DNA of 64,000 nucleotides from contig OX442314.1 in NCBI GenBank assembly GCA_949358305.1, positions 3,100,001 to 3,164,000 on the forward strand, given 5' to 3'. Shown here in pieces: positions 1 through 64,000 of the stretch. The notes under the pieces are model-generated. The model ran no database searches and had not been told where the DNA came from. It saw only the letters and a list, made by a program, of their open reading frames with translations. The number at the start of each line of letters is the position of its first letter. Position 1 is the first letter of the stretch. The DNA is from Strigamia acuminata. Its lineage: Eukaryota. The position numbers and the translations under genes are program-made.

Positions 1-349
1 CAAATTTACCGCAAAACCGACCATTTCTGAGGTAAAAGACCCAGAAAAGTACGGTGTTTAGATTGAAATGAAGTGGCAATTGCCATGCAACCATTTAGGA
101 ATCTCAAAAAACCAAATTTCGGACATGTCGGGCATGTCGCGCCAACCCATGTTGTGGTTATTTGTTGTGCCGGCGTCGCGCCAACCAATACGTGCGTCGC
201 GCCAACAAATACGCACGTTATTCGTTGTAGCGACGTCGCCACAACGCATAACCAAAACATGGGTTGGCGCGACAGCGCTACAACGAATGTTGGACGTATC
301 CACGATCGCGACGTCGCGCCAACCCATGTCGCGCGTGGAATAGCGGCCC
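1..349. mobile_element. Right end of a DNA transposon (possibly PIF/Harbinger-like) that interrupts the RT of Copia A
   Basis: The Copia A frame ...FKEREI breaks at 350. The inserted DNA ends ...GGAATAGCGGCCC (GGG terminus on the minus strand) and carries repeated and inverted GTCGCGCCAACC subterminal motifs. The other end is outside the window. Confidence 0.55.
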
Positions 350-836
350 AATTTCACGCTCTTTGAAAGTTCCTAACTCTTCACCGATGGCTTCACGCCA
401 TTTTGGAGCGTCGTCGAATTTGGGAATTTCCGCATACGATGACGGTTCGGTGCGACAGAGGTGAGCGGCATGTCGAGCTGGAGGAATCAACGGTAGCGTA
501 TGCTCTATGTTGCCGAAAAAGAATAACTCGGGGTCGTAAGGGAGATTGTTCATAATACAGAATTCTTCAACGTCTCTGCGAGAACGAAGTCGAAGGCCGG
601 GTTCCGGGAAATAATAGACGTCGATGTCTATCGAACCTGGCTGTTGATCTTTGCGTAGATGTTCTTCGCGAATCCATCTACGGAATACTGTGTTTCCGCC
701 AACATAACGCCAATAGAATGATGTTTTGCCGGCAGAAGGAGCTGCAACATGTGTTGCGCCAGGAGGCAATGGAGACATTTGCCCCTGATCAAAGATTGGC
801 ATTGTGTGCTGCAGAATATTTAGACCAGCTTTCTTT
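350..836 (-). pseudogene. Copia A pol fragment: MBD-like domain and start of reverse transcriptase
   Basis: WIREEHLRK...DVYYFPEPGLRLRS, then EPSSYAE...WREAIGEELGTFKEREI. Confidence 0.9.
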
Positions 837-1100
837 TGTGGAGTTTTTTGGGTTCGAGACAGAGGACGGGCGACAATACGTCACCAGAGGGCGGGCGGAC
901 ATGCACAAATATGTCCGATAGACGTTTTTGGGTAAAACAGCCAATCGGGGGCTGTTCCTTGTGGTCAGCCAATCAGGGCTGACCAGTGCGATATATAAAG
1001 AAGAATTGTTTGTTAATAAAGTTACTTGAAGTTAACTAGAGCTTGTAGTTGTGTCTTGGTAATTTCGGGTCAGCTAGTCTCAGCTTTGGGATAGTTTACA

Positions 1101-1113
1101 TCAGAAGTGGGAT
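1101..1113 (+). promoter_or_regulatory. G1 primer binding site, tRNA-Leu (3'-truncated type)
   Basis: TCAGAAGTGGGAT directly after the LTR. It is complementary to tRNA-Leu ...ATCCCACTTCTGA(CACCA), as in mdg3/micropia-lineage elements. Confidence 0.75.
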
Positions 1114-1318
1114 AGATGGACTTTATGCGACGATAAAGTAGACTACAGTAGACGAAAGTAGACGAAAGTAGACGGAAAAGTAGAAGAAAAACGAGAAGAC
1201 GATTGTTTTTGGGCGACGGAAGCGGAATTTGGGTTGGCAAATAACGCGTGGACGGTTCGGGAAACGAGAGACGATTCGCTGGAACACCGCGTGTTACGAA
1301 GGTTAGCCGAATTGCGAG

Positions 1319-2791
1319 ATGGCCGGAGCGAAAACAGGGACGGATGGCGTGTTTAGTGAAGACCAAATGCTAACGCAAATGATGAAAATGATGATGGAAA
1401 TGATGCAGACGATGCAGACGACGCAGAAGAAACCGGAGGAGCTGAAAGAGAAGAAAGAAGTAAAGAACCCGCCGAAGTTACCACGTGTTACGAAGATCAC
1501 GAATGAAAAGATGGTCGAAAGACAAGCGATTTTAGAGGAGATCCAGCGTGGAGAAATTCCAATGTTTGCCGAATGGATGAAGTTGAAAATTCGGGACATA
1601 AAACCATTGTTACAAACTCGTAACATTGTGCCAACGGAGTCGAAATTTGATATGATATGTCAATTGCGACGAGCGATGCGTGCGGAAGCAGGAATCGTAG
1701 AAGAAGAAGAAAGCGAAGACGAAGAAGATGACGAAAATGACGTAGAAGAAACGGTTCGAAATACAGTTGTGACGATCCGAAACAAAGACGCGATCAAGAC
1801 GGATCAGAAAGAGGCGATTGAAACGAATCGGAACGAAGACATGATCGACACAAGTCAAAACAAAGATACGACCGAGACAAATCGAAACGAAGAATCGAGC
1901 GATAAATTGGGCAGCGACGGTGATGTAGTTGAGGACAAGAGTGGCGACGATCTTGGTGCAGAAAGCGAAGTAAATCGAGATGCGAGTTTGAACGAATTTG
2001 ATGCGAGTTCGAACAAATTTGATGCGAGTTTGAACGAGTTTGATGCGAGTCAAGACAAAGATGCGACCGAGACGGATCGAAACGAAGAATCGAGCGATAA
2101 ATTGGACGGCGACTGTGATATGGTTGAGGACGAGAGTAGCGCCGATCTTAGTGAAGACAAGCTTCGAAATGATGACGAGACAATTCGACATGAAGACGAA
2201 AAGAGCGAAAAGAATCGAGATGCGGACGAAGAGAATCGAGATCCGATTAGTGCGAATTCGAGCAAAATTGACACGAGGTTGGAGGAATTGAATGCGCAAC
2301 CGAACGACGTGAACGACGAATTGGACGGGCTTCTGCCGTGCAGAGAAGCGCGACACGAAACGATTCAAAACAAAGAGGAAAACGATGGAGATAGACGCGA
2401 TTTCCAAGCCAAAGGAGACGGGACGAATACCAAAGCATTTGAAGCGAATCTTGGTGCAAAATTGGAAGAGAAAATCGATACTGGATCGAACGACGATGGA
2501 AGGATGAAAAACAGACGACGAAGGAACAGAAGACGAAAGAAAAATAGAATAACGAGCAGCGGCGGGACAAGGACGCGAACGAAAGAGATAGAAACGGCTG
2601 TGATTCGATCCACGAGAAGCGTAGAGACAGGCCACGAGGACGAAACGAGCAATGAGAAGAAGCACAAGCCAAGTGATCAAACGCGGAAATGGATGTTCAA
2701 AGACGACGCAATGTCGGAAGCAGAGGACGAGGCGTCGGCGAGGACGCCGACGTTTAGTCGGATGACCGAGTGTGGAGTTTTTCGGGTTTGA
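1319..2791 (+). CDS. 490-aa acidic, gag-derived ORF of G1 (gag N-terminal and SAP-like modules, internal repeats, integrase C-terminal tail)
   Basis: Open ORF. The N-terminal blocks match G2 gag (46440-46860) and the C-terminal KWMFKDDAMSEAEDE matches the G2 integrase end KWTFEDDATSGAEDE. Confidence 0.65.
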   Translation: MAGAKTGTDGVFSEDQMLTQMMKMMMEMMQTMQTTQKKPEELKEKKEVKNPPKLPRVTKITNEKMVERQAILEEIQRGEIPMFAEWMKLKIRDIKPLLQTRNIVPTESKFDMICQLRRAMRAEAGIVEEEESEDEEDDENDVEETVRNTVVTIRNKDAIKTDQKEAIETNRNEDMIDTSQNKDTTETNRNEESSDKLGSDGDVVEDKSGDDLGAESEVNRDASLNEFDASSNKFDASLNEFDASQDKDATETDRNEESSDKLDGDCDMVEDESSADLSEDKLRNDDETIRHEDEKSEKNRDADEENRDPISANSSKIDTRLEELNAQPNDVNDELDGLLPCREARHETIQNKEENDGDRRDFQAKGDGTNTKAFEANLGAKLEEKIDTGSNDDGRMKNRRRRNRRRKKNRITSSGGTRTRTKEIETAVIRSTRSVETGHEDETSNEKKHKPSDQTRKWMFKDDAMSEAEDEASARTPTFSRMTECGVFRV

Positions 2792-3034
2792 GACAGAGGA
2801 CGGGCGACAATACGTCACCAGAGGGCGGGCGGACATGCACAAATATGTCCGATAGACGTTTTTGGGTAAAACAGCCAATCGGGGGCTGTTCCTTGTGGTC
2901 AGCCAATCAGGGCTGACCAGTGCGATATATAAAGAAGAATTGTTTGTTAATAAAGTTACTTGAAGTTAACTAGAGCTTGTAGTTGTGTCTTGGTAATTTC
3001 GGGTCAGCTAGTCTCAGCTTTGGGATAGTTTACA

Positions 3035-4906
3035 CTTTCGTAACGTGATAAAACGATTTGGTGATATCGGTGGTGAAAGGCCGGGAGAACTGGCATTGGA
3101 CGTTTCCGGTGACACATGGGCAGACTGATTCAGTCGCAATTCTTCCGCGTCCGGTTGAACCGCAAATTCCTCGATCTGCTCGGCGTCATCGTCGGTGTCC
3201 TGCCCTTCAGCTATCTGTTCATGTTACTCATTAGTAATCAGATGCGATACGGAACCACGAGCTGGAGTTGGCAATGTTGATGCACAAAGTTCCAATAATT
3301 GTCGTTCCGGCGTTGATGGGGGTGGAATGTGAACAATCTGCATAGGTGGCGTCTTTGATTTAGAAGCCGACTTAGATACAGATTTTTCTTCGGATATCGA
3401 ATGCTCATCATCTGATGCTGGCTTGATCGACCAGTCCGCATATTGGACAGTTTCGTTGAATGACACTCTTTGTTGTTCATTGTTGGGTTCGTAAAAGGAC
3501 TCGTTGTTGCCATTTGGTATATTTCGTAGAAATTTGCGGTACGATTGATGTTCGTCTATGCGGACGTGGGCTGATTCGGTGACTTTATTGTCGATGGGAT
3601 TCCAAATCTTGTAGCCACGTGTTGCAACCGCGTACCCGACGAGATATCCTTCCCATGCGCGTGGATCAAGCTTTTTACGGCCTGGCACTGTGTAGTGGAC
3701 CCAACATTTAGATCCTATCTTTCGTAAGTGTCGTAAAGATAGTGCTCGTTCACGCCAAAGTATGTATGGGACTTGATTTTTCAAACGTGAATGAGGACTT
3801 CTATTCTTGATATAAGCAAAAGTCACTGCAAGCTCTGCCCATAGACCGGCCGGAAGTTTGGTTTCTTCATGAATCGCGCGGATGTTGTCTGCCATTGTCC
3901 TGTTGATGCGTTCGGCCGTTCCATTCATCTGTGGGCTCGATGGGTTCGTTCGCTGTCTTTGGATCCCTTTGTCTTTCAAATAGCGCTCGAATTCATTTGA
4001 CATGAACTCGCCGCCGCGGTCTGTGCGAATGGCTTTGATTGTTGTGTTCGCAACCCGTTCGACTCTAGCGGCGAAGTCCTTAAAGCATGCGAAGACTTGA
4101 GACTTCTGCGCCAATGGGGTTATCCAAGTATACCTCGTGGCGTCATCTATGATTGTTAGGACAAAACGAGCTCCACCGAAAGATGTTGCAGGAGCCGGGC
4201 CCCACACGTCCATATGGAGGAGGTCGAGTGCTTTAGTAGTACTCGGGTGAAGGTCCGGTTTGTGCGAAATTTTAATTGATTTTGCAAGACGACAGTCGTT
4301 GCAAGCGAGTTCCTGTTTGACTTCTCCAGGTTCCATTCCGTAAACTTGGTCGTTATTCGCCAACAGGCGCATTGCATTTGTGTGCAAATGCCCTAATCTG
4401 CAATGCCATAGACCCGTAGCATCCTTTACGTTTGCAGGGTTAGCAATGACCTTCTTTGGTGATATAGAAGGATTGCTCGGAGGAGGAGGTATGGCAGGAG
4501 GAGCATTAGGTAATGGCGTTGTCGGAATGGATTGGAGAACGTTGGAATAGGAATGGATAGGAGGATCAGGCTGGACATTTGTGGATTTAGGAGCAGTTTG
4601 AGACTGGATAGGATTGACGATTTGATTCGGGATTTGCTTCGGAATTGGTGGCATTTGAATGCGAAAATCCGTAATATTGTCTTGACCCGATTTGCCTCTT
4701 TTCGGTTTCGGAATGTTCTCAAAATCCACTTCTGTGGTGACATAAGTCAGGACCGGCGTTTGCTGAATGGGTGTCGGAATTATCGTCGACACTGGAGTCG
4801 AAACCGTCGTAGCCACAGAAGGTGTTGAACATAAACCGTCCACATAATATAATCCTGCCTTCTCCTTTGCCCGAAGAATAGAGCTCCGAATGTCCGATTG
4901 ATAGAT
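3035..4906 (-). pseudogene. Copia A pol fragment: GAG-pre-integrase and integrase; in-frame TAA at 3224-3226
   Basis: LWHCRLGH...CNDC zinc motif, HMDVWGP, IRTDRGGEF, NGTAER, KLDPRAWEGYLVGY. Confidence 0.93.
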
Positions 4907-5900
4907 CGACGCGGACCAAATTGGCGATGGCCAGATTGGCGACGGTCCCAAATTGGCGATGGGCGTATTTGGCGCCGAATTTTAAATTCCTAATGATTTC
5001 AATGAAATTTAAAATTGGCGAGCTCCCAAATTGGCGATAGGTCAAATTGGCGATGGGTCAAATTGGCGATGGGTCAAATTGGCGAGCTCCCAAATTGGCG
5101 ATGGGTCAAATTGGCGATGGGTCAAATTGGCGATGGGTCAAATTGGCGATGGGTCAAATTGGCGATCGCGAGAAAACGCGAGAAAACACGAGAATTTCAC
5201 ATGAGAATCTCGTGTCTTCTCTCGTTTTCTAATAACAATGAAAAAAATGTTTTTTATCACATGTTTTGTATTTTCAGGATACCAGAGCTTCTAGAACAAA
5301 CTTTTTCCCATTTCTTTCCATTTATTTTGTAAAAAAGAAATAAAAAAACTTCATTTCGCCTAAATAAAGTTGTTTTCATTTTAATATTGATTTGATTTGA
5401 TTGATTTGATTTTTTTGAACGTTAATTGGCATTATAAAGTGTGTACACACTGGCCTAATCAATCAATGGAAAAAACACCGCCCAAAATCCGCGCCGGCAG
5501 GCTGCTTAGCGCATTTACCCGGTGCTTCACTGCAACACATCGACGCCATTTTTTTTTCGGTTTTTCACCGTTTTTCATGGTTTTCAACTGCTTTTAACTC
5601 GTTTTTATCATTTTTTTTATGATTTCTTAGGGTTTTTTTCATTTTTAAACCGTTTTTTACGGGTTTTAATGTTTTTTTTCCAGTTTTTTTCGGTTTTTTG
5701 ATGATTTTTTAAGGTTTTTTTAAGTTTTAATTGGTTTTTCACAGTTTTTAATAATTTTTTTGGTTTTAATACGTGTTTTATCATCTTTTATGTGTTTTTT
5801 CAGTTTTAATAGAGTTTCTAACAATTTTTTTCGTAAATTTTCAGTTTTAATCAAGATTTCTTACAATTTTTACGTGTTTTCAGTTTTAATCGAGATTCCT
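4907..5900. repeat. Left long TIR of the MULE, with GGGTCAAATTGGCGAT tandem array (about 4915-5165)
   Basis: Reverse complement of about 8575-9587. Confidence 0.88.
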
Positions 5901-6008
5901 TATAATTTTGTTTTACAACGAATTAGTAATTGTCCACACATACAAGATATAAATTTTTTTTTTTTATTTTTTCAAAAGAAATATGTAATTAAATGTAATG
6001 AACACACT

Positions 6009-8378
6009 TTAGGTAAATAACTGACGGAGGTGTTTGCGCTTCTTGATTACTTCACGACACACATGACATTTTAGCTGTATGTTAAGTTTGACTTCCTTCA
6101 TTGCACACGCTGCACAAACCATGTGCCCACACTTGTAACATATATTACACTGATTTGTGCTACACAACTGGCAGGTGAAAATGGTGTCTTCGGCCGTAGG
6201 GACCAAGTTTACTAGCGCTGCAGTCAAGAAGTCCACCAACTCAATGGCCAATGTGCGTACTTCTGGAGCTAAGTTGCTGACATCACGTAATCGCTGTTGC
6301 TCCCCTATCTGGTAAAACTGGTCTGGTGCAATACCTAGCTGCACATGTGGTTGCGGCACTTGAGCAGGTGGCGGCGGCAATGTTGCGGCAATGTTACGCC
6401 GTGTGCTGCGTCGCAGCATTGGCCTCTCTATGTCGGGACTCGGCGACCTAATCCGCCTTTGACCATGCCTTGGTTCGAATTGTGGCTCTGGTCTTGGCTC
6501 GGGCAATGGTTCGATCTCTAGCTCTGGTCTTGGCTCGGGCAATGGTTCGATCTCTAGCTCTGGTCTTGGCTCGGGCAATGGTTCGATCTCTAGCTCTGGT
6601 CTTGGCTCGAGCCTCGGATGAGTACGTGGTGGACCTCGAGTATGTGGTCGACCTCGAGTACGTGGTCGACCTCGGGAACGTCGTGGTGCATCGGGGGCAC
6701 GAGTTACAGTCGCAGTACGGCCCGTTGTCGCAGTACGGCCCGGCCCCGCACGGCGTGCAACTTGCAGTGGGTTTCTCGCTGCAGCAATAGCTTCATCCAA
6801 ATTAAAGTTTGGCGGGTCAGTGGGCAACTCAGGAACACGATAACGACCAGTTAAGTTCACTTCTGGAATTCGGGGCTCAACGATGGGTGCACCCAGCAAA
6901 CCATTCGGTACTAAGCCTTCATAGTTCAACGCAAAACCACCCCTCATTGTCGACACGCGCCATGCCATGGCCTTCAAGAATTCCATCTCATTCAAGGTGT
7001 GGTCGCTAAACTTGGTCATCAAGCTTTTGATACACTTATCGTTTAGCAAGTAAAACTTGCATTGTACCTGCTGGGTATCTAAACCCCGCATCTCTTGCTC
7101 GAAGTTTACCACAGCAGTGTGGTCCACCTGCGACAAAGCCACCACGAAGTTTACTGGCAGTGTTTGTTTGCCCAATGTGGCAGGCAGAGAAGAGTGCCAC
7201 GACTCCAGACTGTTATTCGTGCGGTGTGACAGCCCAAAGACACTAAAACGAGTTGCAGAGACGCCGTCCAACCAGTAGTCTCGAAAATACGCCAAAAAGT
7301 CAGTCATAAGCTCGCCTATTGTCCCAACACGCGCTGCCGAAGCCCAGTAAGCCTGTATCAGCTCGAACCCAATTGCCACGTTTTCTGCTGGCAAGTATAC
7401 CAAGGACATGACTAAATGAATGACTGCCCATGCGTATTCGTCGGTGCTGTAAAATGGCTGCAAACCTAGCTGCATCGCCTTGCGCCGCAGCGCTTCGCAA
7501 AAGTGAAAACTGCAGTGAACCACATTACACGAAGGAAAGGCGGATTCCAGCGCTGTGTACATAGCGGGCTCGAAGTCTGTCATGAACGTGCTACCAATCA
7601 CAATTGCATCCATTATGAGTGCCAAGTGGCCAAACAATCGATCATAAGCGCACCGCGTTTTGTTTGTCATCAGACCGAAACAGAATGGGATTAACTTTTC
7701 TCTCACCATCGCCTGGACACTAAGAAACTGGTAGAACGAACCGTTTGTGACATCAGGAAATTTGGGGACAACTTTGAAAGTAGCATCCGTGTGATACTCC
7801 TTACTTCTGGCTTGTAATTGGACACAAAGGGCTCGATTTATGAAAAAGACAGTCACCGAGCCGTCCGCACCGATCAGAGTGGCATCATAAATATACGAAA
7901 GGCGATCCTCCTCTGCAATTCCATGCTTTTGTGTTTCAAAAAAATTATAAAAAGAATTTAGGTTGTCAAGTTTTGGCACTTCTCTGCGACAAAGTCGGCT
8001 CAATATCGACTTGTAGGCTTTGAAAGGGCGATCCGCTGCAACATCTGGATACTTGAGGCAGAGTTTGTCGTATTCCGGTTTCTTCGCCGCTGATGGGTTC
8101 AATTTTTTACAATTGTTCACCAACTCGTACACAAACAATTTACTGTTAACAATCAGCGGCGTCGTCCCATGCGAATGCGCGGTAGTCAAAGCGAAAGAAA
8201 AAGTGGTGAGGTTGAGCTGCCCACGGCCCAGGCACGTCCGAACATTGCACCGCATGAGCCTGACGTTGCAATCGTGCTTCAAAACCTTGTCTTCACGATA
8301 TACGAACTTTTGGCCATCATACCACTGGCGTGATTCGAGTTTTGAATGCGTTGGAATTAAAGTCAGGGTAGTAGCCAT
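6009..8378 (-). CDS. MULE transposase, 789 aa: FLYWCH-like Zn finger, MULE DDE domain, AT-hook-like and Pro/Glu repeats, C-terminal RING finger
   Basis: RC-x4-C...H-x-H; HTDATFK; MTDFEPAM; CSFHFCEAL; RTNNSLESWH; RGRP x2; PEPRPELEIEPL repeats; C3HC4 pattern CQLC..CGH..CAAC..CHVC. Confidence 0.9.
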   Translation of the reverse strand: MATTLTLIPTHSKLESRQWYDGQKFVYREDKVLKHDCNVRLMRCNVRTCLGRGQLNLTTFSFALTTAHSHGTTPLIVNSKLFVYELVNNCKKLNPSAAKKPEYDKLCLKYPDVAADRPFKAYKSILSRLCRREVPKLDNLNSFYNFFETQKHGIAEEDRLSYIYDATLIGADGSVTVFFINRALCVQLQARSKEYHTDATFKVVPKFPDVTNGSFYQFLSVQAMVREKLIPFCFGLMTNKTRCAYDRLFGHLALIMDAIVIGSTFMTDFEPAMYTALESAFPSCNVVHCSFHFCEALRRKAMQLGLQPFYSTDEYAWAVIHLVMSLVYLPAENVAIGFELIQAYWASAARVGTIGELMTDFLAYFRDYWLDGVSATRFSVFGLSHRTNNSLESWHSSLPATLGKQTLPVNFVVALSQVDHTAVVNFEQEMRGLDTQQVQCKFYLLNDKCIKSLMTKFSDHTLNEMEFLKAMAWRVSTMRGGFALNYEGLVPNGLLGAPIVEPRIPEVNLTGRYRVPELPTDPPNFNLDEAIAAARNPLQVARRAGPGRTATTGRTATVTRAPDAPRRSRGRPRTRGRPHTRGPPRTHPRLEPRPELEIEPLPEPRPELEIEPLPEPRPELEIEPLPEPRPEPQFEPRHGQRRIRSPSPDIERPMLRRSTRRNIAATLPPPPAQVPQPHVQLGIAPDQFYQIGEQQRLRDVSNLAPEVRTLAIELVDFLTAALVNLVPTAEDTIFTCQLCSTNQCNICYKCGHMVCAACAMKEVKLNIQLKCHVCREVIKKRKHLRQLFT

Positions 8379-8574
8379 CGCAGATCAGTTTGGAATGATA
8401 ATTCGTCTGTTGTTAAAAGATGAAGAACGGTCGCATCGATTGTAGGAGAACACGAAACGCACGCTATTGTCACGATACAAGAAGTGACCGGAAGTCACGT
8501 GACTATGTGATTGGTCCGTGAGATTACACCCAACTCCCCCTGCCGGTGTCACGTACGCAAAATGTACGTATCAC

Positions 8575-9587
8575 GTAAAAATTGTAAGAAATCTCGATTA
8601 AAACTGAAAAAACACAAAAAAAATTGTTAGAAACTCTATTAAAACTGAAAAAACACATAAAAGATGATAAAACACGTATTAAAACCAAAAAAATTATTAA
8701 AAACTGTGAAAAACCAATTAAAACTTAAAAAAACCCTAAAAAATCATCAAAAAACCGAAAAAAACTGGAAAAAAAACATTAAAACCCGTAAAAAACGGTT
8801 TAAAAATGAAAAAAACCCTAAGAAATCATAAAAAAAATGATAAAAACGAGTTAAAAGCAGTTGAAAACCATGAAAAACGGTGAAAAACCGAAAAAAAAAT
8901 GGCGTTGATGTGTTGCAGTGAAGCACCGGGTAAATGCGCTAAGCAGCCTGCCGGCGCGGATTTTGGGCGGTGTTTTTTCCATTGATTGATTAGGCCAGTG
9001 TGTACACACTTTATAATGCCAATTAACGCTGAGGCCAGTGTGTACACACTTTATAATGCCAATTAACGTTCAAAAAAATCAAATCAATCAAATCAAATCA
9101 ATATTAAAATGAAAACAACTTTATTTAGGCGAAATGAAGTTTTTTTATTTCTTTTTTACAAAATAAATGGAAAGAAATGGGAAAAAGTTTGTTCTAGAAG
9201 CTCTGGTATCCTGAAAATACAAAATATGTAATAAAAAACATTTTTTTCATTGTTATTAGAAAACGAGAGAAGACACGAGATTCTCATGAGAAATTCTCGT
9301 GTTTTCTCGCGTTTTCTCGCAATCGCCAATTTGACCCATCGCCAATTTGACTCATCGCCAATTTGACCCATCGCCAATTTGACCCATCGCCAATTTGACC
9401 CATCGCCAATTTGACCCATCGCCAATTTGACCCATCGCCAATTTGGGAACACGGTTCCCATTTAATGGGTTCGGCGATCGCCAATTTGCAATTTCCGATT
9501 TGGCCGTCGCCAATTTGACCCATCGCCAATTTGCAATCGCAAATTTGGCCGTCGCCAATTTGGCGGTCGCCAATTTGGTCCCCGCCC
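8575..9587. repeat. Right long TIR of the MULE, with inverted 16-bp array (about 9322-9580)
   Basis: Reverse complement of the left arm, plus an extra internal duplication near 8990-9070. Confidence 0.88.
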
Positions 9588-10825
9588 TGATAGATATTGA
9601 CTTCACCGTTGTAGAAATGTATGTGATGACGTGTTTTATCAATTTTAGACACCGAAATCAAATTGGCTTCGAAGTTCGGTGCAAAAAGTACATTCGTCAA
9701 ATTCACAATACAATTGCAGTCGTCTATCCTGGTGAGCAGTCGGACGTTTCCTTTCCCAGTCACCTTGGACTTGCCTTGTCCGAGTTGGATGTTGAAAGGC
9801 ACGATGTCCACAAAATCCGTAAACCAAGCCCGAACATATGAAAAGTGGTCCGTCGCGCCACAGTCGACAATCCATTCGTTGGATTGCATGAAATGAGCGA
9901 CTGGGCGCGCTGGGGCTTGCGGGGCACTGGCGAAGAATGTCCCTTCTCGTGTTGGACGAGAACAACCACGCGGACGCGTATCATCGGGTTTTGGCGCGGA
10001 ATTTTTGTTGCGCTTCTTGCTCTTACTCCGAGAGCGTTGGAAAGAAGCCGATGCCGAGGGTTGATTGCGATCCTCCCGCCGTGGATGGGGACACTTGTTC
10101 GCGTAGTGGCCCATCTCATTACAGTTGAAACATTTAATTTCGGATAAAGGTCGACGAGGACGAGAATTCTTCCGGGATTGTTGGCCTTTTACAGACGAAT
10201 GCACAGAAGACGAGTGCACATTATGTAATCCCATCGGTTTTAGTCGGAGATATTCGGAAATCAACTGTTCAGCGACTTTGGTCGGTGTGAATTCCGGATC
10301 GGGCCAATGATATATGGCAAACGTTGCCTGTGCGTATTCGGGCGGTAATCGGTTGAGGTATTGATATGCATGATGATCGGGTGTCGTAACTTCTTTGATA
10401 TCTGCCAATTGACGGACGAAGTGATCCACTCGATTGATAAAATCCTGCATTTCCTCATTGGGTTCGAGATGTAGAGTCAAGAACTCAGACCGTAATGCTG
10501 CCCGTCGTGCCCGCGAACTAGGCGCGTACGCTTTAGCCAGGACGTCCCATGCCTGTTTGGGAGTATCACAATTGTCCAGGGCTGAACGTTTCGGTTCGCT
10601 GACATACATGTAAATGTGTCCGAGAGCTTTGTCCTTTTTAACCATGTAACGTTCTTTTTCTTTGTCCGTTAAAGTCAAAAGATGATCGGCCTCCTTCTCT
10701 TCCGTCACATGCCTCCAAAGGCCCTCGGATTTCAAAAGCATCCGCATCGCTCTCTGCCAGGGCTCGTAATTCCCAACAGAGAGGATGGGAATCCTGCTGA
10801 CCGTCGTTTCCGTTGTCTTTTGCAT
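9588..10825 (-). pseudogene. Copia A gag, CCHC knuckle and protease
   Basis: NYEPWQRAMRMLLKSEGLW; CFNCNEMGHYANKC; WIVDCGATDHF. Confidence 0.93.
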
Positions 10826-11644
10826 CGTTGCGAAGATTCAGCGCACCACGCAAAACACACGGACTCAGGAAATGGTATAACGGCGATCGAAGCACTTCAC
10901 TAAGGCACAAAGAGGTGTGGACGAATGTTTGTTCACACAAAATCGTTGCACTATTCACTAAATCACCTCCCACGTGGTTCAAAGCGGATATCACCAGATG
11001 GGGAGCCAATGCTAAAATTGGCTGAGAACCTAAAGCAAGTGTCCCCCTAGCTTCCTTTATAGCCACCTGGGGCTGCAGGAGTGCTAGGTGGCGCAGGGCT
11101 CAGCCTTGCTTTAGAATACAAACACCGCTTGGACAGACTTGTCCGTAGGGCAGTGCCGATGCTAAAGGATCCCTTCCAAAATACCCACTTAAAACTAACA
11201 AATAAAATCGACAGGGAAGGCGAAAGGTGATGAATCTCCCGTGGAAGGTCACACGGGCTCGCGACAAAGCACAAGACGGGTTTTCTCGAAAAACCCGCTA
11301 GAAAAGCGTGTTAATTTGTGGTCCAATGTAGTGTGGATTAACTCATTCAGCAGTGGTATGAAAAACATCTATTGTGAAAGCAAGCACAAACACCATCTTC
11401 ACCTGGTTGAAGAGAAACATCAAGTGTGATTTATTGTCCAGTCATGTGACTGGGAGAAAGTAAACAACGCCCCCTTTGGGCAGAATACATAAGTTATTTG
11501 TGACAAATACTGCAGCCAATCGTGCAGCTAAGATAGTGTACAAATTAACAAGTATACAATCTAAAGAACAACATCGCTTGATGATACGAAATAATACAGA
11601 CAGTTATAACACATAAAAGCCTAACATTCGGCCCCCTCGTAATA

Positions 11645-14600
11645 TCAAGCATTCAGAGTAGTAGGATCGATCAAAAATCGATTACAAAAATGCACTAGAT
11701 CGGTTTTATCAACCGACTTCGTAAATATGTCGGCAAAGTTCGATTTGGTTCCCACATGTACCACCTGCAGGTTCTCCTTCTTGACGAGTTCCCGTATAAA
11801 GTGGTACCTTACATCGATATGTTTCGTCTTTCGATTTTCTATATTCGATTTAGTAAAGTCCACGGAAGAGATATTATCGCACAGCACTCGGTGATAAAAG
11901 TTGTTTGCCAACTCAGGGACGATCTCGTATAATACTCTGACAATCCAGATAAAATCCTTGACGGTCTCCGTGAGTGCCACATACTCGGCTTCCATTGTGG
12001 ACAGTGTCACATTGCGTTGTTTGAATGTCCTCCAATAGATGGGAGCATTGCCCAACGTTATAAGGGTTCCGCCAACAGAAATCCGATCATCTCGATTATT
12101 GGCGTAATCCGAGTCGCTGTAGCCAATGACTTCAATTTGGTCGTTAGGGAACAACATCAGTCCGAGGTTTCTAGTTGTCCTTAAATAGCTAAGCAATTCC
12201 AAGAGTACGATCCAATGGTTCCACCCGGGGTTGGATTGGAATTGGCTCAGAATGTTGATTGCGTACGCCATATCTGGCCTCGTTCTTGATCCAATAAATG
12301 CTAAAGAACCAAGCAAGCTTCTATACGGTATCTTCTCCATGACTTTGAAATCTTCAATGGTAGTGGGGCATTGCTGTTTTGTGAGAATGGTCGATTTGAT
12401 CATTGGTTGCGACCTAATCTTCACTGACTTTAGGTGATTTTCGAATCTCAGCAATACCTTGCTGATGTAACTTCTTTGATGCAAAATCATTAGTTGTTTG
12501 TGTGAGTGGAATTCAACTCCTAACAGTTTCTTTGTCCGTCCCAATATTACTAGATCGAAATGCGTCTTAATCATGTTGAGAACGTTCATCGCGTCTTTAT
12601 GATGTTTGCCGAAAACTACGATGTCATCAACGTATACGATTAAATATGCGACATTCTTGAACTTGTAAACGCAGTTGCACCAATCTACGTGTTGTAAACC
12701 AAGTTTCAGCAAAGTTTCTTCGAGTTCAAGCCCCATTCTCTTCCGGATTGATGTAAGCCGTATATTGCCCGAAGTAATTTGCAAACGTAATTTTCTTTGC
12801 CCTGGCAAACGAATCCTTTGGGTTGACGCATGTAAACCGTTTTCTGTAGCTTTGCGTATAAGTAAGCGCTCTTGACGTCAGCTTGGATGTATGTCCACTT
12901 TAACATACAGACGAGTAGCGTAAATAGAAAACGAATGATGGAAAAGTCCACCACAGGCGAAAAGGTTTCTTCATAAGACTCGCCATAGACTTGGGAAAAA
13001 CCCTGCGCCACAAGTCTCGCCTTATAACGTGCAATTTCTCCTTTTTTGTTCTGTTTAACAGTGAAAACCCTCTTGGATCCCACTAATTTAACGTCGGATG
13101 GTGGTGGGACCAATTCCCAAACGTCACGTTCGTGCATCACGTCGATCTCGTCGCGCATCGCCTGATCCCATTCTTCTTTCTCTGGTAGGCTGGCAATCTG
13201 CTCAAAACGTGCGGGTACGAAAACTTCGAGATGGTTTGCTTCGAAATCGAGGGTCAATTCGTCTAAATCATCTAAATCAAAGTCGTCCGCCGTCACATTC
13301 GATTCAGTGGGTTTCTTCTTCCTCTTATCGTCGAAAAGGTGTTCTGGAACACGTAAATTATGTTCAGTACAATAGCGCTTCACTTCTGGTATTGAACGCA
13401 ATTTCGGTTTGTCGTATCCGGCGATTGTGTACTCATAATCCTTGTGTCCAGTGGGTCTCGTTTTCTCGGTCCTTTTCCAGACGAGTGGAGGAATTGTCGG
13501 AACTGGGTTCACAACATCGACTCCAGGTTGTGGTAAAATCCCAGGCAGTTTCATTCCTGCTTCGGCTCCAGGTATGTTGGGTTTTGGTCGAAGCTTCTCA
13601 TCCGGCAATCTCAACTTCAAATTGAGCTGAGGTAACTCCTTTCCTTCTTCCTGTTTAAGTGGTTGCGGCGGAGGTAGGGGTGGCCTTATATCCTCATCCG
13701 AGTAGTACTGACGGTCGTTGTTGTCATCCAGGTTATCGTTCAAATTGTCAATAAAAGTTGTATATTTCTCAGGTAGGCCCAGTACGCCTTCAACTCCGCG
13801 CCTGCTCTCAACGAACTTGACATCACTTGTTTCAATAACTTTGGAGAAATCCGGCAACCAGATTCTGTAGCCCTTTGTAACTCGTGAATAGCCAAGCATG
13901 ATTCCATGTAATGCTTTGTTATCGATCTTGCCGTCTCGCACTCTCTTCTGCACGAAGCAGAGACTTCCGAATTTTCTCAAATGTCGGAGTGACGGCTTGC
14001 GACCATAATACAGTTCCATGGGCGTTTTATCCGAGTTCAATTTTGCTATTCTGTTCCTCAAATAGTTGAATGTCAGGATGGCTTCCCCCCAGAATCTGTG
14101 TTCCATCTGTGCGTCGTAAATGAGAGCTCGCATTCCATTTGCTAAAGTTTGGTTGAGTCTTTCGGAAACGCCGTTTTGGACTGGTGTGTAGGCATTGGTT
14201 CGCTCGTGGATAATGCCCTGTTCTTCCAAGTATTCCCCAAATTTGTTGGAGCAAAACTCCATGCCATTGTCCGTGCGGATGGCTAGGATTGATTTTCCCA
14301 GTAGCCGTTCGATTCTCTTTGTGTGTTTCCGAAATAGATCAAATACTTCATCTTTCCTTTTCATTAAGTAGACGGTTGAGTAGCGAGAGTAGTCGTCCGT
14401 TATTGTTAGGAAATATTTATTTCCCGAGAGAGTTTCCGTCGAAAACGCTCCACACACGTCCATGTGTAAGAGTTCTAGTGGTCCCTTTGATCTAATCCCT
14501 GGCAAAGACTTGTGAGGAATGGCTTTCTTCTTGGCCAAGTCACAGACATCACACTGTGTAATTGGAACATCCAAGAATGATAAACCCACCACGGCGTCAC

Positions 14601-15679
14601 TTTTGCTCATCCCCTGGACGCTTGGGAAATGAATGTGCCCTAACCGTTCGTGCCACAATCTTGCCTCTTCTGGATTTGATTTCTTTCTGCCTACGTCGGA
14701 TGACTCTTGTTTCTTCTGCTCGCTCGTATTGGCCTTGTTGCTCTCCTTTTGTTTTAGCTTCTCGAGATCCGGTTTCTGATCACTTAGTTTGATATAATAC
14801 AGTCTGTCCTTTTTAACTGCTTCCATCAGTTGTCTCCTCCATTGTGGATCGTATATTTTTACCAAACCCGCGCCTATGGCCACTCTGCATCTTGCTTCGT
14901 CAATACACGGCCCCGACATTAAATTCCTTCGTAGATCTGGCGCGTAGTAGACCTTCTTGAGTGTAATTGGGACTGTGTCGTTCCCAACTAGACACATAAT
15001 GCAGACATCCCCGACTCCTTGTATTTTAATGAGGGTTTTCTTATCCGCTTGGCTGATGGTTCCGGTCATCTCTTTGAAATTATGAAACTGATTCCTATCC
15101 TTGCAGAAATGTCCTGTTGCCCCCGTGTCATAAATCCAACAATTGCTGGCTTGGCTGCACTGCAACATTTCCTGGTCGCTCAATTCTGTGAGGAATCCGA
15201 CGTCTAACATGTTGGAATCAAGTTCCTCAACTGTATTTGACTTCATATTCGCGTTTGGTGCCAATTGCAATTGAGCTGTACAGTCTTTAGCCCAATGACC
15301 ATGTTGATTACATCGAAAACACGGCCCCCGTCCCATTGATCCGGTGCCATTTCCTCTGAAACTTCCCCTCGTGTTTCTGCCACCTCGATAGTTCGATCGA
15401 CCGCCTCTTTGTCCAGTGTAATTCGCTTTGTTGCTTTGATTATTGTTCTGTTGTGATTTCGAATTGTCACCACTTTTGGCATTCTGCGAGCTTTGCCCTG
15501 TGCTGAATGCGTCCACGACTGGTCCCTGGCCAGAATCCCTTCTTTGTTGGGCCAATCTTCCTTCCTCGGCGACTAACTCGGCTTCCACTTTCTCCAATGT
15601 GAAGTTAATGTCTTCCCATCGATAAATTGCCTGAACGATCGATTGGTACTCTTGAGGCAGGTATCTGATTAGTTGAAAC
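11645..15679 (-). pseudogene. Copia B gag(3')-PR-IN-MBD-RT-RNaseH with a 1-nt frameshift near 12735
   Basis: ORFs 12706-15597 and 11645-12808: CCHC, WIYDTGAT, LWHERLGH, IRTDNGMEF, YKARLVAQGF, YVDD, GYSDSDY, TKHIDVRYHF. Confidence 0.93.
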
Positions 15680-16115
15680 TATTAGTATGCGATTAATTAT
15701 TTTGTCCGTTTCCCCATGCATTTCTGGATAGGCATGGCAGATATGTGTGTTGGCATCCTTTGGATACCCGTGTAGCGCATATTAATGCTACTCTTATGTG
15801 ATTAACACACATATTCTATGTTTCTTGTGTCGTCTGCTTGAGAAAGCGATAAATGTTGTTTTCCGTGTTGTTTATCGGTTACTTATGCCTAGGTTAACAA
15901 TTACTTATATTGTAAAGAACAAATCAATGCTTGTTGCTATTGATTTGTCCTATTGTCATATTTTGTACGGTTTGAGACCAATTAGCCTCAAACCCAGTTG
16001 CATTTATGTTTTCATGTGATTAAAACATGGCGGGCGCGAAGTGCGAGCTCCCCGCACATTTTAAGCTGGTTTCAACTCCTTTCCGATGTTTCCTGGTCTC
16101 CACGGACTTATCAAA

Positions 16116-16127
16116 TGGTAGCAGAGG
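16116..16127 (+). promoter_or_regulatory. Copia C PBS (3' end of tRNA-iMet)
   Basis: TGGTAGCAGAGG, 2 nt after the LTR. Confidence 0.85.
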
Positions 16128-17244
16128 TCTCACGATCGGGCCAACAGGTTATTGACGAGTTCGTGAGGTTTTTCGGGCGAAAACGAACGACGGAAGTTCG
16201 TCGCAGATCGTCGCCGAGACGTATCGCCGAAAACCGGAATTTTTCGCGAAGGACAGCCGTGACGACGTGTGCGGACAATTCTACAGTGAATTTGGAGCAA
16301 AACGGTGTAAGGAACATTGCATTTCGTTTATTTTTCGCCGATATAACCGAGTTTTTCTCGGGCGGCGCCATTTTTGTTTTTCCGGAACTTTGCTGCAAAC
16401 CACGGCGAAGTTAGCGTGTCTACGAGTGTGTACGGAACAACACACGCACGCCTAACGTTTCGACGAACGAATACGTCGATTAAGCCGCTGCATTTGGTGT
16501 CTTTCCAGCGTGGGAACGTCTGGAAACCGTCATTTTGCGAAGAAATCGTCGCGAATCGACGATTGTTGCACCGGCAGCCATTTTCGTTGGATTTTTCGTC
16601 AAGAACGACGAGATTCAACTCGCGGATTTAATCCGGCGATCACCGAGAAGTCCTGCACACGATAAGCGTGTGTGCAGGCGGTTATTTCCGTGCTTCGCAT
16701 CCAGGAAAGCGGGTACGAAGGCGTGGACGTACGCAACATCGATTTTGGCCGATACACGGAAGTGTGTACGCGGTCTGCACGTCAGCCCAGTTCCGTGCGA
16801 AGACAACGTGAAGCCGACATTTACTGCAACGTGGGAACCAATTACGACGCAAGGATCCCGTAATTGGCCAACTTCACATCTGAAAAGTGTATTTTAGTTG
16901 CTATTTTCGTGAAACTCTGTTAATTCTTAAGGTTTTTGTTTTGGGGTCCTTTTGTTTATTCTGCACCCTTTAGGCAGTCGCCTACGTGCAGTCTCATTCC
17001 GGTCTGGGCTTGTCCGTGGCCAACTAGTCGTCCCGCGGCCCCCAGGTGGGTCGGTCGGAAGCTAGTAGGGCGACCAGATTCGGGTTTTTCACCTCACTTA
17101 TTGAGGTGCCCAAAGGGAAGTTTGTGATTGTTTCGCCTTCAATTTTTGGGGGCATTTTCGCTTCTCTGCACGGCATTTTCGTCGAAATAGTGAATTTAGT
17201 GTTTGTGCTACGAATTTGTGTCGAATTTCTTCAAATTCTTCAAC

Positions 17245-18618
17245 ATGTCGAGTTGGGACCGACATGATGATTACAAGGATGTACGCAAACTGGACGGCTC
17301 CAATTATCCCACCTGGAGCATGCAGATCCAGCTTTTGCTTCAATCATACAGTGTTTGGGGACATGTGACCGGCAAAATCAAGGAACCGCCTGCTGGATCG
17401 CCGGCAAAGGAAATTCGTGACTACGAAAAGGGCGAAGAAAAAGCCCGCTCCACCATTTGTCTGGCTTGCAACGAACCACAGCAAGTCGTGGCTGTGGCCC
17501 ACCCAACCGCGAAGGGTGCGTGGGAAGCGCTGAAAGCGGCTTACCAGCCGACCACGCGCGCACGCAAAGCCCGACTCCGGCGGGAATTCCTCGATATGCG
17601 TCTACGGGAGGATGAAGAGATGGTCGTCTTTACTTCCCGTGTCGACCGGAAAGTTACACAACTCGCCGACATGAAGATTGTGGTCTCGGATGAGTTCCAC
17701 GCTTTCCAGTACTTGGATCTTTTGCCGCCCCAATTCGAGCCAGTTAAACAGACAGTGTATCACTGGCCCGACCCGGAATTTACGGCCGCTGCCGTGAAAG
17801 AAAGACTTTTAGGCGAGTATAATCGCCTTTACGAGAAGGGGGACGAATTTGGAGTGCCCAACCCGACACCGTTGGAAAACACTGGAGCCTTCTTTGGCGG
17901 AGGCAGTGGTCAACGTGGACGCGGCGGAACCGCGCCCAGTTCCCCACGTGTGTGTTTTACCTGCGGTGGGACAGGCCATTTTTCCCGCGACTGCCCTTCT
18001 CCACCTAAACAGCAACTTACTGGAAGAGGCGGATCAACAGGACAGTTTAGGGGCAATCCACGAGGAAAATCACGTGGAAAAGGCCGGCAAAAGGCCGCCG
18101 TCACCCAAATGAATATTTTTGATGACGTCCCCATCTCTTACTTCTCCGCAGCGATTTCGAATCAAGAGCAACCTCCTGTCGTATCGTTGGTGTCACATGC
18201 GAACTTTGATTCGCAATGGTACGTCGACACAGGAGCGACGGACCATTTCTCCTTCAACAAGTCTTGGTTCTCCGACTTCAAACCATTAACTGGTTACAGC
18301 GTCCAGCAGGGCGAAGGAAAGTCGAAAATCGAGGACATCGGGACTGTGACATTGATATCCCTTTATGGACAAAAGAAACGGGAATTACAATTGAAAAATG
18401 TCTTCTACGCTCCAAACTTCAGAAAGAATCTGATTTCATTAGGTCGTGCAGATGAAGCTGGGGCTACCACATTTGTAAAGAATGGAAAAATGTCCATTTT
18501 TCATGACAGTATTGATGCGCCTTCTATCACTGCGACACGTACGAGTGATAGAATGTATAAAGTCAATTGTCAAGTGAATACTGCACACATTGTTAACGCT
18601 GCTGCATTACCTGCGTAA
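17245..18618 (+). CDS. Copia C gag-protease
   Basis: KLDGSNYPTW; CFTCGGTGHFSRDC; WYVDTGATDHF. Ends at a TAA that is in frame with the downstream pol. Confidence 0.88.
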   Translation: MSSWDRHDDYKDVRKLDGSNYPTWSMQIQLLLQSYSVWGHVTGKIKEPPAGSPAKEIRDYEKGEEKARSTICLACNEPQQVVAVAHPTAKGAWEALKAAYQPTTRARKARLRREFLDMRLREDEEMVVFTSRVDRKVTQLADMKIVVSDEFHAFQYLDLLPPQFEPVKQTVYHWPDPEFTAAAVKERLLGEYNRLYEKGDEFGVPNPTPLENTGAFFGGGSGQRGRGGTAPSSPRVCFTCGGTGHFSRDCPSPPKQQLTGRGGSTGQFRGNPRGKSRGKGRQKAAVTQMNIFDDVPISYFSAAISNQEQPPVVSLVSHANFDSQWYVDTGATDHFSFNKSWFSDFKPLTGYSVQQGEGKSKIEDIGTVTLISLYGQKKRELQLKNVFYAPNFRKNLISLGRADEAGATTFVKNGKMSIFHDSIDAPSITATRTSDRMYKVNCQVNTAHIVNAAALPA

Positions 18619-21600
18619 CAGAATGCGGCAGTGAAGCCTAGTCCACCTTTAAAGGGTGAAGAAATTGTTAATTCATTACTAACTCATTTAGATTTTAAGA
18701 CTGCATTAACCCAAAATTTGAGTAAGACAGGGAAACCTGCAATTGCGAATAAGGGGCAAGTAAATACTGCGAATAATGCGCAAGCGATCGTGGCAAATAA
18801 TGCGAGTCCGAGTCAGAAGATGAATGCTTTGAACAACAAACAGGTCGGCTTGATAGCCAACAATGGGGATAAATCAAAGACTCCGAAGATTTCCAAACAA
18901 GTTGTACAAAACAATTTGAAAGATAATGGTGGGAACAAAGCCTTTATTAAGCCTGACAAACCCCAAACGATGGATGTTTGGCATTCACGTTTTGGGCACC
19001 TTAATGCGAAAGGGATTGCATTGTTGGAGAAATCCGATGAAGTATTTGGGCTGAAACTTTCCAACAATGAATTGTCGGCTTGCGATGCTTGTTCGAGGGC
19101 GAAAAGCACACGTGCCAGCTTTCCTCCCATTATTAATATCTCCACTAAAGGGATTTTGGAAATTGTTCACTTAGATGTTTGGGGGCCCTCACCGGTTAAG
19201 AGCATTGGTGGGGCATTTTATTTCCTAATTATGGTTGATGATTTCTCCCGACTGATGTGGATTATCATCATGAAAACAAAAGATGAAGTTTTGGGTCATT
19301 TCAAGAAGTGGTTGACGGAAATTGAACGGCTTACTTCTAAAAAGGTCAAAGCCATTAAAACTGACAATGGTGGGGAGTTCATATCGAAACAATGGAATGC
19401 TTATACTGATAGCATTGGGTTGAAGTGTATGAGGACGAATACATACAGCCCCGAAATGAATTCGGTTGCTGAGCGAGCGAACCGCACTATTCTTGGTGGA
19501 ATCCGGGCCTTACTTTTTGAAAATAATTTTTCCCCGACTTTGTGGGCAGAACTTGCAGTTTCTGTCGTTTACTTGAAAAATCGATTCCCACACACGGGAT
19601 TAGGAGGGAAAACACCTTACAATGTGTTCTACAATAAGAAATTGTCCCTGCGTCATGTCAAATGCATTGGGGCATTGACATATGTCCACATTCCTTCCCA
19701 GACAAGGGGTGGGAAATTGAAAGAAAGGGCGTGGGCAGGGGCATTGATTGGTTATGCAGCTTCCACCCGTGGGTATCGAATTTGGGATCCGAAACGGAAC
19801 CAAGTGTTCTTCTCGAAACATGTTAAAATATTGGAACAGAATTTTTGGTATGAACATTTGAAAATTCCTCCCTCGAGCCCCTCATATTTCGACAGCATGT
19901 CTGATTCTTCAAACGAGGATGGCTCCTCGTCAGACGACGACAGCGTTCATGGTGGCCCCCTACCGGAAGCAGTGGTTCCCCCACCCCCAATTCAGGAACC
20001 TGCGCCCGAAAAGGCACCTGAACAAGTTGAGAATGCTGGTGTCGTGGAAGATGTCATCGAGGATATAGTGCAAGATGTCCTTAGAGATGCAAATGTTGAT
20101 GAAATTGGTGGGGCAAAGGGGGATGATGAGAATTTCTTCAATATTTACCCCGATGACGAGGATGAAATTGAGGATCCTGATGCGAGTCCTCAACTATCCC
20201 CCCGAACGTCACCTACACCTGTGCGTCGTAATCCCCCACGAAAAGGAAAGGATACAGGGGAACGCACAGTTCCAGCTGGTGGGTTATTGCCGTTGGACAT
20301 GTCTAAATGGCAAAGACGGCAGTCTGTGCGAAAATCAGGCGCAACGGCTGGGCAGGTTGATGTTTATTACATTTCACCAAAGCATGACAGAATTCGAAGT
20401 CGTGTTGAAGTTGTGCGGTGGTGTCGGGAAGAGGGATACGAGTATATCTCGGAATTGTTCAACTTCAAAGACATCAATGTCGGTTTTGCTGGTTGTTGCT
20501 CTGTAGAGCCTGACACCTACGAAGAGGCTGTAGCAGGTGTGGGAAAACCTGATTGGGAAAGGGCAATGGAGGACGAAATCGACATTTTTAAAGAACGAGA
20601 GGTGTATGTCGAGGTTGACAAAAGTGAAGTCAAGGATAAAACCTTGCTAGGGACAAAATGGATTTATAAACTCAAAAGGGATCATACGGGTGCGATTAGC
20701 AGATATCGTGCTCGTCTTGTTGCACAAGGGTTCAAGCAGAAGCCCGGCATTGACTTTACGGAGGTCTTCTCCCCCGTAGTCAACTTTGTGTTGGTCATGA
20801 TGTTCTTTTGTACTCTTGTAGTATTAAGGAGCTGGCGTGACTTACACCTTGACATCAAGGCCGCATATCTATATGGGGACCTCGATGAGGTGCAGTACAT
20901 CAACATCCCCAAGGGATATCGAACACCTGAAAACCAACACAAATGTTGGGAGTTGAGAAAATCTCTCTATGGGCTTCATCAGTCTGGTCGTATGTGGTAC
21001 CAGCGCTTACACGACCAGCTGATTGAAATAGGTTTTGAACCGGTTTTGGGTCTTAACTGTGTGTATAGCTTGGGTTCGGACGCCATACTCATCTTTTACG
21101 TCGACGATATTGTATTATTTTTGAGGGATGAGTTGGCAGAAGAGTGCGTTTTAGAATGGATTCAACAATCCTTTGAGATTGTCAATTTGGGCCCCGTCAC
21201 CCTTTTATTAGGGATTGAGTTTTGTAGGGACGGGGGAAATATCCTCATTCATCAACGCACCTATATTGCGAAGCTCTGCAAGCAATACGGTATTGACCCA
21301 TCTCACCGTGTTAGAGTGCCTGGCACGCCCGGCACTATGATCCAAAAAGTCCAAACGGGAGAACGTGTTAATTCGAGTTTTCCATATCGGTCTCTTGTTG
21401 GAAGTTTGCTCTTCATCGCAAGTCGCACAAGACCCGATATCTTGTTTTCGGTAATTGTATTGTCTCAATACAATGAGACTCACTCGACACGACACGTAAA
21501 CATGCTGCTTCAAGTTTTGCGTTACCTGGCTAATACGCCGAATTTCTCCATTAATCTTGGGAACTGCCAAAATGACAAGTTAACTGTTTATACAGATGCG

Positions 21601-22056
21601 TCTTACGCGCTGGATCAAGACAAACGCCGAAGTTTTGGCGGGCACATTATCTATTTGGGTGGTGTCCCCGTCTCCTGGAACTGCCATAAGCAGACCATTA
21701 CTGCCCTTTCCATTATGGAAAGCGAATTTTTGGCGGTTGTGGACGGTGTGAAGGAGATAATTTGGTTAGAACGCATATTTGACGCGGAAGTGATGATTGA
21801 CGGCTTTGACCGGGAAATACCATGTGTTTATGCCGATTCAATGCCTGCGATTCAATATGCGAAAAACCGCATAGAAAATCGCGCAAACAAACACATAGAC
21901 GTGAAATTGCATTTCTTGCGCGACTGGTTCGAGAAAGGTGTTTTTCGAATCAGGCACATCCCAGGGACCCTCAACGTCGCCGATATTATGACAAAGTGGT
22001 TGTCCCGCGCAAAATTGGACGCGTTGTGCGAGCACATTTTTGTCGCGACAAATTGA
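18619..22056 (+). CDS. Copia C integrase-MBD-RT-RNaseH (in frame with gag-PR after one stop)
   Basis: VWHSRFGH, HLDVWGP, KTDNGGEF, MBD WQRRQSVRKSGATAGQVDVYYISP..RIRS, YRARLVAQGF, YVDD, YTDASY, NKHIDVKLHF. Confidence 0.9.
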   Translation, partial: QNAAVKPSPPLKGEEIVNSLLTHLDFKTALTQNLSKTGKPAIANKGQVNTANNAQAIVANNASPSQKMNALNNKQVGLIANNGDKSKTPKISKQVVQNNLKDNGGNKAFIKPDKPQTMDVWHSRFGHLNAKGIALLEKSDEVFGLKLSNNELSACDACSRAKSTRASFPPIINISTKGILEIVHLDVWGPSPVKSIGGAFYFLIMVDDFSRLMWIIIMKTKDEVLGHFKKWLTEIERLTSKKVKAIKTDNGGEFISKQWNAYTDSIGLKCMRTNTYSPEMNSVAERANRTILGGIRALLFENNFSPTLWAELAVSVVYLKNRFPHTGLGGKTPYNVFYNKKLSLRHVKCIGALTYVHIPSQTRGGKLKERAWAGALIGYAASTRGYRIWDPKRNQVFFSKHVKILEQNFWYEHLKIPPSSPSYFDSMSDSSNEDGSSSDDDSVHGGPLPEAVVPPPPIQEPAPEKAPEQVENAGVVEDVIEDIVQDVLRDANVDEIGGAKGDDENFFNIYPDDEDEIEDPDASPQLSPRTSPTPVRRNPPRKGKDTGERTVPAGGLLPLDMSKWQRRQSVRKSGATAGQVDVYYISPKHDRIRSRVEVVRWCREEGYEYISELFNFKDINVGFAGCCSVEPDTYEEAVAGVGKPDWERAMEDEIDIFKEREVYVEVDKSEVKDKTLLGTKWIYKLKRDHTGAISRYRARLVAQGFKQKPGIDFTEVFSPVVNFVLVMMFFCTLVVLRSWRDLHLDIKAAYLYGDLDEVQYINIPKGYRTPENQHKCWELRKSLYGLHQSGRMWYQRLHDQLIEIGFEPVLGLNCVYSLGSDAILIFYVDDIVLFLRDELAEECVLEWIQQSFEIVNLGPVTLLLGIEFCRDGGNILIHQRTYIAKLCKQYGIDPSHRVRVPGTPGTMIQKVQTGERVNSSFPYRSLVGSLLFIASRTRPDILFSVIVLSQYNETHSTRHVNMLLQVLRYLANTPNFSINLGNCQNDKLTVYTDASYALDQDKRRSFGGHIIYLGGVPVSWNCHKQTITALSIMESEFLAVVDGVKEIIWLERIFDAEVMIDGFDREIPCVYADSMPAIQYAKNRIENRANKHIDVKLHFLRDWFEKGVFRIRHIPGTLNVADIMTKWLSRAKLDALCEHIFVATN
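20290..20470 (+). other. MBD-like domain in Copia C pol
   Basis: Aligns by eye with the MBD2/3 core GWKKEEVIRKSGLSAGKSDVYYFSPSGKKFRSK, keeping the R, D, YY and RS positions. Confidence 0.88.
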
Positions 22057-22507
22057 TTAATCGAAGGGGAATTTATTAGTATGCGATTAATTATTTTGTC
22101 CGTTTCCCCATGCATTTCTGGATAGGCATGGCAGATATGTGTGTTGGCATCCTTTGGATACCCGTGTAGCGCATATTAATGCTACTCTTATGTGATTAAC
22201 ACACATATTCTATGTTTCTTGTGTCGTCTGCTTGAGAAAGCGATAAATGTTGTTTTCCGTGTTGTTTATCGGTTACTTATGCCTAGGTTAACAATTACTT
22301 ATATTGTAAAGAACAAATCAATGCTTGTTGCTATTGATTTGTCCTATTGTCATATTTTGTACGGTTTGAGACCAATTAGCCTCAAACCCAGTTGCATTTA
22401 TGTTTTCATGTGATTAAAACATGGCGGGCGCGAAGTGCGAGCTCCCCGCACATTTTAAGCTGGTTTCAACTCCTTTCCGATGTTTCCTGGTCTCCACGGA
22501 CTTATCA

Positions 22508-22964
22508 GAAACGCTTGGTATAGGTCCTCCAATTTGTGTTTGACGTCCGCTAACTTCTTCGCAGCATTCCTAATTTTTGCGGCGAAGACACCAATCGTTT
22601 CCGTCGTCGGGTCGTACTTTAAGCTGAAAAATTCGTCCAGCAGACGTATTATCCGCGCCCTCGAAACTGGTTCGAAGTTAGTTTGCAGCGTTTTCCAAGC
22701 TGCTTGGGCGTCTTCAGTCCCGCTGAGCAATTCGTGGTATTGCTCCTCGATTGAGTAGTAGATTAGGCTGAAAGCCCTTCCTTTTCGCAATTTATAATCG
22801 GAGCGATCACGCCACGACGCTCCCGGTGCCAGCGCTTCCTCGGTTCCATCGGTAAATCCCCAACATCCGTGGTGCATCAAAAGCACTTTGATCTGCTGCT
22901 TCCAGGCGTCGTAGTTCAGTCTGTTTAGCAAGGTGATTCTCCTCTCCAATTTGTCCGAATCCAT
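22508..22964 (-). pseudogene. Copia B gag N-terminus, cut by Copia C
   Basis: MDSDKLERRITLLNRLNYDAWKQQIKVLL...YQAF, continuing in frame at 15674 after removing Copia C. Confidence 0.9.
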
Positions 22965-23715
22965 TGTGTTTTGAGAATGCTTGTCAAACAACACACACTG
23001 ATTCCCCCCAACAAAAACACTTTCAATACTGAATAATCACAACAAGGTGCAGTGTTGTGATGTTAATGCGCTCTTAAACTTATGTTAGTAATAATCCTAG
23101 CACAAACTAAGCTAAAAATGGAATAATATTGAAAATAAACATAATTTTTCAATAATGTGTTCGAAAATGGTGTCTTCGATATATTCCTAGTCGTATCGCT
23201 TGTTGTATCACACTTCACGTGTGTTTGCTTCTCTGTATTGACTTCCCTCGTCGATTCTCGTGTTGTATTGTCTTTTATCCGCAAAATATGCACCAATTGT
23301 CCGTCGTTTTCCAGTTCCCTTTAGTTTATTCGTCTCCTAAACCTCGATTCACACTTCACGTGTGGTTGGCGAGGATTTCCGCACTGTCGTTGATTCGTTT
23401 CCACGGCGTTTTCACGGCAAAAAATGACACGTCGACGATGCGTATCGCGCCTCGCGATATCGATATTATTGTCCGAAAATTGGAAAAATAAACTCGTAAA
23501 TAAATAGTTTGGTATTTTTCGAACCCAATTAGTGTTGCTCCTTCGCTTGATGGCTGTTTTTCACTTCGCATTCACGGATATCTCGGCTCAAACATAAGCT
23601 GGCTGCTTCCTCAATGGGCGCCGCCATCTTGGATGGAAAGGATGAATTTTCCCTCACGACCTCCAAATGACAGCTGACCTGTAAGAACCGCTCCAGATGT
23701 TTTTCCAACGATATT

Positions 23716-23729
23716 CTGGCCCATAACCT
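23716..23729 (-). promoter_or_regulatory. Copia B PBS, internal (half) tRNA-iMet type
   Basis: AGGTTATGGGCCAG, near-identical to the Drosophila copia PBS GGTTATGGGCCCAG. Confidence 0.8.
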
Positions 23730-24651
23730 TGTTAATTTGTGGTCCAATGTAGTGTGGATTAACTCATTCAGCAGTGGTATGAAAAACATCTATTGTGAAA
23801 GCAAGCACAAACACCATCTTCACCTGGTTGAAGAGAAACATCAAGTGTGATTTATTGTCCAGTCATGTGACTGGGAGAAAGTAAACAACGCCCCCTTTGG
23901 GCAGAATACATAAGTTATTTGTGACAAATACTGCAGCCAATCGTGCAGCTAAGATAGTGTACAAATTAACAAGTATACAATCTAAAGAACAACATCGCTT
24001 GATGATACGAAATAATACAGACAGTTATAACACATAAAAGCCTAACAAAGCGCAATTCGGCTTCGAAAAACCGAATTCTTCTTGAGTAAATCGAGGCTCT
24101 TCACTTAAAGCGTTGAAAACGACGTAACAATCAAAAATCGGCGATACTACATGCACGCCGGGGTGCATGAAGCGAGAATCGTCTCGTTTCTCGTTGTAAA
24201 ACGTCTCGTCGACGTTGTCGCAAAAGAAAATCGTCGAAATTCTGAAAAATACAAAAATTCGCCTCGAAATTTGCGAGACCGCACAATTTCGGACGAAATT
24301 AGCCGGAAAATCACGTGAAGTGCAGCGCAAGTTGCTTGTGAACGCCGGTGGCACGTTGTCGACGTTCAAATCACGGGAATGCAGCTTTGAAAATGGCGAG
24401 AAACCTGAAAATATAAATTCGCACGAAAATTCGCGAAACTCGCGGAATTTTCGGCGATAAATGGTGAAAACAATTGGTGTACAACGTCGTCGTGACGTTG
24501 CATGAATCCAGGGTTGATTCGGCGGTGTGAAACGTCCCGAAAATAGCAAAAATCGTCGCGAACACCTGAAAATACCGAAATGGCCGCGAAAATCGCGAAA
24601 AAACGCGAATTTTCTGCAGCGGTTAGTGGAAAATAAGCGTGCAAAGGATGA

Positions 24652-24670
24652 AAACCATCCTCTGCTACCA
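24652..24670 (-). promoter_or_regulatory. Copia A PBS (3' end of tRNA-iMet, 19 nt)
   Basis: The plus strand reads AAACCATCCTCTGCTACCA, the metazoan tRNA-iMet 3' end. Confidence 0.9.
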
Positions 24671-24672
24671 AT

Positions 24673-25218
24673 TGTAGGTCGGTAGCAGAGGAAAACGACC
24701 AAGAACCACTCGAAACGTCGAGTGAAACACGGCGAAAACGTCGCAAAGGCGTCGCACTACTCGTGCGAACGTGTGGGCGATGTCGACGACGGAAAACGAA
24801 TTGAACGGCCGCGCAAATGCGCTTATATGCCGTGAAATCAAGATACGAATGCTTAAAAGCATAAAACAAATTTACTAAAGCAAAAATACTTACAAATAAA
24901 GGGTTTACAGAGTGAAAATGGATGGGCGAGAGCCAAAACGATGGTCGCTGCCATCTTGGAAGGTGATGTAAACACTAACGACACCTGGTGTCGTGAATTG
25001 GCGTTACGGAATTGAGAAATTCCGTAAAGCTTAACAAAGCATTAAGACCTGCATGGTACCTCATGCAGAAACACAATAACATAATGTAAATATTTGGAAA
25101 TGACATACATAATTGAATATAATAAATATCGGAATAAATAAACGAATATAATAAAACAAAATATAATGTGATTCTATATCACATCGACACACATATCATT
25201 TGGTTCCTTAGACCAACA
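24673..25218 (-). repeat. Copia A 5' LTR
   Basis: Abuts the PBS. The outer end TGTTGGTCTAAGGAACCA resembles the Copia D LTR start, and the flank from 25219 resumes the CACTG element. The partner LTR is outside the window. Confidence 0.8.
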
Positions 25219-25704
25219 GTTTCATCAACACGAATTTTTCCGTCCCTGCGCCCTGATTGGCCCGATTTCATATTGTCCATGTCGGTTCGAAATTGGACCG
25301 TTTCATACATTATTTTCTCTTCTGAGTTCAAATTTGATACAATTTTATTGTTCCTGACTGTATTTTACCTTGTTCTTGTTACATTTCAGATATTTAAATG
25401 TTACATTTAAATTTCAGGTATTTTCTTGCTTTTACATTATTTTTACAATCATTGTGAAATGAAGTTTACAATACATTTCCATCCAAAAAAAAATTGATTG
25501 GAAACAACATTTCAAACAATAGAATTACAACTAATTGAAAATATGACTTTTCATCTCTAGGATTTACTACGCATTTTCAGAAGTTTGGAAATATATAAAT
25601 ATTTCCAACATATTTCCAACAAATTTCCGCATCATAGTAAATTCAACTTTTCCATATAAATTTTCAACTTGGAAATGTTTGGAAATATGCTTTTTTTTCC
25701 AGTG
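25219..25704. mobile_element. Right half of a CACTG-terminal non-autonomous DNA element (host of Copia A; itself inserted in BEL gag)
   Basis: Near-identical to 50435-50920 and ends TTTTTTCCAGTG. Confidence 0.88.
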
Positions 25705-26080
25705 TTTGAGCTGTCATGGCTGCCTCCAATTTTGCTTGTTGCGTGGCGGCCGTCTCGTTGTTGACGCGGTTATCTTCACTGCGTCGCTGCTCATCAATGG
25801 CTATGTTTAAATCTTCTATTTGTTCTATTAACCGCTCTTGGTATACATCTGCTTGTTCCATGTCGAACTCAGCCGCTTGTTCATCTTCAATCAGGCTGTA
25901 TATTTGATTGTCCAACATTTGCAATATTTCTTTTTTCGCCAAGAGTTGAGCTTTTTGCCTTTTTAGTTTTTGCACGTCAACTGGAACCAAAGCGAGCAGT
26001 CCACCCGTCTCATTTGTCAGTCTTGTGCAGGCGCCGCGCGCGGTTGTGCGCTGACGCTTTAACTTGTCAATATCGGCCAT
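25705..26080 (-). pseudogene. BEL/Pao-like gag N-terminus, truncated by the CACTG element
   Basis: MADIDKLKRQRTTARGACTRL...ILQMLDNQIYSLIEDEQ, a coiled-coil start typical of BEL gag, lying just downstream of a PBS. Confidence 0.65.
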
Positions 26081-26141
26081 ATTTCAACAAAAATTGTTCG
26101 ACTTACAGTTTTTTGTTCAATCTCCGGTTCAAACCAATGTG

Positions 26142-26157
26142 CCGGGTTTCGGCACCA
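26142..26157 (-). promoter_or_regulatory. BEL element PBS (tRNA-Phe); its LTR begins at 26159, outer end uncertain (possibly about 28943)
   Basis: TGGTGCCGAAACCCGG on the minus strand, next to the LTR boundary TG at 26159. Confidence 0.8.
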
Positions 26158-26437
26158 ATGTTAAATTCCTCTCGTAACACACTGCAGTCGAGTCCTTGTT
26201 GAAAAATTCGTATTGTTGTCGTACAAAAGAATCACCTTTTGTTGTATCCAAATCGTCCGGTTTGTTCGCAAAAAGAGTCGCCTTTTTGTAGTCTCAAAAT
26301 AGTTCGTATTTGCAGGTCAGTTTCCAACCAGTCTCGGTTGAAAAAGTGTAACAGTCCTTTAGATGTGAAGAAAACACACACACACTCAGGTTAAAGTAAA
26401 TGTTGCACACTGATTTTATTCTTGTTTCTACAGACTA

Positions 26438-26989
26438 CCGTATATCTGCAAATAGCACACCCGTGCGCTATTTGCCAAAATTTTTTTTTAACCGCGCGCT
26501 ATTAGAGGCCCGTGGGCTATTAGAAGCCCGCGGTTTATTTCAAATCTGAAAAATTGTAACGAAACGTATGGATGACAAATTGATTAAAAATTGTATTAAG
26601 TTTATTCTGAATCGATTAACATTTCCTCATTTTCCTCATTTTCCTCATCACCTTCTTCAACACGGAGACACACCGAATTTCTTTGCAGCCTTTTCGCCGG
26701 AATTCTCCTTGGCATACTGAATTGCTGCCAACTTAAAGCTGAGATCAAACGAACGTGGCATCTTGAAGCACAATACTACTCAATCCAAACTGTGCTACTT
26801 ATATACTGGTACCAACAATTGAAACGTTTCCGAGACATAACACCAATTATGGTACGTCTCGGAAACGTAACAATTTGCCCCGTGCGCTAAACAAGGTCCG
26901 CGCCTTATTTGTAAAAACGACTTTGACCCCGTGTATTACTTAAGGTCCGTGGGCTATTAAGGGCCCGTGTAGTAATCGACAATATACGG
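26438..26989 (-). mobile_element. pogo-like non-autonomous element with Brinker-type DNA-binding remnant
   Basis: CCGTATAT..ATATACGG termini and TA TSD. The minus strand from 26761 reads MPRSFDLSFKLAAIQYAKENSGEKAAKKFGVS. Confidence 0.8.
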
Positions 26990-26995
26990 TATATA

Positions 26996-28634
26996 CAACT
27001 ACATTTCAAAAGTTTAGAAAGTGAGTGAAAAATTCACTCACTTTGTGAATAACACCAAAAATATGACTTAGAAGTTAAGCAAAACCAATTTATATTATCA
27101 GATTTGAATGAAACAATTATTTTTCATCTAAAATAGCTTATAGTTACATATATTTAGTTATATAGTTTAGTTACAAATCGAGATTTTCAAAACCTCACTT
27201 GTGTCAAAAGTTTAGAAAGTTGAAAAAATCATTTCATAAGTTTAGAAAGTGCAACATAATTCCTTTATTTCGACTTGAAAACAGGACATTTTCATTTTTT
27301 TGTTTAGTATTTTGTTGGATGATTTCTGCATTGTATGCCCGCCTTCAATCTGCAAGGCATTGTAGACAATACAGTAGGGGGCAAAACAATTGCGACATGT
27401 TTAATCTCATGGCTGTATCTCGATAAATAAAGGAGGAAAACCAATGAAACTTTAACTGAATATTTGTCCAACATTCTGCTTTGTTCACCTAAAATTTTAT
27501 GACAATCTATTCATTAGTTCTAGAGAAAAAAATTATTTTATGAAGTGACTGCTCTGAAAAAATAGTTCAGTGTTGGTTTGGGGATGCGAAAGGTTGGAAA
27601 TCTCCAATCCATTGAAGAAATAATGGATACTAATGTTTACAGAGACAATTTAGAAAGAAATCTTGGGGAATAAAAAAATATTGGGGTTGGTTGTAGCAAC
27701 AGGATAACAACCAAAAACATACATTAAAATTTGCGTGAAAATATTTCACACAAAAAAAAATCAGACATCTTCAATGGCCTTCTCAGTTATTTGAAACTTA
27801 ATCCAATTGAACAGTTATGAGATGATTTCTTCATTTAAACCAAAAAGTTTCTTTAGAGTTGAGAAAAAAATGTTCCAAAGTTGAAATTAGCTTTGCTTGA
27901 TGTTTGGGTGTAAAGTGTGTCTAAAACAGTGCTACTAAAATTGCTTGAAAGTCTGGCTGAATAATTGAAAGCAATAGTACAAGCTAAAGGAGGGCAAACA
28001 AAGCATTAACAGACATTGTTATAAGGTTTCTCGATGGTTTTCAGAGTTTGTTAACTTAATTTTGCCTCTTAAATTTTAATGTCACTTCAGAAAATAATTT
28101 TTTTCTCTAGAACTAATGAATAGATTGTCATGAAATTTTAGGTGAACAAAGCAGAATGTTGGACAAATATTCAGTTAAAATTTCATTGGTTTTCCTCCTT
28201 TATTTATCGAGATACAGCCATGAGATTAAACATGTCGCAATTGTTTTGCCCCCTACTGTATTGTCTACAATGCCTTGCAGATTGAAGGCGGGCATACGAT
28301 GCAGAGATCATCCAACAAAATACTAAACAAAAAAATGAAAATGTCCTATTTTCAAGTCGAAATAAAGGAATTATGTTGCACTTTCTAAACTTATGAAATG
28401 ATTTTTTCAACTTTCTAAACTTTTGACACAAGTGAGGTTTTGAAAATCTCGATTTGTAACTAAACTATATAACTAAATATCTGTAACTATAAGCTATTTT
28501 AGATGAAAAATAATTGTTTTATTCAAATCTGATGGTATAAATTGGTTTTGCTTAACTTCTAAGTCATATTTTTGGTGTTATTCACAAAGTGAGTGAATTT
28601 TTCACTCACTTTCTAAACTTTTGAAATGTAGTTG
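26996..28634 (+). mobile_element. Tc1-like element with about 540-bp TIRs and a decayed transposase
   Basis: TA TSD, empty site at about 45910. Remnants SVLVWG, QQDNNQKHT, WPSQ..LNPIE and AKGGQTKH-stop at about 27565-28008. Confidence 0.88.
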
Positions 28635-29427
28635 TATCTAATCAAATGAGGTTAATTGGTTGTTCACCATTGGTGAAACAAAATACAAAGAAAATGAAAA
28701 ACAATAGTTTACAAAAACCCACATCTATTAATAGTAAGGTCAACTAGGGGTTCCAGGAAATCAACTGAGGTCAACTAGGGGTTCTAAGAAATCAACTGAG
28801 GTCAAACAACGACAATTTTTAGGCTAAAGTCAAAGTTCAACCACCTTAAGCAATCAACAAACTCTTTCTATTTTAAAACCCTAGTTTTCACATGCATTGA
28901 TAGAAAGGTAAAACAAGTAAATATAAAAAACAAAGTCAGAACACCAGTTGAAATTCTACTAGGGAACAGAGATAGAGGTAGAGATTTGCAAAGGTTCAAA
29001 ATTTAAATAATCGACTCTTTGCGAGTAAAAATTGACTTTTTGCGTGTAAAAATTGATTTTCTGCGTGTAAAAATTGACTTTTTGCGAGTAAAAATTGATT
29101 TTTTGCTTTTTGTGTGCTTAAAAATAAATACGGAGTACATTTTTAGATTAAAAATTTCAGTTTGTCTCAAAAACTCATTTTGACACTTAATTTCATAATT
29201 CAGTCTCAAAAAGTTATGCATTCTACAAAGAAGTGTGGTATTTGCATCATCAAGGCAGAATTCAAGACTGTCAGACGGCAAGAAATGAGACGTCCTTGGT
29301 GCCAATAACAGCTGCTGCAGCAAAAGCTTGTGGACTAGGACTACTATGTATTCTATGCAAGATTTTATTTTAAAATGTTACATCCCGATTGTCTTACACT
29401 GGAGATTTACAATTGTCTTCAATCTTA

Positions 29428-30112
29428 CAAGGGGAGAGCACCAATAAGCTATCACAGATTGTTATAATATTAAACAAGAAGGATTGTTATATCATGCTGA
29501 ATGAGACCCTAAAATAATTTTATTCCATAGACAGCCAACAATGCAAACAATGAGCTCAAAGTTGGCACTATTTTGTCTGTGTATACATCAAATCTGAGCA
29601 ATCAGGCCTAGTGTATGAATACTGTAAACAACAGTTGCTAGGTAAAAAATAGTCCCAAGATCCAAGTTCAATTTTATCATTTGAGATTCAATGATGTCAT
29701 TTCCTCTTTTGATATCACATGACATATGACATCAGAACTTTGTTCAACAACATGACTGTCTTCATGAAGACAATAATAGTTTGTAGTGGTGGTCCAGTGG
29801 TTCAGGCAATGGACTAGGAATCTTTCCACACAGGTTCAAATCCTGGTGTGTGTGAAAATTTTTTACTTTTATTTTTTATTTTTTTTTAGCAGTAATTTTA
29901 ATGTTTGTAATTTTATGTTTGTTAAAAAATTAAAATTAATTAATTAAAGTTTTCTAAAAACAAACAAAATAGTGCCAACTTTGAGCTCATTGTTTGCATT
30001 GTTGGCTGTCTATGGAATAAAATTATTTTAGGGTCTCATTCAGCATGATATAACAATCCTTCTTGTTTAATATTATAACAATCTGTGATAGCTTATTGGT
30101 GCTCTCCCCTTG
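29428..30112. mobile_element. MITE with about 150-bp TIRs and TTA TSD (Tourist/Harbinger-like)
   Basis: CAAGGGGAGAGC..GCTCTCCCCTTG flanked by TTA; empty site CAATCTTAGTAATG at about 53325. Confidence 0.88.
29783..29852 (+). pseudogene. tRNA-derived segment (Pol III A and B boxes) inside the TTA MITE
   Basis: TGGTCCAGTGG, and a CAGG-TTCAAAT-CCTG T-arm; no acceptor stem pairing. Confidence 0.55.
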
Positions 30113-30496
30113 TTAGTAATGAGCTTAGGTTTCAATTAAAACAACATCCTTAGCAATGTGTGTTCTTGCATGAAACTGATGCTCTGTTTATTCTCCAAAG
30201 ACAGATTAAGCCAGAGAAAATGTCAAATTTTCTTTCCAAGTTTTTTTTCTTTGTGTTTAGCACAAAGATGTCTTCAGTGGACAAAATAAATGTAAACGAG
30301 GAAGTACTACTGTCTGATATGTTTCATCTTGCAAGCAGAATTTTTTTTAGAAAGAATGTTTTTTCTTCTAAAATGGAAGTGAAAGGAATTCTGCCTCTCA
30401 TGTGAATTCTGCCTCTCATGTGAAATTCTCATGTTTATGAGTTTTTGACTTTCGACCTTATTCATATAAAAATTTAGAGTTTCCACCTTATTCATG

Positions 30497-31298
30497 AATC
30501 GGGGGTCGACCGACTCGAACCGGGGGTCGACCGACTCGAACCGGGGGTCGACCGACTCGAACCGGGGGTCGACCGACTCGAACCGGGGGTCGACCGACTC
30601 GAACCGGGGGTCGACCGACTCGAACCGGGGGTCGACCGACTCGAACCGGGGGTCGACCGACTCGAACCGGGGGTCGACCGACTCGAACCGGGGGTCGACC
30701 GACTCGAACCGGGGGTCGACCGACTCGAACCGGGGGTCGACCGACTCGAACCGGGGGTCGACCGACTCGAACCGGGGGTCGACCGACTCGAACCGGGGGT
30801 CGACCGACTCGAACCGGGGGTCGACCGACTCGAACCGGGGGTCGACCGACTCGAACCGGGGGTCGACCGACTCGAACCGGGGGTCGACCGACTCGAACCG
30901 GTGGTCGACCGACTCGAACCGGGGGTCGACCGACTAGAACCGGGGGTCGACCGACTCGAATCGGGGGTCGACCGACTCGAACCGGGGGTCGACCGACTCG
31001 AACCGGGGGTCGACCGACTCGAACCGGGGCTCGACCGACTCGAACCGGGGGTCGACCGACTCGAACCGGGGGTCGACCGACTCGAATCGGGGGTCGACCG
31101 ACTCGAACCGGGGGTCGACCGACTCGAACCGGGGGTCGACCGACTCGAACCGGGGGTCGACCGACTCGAACCGGGGGTCGACCGACTCGAATCGGGGGTC
31201 GACCGACTCGAACCGGGGGTCGACCGACTCGAACCGGGGGTCGACCGACTCGAACCGGGGGTCGACCGACTCGAACCGGGGGTCGACCGACTCGAACC
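30497..31298. repeat. 21-bp CpG-rich satellite GAACCGGGGGTCGACCGACTC, about 38 units (array split by Copia D)
   Basis: Direct reading; 4 CpG per unit. Confidence 0.97.
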
Positions 31299-34200
31299 TG
31301 TAGGTCTAAAGACCACTGATTTTATCGATATTAAGTATTTACAGCTCTCTTATATCATAATTATCAATCAAACGATTGCTTTTGTTATTATTCGACATTT
31401 CTGTTCAATTTGATGCTGTCACGTATGTAATTCCATACAATTCTCTTATTTATGATATGATTTGTTCTTTTGTTGACCGATATTGTCAATTACTGGCACC
31501 AGGGTGCCATATGTATTAACTTTACTTATCCAACATGGCGCTACACACGGGCGTCTGTAGCTCAACTTCTTTATCCAGTTATGGACTCAAATGTAATGTA
31601 TTTTCCAATATTAAATTGTTTTTATTATTTTAATTCATTGTGTCCACTTTAAAGCACATTAGGTGCTATTAGTTTGCGCATATAAGCGGCAATTTCCGCG
31701 CGCCCGTATCGCATTCAAACGACACGTCGTCGTTACGTCCGTGCGAGTAGCACGGCCCCGTTTCTCCACGCTTCCCGGCGATATATCGCCGATATTTTGC
31801 GCACAACTCTGCTACATTGGTAGCAGAGGATGGTTGCTACTTGTTACGAATTATTTCCGCCTAATTATCGACGCAGTTCGCGCGAAATTCGCGAATTTGC
31901 GGCGACATTTATATTTTCAGATCGCGTCCGCCATTTTGGATCCGATTTTCGTCTCGACGACGTCGCCGACGTCCCACAGACGTTCTGTAGAAGTCCGTGC
32001 TGCTTCCCACTCAATTCTGCGTCTAATTTCGATCAAAATTCCGCGGTCTCGCGAATTTTGTGTCGAATTTTCTTTTTATTTTCAGTTTTTGACGATTTGC
32101 GATTCGACAACGTCGAAACAACCATTTTCACCGAGAAACGAGACGATTCTCGCTGTGTCATACCCCGGTGTATGCACAGTATCGACAATTTTGATTTATT
32201 TACGTCGATTTTGCACTTTTCTTGCGAAGAGCCTCATTTTATGAGAAGAATTTGGACTTTCGAGTCCAAATTGCGCTTTTTCTCCGGTTTTTTCGAGAGA
32301 AACCGCGCCGTGCCCTCATTTGCACGAGGACTGCAGCCGCAGTTGATTCATCTATTTCTCCTATTTTCGCAATTACCTTTGTTAATATTAAGTGGGGATT
32401 TTGGTGGGTCATTTAGAATCCTTGGTGCCCTACGCTCGATTCCGAGCACCGCGCCATTGTATTCCGTGATAAGGCTGAGCCCTGCGCCACCTGACACTCC
32501 CGCGATCCTAGGTGATCACAAAGGACGTCAGGGGGACACTTATCACGGGTTATCAGGCAATTGTAGCATTGCCTCCCAACTCTGGTCTTTCCGCCTCGAA
32601 CCTCAAGTGCTAGTGAAGTGCGACAGTTCAGTGCTCCAATTCAGTGCCTTTCGCCTGTGCCATTCTCTGAGCCTTTGTGTTTTCTGCGTTGTGTTTTGTG
32701 CTTCGTCCAACGATGCAGAAAGCAGCCAATTCATCGGGCGGTCTAATTCCCGTCCTAGGAGTCAGGAATTATGAACAGTGGCAGAGAGCAATGCGTATGT
32801 TGCTCAAGTCCGAAGGCTTTTGGAGGCACGTGACTGAAGAAAAAGAAGCGGAACATCTCGCCACTTTAACGGTCAAGGAAACCGAAAGATATATGACTAA
32901 AAAGGAGAAGGCGCTCGGACATATATATATTTATGTTAGTGAAGGTAAACGTTCGGTTCTCGACAATTGTGATACGCCGAAACAGGCGTGGGACACGCTA
33001 GCCAAAATATATGCGCCAAGTTCCAGGGCACGTCAAGCGTCCATGCGCTGGGAGTTTTTGAGCTTGCATCTTGAGCCCAACGAGGACATGCCCGATTTCA
33101 TTGCCCGTGTTGACAACTACGCTCGTCAATTACGTGATGTCGGCGAAACTGTTACGGAAATTCATCAAGCGTACCAGTATTTGAAGTGTTTGCCGCCTGA
33201 GTACGCGCAAGCCACGTTCGCTATTTACCATTGGCCAGATCCTCAATTTACGCCCACTTTAGTAGCCGAACAATTAATTTCCGAACATCTACGCTTGAAA
33301 TCATCTGGATTACTTGGGACAGTTTCATCAACGGCTCACGCTTCAGCGAAGGGACAATTTCGACAGCGTAATAAATCTGGTCCTCGTGATTTATCAAACG
33401 TCAAATGTTTTAACTGCGACCAGTTGGGGCACTATGCCAATCGATGTCCGCTCCCACGCCGTCAAAGTCAGGGCCAACCAACGGCTTCATTTCAACGCAC
33501 GTCCCGTAGCAAGAGTCGCAGGCGTAATAAAAACGCTGCTACGAAATCTAACCCCAACCGACCACGCGAGAGTTCACATCCGCACCGAGAGGGGACATTT
33601 TTCGTCAATGCACCACAGGTCATTCATCCACCAGCTGTCCATTTCATGCAATCCAATGAATGGATAGTAGATTGTGGTGCAACGGACCATGTATCCCACG
33701 TACGCGCATGGTTTACCGATTTCACTGACGTCATTCCTTTCGACATCGAGTTGGGGCAGGGCAAGTCCCAAGTTACGGGCAAAGGAACAGTTCGACTTCT
33801 CACCGCAATTGACAAGGCCCGATGTGTTGTTAATTTAACGAATGTTCTCTACGCGCCGAATTTTGAAGCAAATTTGATTTCGGTTTCGAAGATTGATAAG
33901 ACTCGTCATCACACGCACATCTTTAACGGTGAAATTCACGTGTATCAAACGGACATTCGTAGCCCTCTGATTCGTGCGAAAGAAAGAGGTGGTCTATATT
34001 ACGTGGACGGCTTGTGTTCTACACCGACACTTGCGACGACAGTTTTTACGACAATTCCACCGACCACTCCACCGGTCCAAACATTTGTAACGACCGAAGA
34101 GGACTTTATTAAGATTCCGAAACAGAAGAAGGGGAACAGACCGATCACGGATTTTCGGATAGAGATGCCGATTGTTGAGAAGTTGAAGCAAACTCCCATC

Positions 34201-37200
34201 CAACAAGCTCCTATCCCAGTCAATCCGATCCCTCCTCCTGTTCCTACACTCACACACACTCTCACCAACCCGCCTACTCTTCCGTCATATTCAAATGCAT
34301 TGCAATCAATTCCAACCGTGAACGCCTTCCCTCCGCTTGGCAGCAATTTACAATCTCAAAAGAAAGTCATCGCGAATCCGGCTTCTGTCAAAGATGCCAC
34401 TGGTTTGTGGCATAGCCGATTAGGACATCTCCACACCAACGCGATGAAGCTATTAGCTGCTAATGATCAAGTATACGGTATGGAACCAGCGGAAGTGAGT
34501 CGGGAACTAGCCTGTAATGACTGCCGAATCGCAAAGTCTACGAGGGCATCGCACAAACCAGATCCAAATCCTTCTACTTCTAAGCCATTGGACCTCCTTC
34601 ACATGGACGTCTGGGGACCGGCCCCCGTCCCATCATTTGGAGGAGCGCGTTTTGTACTCACTATCATAGACGACGCCACCCGTTATTGTTGGATTATTCC
34701 ATTGGCTCAGAAATCTCAAGTTTTCGCATCTTTCAAGGACTTTGTTGCAAGGGTTGAGCGGATACAAGAAACGAGCGTCAAAGCCATACGTACTGATCGA
34801 GGCGGTGAATTTTTATCAAATGAGTTTCTCCGCTACCTTCAAGACAAGGGTATTCAGGGACAGCGAACAAACCCGTCATCGCCACAAATAAACGGCACGG
34901 CCGAGCGCATAAACCGAACAATGGCCGACAATTTTCGCGCAGTTTTATCCGAAACCAAATTGCCGGAAGCGCTCTGGGCCGAACTCGCAGTCTCGTTTTC
35001 TTATATCAAGAACCGGAATCCTCATTCACGACTCAACAATCAAGTCCCCTTCATCCTTTGGCGGCAGAGAGCATTGTCATTACGACACTTACGTAAACTG
35101 GGCTCCAAATGCTGGGCGCATTTCACTGCACCAGGCCGCAAGAAACTGGATCCGTGGGCCTGGGAGGGGTATTTAGTCGGCTACGCCACAGGGACCCGTG
35201 GATACAGAATTTGGAATCCGTCTGATAACAAAGTCTACGAATCTATTTATGTCAAGGTCGATGAACGGCAATCGTATCGAAAATCTATCAAAGTTTCAAC
35301 CCAACGACCTGAGGAATCATTTACCAATCCTGGACAACAGCAATCAGTTTCGTTCAGTGATGATGCCAAGTATCATGCTTGGCCGAGGGGATCCGACTCT
35401 GAAGGATCAAATCGCTCTGACAATGATTCCGATAATGGGGACAATGGCAATCAGACATCAACGTCTGCATCCATGCACACGCCGCTTATCCAATTACCTC
35501 CGCCGACAACGCCTGAGAGATTATTATTGGAAGCATGCTCGTTGGAATTGCCCTCTTCGGCCAGCTTAAGACAATCAATGTCATATCCCACTCTTTTTCA
35601 AGCAGATGACACGGATGCTGACATTGCACAAATGGATAACATATCGTTATATCCCGGGACATCCGAATTTACCGGCACATCCGCGGAACAATCACCGCGC
35701 CAGTCACCTCCGGTAACGCCTCATCCATCTGCACCACCGTCCCCACAACGTTCTCCGACTCGTTCACCTTCACTTGATCCGCCAAGATTTGTTACAACAC
35801 GTCGCAGACAACGTGCTGATGATCCAATGACTCACACTTTGCAAATCTTTGATCCCGCGCCCATGTCACCAGCACCTATATTGGGGACTGAAGTTGCCGC
35901 AGCAACTGCACGCCATACAACACATATGTGGCGATTAGTCGGCGGAGATGGACCATGTAGTGAATGGATCCGTGAAGAACATCTTCGAAAAGATCAGAAG
36001 CCTGGATCTATTTTAATCGATGTTTATTATTTCCCGACTCCAAAGATTCGACTCAGATCTTACAAGGATATTGAGGATTACTGCATGTTGAATAACATCG
36101 ATTATGAACCAGAACTTTTCTTTTTCGGTAACCTCGAACATAAATTGCCAACTCTTCCGGGCGTTCGTCATGCGGCTCACTTATGCCGAACTGAACCAGC
36201 TTCATATGCTGAAATTCCGAAGTTTAATGACGCTCCGAAATGGCGCGAAGCCATACAGGAAGAATTAGATACATTCAAAGAAAGGGAGATTTATGAAGAA
36301 GTTCCGAAACCACCGAACACAACGATACTCGGCTGCAAGTGGATTTTTAAGTTGAAGACCGATGCAGCCGGAACCGTCACCCGATATCGAGCACGCCTAG
36401 TAGCGCAAGGTTTTCGCCAAACCCTCGGTGTGGATTTCGACGAAGTGTTTAGTCCGGTTGTGAACTTCATTCTCATTCGTTTATTCTTCTGTCTTCTCGT
36501 GGTATTACGCGGCTGGAAGGACGCCCATCTCGACGTTAAATGTGCGTACCTGTACGGGGAGTTAAAGCATAAGGTTTACATGCGAATCCCGGCAGGTGCC
36601 ACATGTTTCGATCCAAACAACGTATGGCTACTCATCAAGTCATTATATGGGCTCCACCAGTCCGGAAGACAGTGGTTCGAAAAACTCGACGAAACACTTC
36701 GGGCCCTCGGATTTCGAAAGATGCCGGCATGCAACTGCGTTTACGTATTCGGCAATACCGCTGTCATGCTGGTTTACGTGGACGATATAGTTTTATTTTA
36801 TGCATCCGACAGTGCCTTTAAACAACTGATTCAACTCATCAGTTCGAAATTCGACATCGTAAATCTTGGCCCGATCACGAAACTCCTAGGCGTCGAATTC
36901 ATCCGTGACGCCGGACGCACGTTCATCACCCAACGTGCTTACATCGCAAAGATTGTTAAGAAGTTCGGGACGACGACTAACAACCTCGTTAAAGTGCCAG
37001 TGACCCCTGGAACTACACTCGTCAGAGGGTCAACCGAAAATCTAGAGGACTTTCCTTACCGATCTCTAATTGGTTCATTGTTGTTCCTGGCATCGAGAAC
37101 TCGCCCCGACATCTTATACTCCGTCATCGCTCTGGCACAGTTCAACACGTGCTACAATCGAACCCACATCCGTGCTTTGTTACAGGTTCTGCAGTACGTG

Positions 37201-38455
37201 GCAAATACTGCAGACCTCTGCATCGAATTATCCGATTGCGCTTCCAGCCAACTCTCAGCTTTTACCGATGCATCGTGGGCGAGCGACCCGGAAACGTCAT
37301 TGAGTTTCGGAGGATACATTGTTTATGTCGGAAACGTGCCCATTGGCTGGTCATGCCGCAAACAATCGACAGTGGCATGCTCTACTATGGAAGCGGAATT
37401 TATCGCCCTAGTAGAGTGTGTGAAAGAACTTTTCTGGCTCGACCATGTTTACACTGACTTTCCAATTCTCAATCGTCTCTCTCGACCCATCGTATATTCC
37501 GACGCCCTGGCCTCCATTCAATTTACGTCCAACGACATCGAGAACGCGAAAACAAAACACATTCGCGTGAAATATCATTGGCTCAGGGAGTGGTTTACGG
37601 CTGGAGTCTTCGATCTTCGAAAAGTGGCCGGCGAGATTAATATCGCGGACATTTTTACAAAATGGCTCGCATCAGAACGTTTGCGATCGCTGATTTCGAA
37701 GATCTTCCGAGCATAAACATATCGTGACATTCCTAATTTATTTTCACCCGACTTCGAGGATCATCGAGTTTCTGAGGGAATTTTCGGGCTTCCTTTGAGA
37801 AGAGTTCTTCAATGACAGTACCCGGCTCGGTGATTCGTAATTTTTATTGTTTTCCATTTTTCAAATGTTTATATACTGTAATTCCAGTACCCGATTGTAT
37901 TTTTCCCCTGCAAAAACTTAAGATCGAAGAGGGGATTTGTAGGTCTAAAGACCACTGATTTTATCGATATTAAGTATTTACAGCTCTCTTATATCATAAT
38001 TATCAATCAAACGATTGCTTTTGTTATTATTCGACATTTCTGTTCAATTTGATGCTGTCACGTATGTAATTCCATACAATTCTCTAATTTATGATATGAT
38101 TTGTTCTTTTGTTGACCGATATTGTCAATTACTGGCACCAGGGTGCCATATGTATTAACTTTACTTATCCAACATGGCGCTACACACGAGCGTGTGTAGC
38201 TCAACTTCTTTATCCAGTTATGAACTCAAATGTAATGTATTTTCCAATATTAAATTGTTTTTATTATTTTAATTCATTGTGTCCACTTTAAAGCACATTA
38301 GGTGCTATTAGTTTGCGCATATAAGCGGCAATTTCCGCGCGCCCGTATCGCATTTAAACGACACGTCGTCGTTACGTCCGTGCGAGTAGCACGGCCCCGT
38401 TTCTCCACGCTTCCCGGCGATATATCGCCGATATTTTGCGCACAACTCTGCTACA
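31299..38455 (+). mobile_element. Copia D: complete MBD-bearing Ty1/Copia element
   Basis: 518-bp TG..CA LTRs at 31299-31816 and 37938-38455 (about 5 differences). 5-bp TSD GAACC. PBS 31818-31835 (tRNA-iMet). PPT GAAGAGGGGA. Confidence 0.97.
32713..37716 (+). CDS. Copia D gag-PR-IN-MBD-RT-RNaseH polyprotein, uninterrupted
   Basis: CCHC, WIVDCGAT, LWHSRLGH, HMDVWGP, RTDRGGEF, MBD-like WIREEHLRK..DVYYFP..RLRS (about 35960-36125), YVDD, FTDASW, TKHIRVKYHW. Confidence 0.96.
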   Translation: MQKAANSSGGLIPVLGVRNYEQWQRAMRMLLKSEGFWRHVTEEKEAEHLATLTVKETERYMTKKEKALGHIYIYVSEGKRSVLDNCDTPKQAWDTLAKIYAPSSRARQASMRWEFLSLHLEPNEDMPDFIARVDNYARQLRDVGETVTEIHQAYQYLKCLPPEYAQATFAIYHWPDPQFTPTLVAEQLISEHLRLKSSGLLGTVSSTAHASAKGQFRQRNKSGPRDLSNVKCFNCDQLGHYANRCPLPRRQSQGQPTASFQRTSRSKSRRRNKNAATKSNPNRPRESSHPHREGTFFVNAPQVIHPPAVHFMQSNEWIVDCGATDHVSHVRAWFTDFTDVIPFDIELGQGKSQVTGKGTVRLLTAIDKARCVVNLTNVLYAPNFEANLISVSKIDKTRHHTHIFNGEIHVYQTDIRSPLIRAKERGGLYYVDGLCSTPTLATTVFTTIPPTTPPVQTFVTTEEDFIKIPKQKKGNRPITDFRIEMPIVEKLKQTPIQQAPIPVNPIPPPVPTLTHTLTNPPTLPSYSNALQSIPTVNAFPPLGSNLQSQKKVIANPASVKDATGLWHSRLGHLHTNAMKLLAANDQVYGMEPAEVSRELACNDCRIAKSTRASHKPDPNPSTSKPLDLLHMDVWGPAPVPSFGGARFVLTIIDDATRYCWIIPLAQKSQVFASFKDFVARVERIQETSVKAIRTDRGGEFLSNEFLRYLQDKGIQGQRTNPSSPQINGTAERINRTMADNFRAVLSETKLPEALWAELAVSFSYIKNRNPHSRLNNQVPFILWRQRALSLRHLRKLGSKCWAHFTAPGRKKLDPWAWEGYLVGYATGTRGYRIWNPSDNKVYESIYVKVDERQSYRKSIKVSTQRPEESFTNPGQQQSVSFSDDAKYHAWPRGSDSEGSNRSDNDSDNGDNGNQTSTSASMHTPLIQLPPPTTPERLLLEACSLELPSSASLRQSMSYPTLFQADDTDADIAQMDNISLYPGTSEFTGTSAEQSPRQSPPVTPHPSAPPSPQRSPTRSPSLDPPRFVTTRRRQRADDPMTHTLQIFDPAPMSPAPILGTEVAAATARHTTHMWRLVGGDGPCSEWIREEHLRKDQKPGSILIDVYYFPTPKIRLRSYKDIEDYCMLNNIDYEPELFFFGNLEHKLPTLPGVRHAAHLCRTEPASYAEIPKFNDAPKWREAIQEELDTFKEREIYEEVPKPPNTTILGCKWIFKLKTDAAGTVTRYRARLVAQGFRQTLGVDFDEVFSPVVNFILIRLFFCLLVVLRGWKDAHLDVKCAYLYGELKHKVYMRIPAGATCFDPNNVWLLIKSLYGLHQSGRQWFEKLDETLRALGFRKMPACNCVYVFGNTAVMLVYVDDIVLFYASDSAFKQLIQLISSKFDIVNLGPITKLLGVEFIRDAGRTFITQRAYIAKIVKKFGTTTNNLVKVPVTPGTTLVRGSTENLEDFPYRSLIGSLLFLASRTRPDILYSVIALAQFNTCYNRTHIRALLQVLQYVANTADLCIELSDCASSQLSAFTDASWASDPETSLSFGGYIVYVGNVPIGWSCRKQSTVACSTMEAEFIALVECVKELFWLDHVYTDFPILNRLSRPIVYSDALASIQFTSNDIENAKTKHIRVKYHWLREWFTAGVFDLRKVAGEINIADIFTKWLASERLRSLISKIFRA

Positions 38456-39190
38456 GAACCGGGGGTCGACCGACTCGAACCGGGGGTCGACCGACTCGAA
38501 CCGGGGGTCGACCGACTCGAACCGGGGGTCGACCGACTCGAACCGGGGGTCGACCGACTCGAACCGGGGGTCGACCGACTCGAACCGGGGGTCGACCGAC
38601 TCGAACCGGGGGTCGACCGACTCGAACCGGGGGTCGACCGACTCGAACCGGGGGTCGACCGACTCGAACCGGGGGTCGACCGACTCGAACCGGGGGTCGA
38701 CCGACTCGAACCGGGGGTCGACCGACTCGAACCGGGGGTCGACCGACTCGAACCGGGGGTCGACCGACTCGAACCGGGGGTCGACCGACTCGAACCGGGG
38801 GTCGACCGACTCGAACCGGGGGTCGACCGACTCGAACCGGGGGTCGACCGACTCGAACCGGGGGTCGACCGACTCGAACCGGGGGTCGACCGACTCGAAC
38901 CGGGGGTCGACCGACTCGAACCGGGGGTCGACCGACTCGAACCGGGGTTCGACCGACTCGAACCGGGGGTCGACCGACTCGAACCGGGGGTCGACCGACT
39001 CGAACCGGGGGTCGACCGACTCGAACCGGGGGTCGACCGACTCGAACCGGGGGTCGACCGACTCGAACCGGGGGTCGACCGACTCGAACCGGGGGTCGAC
39101 CGACTCGAACCGGGGGTCGACCGACTCGAACCGGGGGTCGACCGACTCGAACCGGGGGTCGACCGACTCGAATTGGGGGTCGACCGACTC
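38456..39190. repeat. 21-bp satellite, about 35 units (continuation after Copia D)
   Basis: Direct reading; register continues through the TSD. Confidence 0.97.
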
Positions 39191-42100
39191 GGGATGGGAT
39201 ACTTGGGTCGAAATGAATAAGGTCGAAACAAGAACTCGACCTTATTCATTTCGACCCTAGTCATTTCTGTATGTCTAATTTTGACCTTCTTCATGAATAA
39301 GATCGAAACATCATTTTGACCTTAGTCATTTCGACCTTATTCATGAATAAGATCGAAATAGGATTTCGACCTTAGTCATTTCGACCCTAGTCATTTCGGT
39401 GTATGTAATTTCGACCTTATTCATGAATAAGGTCGAAACTTTAAATTTTTATATGAATAAGGTCGAAAAACAAAAACTCAAAAACATGAGAATTTCACAT
39501 GAGAATCTCGTGTCTTCTCTCGTTTTCTAATAACAATGTAAAAAATGTTTTTTATTTTATCACTTGTTTTATATTTGCAGGAAACCAGAGCTTCTAGAAG
39601 AAACTATTTCATATTTTTCTCATTTATTTTATAATTAAGTAATAAAATAACCTTATTTTAGCCTACATAAAGTTGTTTTTATTTTGATATTAATTTAATT
39701 TTTTTTTGAACGTTAATTGGCAGTATAAAGTGTGTACACACTGGCCTGATCAAACAATGCAAAAAACACCGCCCAAAACACCGTATCTATTAAAGAATGC
39801 GCGCCGGCAGGCTGCTTAGCGCATTTACCCGGTGCTTCACTGCATCAACGCCATTTTTTTTCTCGGTTTTTCATGTTTTTCACATCGTTTTAACTCGTTT
39901 TTATCATTTTTTTATGATTTCTTAATTTTTTTTTCATTTTTAAACCGTTTTTTTACGGCTTTTAATGTTTTTTTCCCATTTTTTTTCCATTTTTTGATGA
40001 TTTTTCAGGTTTTTTTTTAAGTTTTAATTGGTTTTTCGTGGTTTTTAATATTTTTATTGGTTTTAATGTGTGTTTTATGATCTTTTACGTGTTTTTCCAG
40101 AAGACACAAGATTCTCATGTGAAATTCTCATGTTTATGAGTTTTTAACTTTCGACCTTATTCATATAAAAATTTAGAGTTTCGACCTCATTCATGAATAA
40201 GGTCGACCTTATACATATTTCGACCTTATTCATGAATAAGATAGAAACAGCATTTCGACCTTAGTCCTTTCGACCCTAGTCATTTCTGTATATGTAATTT
40301 CGACTTTAATCATTTCACCCAGGGATGGGATACTTGGGTCGAAATTAATAAGGTCAAAACAGGATTTCAACCTTATTCATTTCGACCTTAGTATGAAATC
40401 CCACCGACTCGAATCGGGGGTCTTCCGACTCGAATCGGGGGTCGACCGACTCGAACCGGGGGTCGACCGACTCGAACCGGGGGTCGACCGACTCGAACCG
40501 GGGGTCGACCGACTCGAACCGGGGGTCGACCGACTCGAACCGGGGGTCGACCGACTCGAACCGGGGGTCGACCGACTCGAACCGGGGGTCGACCGACTCG
40601 AACCGGGGGTCGACCGACTCGAACCGGGGGTCGACCGACTCGAACCGGGGGTCGACCGACTCGAACCGGGGGTCGACCGACTCGAACCGGGGGTCGACCG
40701 ACTCGAACCGGGGGTCGACCGACTCGAACCGGGGGTCGACCGACTCGAACCGGGGGTCGACCGACTCGAACCGGGGGTCGACCGACTCGAACCGGGGGTC
40801 GACCGACTCGAACCGGGGGTCGACCGACTCGAACCGGGGGTCGACCGACTCGAACCGGGGGTCGACCGACTCGAACCGGGGGTCGACCGACTCGAACCGG
40901 GGGTCGACCGACTCGAACCGGGGGTCGACCGACTCGAACCGGGGGTCGACCGACTCGAACCGGGGGTCGACCGACTCGAACCGGGGGTCGACCGACTCGA
41001 ACCGGGGGTCGACCGACTCGAACCGGGGGTCGACCGACTCGAACCGGGGGTCGACCGACTCGAACCGGGGGTCGACCGACTCGAACCGGGGGTCGACCGA
41101 CTCGAACCGGGGGTCGACCGACTCGAACCGGGGGTCGACCGACTCGAACCGGGGGTCGACCGACTCGAACCGGGGTTCGACCGACTCGAACCGAGGGTCG
41201 ACCGACTCGAACCGGGGGTCGACCGACTCGAACCGGGGGTCGACCGACTCGAACCGGGGGTCGACCGACTCGAACCGGGGGTCGACCGACTCGAACCGGG
41301 GGTCGACCGACTCGAACCGGGGGTCGACCGACTCCAACCGGGGGTCGACCGACTCGAACCGGGGGTCGACCGATTCGAATCGGGGGTCGACCGACTCGGG
41401 ATGGGATAAGGTCGAAACAGGAACTCGACCTTATTCATTTCGACCCTAGTCATTTCTGTATGTCTAATTTTGACCTTCTTCATGAATAAGATCGAAACAT
41501 CATTTTGACCTTAGTCATTTCAACCTTATTCATGAATAAGATCGAAATAGGATTTCGACCTTAGTCATTTCGACCCTAGTCATTTCGGTGTATGTAATTT
41601 CGACCTTATTCATGAATAAGGTCGAAACTTTAAATTTTTATATGAATAAGGTCGAAAAACAAAAACTCAAAAACATGAGAATTTCACATGAGAATTTCGT
41701 GTCTTCTCTCGTTTTCTAATAACAATGTAAAAAATGTTTTTTATTTTATCACTTGTTTTATATTTGCAGGAAACCAGAGCTTCTAGAAGAAACTATTTCA
41801 TATTTTTCTCATTTATTTTATAAATAAGTAATAAAATAACCTTATTTTAGCCTACATAAAGTTGTTTTTATTTTGATATTAATTTAATTTTTTTTGAACG
41901 TTAATTGGCAGTATAAAGTGTGTACACACTGGCCTGATCAAACAATGCAAAAAACACCGCCTAAAACACCGTATCTATTAAAGAATGCGCGCCGGCAGGC
42001 TGCTTAGCGCATTTACCCGGTGCTTCACTGCATCAACACCATTTTTTTTCTCGGTTTTTCACGTTTTTCACATCGTTTTAACTCGTTTTTATCATTTTTT

Positions 42101-45068
42101 TATGATTTCTTAATTTTTTTTTCATTTTTAAACCGTTTTTTTACGGCTTTTAATGTTTTTTTCCCATTTTTTTTCCATTTTTTGATGATTTTTCAGGTTT
42201 TTTTTTAAGTTTTAATTGGTTTTTCGTGGTTTTTAATATTTTTATTGGTTTTAATGTGTGTTTTATGATCTTTTACGTGTTTTTCCAGAAGACACAAGAT
42301 TCTCATGTGAAATTCTCATGTTTATGAGTTTTTAACTTTCGACCTTATTCATATAAAAATTTAGAGTTTTGACCTCATTCATGAATAGGGTCGACCTTAT
42401 ACATATTTTGACCTTATTCATGAATAAGATAGAAACAGCATTTCGACCTTAGTCCTTTCGACTCTAGTCATTTCTGTATATGTAATTTCGACTTTAATCA
42501 TTTCACCCAGGGATGGGATACTTGGGTCGAAATTAATAAGGTCAAAACAGGATTTCAACCTTATTCATTTCGACCTTAGTATGAAATCCCACCGACTCGA
42601 ACCGGGGGTCGACCGACTCGAACCGGGGGTCGACCGACTCGAACCGGGGGTCGACCGACTCGAACCGGGGGTCGACCGACTCGAACCGGGGGTCGACCGA
42701 CTCGAACCGGGGGTCGACCGACTCGAACCGGGGGTCGACCGACTCGAACCGGGGGTCGACCGACTCGAACCGGGGGTCGACCGACTCGAACCGGGGGTCG
42801 ACCGACTCGAACCGGGGGTCGACCGACTCGAACCGGGGGTCGACCGACTCGAACCGGGGGTCGACCGACTCGAACCGGGGGTCGACCGACTCGAACCGGG
42901 GGTCGACCGACTCGAACCGGGGGTCGACCGACTCGAACCGGGGGTCGACCGACTCGAACCGGGGGTCGACCGACTCGAACCGGGGGTCGACCGACTCGAA
43001 CCGGGGGTCGACCGACTCGAACCGGGGGTCGACCGACTCGAACCGGGGGTCGACCGACTCGAACCGGGGGTCGACCGACTCGAACCGGGGGTCGACCGAC
43101 TCGAACCGGGGGTCGACCGACTCGAACCGGGGGTCGACCGACTCGAACCGGGGGTCGACCGACTCGAACCGGGGGTCGACCGACTCGAACCGGGGGTCGA
43201 CAGACTCGAACCGGGGGTCGACCGACTCGAACCGGGGGTCGACCGACTCGAACCGGGGGTCGACCGACTCGAACCGGGGGTCGACCGACTCGAACCGGGG
43301 GTCGACCGACTCGAACCGGGGGTCGACCGACTCGAACCGGGGGTCGACCGACTCGAACCGGGGGTCGACCGACTCGAACCGGGGGTCGACCGACTCGAAC
43401 CGGGGGTCGACCGACTCGAACCGGGGGTCGACCGACTCGAACCGGGGGTCGACCGACTCGAACCGGGGGTCGACCGACTCGAACCGGGGGTCGACCGACT
43501 CGAACCGGGGGTCGACCGACTCGAACCGGGGGTCGACCGACTCGAACCGGGGGTCGACCGACTCGAACCGGGGGTCGACCGACTCGAACCGGGGGTCGAC
43601 CGACTCGAACCGGGGGTCGACCGACTCGAACCGGGGGTCGACCGACTCGAACCGGGGGTCGACCGACTCGAACCGGGGGTCGACCGACTCGAACCGGGGG
43701 TCGACCGACTCGAACCGGGGGTCGACCGACTCGAACCGGGGGTCGACCGATTCGAATCGGGGGTCGACCGACTCGGGATGGGATACTTGGGTCGAAATGA
43801 ATAAGGTCGAAACAGGAACTCGACCTTATTCATTTCGACCCTAGTCATTTCTGTATGTCTAATTTTGACCTTCTGCATGAATAAGATCGAAACATCATTT
43901 TGACCTTAGTCATTTCAACCTTATTCATGAATAAGATCGAAATAGGATTTCGACCTTAGTCATTTCGACCCTAGTCATTTCGGTGTATGTAATTTCGACC
44001 TTATTCATGAATAAGGTCAAAACTTTAAATTTTTATATGAATAAGGTCGAAAAACAAAAACTCAAAAACATGAGAATTTCACATGAGAATTTCGTGTCTT
44101 CTCTCGTTTTCTAATAACAATGTAAAAAATGTTTTTTATTTTATCACTTGTTTTATATTTGCAGGAAACCAGAGCTTCTAGAAGAAACTATTTCATATTT
44201 TTCTCATTTATTTTATAAATAAGTAATAAAATAACCTTATTTTAGCCTACATAAAGTTGTTTTTATTTTGATATTAATTTAATTTTTTTTGAACGTTAAT
44301 TGGCAGTATAAAGTGTGTACACACTGGCCTGATCAAACAATGCAAAAAACACCGCCCAAAACACCGTATCTATTAAAGAATGCGCGCCGGCAGGCTGCTT
44401 AGCGCATTTACCCGGTGCTTCACTGCATCAATGCCATTTTTTTTCTCGGTTTTTCATGTTTTTCACATCGTTTTAACTCGTTTTTATCATTTTTTTATGA
44501 TTTCTTAATTTTTTTTTCATTTTTAAACCGTTTTTTTACGGCTTTTAATGTTTTTTTCCCATTTTTTTTCCATTTTTTGATGATTTTTCAGGTTTTTTTT
44601 TAAGTTTTAATTGGTTTTTCGTGGTTTTTAATATTTTTATTGGTTTTAATGTGTGTTTTATGATCTTTTACGTGTTTTTCCAGAAGACACAAGATTCTCA
44701 TGTGAAATTCTCATGTTTATGAGTTTTTAACTTTCGACCTTATTCATATAAAAATTTAGAGTTTTGACCTCATTCATGAATAAGGTCGACCTTTTACATA
44801 TTTCGACCTTATTCATGAATAAGATAGAAACAGCATTTCGACCTTAGTCCTTTCGACCCTAGTCATTTCTGTATATGTAATTTCGACTTTAATCATTTCA
44901 CCCAGGGATGGGATACTTGGGTCGAAATTAATAAGGTCAAAACAGGATTTCAACTTTATTCATTTCGACCTTAGTATGAAATCCCACCGACTCGAATCGG
45001 GGGTCTTCCGACTAGAATCGGGGGTCGACCGACTCGAATCGGGGGTCGACCGACTCGAATCGGGGGTC
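39191..45068. repeat. Higher-order tandem repeat: three about 1.2-kb MULE-related foldback spacers (39191, 41398, 43776), each followed by a 21-bp array (about 47, 56 and 4 units)
   Basis: Spacers are near-identical. They contain the TCGACCTTATTCATGAATAAGGTCGA palindrome and a block homologous to the MULE TIR at 5190-5800. Confidence 0.9.
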
Positions 45069-45355
45069 GGCACCAATGTTAAATCCCTCTCGTAACACAC
45101 TGCAGTCGAGTCCTTGTTGAAAAATTCGTATTGTTGTCGTACAAAAAAATCACCTTTTGTTGTATCCAAATCGTCCGGTTTGTTCGCAAAAAGAGTCGCC
45201 TTTTTGTAGTCTCAAAATAGTTCGTATTTGCAGGTCAGTTTCCAACCAGTCTCGGTTGAAAAAGTGTAACAGTCCTTTAGATGTGAAGAAAACACACACA
45301 CACTCAGGTTAAAGTAAATGTTGCACACTGATTTTATTCTTGTTTCTACAGACTA

Positions 45356-45907
45356 CCGTATATCTGCAAATAGCACACCCGTGCGCTATTTGCCAAAATT
45401 TTTTTTTAACCGCGCGCTATTAGAGGCCCGTGGGCTATTAGAAGCCCGCGGTTTATTTCAAATCTGAAAAATTGTAACGAAACGTATGGATGACGAATTG
45501 ATTAAAAATTGTATTAAGGTTATTCTGAATCGATTAACATTTCCTCATTTTCCTCATTTTCCTCATCACCTTCTTCAACACGGAGACACACCGAATTTCT
45601 TTGCAGCCTTTTCGCCGGAATTCTCCTTGGCATACTGAATTGCTGCCAACTTAAAGCTGAGATCAAACGAACGTGGCATCTTAAAGCACAATACTACTCA
45701 ATCCAAACTGTGCTACTTATATACTGGTACCAACAATTGAAACGTTTCCGAGACATAACACCAATTATGATACGTCTCGGAAATGTAACAATTTGCCCCG
45801 TGCGCTAAACAAGGTCCGCGTCTTATTTGTAAAAACGACTTTGACCCCGTGTATTACTTAAGGTCCGTGGGCTATTAAGGGCCCGTGTAGTAATCGACAA
45901 TATACGG
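45356..45907 (-). mobile_element. Second copy of the pogo-like element (duplicated with the segment)
   Basis: Near-identical to 26438-26989, with the same flanks. Confidence 0.8.
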
Positions 45908-46439
45908 TATATATCTAATCAAATGAGGTTAATTGGTTGTTCACCATTGGTGAAACAAAATACAAAGAAAATGAAAAACAATAGTGTGGAGTTTTTCGGG
46001 TGTAACGGGCGATAACGATCGCCAGGGGGCGGGCGGACACAAACGGAATATGTCCGATAAACGTTTTGGGGGTGAACAGCCAATTGGGGGCCGTTCTTTG
46101 TAATCAACCAATCAGGGTTGACCAGTGTGATATATAATCAGTTTGTTTTGTTTAATAAAATCACTTGAAGTTAACTAGAGCTTGTAGTTGTGTCTTGGTA
46201 ATTTTGGGTCAGCTAGTCTCAGCTTTGAGATAGTTTACATCAGAAGTGGGATAGAAGGATTTGATGCGACGATAGACGATAAAGTAGACGAGAAAGTAGA
46301 AGAAGTAAGAGGCGACGACTGTTTTTGGCGACGGGAACGAAAATCGGGGTAACAAATAGCGCGTGGACGGTTCGGGAAACAAGAGACGATTCGCCGAATA
46401 AACACGTGCTACGAAGGTTAGCCGAACTTCGAACGAGAG

Positions 46440-49400
46440 ATGGCCGACGCGGAAGCAGTATTAGCAAAAATCCAACGTAAAGAGATTCCATCGTACGAAG
46501 ATTTAAACGTGCTGAGGACCCGAGAGATTAGACCGCTATTACGGGAGCGGAAAATTGTGCCACAGAAGTTGAAAACAGACATGTTGGGACAATTATGGCG
46601 CGCGTTACGTACGGAAGCGGGAATAGTAGAACGAGTAGAAAGCGACGACGAGGATGACGACGACAAAGAAGAAGAAGAAGAAAAGAACGATTTAGAAAAC
46701 GACGACGACAAGTCGAAGACAGAAGAGAACGTGTCGCTAGAAGCAGACGGCGTGTACAGTAAAGATCTGATGATGACAAAGATGTTGCAGATGATGTAAA
46801 CCATGCAAAAATCGCAGAGAGAGCCGAAGGAAGTAAAGAACGCGCCGAAGTTGCCACGATTCTCGGGCGAACGAAGCGAGCTGCGTACGACCACGCAATG
46901 GTTATAAGATGTTCGCGAATACGCCAAAGAATATAAGTGGACGAATGTGTCCAAAGTAACGACGGCGGCAGCAGCGTTAGAAGGACCAGCGAAGGTGTGG
47001 CAAGACAGCGCAGGAACGACGATCCGGAACTTCGACAAATAAGCGATCGAGCTGACGAAGAATTTTCCAGATCGACAACTGTCTTACGAAGATAAAGAAC
47101 GATTGATTCGAGCTCCACAGAAGAACGACGAGACCACCGAAACCTATTTACGGCAAAAATGGGCCACGTGCGAAAGACTGGGAATGTCGATCAGCGACGC
47201 GCAGAATTATCTGTTAGACGGACTAAGAAGCAAAGCAGCGACGGCGCCGATGTACGTTGTCCAATATCAACACATCAGCGAGATGGTTGGAACGGCGCAA
47301 AACCTGGAAGCTCGAGCGAAGGGGACAACGATCGAAGCAAAGACGAAAACGAGCTCTACGAAGCCAAACGGGAGAGGATTCGACGCAGGGCCGAAGTGTT
47401 TTAGGTGCGGCGAGAAGGGGCACCAGAAGTCAGATTGTCCGAACGAGCTGAAGTGTTTTAAATGCCACGAATCGGGCCATCTGGCGAATGCGTGTCCAAA
47501 TGAAGTAAAATGCTTCAATTGTAACGGGTTTGGACACATGGCAAACGCGTGTCCAGAGCCGAAGAAAGAGCGGAAGCAGCCATCAAAAAACAAGTTGGAC
47601 GTTAAAACGAAGAAGATTTACAAAATCGAAGCCGAGGAGATGCAGCCAGAATTCGAGACCATGATGTGGGTCGATGGAAAGAAATGCAGCGCGGGAATCG
47701 ATACGCAAAGCGCCGTGTGTCTGATTAGTAAGACGTTTTCGCAACGTACAAAGATCGAGGAGCCGGACTACGAATACGTGATCGAAGGTTTTAATCAAGA
47801 TGCAAGTCGTTATCGTGGGCGAACGAGATGTGATGTAGAAAGCGCAAACGTGAAATTGGCGGGTGTCGAGTTCTATGTGGTCGACGACGCCAGAATGCCG
47901 ACGGAAGTCTGGATAGGGAAACCATTCTTGAAACACCCGACGATCACGATGCAATCAGACGGAGGTTACGTGACGTTCAGACCGAGGGAAGGGATGCGAG
48001 ACGAATCAGGAATTTCAAGAATCGAGCCAAAGATCACTGCAGCAAAGCCGCGAGCGCTCGTGATCGACGAAAACAAAGTGGTACCAGCCCACTCGATAAG
48101 TTTGGTGACGGTACGAGCGAAGAGTCAGTCAGACGGATTGTTTTACGTAGAAAACGAGCACGCGGTGACGGATCGGTTGGAAGTACCGGAAGGCCTGATC
48201 GAAGTGAAGAACGAGCGGGCAACGATGCCGATAATCAACAACGAACCAGAAGAAGTACGAGTCACACGAGGTCGAAAGCTTGGGCATGTTGAAATCACCG
48301 AAGAAGAACCGTTGTTGCACCAGGTACAAGTCAAGAAAGTCACGACGATCGAGGCAAGTTCGAGGATGCGAATAACGGCCGACGAAATTAATTTGGGCAA
48401 GTCAGTGACGCCGGAAGAAAAGGAGATCGTACTGACGATGATTAACGACGAATTTCGAGACTGTTTCGCAACGAATTTGGAGGAGGTCGGATGTTTTCCA
48501 GATCTCAAGATGGATATCGAAGTTACGACGACGAGGCCAACGAATTTGCGGCGATACCAGTATTCAGCAGCGCAGCAAAAAGAGATTGACAAGATGGTCG
48601 CCGAGTTGGAAGGAGCAGGATTCGTGACGCGATCAAAGAGTCCATTCAACAGTCCGATCGTGATGGTGCGCAAGAAAACCGGCGAATGGAGAATTTGTAT
48701 TGATTTCAGATCGCTCAACGAAATAACGGTGAAGGAACACTTTCCGTGCCCCAGGATGGATGAGTTACTCGACGGGACGCACGAATGAAGAGTTTTCCTA
48801 GTGTTCGATTTGGCGTCGGGTTACTACCAGATCGAATTGACAGCTAAAGCGCAAGAGAAGACAGCATTTTCGACAATGAACGGCAAATATCAGTTTGTGC
48901 GGATGTGGTTTGGGTTGATAAACGCGCCGTTTGTTTTCAATCGAGTGATGGAGTTGGCGTTCGGACATTTGCCATACGAAGTACTGCGCAGATATATGGA
49001 CGATCTTCTATCGGGTGCGAAAACGAACGCGGAGTTAATCGAGAAGATGAGGAAGATCTTAATCGAGGTGAGAAGATCGAAGCTTACATTGAAGTTGAGC
49101 AAATGCCACTTCCTCTGCGAGGAAGTACAGTTTCTCGGGTTACGACTGACGAAGGACGGCCTACGACCAGGATTCGAGAAAACAAGCGCGATCAAGAATT
49201 TTGCGAAGCCAAAAGACGTACGAGGCATAAGGAGTTTTCTGGGATTATGTGGATATTTCCGACGATTCATCGCAGGATATGCGACAAAAACGAGAGCGCT
49301 AACGAAATTGACTCGAAAGAACGAAACGTTTGTGTGGACAACTGAGTGTGAAGCAGCGTTTCAGGGGTTGATTGGAGAATTGATTGCGGAGCCAGTGTTG

Positions 49401-49751
49401 AAGATCTACGATAACACACGACTGTGCGAGGTGCATACGGACGCATCACAAGACGGGATCGGGGCAGTATTAATGCAGCGAGGCGAAGGAAACGACCTGC
49501 ATCCGATTATCTATGCGAGTAGAACAACGACCGAATGCGAGAAGCGATACCATTCAACGGAGCTCGAGTTAATGGCGGTAGTTTGGGCGGTGTTAAAATT
49601 TCGAATGTACTTATACGGCGCAGAATTCACGGTGGTGACAGATTGCGAAGCAGTACGATATGGGTTGAAGAAACGGGAGTTGACGCCACGAATCGGGAGA
49701 TGGGTGTTGGCGCTTTCGGAATATAATTTCAAAGCAATACATCGACCAGGA
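46440..49751 (+). pseudogene. G2 gag (SAP-like N-terminus, 3 CCHC knuckles), protease, RT and RNaseH, with stops at 46797 and 48786 and further gag lesions
   Basis: CFRC/CFKC/CFNC knuckles, IDTQS, WRICIDFRSLN, YMDD, VHTDAS. Confidence 0.9.
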
Positions 49752-50920
49752 CACTGGAAAAAAAATCAGATTTACTCACTTGTAAAGAATTGTAAATGTA
49801 TAGGTAGATGGATTTTACAAGTTTGTAAATTAGATTTACAAACAATTGAAAATAAGTCTTTTTTAAACATATTTACAATCTGGAAAGAGACCATTTCCGG
49901 GACTTTTTTTACAATAACTTTACAAACATTTTCAATTGTGTAATTATAAAATTTCATAATATATTTCCAATGTATTTCCAATATATTTCCAATATATTTC
50001 CAATATATTTCCAATAAAAAAATCTACTACCCTCCATTTTGAAAAATTTAAATACATAAACTCAATTTTTTTTTTTAAACTGTTTGATTTTTTTTTCAAA
50101 CACCATTCAACAATTAGTTTTCATTGATTTGATCACAATTTGCATGTTTTATTAACAGTTTTATTTAAATTTATTTTAATCTTATAGTTTTCTTTTTTCT
50201 AACCTTGACCTCTGCTGGAATTGAACCTGGGACCCTTTGTTCTAAAGACCACTGCCCTATCCACTAGGCTAGTATGGCTTGTAATAGCTTTATGCATAAC
50301 TTCCTATAAATAGTAACTTCTTTGTTAAATAATCTGTTTGAGATTCATCGTATTAAAAATACAATCAATCTCACATTGATTACCGTCGATGAAACAATCT
50401 GACTCCTGGAGTCGGATTGTTTCATCGACGGTACGTTTCATCGACACGAATTTTTCCGTCCCTGCGCCCTGATTGGCCCGATTTCATATTGTCCATGTCG
50501 GTTCGAAATTGGATCGTTTCATACATTATTTTCTCTTCTGAGTTCAAATTTGATACAATTTTATTGTTCCTGACTGTATTTTACCTTGTTCTTGTTACAT
50601 TTCAGATATTTAAATGTTACATTTCAATTTCAGGTATTTTCTTGCTTTTACATTATTTTTACAATCATTGTGAAATGAAGTTTACAATACATTTCCATCC
50701 AAAAGAAAATTGATTGGAAACAACATTTCAAACAACAGATTTTCAACTAATTGAAAATATGACTTTTCATCTCTAGGATTTACTACACATTTTCAGAAGT
50801 TTGGAAATATACAAATATTTCCAACATATTTCCAGCAAATTTCCGCATCATAGTAAATTCAACTTTTCCATATAAATTTTCAACTTGGAAATGTTTGGAA
50901 ATATGCTTTTTTTTCCAGTG
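49752..50920. mobile_element. Complete CACTG-terminal non-autonomous DNA element (CACTA/CMC-like)
   Basis: CACTGGAAAAAAA..TTTTTTTCCAGTG termini and 3-bp TSD GGA; splits G2 between RNaseH and integrase. Confidence 0.9.
50207..50278 (-). pseudogene. tRNA(Arg)-like segment inside the CACTG element
   Basis: Minus strand TAGCCTAGTGGATAGGGC...GGTTCAATTCC (A and B boxes); imperfect stems. Confidence 0.55.
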
Positions 50921-52336
50921 GGATTACTCATGGGCCACGTCGACGCCCTGAGTAGGAACGCGGAACCAGCAAGCGGCGAGGAAACGGAGATGGAACGACG
51001 GTTCAAAGTTAACCAAATTAAATTTACAGAAGGCGACTGGCTCGTGGCTGCGCAGGAAAGCGATCCCGAGTGTAAAGAGTTGAAGGACGCGTTGTTGGTA
51101 GAAGATAAAAGTTTATTGGACGAACGAATGCAGCACAAGATTCGAGGATACAAGATCAAGAAGGGACACGTTTACTTCGAGTTAACGGTAAACGGACGGC
51201 GAAGAGATGTGTTGTATTTGCCCAAGATGATGAGGAGACAGATCACGAACGAAGTACATATTGGAAACGCGCATCCGGGGGTCGACGCAACGATTGAGGC
51301 GATTCGAAAGAGGTTTTGGTTCCCCAGGATGCGAAGTTACGTGAAAGCAGCCGTAGGAGCGTGTATCGAGTGTTTGATGAGGAAGGAACCAGGAGGAAAA
51401 CGAGCCGGCGAGTTGAATATCGAGAGGCAAAGGGTGCCGTTCCACACGGTTCACCCGGATCATGTGGGCCCCTTTCCAAAGAGCGGCATTGGATACCGAC
51501 ACATTTTGGTGGCAGTGTGCATATTTTCGAAATTGGTTTTTCTAATGCCGGTAAAATCAACGAACGCAACAACTACGTGCAGAGAGATTCGGAAGTTAGG
51601 CGCACGAATGTGGATCCCGACGCGGATTATTACAGATCGAGGAACGGCGTTTACCAACGCGTTGTTTGCAGAAATGTGCAAAGAATTCGAGATTCGACAC
51701 GTGCTGACTTTGACGGAAAATCCGAGAGCGAACGGGCAAGTGGAAAGGATGAACCGAACGATAGTCCCGATGTTGGCGAGCCAAACAACGAAGAACGACG
51801 GGAGCGATTGGAGCAAAGGGATCGACAAGGTCGAAATCGCGATCAACTCAAGAGTCAACCAATCGACCAAGAAAACACCATTGGAGGTGTTGTACGGGTT
51901 CCAGCCGAGAACGATCATCGAGCCAAAATTAGCAGCGATAGTAGTTGAGGAAAACGATGAAGACGAGACGGAAATCGAGGACGTAAGAAACGAAGCGTAC
52001 GAAACACTGACGGAAAACCAGATCAAGCAGAAAAAGGCGTTCGATAGACATCGAGGACCAAACCGGACATACGAAGTCGGGGATATGGTCGTCGTACGAA
52101 GGAAAGCGATCGCAATACAAGGCAAAGCGGGGAAACTCAGTAATCTGTATCGAGGACCATTGCGAGTAAGTCGGCGGATTTCGAGCACAGTGTACGAGAT
52201 TACAAGTCTCGAGAACCCGCCTCGATACAAAACGACCGCACCAATCGACCAGATGAAGAAATGGACATTCGAGGACGACGCGACATCAGGAGCCGAAGAC
52301 GAATTAACAAGTGTCGGCGGGGACGCCGACATTTAG
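50921..52336 (+). pseudogene. G2 integrase
   Basis: H-x4-H...C-x2-C, HPDHVGP, ITDRGTAF, NGQVER, YRGP motif. Confidence 0.92.
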
Positions 52337-54464
52337 TCGGACAACCGAGTGTGGAGTTTTTCGGGTGTAACGGGCAATAACGATCGCCAGGGGGCGGGCA
52401 GACACAAACGGAATATATCCGATAAGCGTTTTGGGGGTGAACAGCCAATTGGGGGCCGTTCTTTGTAATCAACCAATCAGGGTTGACCAGTGTGATATAT
52501 AATCAGTTTGTTTTGTTTAATAAAATCACTTGAAGTTAACTAGAGCTTGTAGTTGTGTCTTGGTAATTTTGGGTCAGCTAGTCTCAGCTTTGAGATAGTT
52601 TACAATAGTTTACAAAAACCCACATCTATTAATAGTAAGGTCAACTAGGGGTTCCAGGAAATCAACTGAGGTCAACTAGGGGTTCTAAGAAATCAACTGA
52701 GGTCAAACAACGACAATTTTTAGGCTAAAGTCAAAGTTCAACCACCTTAAGCAATCAACAAACTCTTTCTATTTTAAAACCCTAGTTTTCATATGCATTG
52801 ATAGAAAGGTAAAACAAGTAAATATAAAAAACAAAGTCAGAACACCAGTTGAAATTCTACTAGGGAACAGAGATAGAGGTAGAGATTTGCAAAGGTTCAA
52901 AATTTAAATAATCGACTCTTTGCGAGTAAAAATTGACTTTTTGCGTGTAAAAATTGACTTTTTGCGTGTAAAAATTGACTTTTTGCGAGTAAAAATTGAT
53001 TTTTTGCATTTTGTGTGCTTAAAAATAAATACGGAGTACATTTTTAGATTAAAAATTTCAGTTTGTCTCAAAAACTCATTTTGACACTTAATTTCATAAT
53101 TCAGTCTCAAAAAGTTATGCATTCTACAAAGAAGTGTGGTATTTGCATCATCAAGGCAGAATTCAAGACTGTCAGACGGGAAGAAATGAGACGTCCTTGG
53201 TGCCAATAACAGCTGCTGCAGCAAAAGCTTGTGGACTAGGAGTACTATGTATTCTATGCAAGATTTTATTTTAAAATGTTACATCCCGATTGTCTTACAC
53301 TGGAGATTTACAATTGTCTTCAATCTTAGTAATGAGCTTAGGTTTCAATTAAAACAACATCCTTAGCAATGTGTGTTCTTGCATGAAACTGATGCTCTGT
53401 TTATTCTCCAAAGACAGATTAAGCCAGAGAAAATGTCAAATTTTCTTTCCAAGTTTTTTTTCTTTGTGTTTAGCACAAAGATGTCTTCAGTGGACAAAAT
53501 AAATGTAAACGAGGAAGTACTACTGTCTGATATGTTTCATCTTGCAAGCAGAATTTTTTTTAGAAAGAATGTTTTTTCTTCTAAAATGGAAGTGAAAGGA
53601 ATTCTGCCTCTCATGTGAATTCTGCCTCTCATGTGAAATTCTCATGTTTATGAGTTTTTGACTTTCGATCTTATTCATATAAAAATTTAGAGTTTCGACC
53701 TTATTCATGAATCGGGGGTCGACCGACTCGAATCGGGGGTCCCCCGATTCATGAATAAGGCCGACTCGAATCGGGGGTCGACCAACTCGGGATGGGATAC
53801 TTGGGTCGAAATGAATAAGGTCGAAACAGGATTTCGACCTTATTCATTTCGACCCTAGTCATTTCTGTATGTCTAATTTTGACCTTCTTCATGAATAAGA
53901 TCGAAACATCATTTTGACCTTAGTCATTTCGACCTTATTCATGAATAAGATCGAAATAGGATTTCGACTTTAGTCATTTCGACCCTAGTCATTTCGGTGT
54001 ATGTAATTTCGACCTTATTCATGAATAAGGTCAAAACTTTAAATTTTTATATGAATAAGGTCGAAAGTCAAAAACTCAAAAACATGAGAATTTCACATGA
54101 GAATCTCGTGTCTTCTCTCGTTTTCTAATAACAATGTAAAAAATGTTTTTTATTTTATCACTTGTTTTATATTTGCAGGAAACCAGAGCTTCTAGAAGAA
54201 ACTATTTCATATTTTTCTCATTTATTTTATAAATAAGTAATAAAATAACCTTATTTTAGCCTACATAAAGTTGTTTTTATTTTGATATTAATTTAATTTT
54301 TTTTTTGAACGTTAACTGGCAGTATAAAGTGTGTACACACTGTGTTGTAGTAAAAAGTAGGGGACTGGACCCCATAGGATCCCATGTTAAACTTCATTTC
54401 TACTCCACAACCGACATTTGAAATATATTTTGGCATTCGAATATTTTAGCCGTAAAAGCGTCGG

Positions 54465-54610
54465 GCTAACCTAACCTAAGCTAACCTAACCTAATCTAAC
54501 CTCTAACCTCTCGCGATGTAAAGGTAAAAGGTTAGCTGTAAAAGTGTCGAGCTAACCTAACCTAATCTAACCTAACCTCTTACCTCTTACGGTTAGGTTT
54601 AGGTTAGCCA
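54465..54610. repeat. Short interstitial CCTAA/TTAGG telomere-like repeats in both orientations
   Basis: CTAACCTAACCTAA runs at about 54466 and 54552, then GGTTAGGTTTAGGTTAG at about 54591. Confidence 0.8.
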
Positions 54611-54899
54611 GTGCAATCTACTATCAAAATCGGTAACCAAAAGTCCCAAATTTGGTCCGAGGGCCAAATGGTCAAAATGGCGGCCGTTTGGTTACGGGCT
54701 TGACCAGATGGTCGAATTTCATTAGGATAGGTCCAAAAAAATGGTTGTGTGTATGAACCGGTCAGGTGTCATGTTCCCAGGCAATGACTTAGATGGGTTT
54801 CAGGAGCATAAATAAAACGATGCTCACCCTTCAAATTTTTTTTTCACGAGTGAAGAGAGATTTAATTGCGTGACGTTATAAGGTTCCAAAACCGGTTCC

Positions 54900-55099
54900 N
54901 NNNNNNNNNNNNNNNNNNNNNNNNNNNNNNNNNNNNNNNNNNNNNNNNNNNNNNNNNNNNNNNNNNNNNNNNNNNNNNNNNNNNNNNNNNNNNNNNNNNN
55001 NNNNNNNNNNNNNNNNNNNNNNNNNNNNNNNNNNNNNNNNNNNNNNNNNNNNNNNNNNNNNNNNNNNNNNNNNNNNNNNNNNNNNNNNNNNNNNNNNNN
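54900..55099. other. Assembly gap (200 N)
   Basis: Run of n. Confidence 1.
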
Positions 55100-56035
55100 C
55101 ATTCGACTCGAAAACGAGTCGAATACGATTTCGCGTTGAAGAAGGGCAAAATTCGCATTCGACTCGAAAACGAGTCGAATACGATTTCGCGTTGAAGAAG
55201 GGCAAAACTCGCATTCGACTCGAAAACGAGTCGAATACGATTTCGCGTTGAGAAAGGGCAAAATTCGCATTCGACTCGAAAACGAGTCGAATACGATTTC
55301 GCGTTGAAGAAGGGCAAAACTCGCATTCGACTCGAAAACGAGTCGAATACGATTTCGCGTTGAAGAAGGGCAAAACTCGTATTCGATTCGAAAGCGAATC
55401 GAATACGATTTCGCGTTGAAGAAGGGCAAAATTCGCATTCGACTCGAAAACGAGTCGAATACGAATTCGCATTCGACTCGAAAACGAGTCGAATACGATT
55501 TCGCGTTGAAGAAGGGCAAAATTCGCATTCGACTCGAAAACGAGTCGAATACGATTTCGCGTTGAAGAAGGGCAAAACTCGCATTCGACTCGAAAACGAG
55601 TCGAATACGATTTCGCGTTGAGAAAGGGCAAAATTCGCATTCGACTCGAAAACGAGTCGAATACGATTTCGCGTTGAAGAAGGGCAAAACTCGCATTCGA
55701 CTCGAAAACGAGTCGAATACGATTTCGCATTCGACTCGAAAACGAGTCGAATACGATTTCGCGTCGAAGAAGGGCAAAATTCGCATTCGACTCGAAAACG
55801 AGTCGAATACGATTTCGCGTTGAAGAAGGGCAAAACTCGCATTCGACTCGAAAACGAGTCGAATACGATTTCGCGTTGAGAAAGGGCAAAATTCGCATTC
55901 GACTCGAAAACGAGTCGAATACGATTTCGCGTTGAAGAAGGGCAAAACTCGCATTCGACTCGAAAACGAGTCGAATACGATTTCGCGTCAAAGAAGGGCA
56001 AAATTTGCATTCGACTCGAAAACGAGTCGAATACG
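55100..56035. repeat. 56-bp tandem repeat with a perfect hairpin, about 17 units, running into the gap
   Basis: CATTCGACTCG-AAAA-CGAGTCGAATACGATTTCGCGTTGAAGAAGGGCAAAA(T/C)TCG; two shortened units. Confidence 0.95.
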
Positions 56036-57261
56036 AGATCATTTTTTGATCTGGGTCGTGAATGCGTCCGTATGTCACGCGAACGCGTGTTGGAGTCGAT
56101 TCCGAGTTCGTATTCCATCTTGAACGCGCATTGGAGACGTAAACCAGTTTATTTTACCCACTCTCGCTCGATCCCGCTTCATCGCTCCTTGTCGCTCCTG
56201 TGAAAAAAAATACATGAGAATGTGCAGAAATGAACCTTCCAATACTCACATGAAAATTGACAACCTTGACACAAAACAGTCTATTGACACTCCCAACACC
56301 ACCCCGGACGTTTTCCGGAAGAGTTTGGTCCACCCGGAATCCCCAGAATAGTCGCCCCCGAAATGCGGATTTCACGGAAGCCAATCCGCGAAAAGGATAT
56401 ACCCAAACAATCGGCCATTCCGCAGCTCTGTTTGATTATTTCTGTTTGGTATTGTTACTTAAGAAGTATGATTCGTTGTTCACGTAAAAAACCTTTTGGT
56501 TCTTTGTTGATTTATTCGCAAAGAACCGTTGCATGATTCTACAGAATCATGCCACCGCCGGCAATTGAAGTCGAAGTGCTGGGATTATTATGTTGCATAA
56601 ATGTTACAGTCTACGGTTGCGACGCCGAAGGAGAACCCGCCGTTGTGCAATTCAGTATCCTCCGGACAGGACCAAGTTGTCTTTTTCGGTATGAACGTAT
56701 TCCGTTACCACGAGTAGCATCGGTATTGTTGAGAATCGGTTCCTTCACCTGATGGTGCCAAAGCAGTCTGTTTTACAGTAACCACGAGTAGCACCAAGTG
56801 TTTGGCAAGCTGATTCTCATGGTATTCGATGCCAAAGCAGTCGGTCTATTATTAGTACCGCGAGAGATAAAACTGCTGTGCGGAGCCGCGAGCTATCGAC
56901 CCCTGTGTACGTGGTACCGTCAACCACTCGATGGACGACCGTGCTGCGACGCCGGGGACGCTTGATACCGTTCTGCATGGCAAGGCGTATATTCTAATCG
57001 ATGGCAATTGTGTGTTGCGACGGGAAGCTTAATCTTCATTTTATTTATAACAGCAAAACTTAAACTCGACAACCAGTTGGACCAAAATCAAGTCAGAAGA
57101 CTTAATCTCATATTGAACTCAATATAACCGATAAGTTGACGACAACTTATTCCCGAAATATCTAAATAAGAATTCACAACGATATGAATTAAATATAATT
57201 CATAAGTGGAATATTGATAAGTAAATGAATACATTTACTTACACCAATATCCTCCCAAAGT

Positions 57262-57672
57262 TGTGGCGGTGCAGACAAAGTCAACCGCAATGCTCAGATC
57301 ATTCGATTTATCGACGTGCGATAGTTTACACAGCGAACCAAGGAAACCAGCGAAGCCGTATCGGACTCCAGGACACAGCCATCCGGCTTAAGATGACATC
57401 TATAATCAGGTCGAGCGATGGGGAAACCGCTCCCATATTCCAGACCCGTAGTGATATTATTCTAGGGCCAGTTGGCCAATTCTTTGTATAGTTTAATAGC
57501 TGATTTAACTTGCCAAATGTCGGCATTAGTCCTATGTATAATTTAGCCTTGATATTATTGTTTACCAACAATAAACTGTCTTGTATTTATCTCGTATTGT
57601 ATTCACTGTTTATTTATTGCGATCTCTTCCCGGTACCATTGTTAAATGGGAGTTGTGGTCGTCACCGTCACA
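57262..57672 (+). repeat. Probable 5' LTR (411 bp) of an unclassified LTR element
   Basis: TGTGGCGGTG..CACCGTCACA inverted ends, internal AATAAA, followed after 2 nt by a tRNA PBS. Confidence 0.75.
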
Positions 57673-57674
57673 CG

Positions 57675-57693
57675 TGGAGGTCCCACCGAGATT
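57675..57693 (+). promoter_or_regulatory. PBS for tRNA-Gln (second copy at 57910-57928)
   Basis: TGGAGGTCCCACCGAGATT is the complement of the tRNA-Gln 3' end AATCTCGGTGGGACCTCCA. Confidence 0.85.
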
Positions 57694-60600
57694 AGGTTGC
57701 AATTAAATTCGATTGAATTGCAACAGTGAATATTGGAGATAAATATTTAACTAAAAGATTTAAGTTAAAAATAGACAGATTAAATTTTCAGTTTATATTT
57801 CCATGTGAAGAAGTTAAACTGATGAAATAGAAATACGTAGTAGATTTTCCTTCATTATTTTCGTTTGAAGATTTTAGGGATTTCAAAGACTACCACCTAA
57901 TCTCACACGTGGAGGTCCCACCGAGATTAGGTTGCAATTAAATTCGATAGAATTGTAAAAGTGAATTTTGAGATAAATATTTAACTAAAAGATTTAGTTA
58001 AAAAACAGACAAGTTTCAAACCATGTTTATTTTCTTGAGAAACACCAAAACAGTCCTTTAACTAGGAATTTCGGAAGTTATAGACCTATCACACGATCAC
58101 TGAAATAGGTTGCAAATTAATTCGATCGAATTGCAAAAGCGAATCTTGAATCCGATATTAACTAAAAAATTTTAGTTAAAACAGACAAATAGATTTTCAG
58201 TTTATATTTTCATGTGAAAAGTTAAACTGACGAAATGGAAACGTTTAGTGAACTCTCTTTACTATTTTCGTTCGACAATTTAAGGAATACGAAGTATTTT
58301 AAATAAGAAATCAAAAAAGTTTCGAGTGAAATAAGAATACAGATATTTTTTTTCGAAGTTTGTTTTATTTCGAAAAGCTAAAAACATACAAGTTTAGAAG
58401 GCGGACTTCTTACGAATTTATCTTTCCACCTGAAAAGTTAAAACGAAGAAAACACCGCAACTATTTGGAAATATTTACAAGAAATTAAGTTTCTTGTAAC
58501 TGTACGTCGACACCGATAGCCAGCGACCACGCGCCATAGCAATACGCGTCGATCTCCGTATCAAACGCAGCAGGGAAGCTACTCAAACCTTCAACGCAAG
58601 GTGCGAACGAATGCTTGGAAATTATGGCGGACAACAGATAAAAGACAGCGGAGAAATGTTACAGAAGGTTCGTAGAGATTTATTTAAGTGTCGCGAACTA
58701 ATTTTTCCACTGCCATCGGTACCAAAGATAATTTAGTTGTTGGAGAAAAACAACACACTCCATTTCGCAGAAAAGATTTGCAAATCGAAATGAATATTAC
58801 CTTTATTTGAAGGAATTAACTATTTTCACAAAAAGTACATTTTTTCCTTCGGGACAATGGAAATTAAGAAAATATAAAATGGCGGCGAATGAAGTTGCCG
58901 ACCACATAGAATAGTATTTTTTACATTGAAAGTTACGAATCACGATAAACGCTTTCCCTCGGAAAAGTAAAAGGATTTCATTCAATCTTTCCTTTCGGAA
59001 ATTTAACAGTGTTTTAAGTTTCCAACGATATTTGGGTCTCCCAAATTTTGAGAATTTCTAAATGAAATTTAGCTGTTTGAAAAACAACGAATATTTTTAG
59101 TAATCTAATCGGACATTTTCCCACATGATTTCTTAAAACCGGAATAACAAATCCATTTGTGGCTATGAACTTTGCCACATGAAATATTTACGGAGCGAAT
59201 ATTTTTTGATTGGATTGAAGCTTTAAAATCAGATAGCTGATTTAAACGAAGAAAATAAGTTTCAAAGTAATTATTTTTCTTTCGGAAAAATCAAATAAAT
59301 CACCGCTGATGAAAAGTTGTATTTTTCCATTCGAAAAAACTAAGAATTGCACAAGATTTATCTTCTATTTTGAACATAGATTTTATTCGGAAAAGGAAAG
59401 ATTCTAGATACATTATTTTTCTCTAAAAATTAAGAATTTAGTCAATTTTCCTAAAGGTTAATGGAATGTCATCATATATTTCGTTCGTAATTTACGTGTT
59501 AAAGTTTAATCAGAAAAACGATTGAATATGTTTTATTTGCGATAAGTAAAAGAAAGGTTCTTTAAAAATGGAATTTCGATGCAAATCCCACAGTAAAGGG
59601 AATGTTATGTGTGAGCAATTAACGAAAAGTTGGAATAACTTCATTTTATTTCATTCAAAAGTAGTTGTGAAAAATCAATTTCAAATATTTTTCAAAGAAA
59701 AATTATTTTTATCGGAAAAAAGTAATTTACATGTCCTCGCGCGGACCGAGTAGTAAACTGCTTAATTGTGACATCGATACTGTTATTGTGTCACGTGTTA
59801 TACGGAATTCCAAACCAGTGAATTACGAATTTTGGCGCGATAGGAATAGAAGTTTGACAGTGAAAGTTCTCCAGATTTGTCTTTTCATTTGAAAAGTTCA
59901 AATTGAGGAAATGCTGCAGCAGATGAAGGTATTTACGACAATTGAGATTTAAATATTCTTTCATTCAAAAGATAAAAGATCTCTGCAAAAACATCTCGTT
60001 ATTAGAGATAAGGGGGACGAAAATTATTAAAACGAATAATCAAAGACACGTCCTTCGTAAATATCGCAAAGGAATAACTAATTGTGAAAACAATTGTCCG
60101 CTCAGGAAAAGTGGAATTTAGCTAGATATTTTCTTTCGAAAAATCAAAGCAATTGTCATCAAAAAAGAAAGATTTGATGAATAATTTTTACCCAAAAGTC
60201 TAAAGGATTGTCGAATAGTTTTCTCCCGAAAAACAAGTACACATTTGTACCAATAACTTTATCGTTTAAAGTAAAATTTCGAATATTTTCTTTTGGAAGA
60301 TTAGAGAATTAGATAATTTTTCTCGCAAAACAAATTTAAAGAATTTTAACGAATTTTTATTTGTTAAAAAAATTTGTTAAAAAAGGGGGAGATGGATGGT
60401 GAAAATTTATTTTTTCACACTCGAAAAATGGAATTTAAACCCGAAAAAGTAAAGACTTGGTCAAATTATTCTTCCTATTGGAAATGAATACACAATGTTG
60501 GGAATCGAAAATAGATTTCAATTACAAAGGAATGATTATTTGAACGATAATTGAATAAGAATAAGAAAAATTGAGAGTTTGAGAAAACTTTATTAAAACT

Positions 60601-60856
60601 GTGGTTGTAATGATATTACACACTAAACGGAATAATCAAAGAAAAATATTTTTTGAAGAAAAGTTATTTAATTATTTGGATTGGTAAAAATCCCAAAGTT
60701 CAAGAAGATTGAAGTAAGTTTATTTTATTTTCATTTGAAAAATACAATATTTTACGAATGTCTTCCCGAAGGAATTTTATTTTATCGGTAAAATTGAATC
60801 TCGAAGGGAACGGACTTAGTAGAGAACTACTAAATAGATGTAACGTCCTTTATACC

Positions 60857-60954
60857 ATTGGCCGACACTAACATCCGCCAATCAGAAGTTGGGAGATCTA
60901 GGGATCCCCAGCCCCCTGCTATTAAAGGAGGACCAGATCAGATACTGATCATTC
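60857..60954 (+). promoter_or_regulatory. Candidate Pol II promoter for the 61197 ORF
   Basis: ATTGG and CCAAT boxes (60857, 60878), TATTAAA at 60920, arthropod Inr TCATTC about 30 nt downstream. Confidence 0.5.
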
Positions 60955-61196
60955 GCATCCAGACCAGACCAGAAGACGTGTTCCAGAGTCATCTTGACCA
61001 CGCCGTCCCGATTTCAGTCACGATTCGAATTTTGTGTGCCGTGTAACCTGCAAAAGCTAACACGTGTCAAACAAACGCGAAGTTTAATTTTATTTTGTCA
61101 AAAGTAAAGTTTAGAAGTGTTTCTTGTTGAAAAGTGTATTATATTCGTCTTCTTTATAAATTAAAGAATTAAAATCGTCAGATTTTGAATTTTTTT

Positions 61197-62678
61197 ATGG
61201 CTCAAAAACCATTGAATATGATCGATCCAAAAGGAAATAATAAGCAGACAAACTTAAATTTAAGTTCTGTACCACTTGGCGATCAAACAGAAAAGATTCC
61301 CGATCATTTTACTCTGTATTGTAATCGTCATGGACTGGATAAAACCAAGTTTAAAAATATAATCGAAGCTTCAGACTATGTAAAAGCTAGGAACTGGCGA
61401 GATCGTACCCAATCTCAATCTTCACATCAAGATCCAGTACGGAATCCACAAACATACAGCCGAAACTTAGTGAATCAAGATTCTCATACTATGTTTCAAA
61501 CATCCAGTAGGGGATCTAAGTTAGAAAAGTTTAAACCACCTAATTCGGTAGATAAGGGGGAAGAGAATTATAAACCTAATAATTCTCGTCCAGAGAGTTC
61601 GTTAACTAACCAGTCGGTTGTTCAGAACAAATTAAAACTCGTTTACAATCGAGATCAGCTAATTTCAGTTCGATATGCTAATCCAGCTGAAGCACAACGA
61701 TATGTGGCTAGCCTTAATCTGTCGATTAACCTACCGCTATCAAAAGAATTGGGAACCGTAAACAAAAGTTTTGGGCCACCAATATCAACGCAAAGGAAAG
61801 ATATTCGGACTCCAAACAAACATTTGCAGTCAAATAACGTACAACAACGTGCCCGATCGCCGATCACAAACTCATGTTTGCGGACGTATGATTTGTCTAC
61901 CAAGAAGAGTCCCCAGCCAAGACAATTCTACCTAACGCCCATTTCAAATCGAAAAAAGGTCAAGCAAACTTTTCCCTTGAAAAAGTATTACCAACACGAT
62001 AATGAGAATGATTTTAAACCTAAAAAAGAAAGTTTTTTGACTAACCCACGGGAGATCCGGTATCAATTCGAACAGTATTGTAAACAATACCAGTTAAATT
62101 CAGCTGAATTTAAAAATATAAACGAAGCGCAACAATTCGTATTTCGAAATCAATACCGTAACCAACGACTAAAACCCGTCCCAGTCGTCAATCTGACGGA
62201 GATACAACAATTTGCGTCTGGAAAGCAACCCTGCAATATCCAGAATAATTCATCTCAACGAGAGGAATTAAGAACTTCAAAAAAGCGTTTTCGGTCACCA
62301 AGTCCAGCTGGTGATGAAGAAACTTCAAGTACAAACCAACATGTTCAAAAACTGACTGAAAACCCAGGTTTCCAATCATCAGTTCCACGACTTAGAGTCA
62401 AATATAGATCCCCTCGTTTGTTGCGGGATTTCACAATTCCAAATATGGGTCCTTTCCACGTATGGTTTTCCAATGAGGGTCCCATTCATGTATGGTTTTC
62501 CAGAGATGACCTAAAACAAAAAGTTGGGTCGTCACGGTCATTTACACTGCCAAGTGAGTACACTGTGTGTAACTGCCCAAAGAAAAAACGTCGAAAGAAA
62601 TCAGTACAGCAGGCTGAGAGATCTCGGAAATTTGCAAATATGCGAGCTCAATATTTAGCAAAGAATCATGTTGATTAA
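61197..62678 (+). CDS. 493-aa basic N/Q/S-rich protein of unknown function with a twice-repeated helical motif and C-terminal NLS-like PKKKRRKK
   Basis: Long open frame in AT-rich DNA; internal repeat FTLYCNRHGLDKTKFKNIIEA / FEQYCKQYQLNSAEFKNINEA. Confidence 0.65.
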   Translation: MAQKPLNMIDPKGNNKQTNLNLSSVPLGDQTEKIPDHFTLYCNRHGLDKTKFKNIIEASDYVKARNWRDRTQSQSSHQDPVRNPQTYSRNLVNQDSHTMFQTSSRGSKLEKFKPPNSVDKGEENYKPNNSRPESSLTNQSVVQNKLKLVYNRDQLISVRYANPAEAQRYVASLNLSINLPLSKELGTVNKSFGPPISTQRKDIRTPNKHLQSNNVQQRARSPITNSCLRTYDLSTKKSPQPRQFYLTPISNRKKVKQTFPLKKYYQHDNENDFKPKKESFLTNPREIRYQFEQYCKQYQLNSAEFKNINEAQQFVFRNQYRNQRLKPVPVVNLTEIQQFASGKQPCNIQNNSSQREELRTSKKRFRSPSPAGDEETSSTNQHVQKLTENPGFQSSVPRLRVKYRSPRLLRDFTIPNMGPFHVWFSNEGPIHVWFSRDDLKQKVGSSRSFTLPSEYTVCNCPKKKRRKKSVQQAERSRKFANMRAQYLAKNHVD

Positions 62679-64000
62679 CATGATATGATACACAAAGATT
62701 CCCCGATTATAGTGTAAACAGAAAATCCTCTTCTAAAAATCATGACCTCTCTTCTAAAGAAAAGGGGGACAAAATATAAAAGTTAGAATTAACAAAATTT
62801 TGAAAAGTAATGCTACATTATTAAGACAACTAGTTTAATTAAATTAGTCAATTGTACAAAGAATACCAAGTGACTCCGGTCATGACAATTAAGGGGGACA
62901 ATTATGATTTCTTAATTGTCAACTCTTATCATCTAAAAGCTATTTATTGTATATTTATAGCGATACATCTGACTAGGCATATGAAATAAATATTTTGTGA
63001 TAACACAAATGATGATTTTATGTATGACGAAAGTTTCTTCAAAAAGAAGACTTGGAAATAAATTCTGGACTTGAATTTAGGCTATTAGAAAAGATTATTT
63101 CGGCAGAAAATCAGAACTTAGATAATTCAAGTTAGTTTATGTAAGCTCAAATTCGAAATTGGAAGTCACGGTATCTCCAAGATACATCAAGTCCGAAAAT
63201 AGCATTTATGCTAATTAGGAGAATAACGAAAACTCTATAAAATTTTATATAATTGTGTTATTAAGGGGGATGTGTGACGGTTTACAATGGCTATAAATGC
63301 CTATTTTCTTAGAAAGAAGCGCTGTTGCGCCATTATCATGATATCTCGAAGATATTCTGTGTAAAACTGATAAATGTCTGGAATAAAGTTATTTATGATG
63401 TTTCAAATACAAAGATGTTCGTTTATTAAGAATAAACACTCATTCCTACTTGATATCAAAGGATTCCGGCCGAATCACGAAGAGTCGTCTGCTAAAACCG
63501 CATTTGTCAATGCGCAATGTTGCCACAAGATGGCGCGATTACGATTTAGCGGCAAATTCAAGATATGAATATAAAACATGTAAATAAATATAAAACTATA
63601 TTTACTAGAATGAAACGAAGCTTTGTGAACATTAATATAAAGATATATTAATGTCTTGTGATGTTAAATACAATGTAACTTCCATTTTCTGCGGGACAGG
63701 ACATTTGGTGATCAATCGATCAACCAATAGATCTGATTGGTGGATCCATTTCCGGTCCTGGGTATCCAGTTCCGGTTGTGGTGAGAATTAGCACATTGTT
63801 CCTCCGTATCCACTTCCGGTGATACGGGATTGGAGGGATTCGTGGAACCCATGTTCCAATTGGATAACTGGATTAATCCTTAATCCAGTCAGGTTATATA
63901 AACCCAAACAACCGGCCATTCTGCAGCTCTGTTTGATTATTTTCTGTTTGGTATTGTTACTTAAGAAATATGATTCGTTGTTCACGTAAAAAAACCTTTT

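Follow-up and report, generated by a model that had tools for sequence, protein, structure and literature searches.

A methyl-CpG-binding domain next to the integrase of four Copia elements assigned by sequence to the CopiaMBD family

Copia retrotransposons with a methyl-CpG-binding domain (MBD), known as CopiaMBDs, have been described from the centipede Strigamia maritima, with hundreds of MBD gene models or CopiaMBDs, and from two Stegodyphus spiders (de Mendoza 2019; PMC6673714). CopiaMBDs were reported to be monophyletic with MBD Ka/Ks under 0.1, and the supplement labels S. maritima clades A to H (PMC6673714). In DAP-seq, three S. maritima domains bound methylated CpG-dense DNA enriched in LTR elements, including CopiaMBDs, and in ampDAP-seq they showed almost no binding of unmethylated DNA; methyl binding was shown for these three Strigamia domains only (PMC6673714). 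Insertion-site bias tracked host methylation, its direction in the centipede being the reverse of that in the spider; targeting of integration was inferred by the authors, who added that non-integration roles cannot be rejected (PMC6673714). Methylation of transposable elements in S. maritima is reported to be high (PMC7343188). The 2019 survey had matches only in Strigamia and Stegodyphus, Nephila clavipes (= Trichonephila) having been scanned without a match, and its drawing has one CopiaMBD branch per host; whether integration is MBD-directed, and whether the patchy host range reflects ancient inheritance or old transfer, were questions it left (PMC6673714). A literature search, with subscription papers outside its scope, found no work extending the family and no use of the term CopiaMBD outside PMC6673714; in the passages concerned, 10.1101/2021.11.30.470311 and PMC8226279 cite the CopiaMBD work without adding to it. 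The fusion and its methyl binding are already known, and the elements reported here are new members.

The window analysed, 64,000 nucleotides of animal DNA, is filled with repeats and contains open reading frames of Copia, Gypsy and MULE type; four of its Copia elements (A to D) carry an MBD (Table 1). The Pfam order in B, C and D was gag, Pol_BBD, gag_pre-integrs, rve, SH3 and RVT_2, A being truncated at the start of the reverse transcriptase (RT); the RNase H portion was recognised in translations and by BLAST, without a Pfam match. Paired LTRs, a 5-bp target duplication, a primer-binding site and a polypurine tract are present in B, C and D, and A has just a probable 5' LTR, delimited by means of its TG..CA ends and the primer-binding site, together with that site. 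Element C is inserted in the gag gene of B and has a coding region at 17245-22056 with one in-frame stop in the protease-integrase interval. Element B, split by C, is inserted in the 5' leader of A, and its reading frame is broken within RT. Element A survives as gag-protease (9284-10837), integrase (3224-4981) and MBD plus RT start (350-836) pieces, a later insertion separating its MBD from its integrase. Element D has a single open gag-pol frame (32713-37716).

Table 1. Positions of the Copia elements, their MBDs and the CpG-rich array in the window, and identifiers of related spider proteins.
Feature	Position or identifiers	Strand	Details
Copia element A (outermost, broken)	350..25218	-	probable 5' LTR 24673-25218; cut off near 350
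Copia element B	11309..24047	-	LTRs 23730-24047, 11309-11626; 318 bp, 0/318 differences
Copia element C	15680..22507	+	LTRs 15680-16113, 22074-22507; 434 bp, 0/434 differences
Copia element D	31299..38455	+	518-bp LTRs, 99% identical, 5/518 differences; 5-bp target duplication
MBD of element A	515..679	-	Pfam 20.5 bits; independent profile 46.5 bits
Divergent MBD of element B	13330..13479	-	Pfam 14.7 bits, E 0.023; independent profile 29.9 bits
MBD of element C	20305..20469	+	Pfam 43.0 bits; phmmer to MBD1 E 2.7e-10; model pLDDT 93
MBD of element D	35962..36126	+	Pfam 17.5 bits, E 0.003; independent profile 46.8 bits
21-bp tandem array	30500..39191	.	4 CpG per unit, about 19 CpG per 100 bp
Spider Copia-MBD proteins	P0172-P0190, P0207, P0211, P0229, P0240, P0241, P0246, P0311		

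Contigs from runs X1, X2 and X3 (three of four runs, from two studies, one possibly the source sample) skip C and B, and by joining across each of the two they confirm the insertion order C in B in A. The sequence-only reading had placed four recently inserted, divergent families in one nest. The nest holds three of them, D being a separate insertion about 6 kb away. Recent insertion was borne out by the LTRs of B, C and D, but A is broken and presumably old, lacks a 3' LTR and contains three later insertions, namely B (with C), a MULE transposon (about 5012-9453) and a Gypsy-LTR element (837-3034). As to divergence, B and C show 33-41% identity to the remaining elements in integrase and RT, whereas A and D form a pair of sister families that share 80% identity across 296 integrase columns and 63-70% amino-acid identity across gag, integrase and the MBD piece. 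Three lineages are therefore represented, with three of the copies young and three of them nested. The primer-binding site of B (23700-23729, minus strand) differs from the one common to A, C and D; the latter matches what we take to be the 3' end of the animal initiator tRNA, and the former resembles the internal half-tRNA type of site of Drosophila copia. Direct literature support for this reading of the B-type site was not found, and a scan of metagenome contigs with a B-like relative gave 42 pattern matches, none of them confirmed.

Other repeats were noted in the window. The element at 837-3034 is young (its LTRs differ at 2/264 positions) and shows about 85% LTR likeness to the Gypsy LTRs; its internal ORFs gave no Pfam match, and it is probably a non-autonomous Gypsy partner. 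A segment is duplicated at 99% (26152-30499 and 45070-53712); the second copy contains a Gypsy element (45985-52604; 4/257 LTR differences) at a site that is empty in the first, and the first contains two elements with long inverted ends (26990-28640 and 29424-30116). The region 30500-45069 is made up of roughly 1-kb units in tandem, and in each unit a single CpG-rich 21-bp repeat forms a long array; the ends of the units are 80% like the MULE element at 5012-9453, and the units are probably non-autonomous MULE derivatives forming a satellite. At 54465-54610 and 54900-55099 there are short CCTAA/TTAGG-like runs in both orientations and then a 200-N assembly gap, after which comes a 56-bp tandem repeat, and a 501-codon ORF with abundant Gln, Asn and Ser at 61173-62678 (plus strand) had no Pfam match.

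In all four elements the MBD motif is in frame with the Copia polyprotein ORF, after the integrase SH3 domain and before RVT_2, where the sequence-only reading had put it. Pfam PF01429 was run on 75-amino-acid segments with a cut-off of 21 bits; MBD was the top or sole family in all four, but C alone passed the cut-off. Because three of the four domains fell short, an independent MBD profile was built from 13 database sequences, all of them from outside the window, and run against 1178 six-frame window peptides; since its 13 rows had originally been found with window queries, this control is independent in sequence and not in selection. The profile gave C 56.3 bits and the other three the scores in Table 1, against 5.5 bits for the next real place in the window and 11.3 bits for the best of 20 shuffles. 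A chance motif was ruled out by this separation of the four places from the rest of the window and from the shuffles.

Structural comparison agreed for C, whose best solved match by phmmer was human MBD1 and whose predicted structure matched MBD4 (TM 0.81) and MeCP2 (TM 0.74-0.77) in Foldseek, with a best E of 1.3e-5. For B the support was not significant; its model had a pLDDT of 73, and MBD chains headed the Foldseek list, with MBD2 at the top, at a best E of 0.84. Searched singly by phmmer against solved structures, D and B gave no MBD and only unrelated matches at E about 1; a 17-row MBD profile searched against the PDB matched 31 sequences, all MBD or TAM domains. The expectation that all four elements carry an MBD between integrase and RT was thus upheld by Pfam, the independent profile and the structure model of C. 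A chromodomain was ruled out, Pfam giving no match and, for B, Foldseek giving just weak rows at E >2; a domesticated host gene was ruled out by the LTRs and target duplications. No repressor-recruiting domain was found by Pfam in the MBD-bearing Copia ORFs.

Certain arginine and aspartate residues of MBDs read DNA. Numbered by alignment to MBD1 chain 1d9n, Arg22, Asp32, Tyr34, Arg44 and Ser45 are all present in A, C and D, so that the core of two arginines, an aspartate and a tyrosine, earlier ascribed to all four, is complete in these three; B retains both arginines, the aspartate and the serine, but has Glu at the Tyr34 position, along with a short loop. The loop of D is unlike that of MBD1/2. 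Among 97 relatives in Copia context, Arg22 was found in 94, Asp32 in 93, Tyr34 in 93 and Arg44 in 90, and Glu at the Tyr34 position in none. The tyrosine at this position is the methylcytosine reader, and methyl-reading residues are retained in "most" CopiaMBD copies (PMC6673714). Because the residues are kept only in "most" copies, the Glu in B tells against its function and not against its family membership. The B domain probably binds CpG but favours the methylated form less strongly or not at all, and the idea of a retrotransposon-encoded methylation reader in all four elements is doubtful for B. Among relatives, the integrase tree contains a subclade with a degenerate domain (P0043, P0044, P0045, P0050, P0051, P0052 and P0162; support 100/100), five of its seven rows having a weak MBD match and one none; in this subclade the Arg and Asp that read DNA are apparently gone, and loss or change of function is possible.

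Selection on the domain could be followed in the A/D pair. Between A and D the MBD had a dN of 0.23 at a dS of about 2.5 (near saturation), compared with a dN of 0.14 in integrase, 0.16 in gag, and 0.56 and 0.64 in the flanking linkers. An MBD dN below that of the linkers at near-saturated dS indicates that the domain is kept by selection; in this pair it is under purifying selection like the integrase.

Phylogenetic analysis of the integrase used 93 of 124 eligible rows; the 31 that were dropped scored low and had no MBD, and S. maritima T1IY17 was admitted with 40% of columns filled. One clade of 52 rows (support 100/98) holds all four window elements; 46 of its rows have an MBD match, five a weak one and one none, and the 41 rows outside it all lack an MBD. 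Within it, T1IY17 is sister to A+D (92/96), and B belongs to a branch of 27 rows (97/94) that includes proteins of Araneus, Argiope and Trichonephila. The RT tree, computed by a quick method from 70 of 127 rows that did not include A, gave a 23-row clade at SH-aLRT 99, without organism-named rows, and B fell with the same branch as in the integrase tree. In both trees, which include neither Stegodyphus rows nor the RT rows of PMC6673714, the MBD-bearing rows fall in one clade; the rows had been gathered by likeness to the window elements, and the profile behind the MBD label had itself been made from 13 of these rows. Placing B with the A/C/D group was not rejected by an AU test (p 0.061; the group was named after seeing the tree), so the spider-side place of B rests on branch support (97/94 in the integrase tree, SH 99 in the RT tree). 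The suggested match to CopiaMBD (de Mendoza 2019) was confirmed by the integrase clade with S. maritima and spider proteins, and on these sequence grounds A, B, C and D are classed as members of the CopiaMBD family.

Wider searches were in keeping with this placement. A profile search of 1.84 billion representatives returned 1394 matches at E up to 0.001, of which the best 150 were examined; among the matches listed, 59 of 137 new rows had a Copia integrase or RT. Five of the ten proteins that best matched the MBDs of A and D were from S. maritima (T1IGT7, T1IY17, T1JMZ2, T1IKL2 and T1IN31) and three from spiders, the MBD of D sharing 54% identity with T1IGT7 across 61 residues. In an earlier set of ten relatives one was organism-named, and it lacked an MBD; a further set had four spider-named proteins of ten, and 16 of the 28 matches in another relatives search were spider-named, with no other organism named. 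All organism-named MBD-bearing relatives were from S. maritima or spiders; a pseudoscorpion protein (P0046) gave no MBD match. Copia-borne MBDs were seen in Trichonephila clavipes, T. clavata, T. inaurata, Araneus ventricosus and Argiope bruennichi, and with these members the range of CopiaMBD is wider than published. No near-identical S. maritima protein was found in database searches (short gene models would have escaped the first two because of their length limits), nor, by eye, a near-identical row in Table S3 of PMC6673714; the host is therefore probably another than S. maritima. It is more likely than not a centipede.

The CpG content of the insertion sites was compared with that of the window. 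Flanks of D, B and C had 18.7, 8.7 and 7.0 CpG per 100 bp, corresponding to the 97th, 80th and 66th window percentiles, and the one readable flank of A had 4.7 (45th percentile). Five insertions without an MBD had 6.0, 2.3, 8.7, 4.3 and 1.0, the MULE site equalling that of B. Element D splits the 21-bp array into 30500-31298 and 38456-39191, such arrays making up 5.9% of the window. Flank CpG leans the predicted way but rests on D, and three two-sided sites in one window are too few. The CpG observed/expected ratio was near or above 1 over most of the window, which therefore has no decay signature of long methylation there. At 28001-30000 the ratio was 0.35, with TpG and CpA raised, and this depletion suggests that the host methylates CpG and that older sequence has undergone methylation-driven decay.

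Starting from the features directly observed in the window (the MBD, its position between integrase and RT, the clade with Strigamia and spider elements, purifying selection in A/D and the nest order), we consider it fairly likely that these CopiaMBD members bind methylated CpG through their MBD and tether integration to methylated CpG-dense repeats. The MBD would stay with integrase after proteolysis, would bind mCpG via two arginines, an aspartate and a tyrosine, and as a tether would direct fresh insertions into other methylated repeats and away from genic sequence. Such tethering would give nests like C in B in A and an insertion like that of D in a CpG-rich array. That the MBD steers integration, as the sequence-only reading proposed, is the leading model, but three sites are too few, the flank of A is average and a MULE shares the CpG density of the site of B. 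Nesting is also to be expected in so far as S. maritima MBDs bind methylated LTR elements including CopiaMBDs, and the loop of the three domains tested in 2019 is, by eye, like that of C and unlike that of A/D or B (PMC6673714).

The domain could instead bind the elements' own methylated copies or compete with host MBD proteins, easing silencing, with the nest produced by selection against genic insertions. This was raised as open in PMC6673714, and it would fit both the nesting of elements without an MBD (the MULE and the Gypsy-LTR element) in A and the just modestly CpG-rich sites of B and C. We think it unlikely, given that the domain directly follows the integrase in every element, that D lies in such CpG-dense sequence, and that the published insertion bias follows host methylation, oppositely in centipede and spider (PMC6673714).

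Binding to CpG-rich DNA or chromatin whatever its methylation, with targeting by CpG density alone, appears somewhat less probable again, and is most likely for B with its Glu at Tyr34. MBD3, BAZ2 and SETDB domains bind irrespective of methylation; the scores of A, D and B under the Pfam cut-off, the related subclade with a degenerate domain and the high CpG ratio of the window point the same way. For A, C and D it is opposed by the five intact key residues, and more generally by the near absence of unmethylated binding by the three Strigamia domains in ampDAP-seq (PMC6673714). That unrelated Copia lineages captured MBDs independently is very improbable and already largely refuted. The other window MBDs are just 24-27% identical to that of C, whose best solved match is human MBD1, and the primer-binding site of B differs; yet integrase and RT trees, from which the MBD was left out, give one supported clade of MBD-bearing rows, and the window MBDs agree in their position in the polyprotein and in a conserved Cys of helix 1.

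The co-occurrence of several divergent families had been singled out as the striking part of the locus; many clades in one genome are already known from S. maritima, with its hundreds of CopiaMBDs and its clades A to H (PMC6673714). What is new relative to 2019 is probably another host, the presence of a spider-like lineage together with Strigamia-like ones, and the occurrence of the family in orb-weavers. More speculatively, and with low confidence, the host may have both Strigamia-like and spider-like CopiaMBD branches recently mobile, the branches being old and shared and not one per host, and reading may have diversified, D aiming at a methylated CpG satellite and B, with its Glu, reading CpG in another state. 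Young copies of several branches, the open-frame D in a CpG-dense array and the Tyr-to-Glu variant of B provide built-in comparisons for MBD-directed integration.

Among known systems, chromoviruses (Ty3/Gypsy) likewise carry a chromatin reader right after integrase, which in their case steers insertion to heterochromatin (cited in PMC6673714); they differ in superfamily and in domain, theirs reading histone marks and not DNA methylation, and the likeness is one of analogy only. With the host proteins MBD1, MBD2/3, MBD4 and MeCP2 the window elements share the fold (C model) and the DNA-reading residues (A, C and D), but here the MBD is a lone domain inside a retrotransposon polyprotein. The closest likeness is to CopiaMBD of S. 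maritima and Stegodyphus, in the Copia domain order, the MBD beside integrase in the same ORF, the single clade, the purifying selection on the MBD and the many divergent clades per genome (PMC6673714). A and D resemble Strigamia rows of Table S3 (PMC6673714) and UniRef T1IGT7/T1IY17, with 52-54% MBD identity. Element B departs from its CopiaMBD relatives in the Glu at Tyr34 and in its primer-binding site, and unlike the CopiaMBDs of 2019 it groups with spider-named elements yet stands among Strigamia-like ones (PMC6673714).
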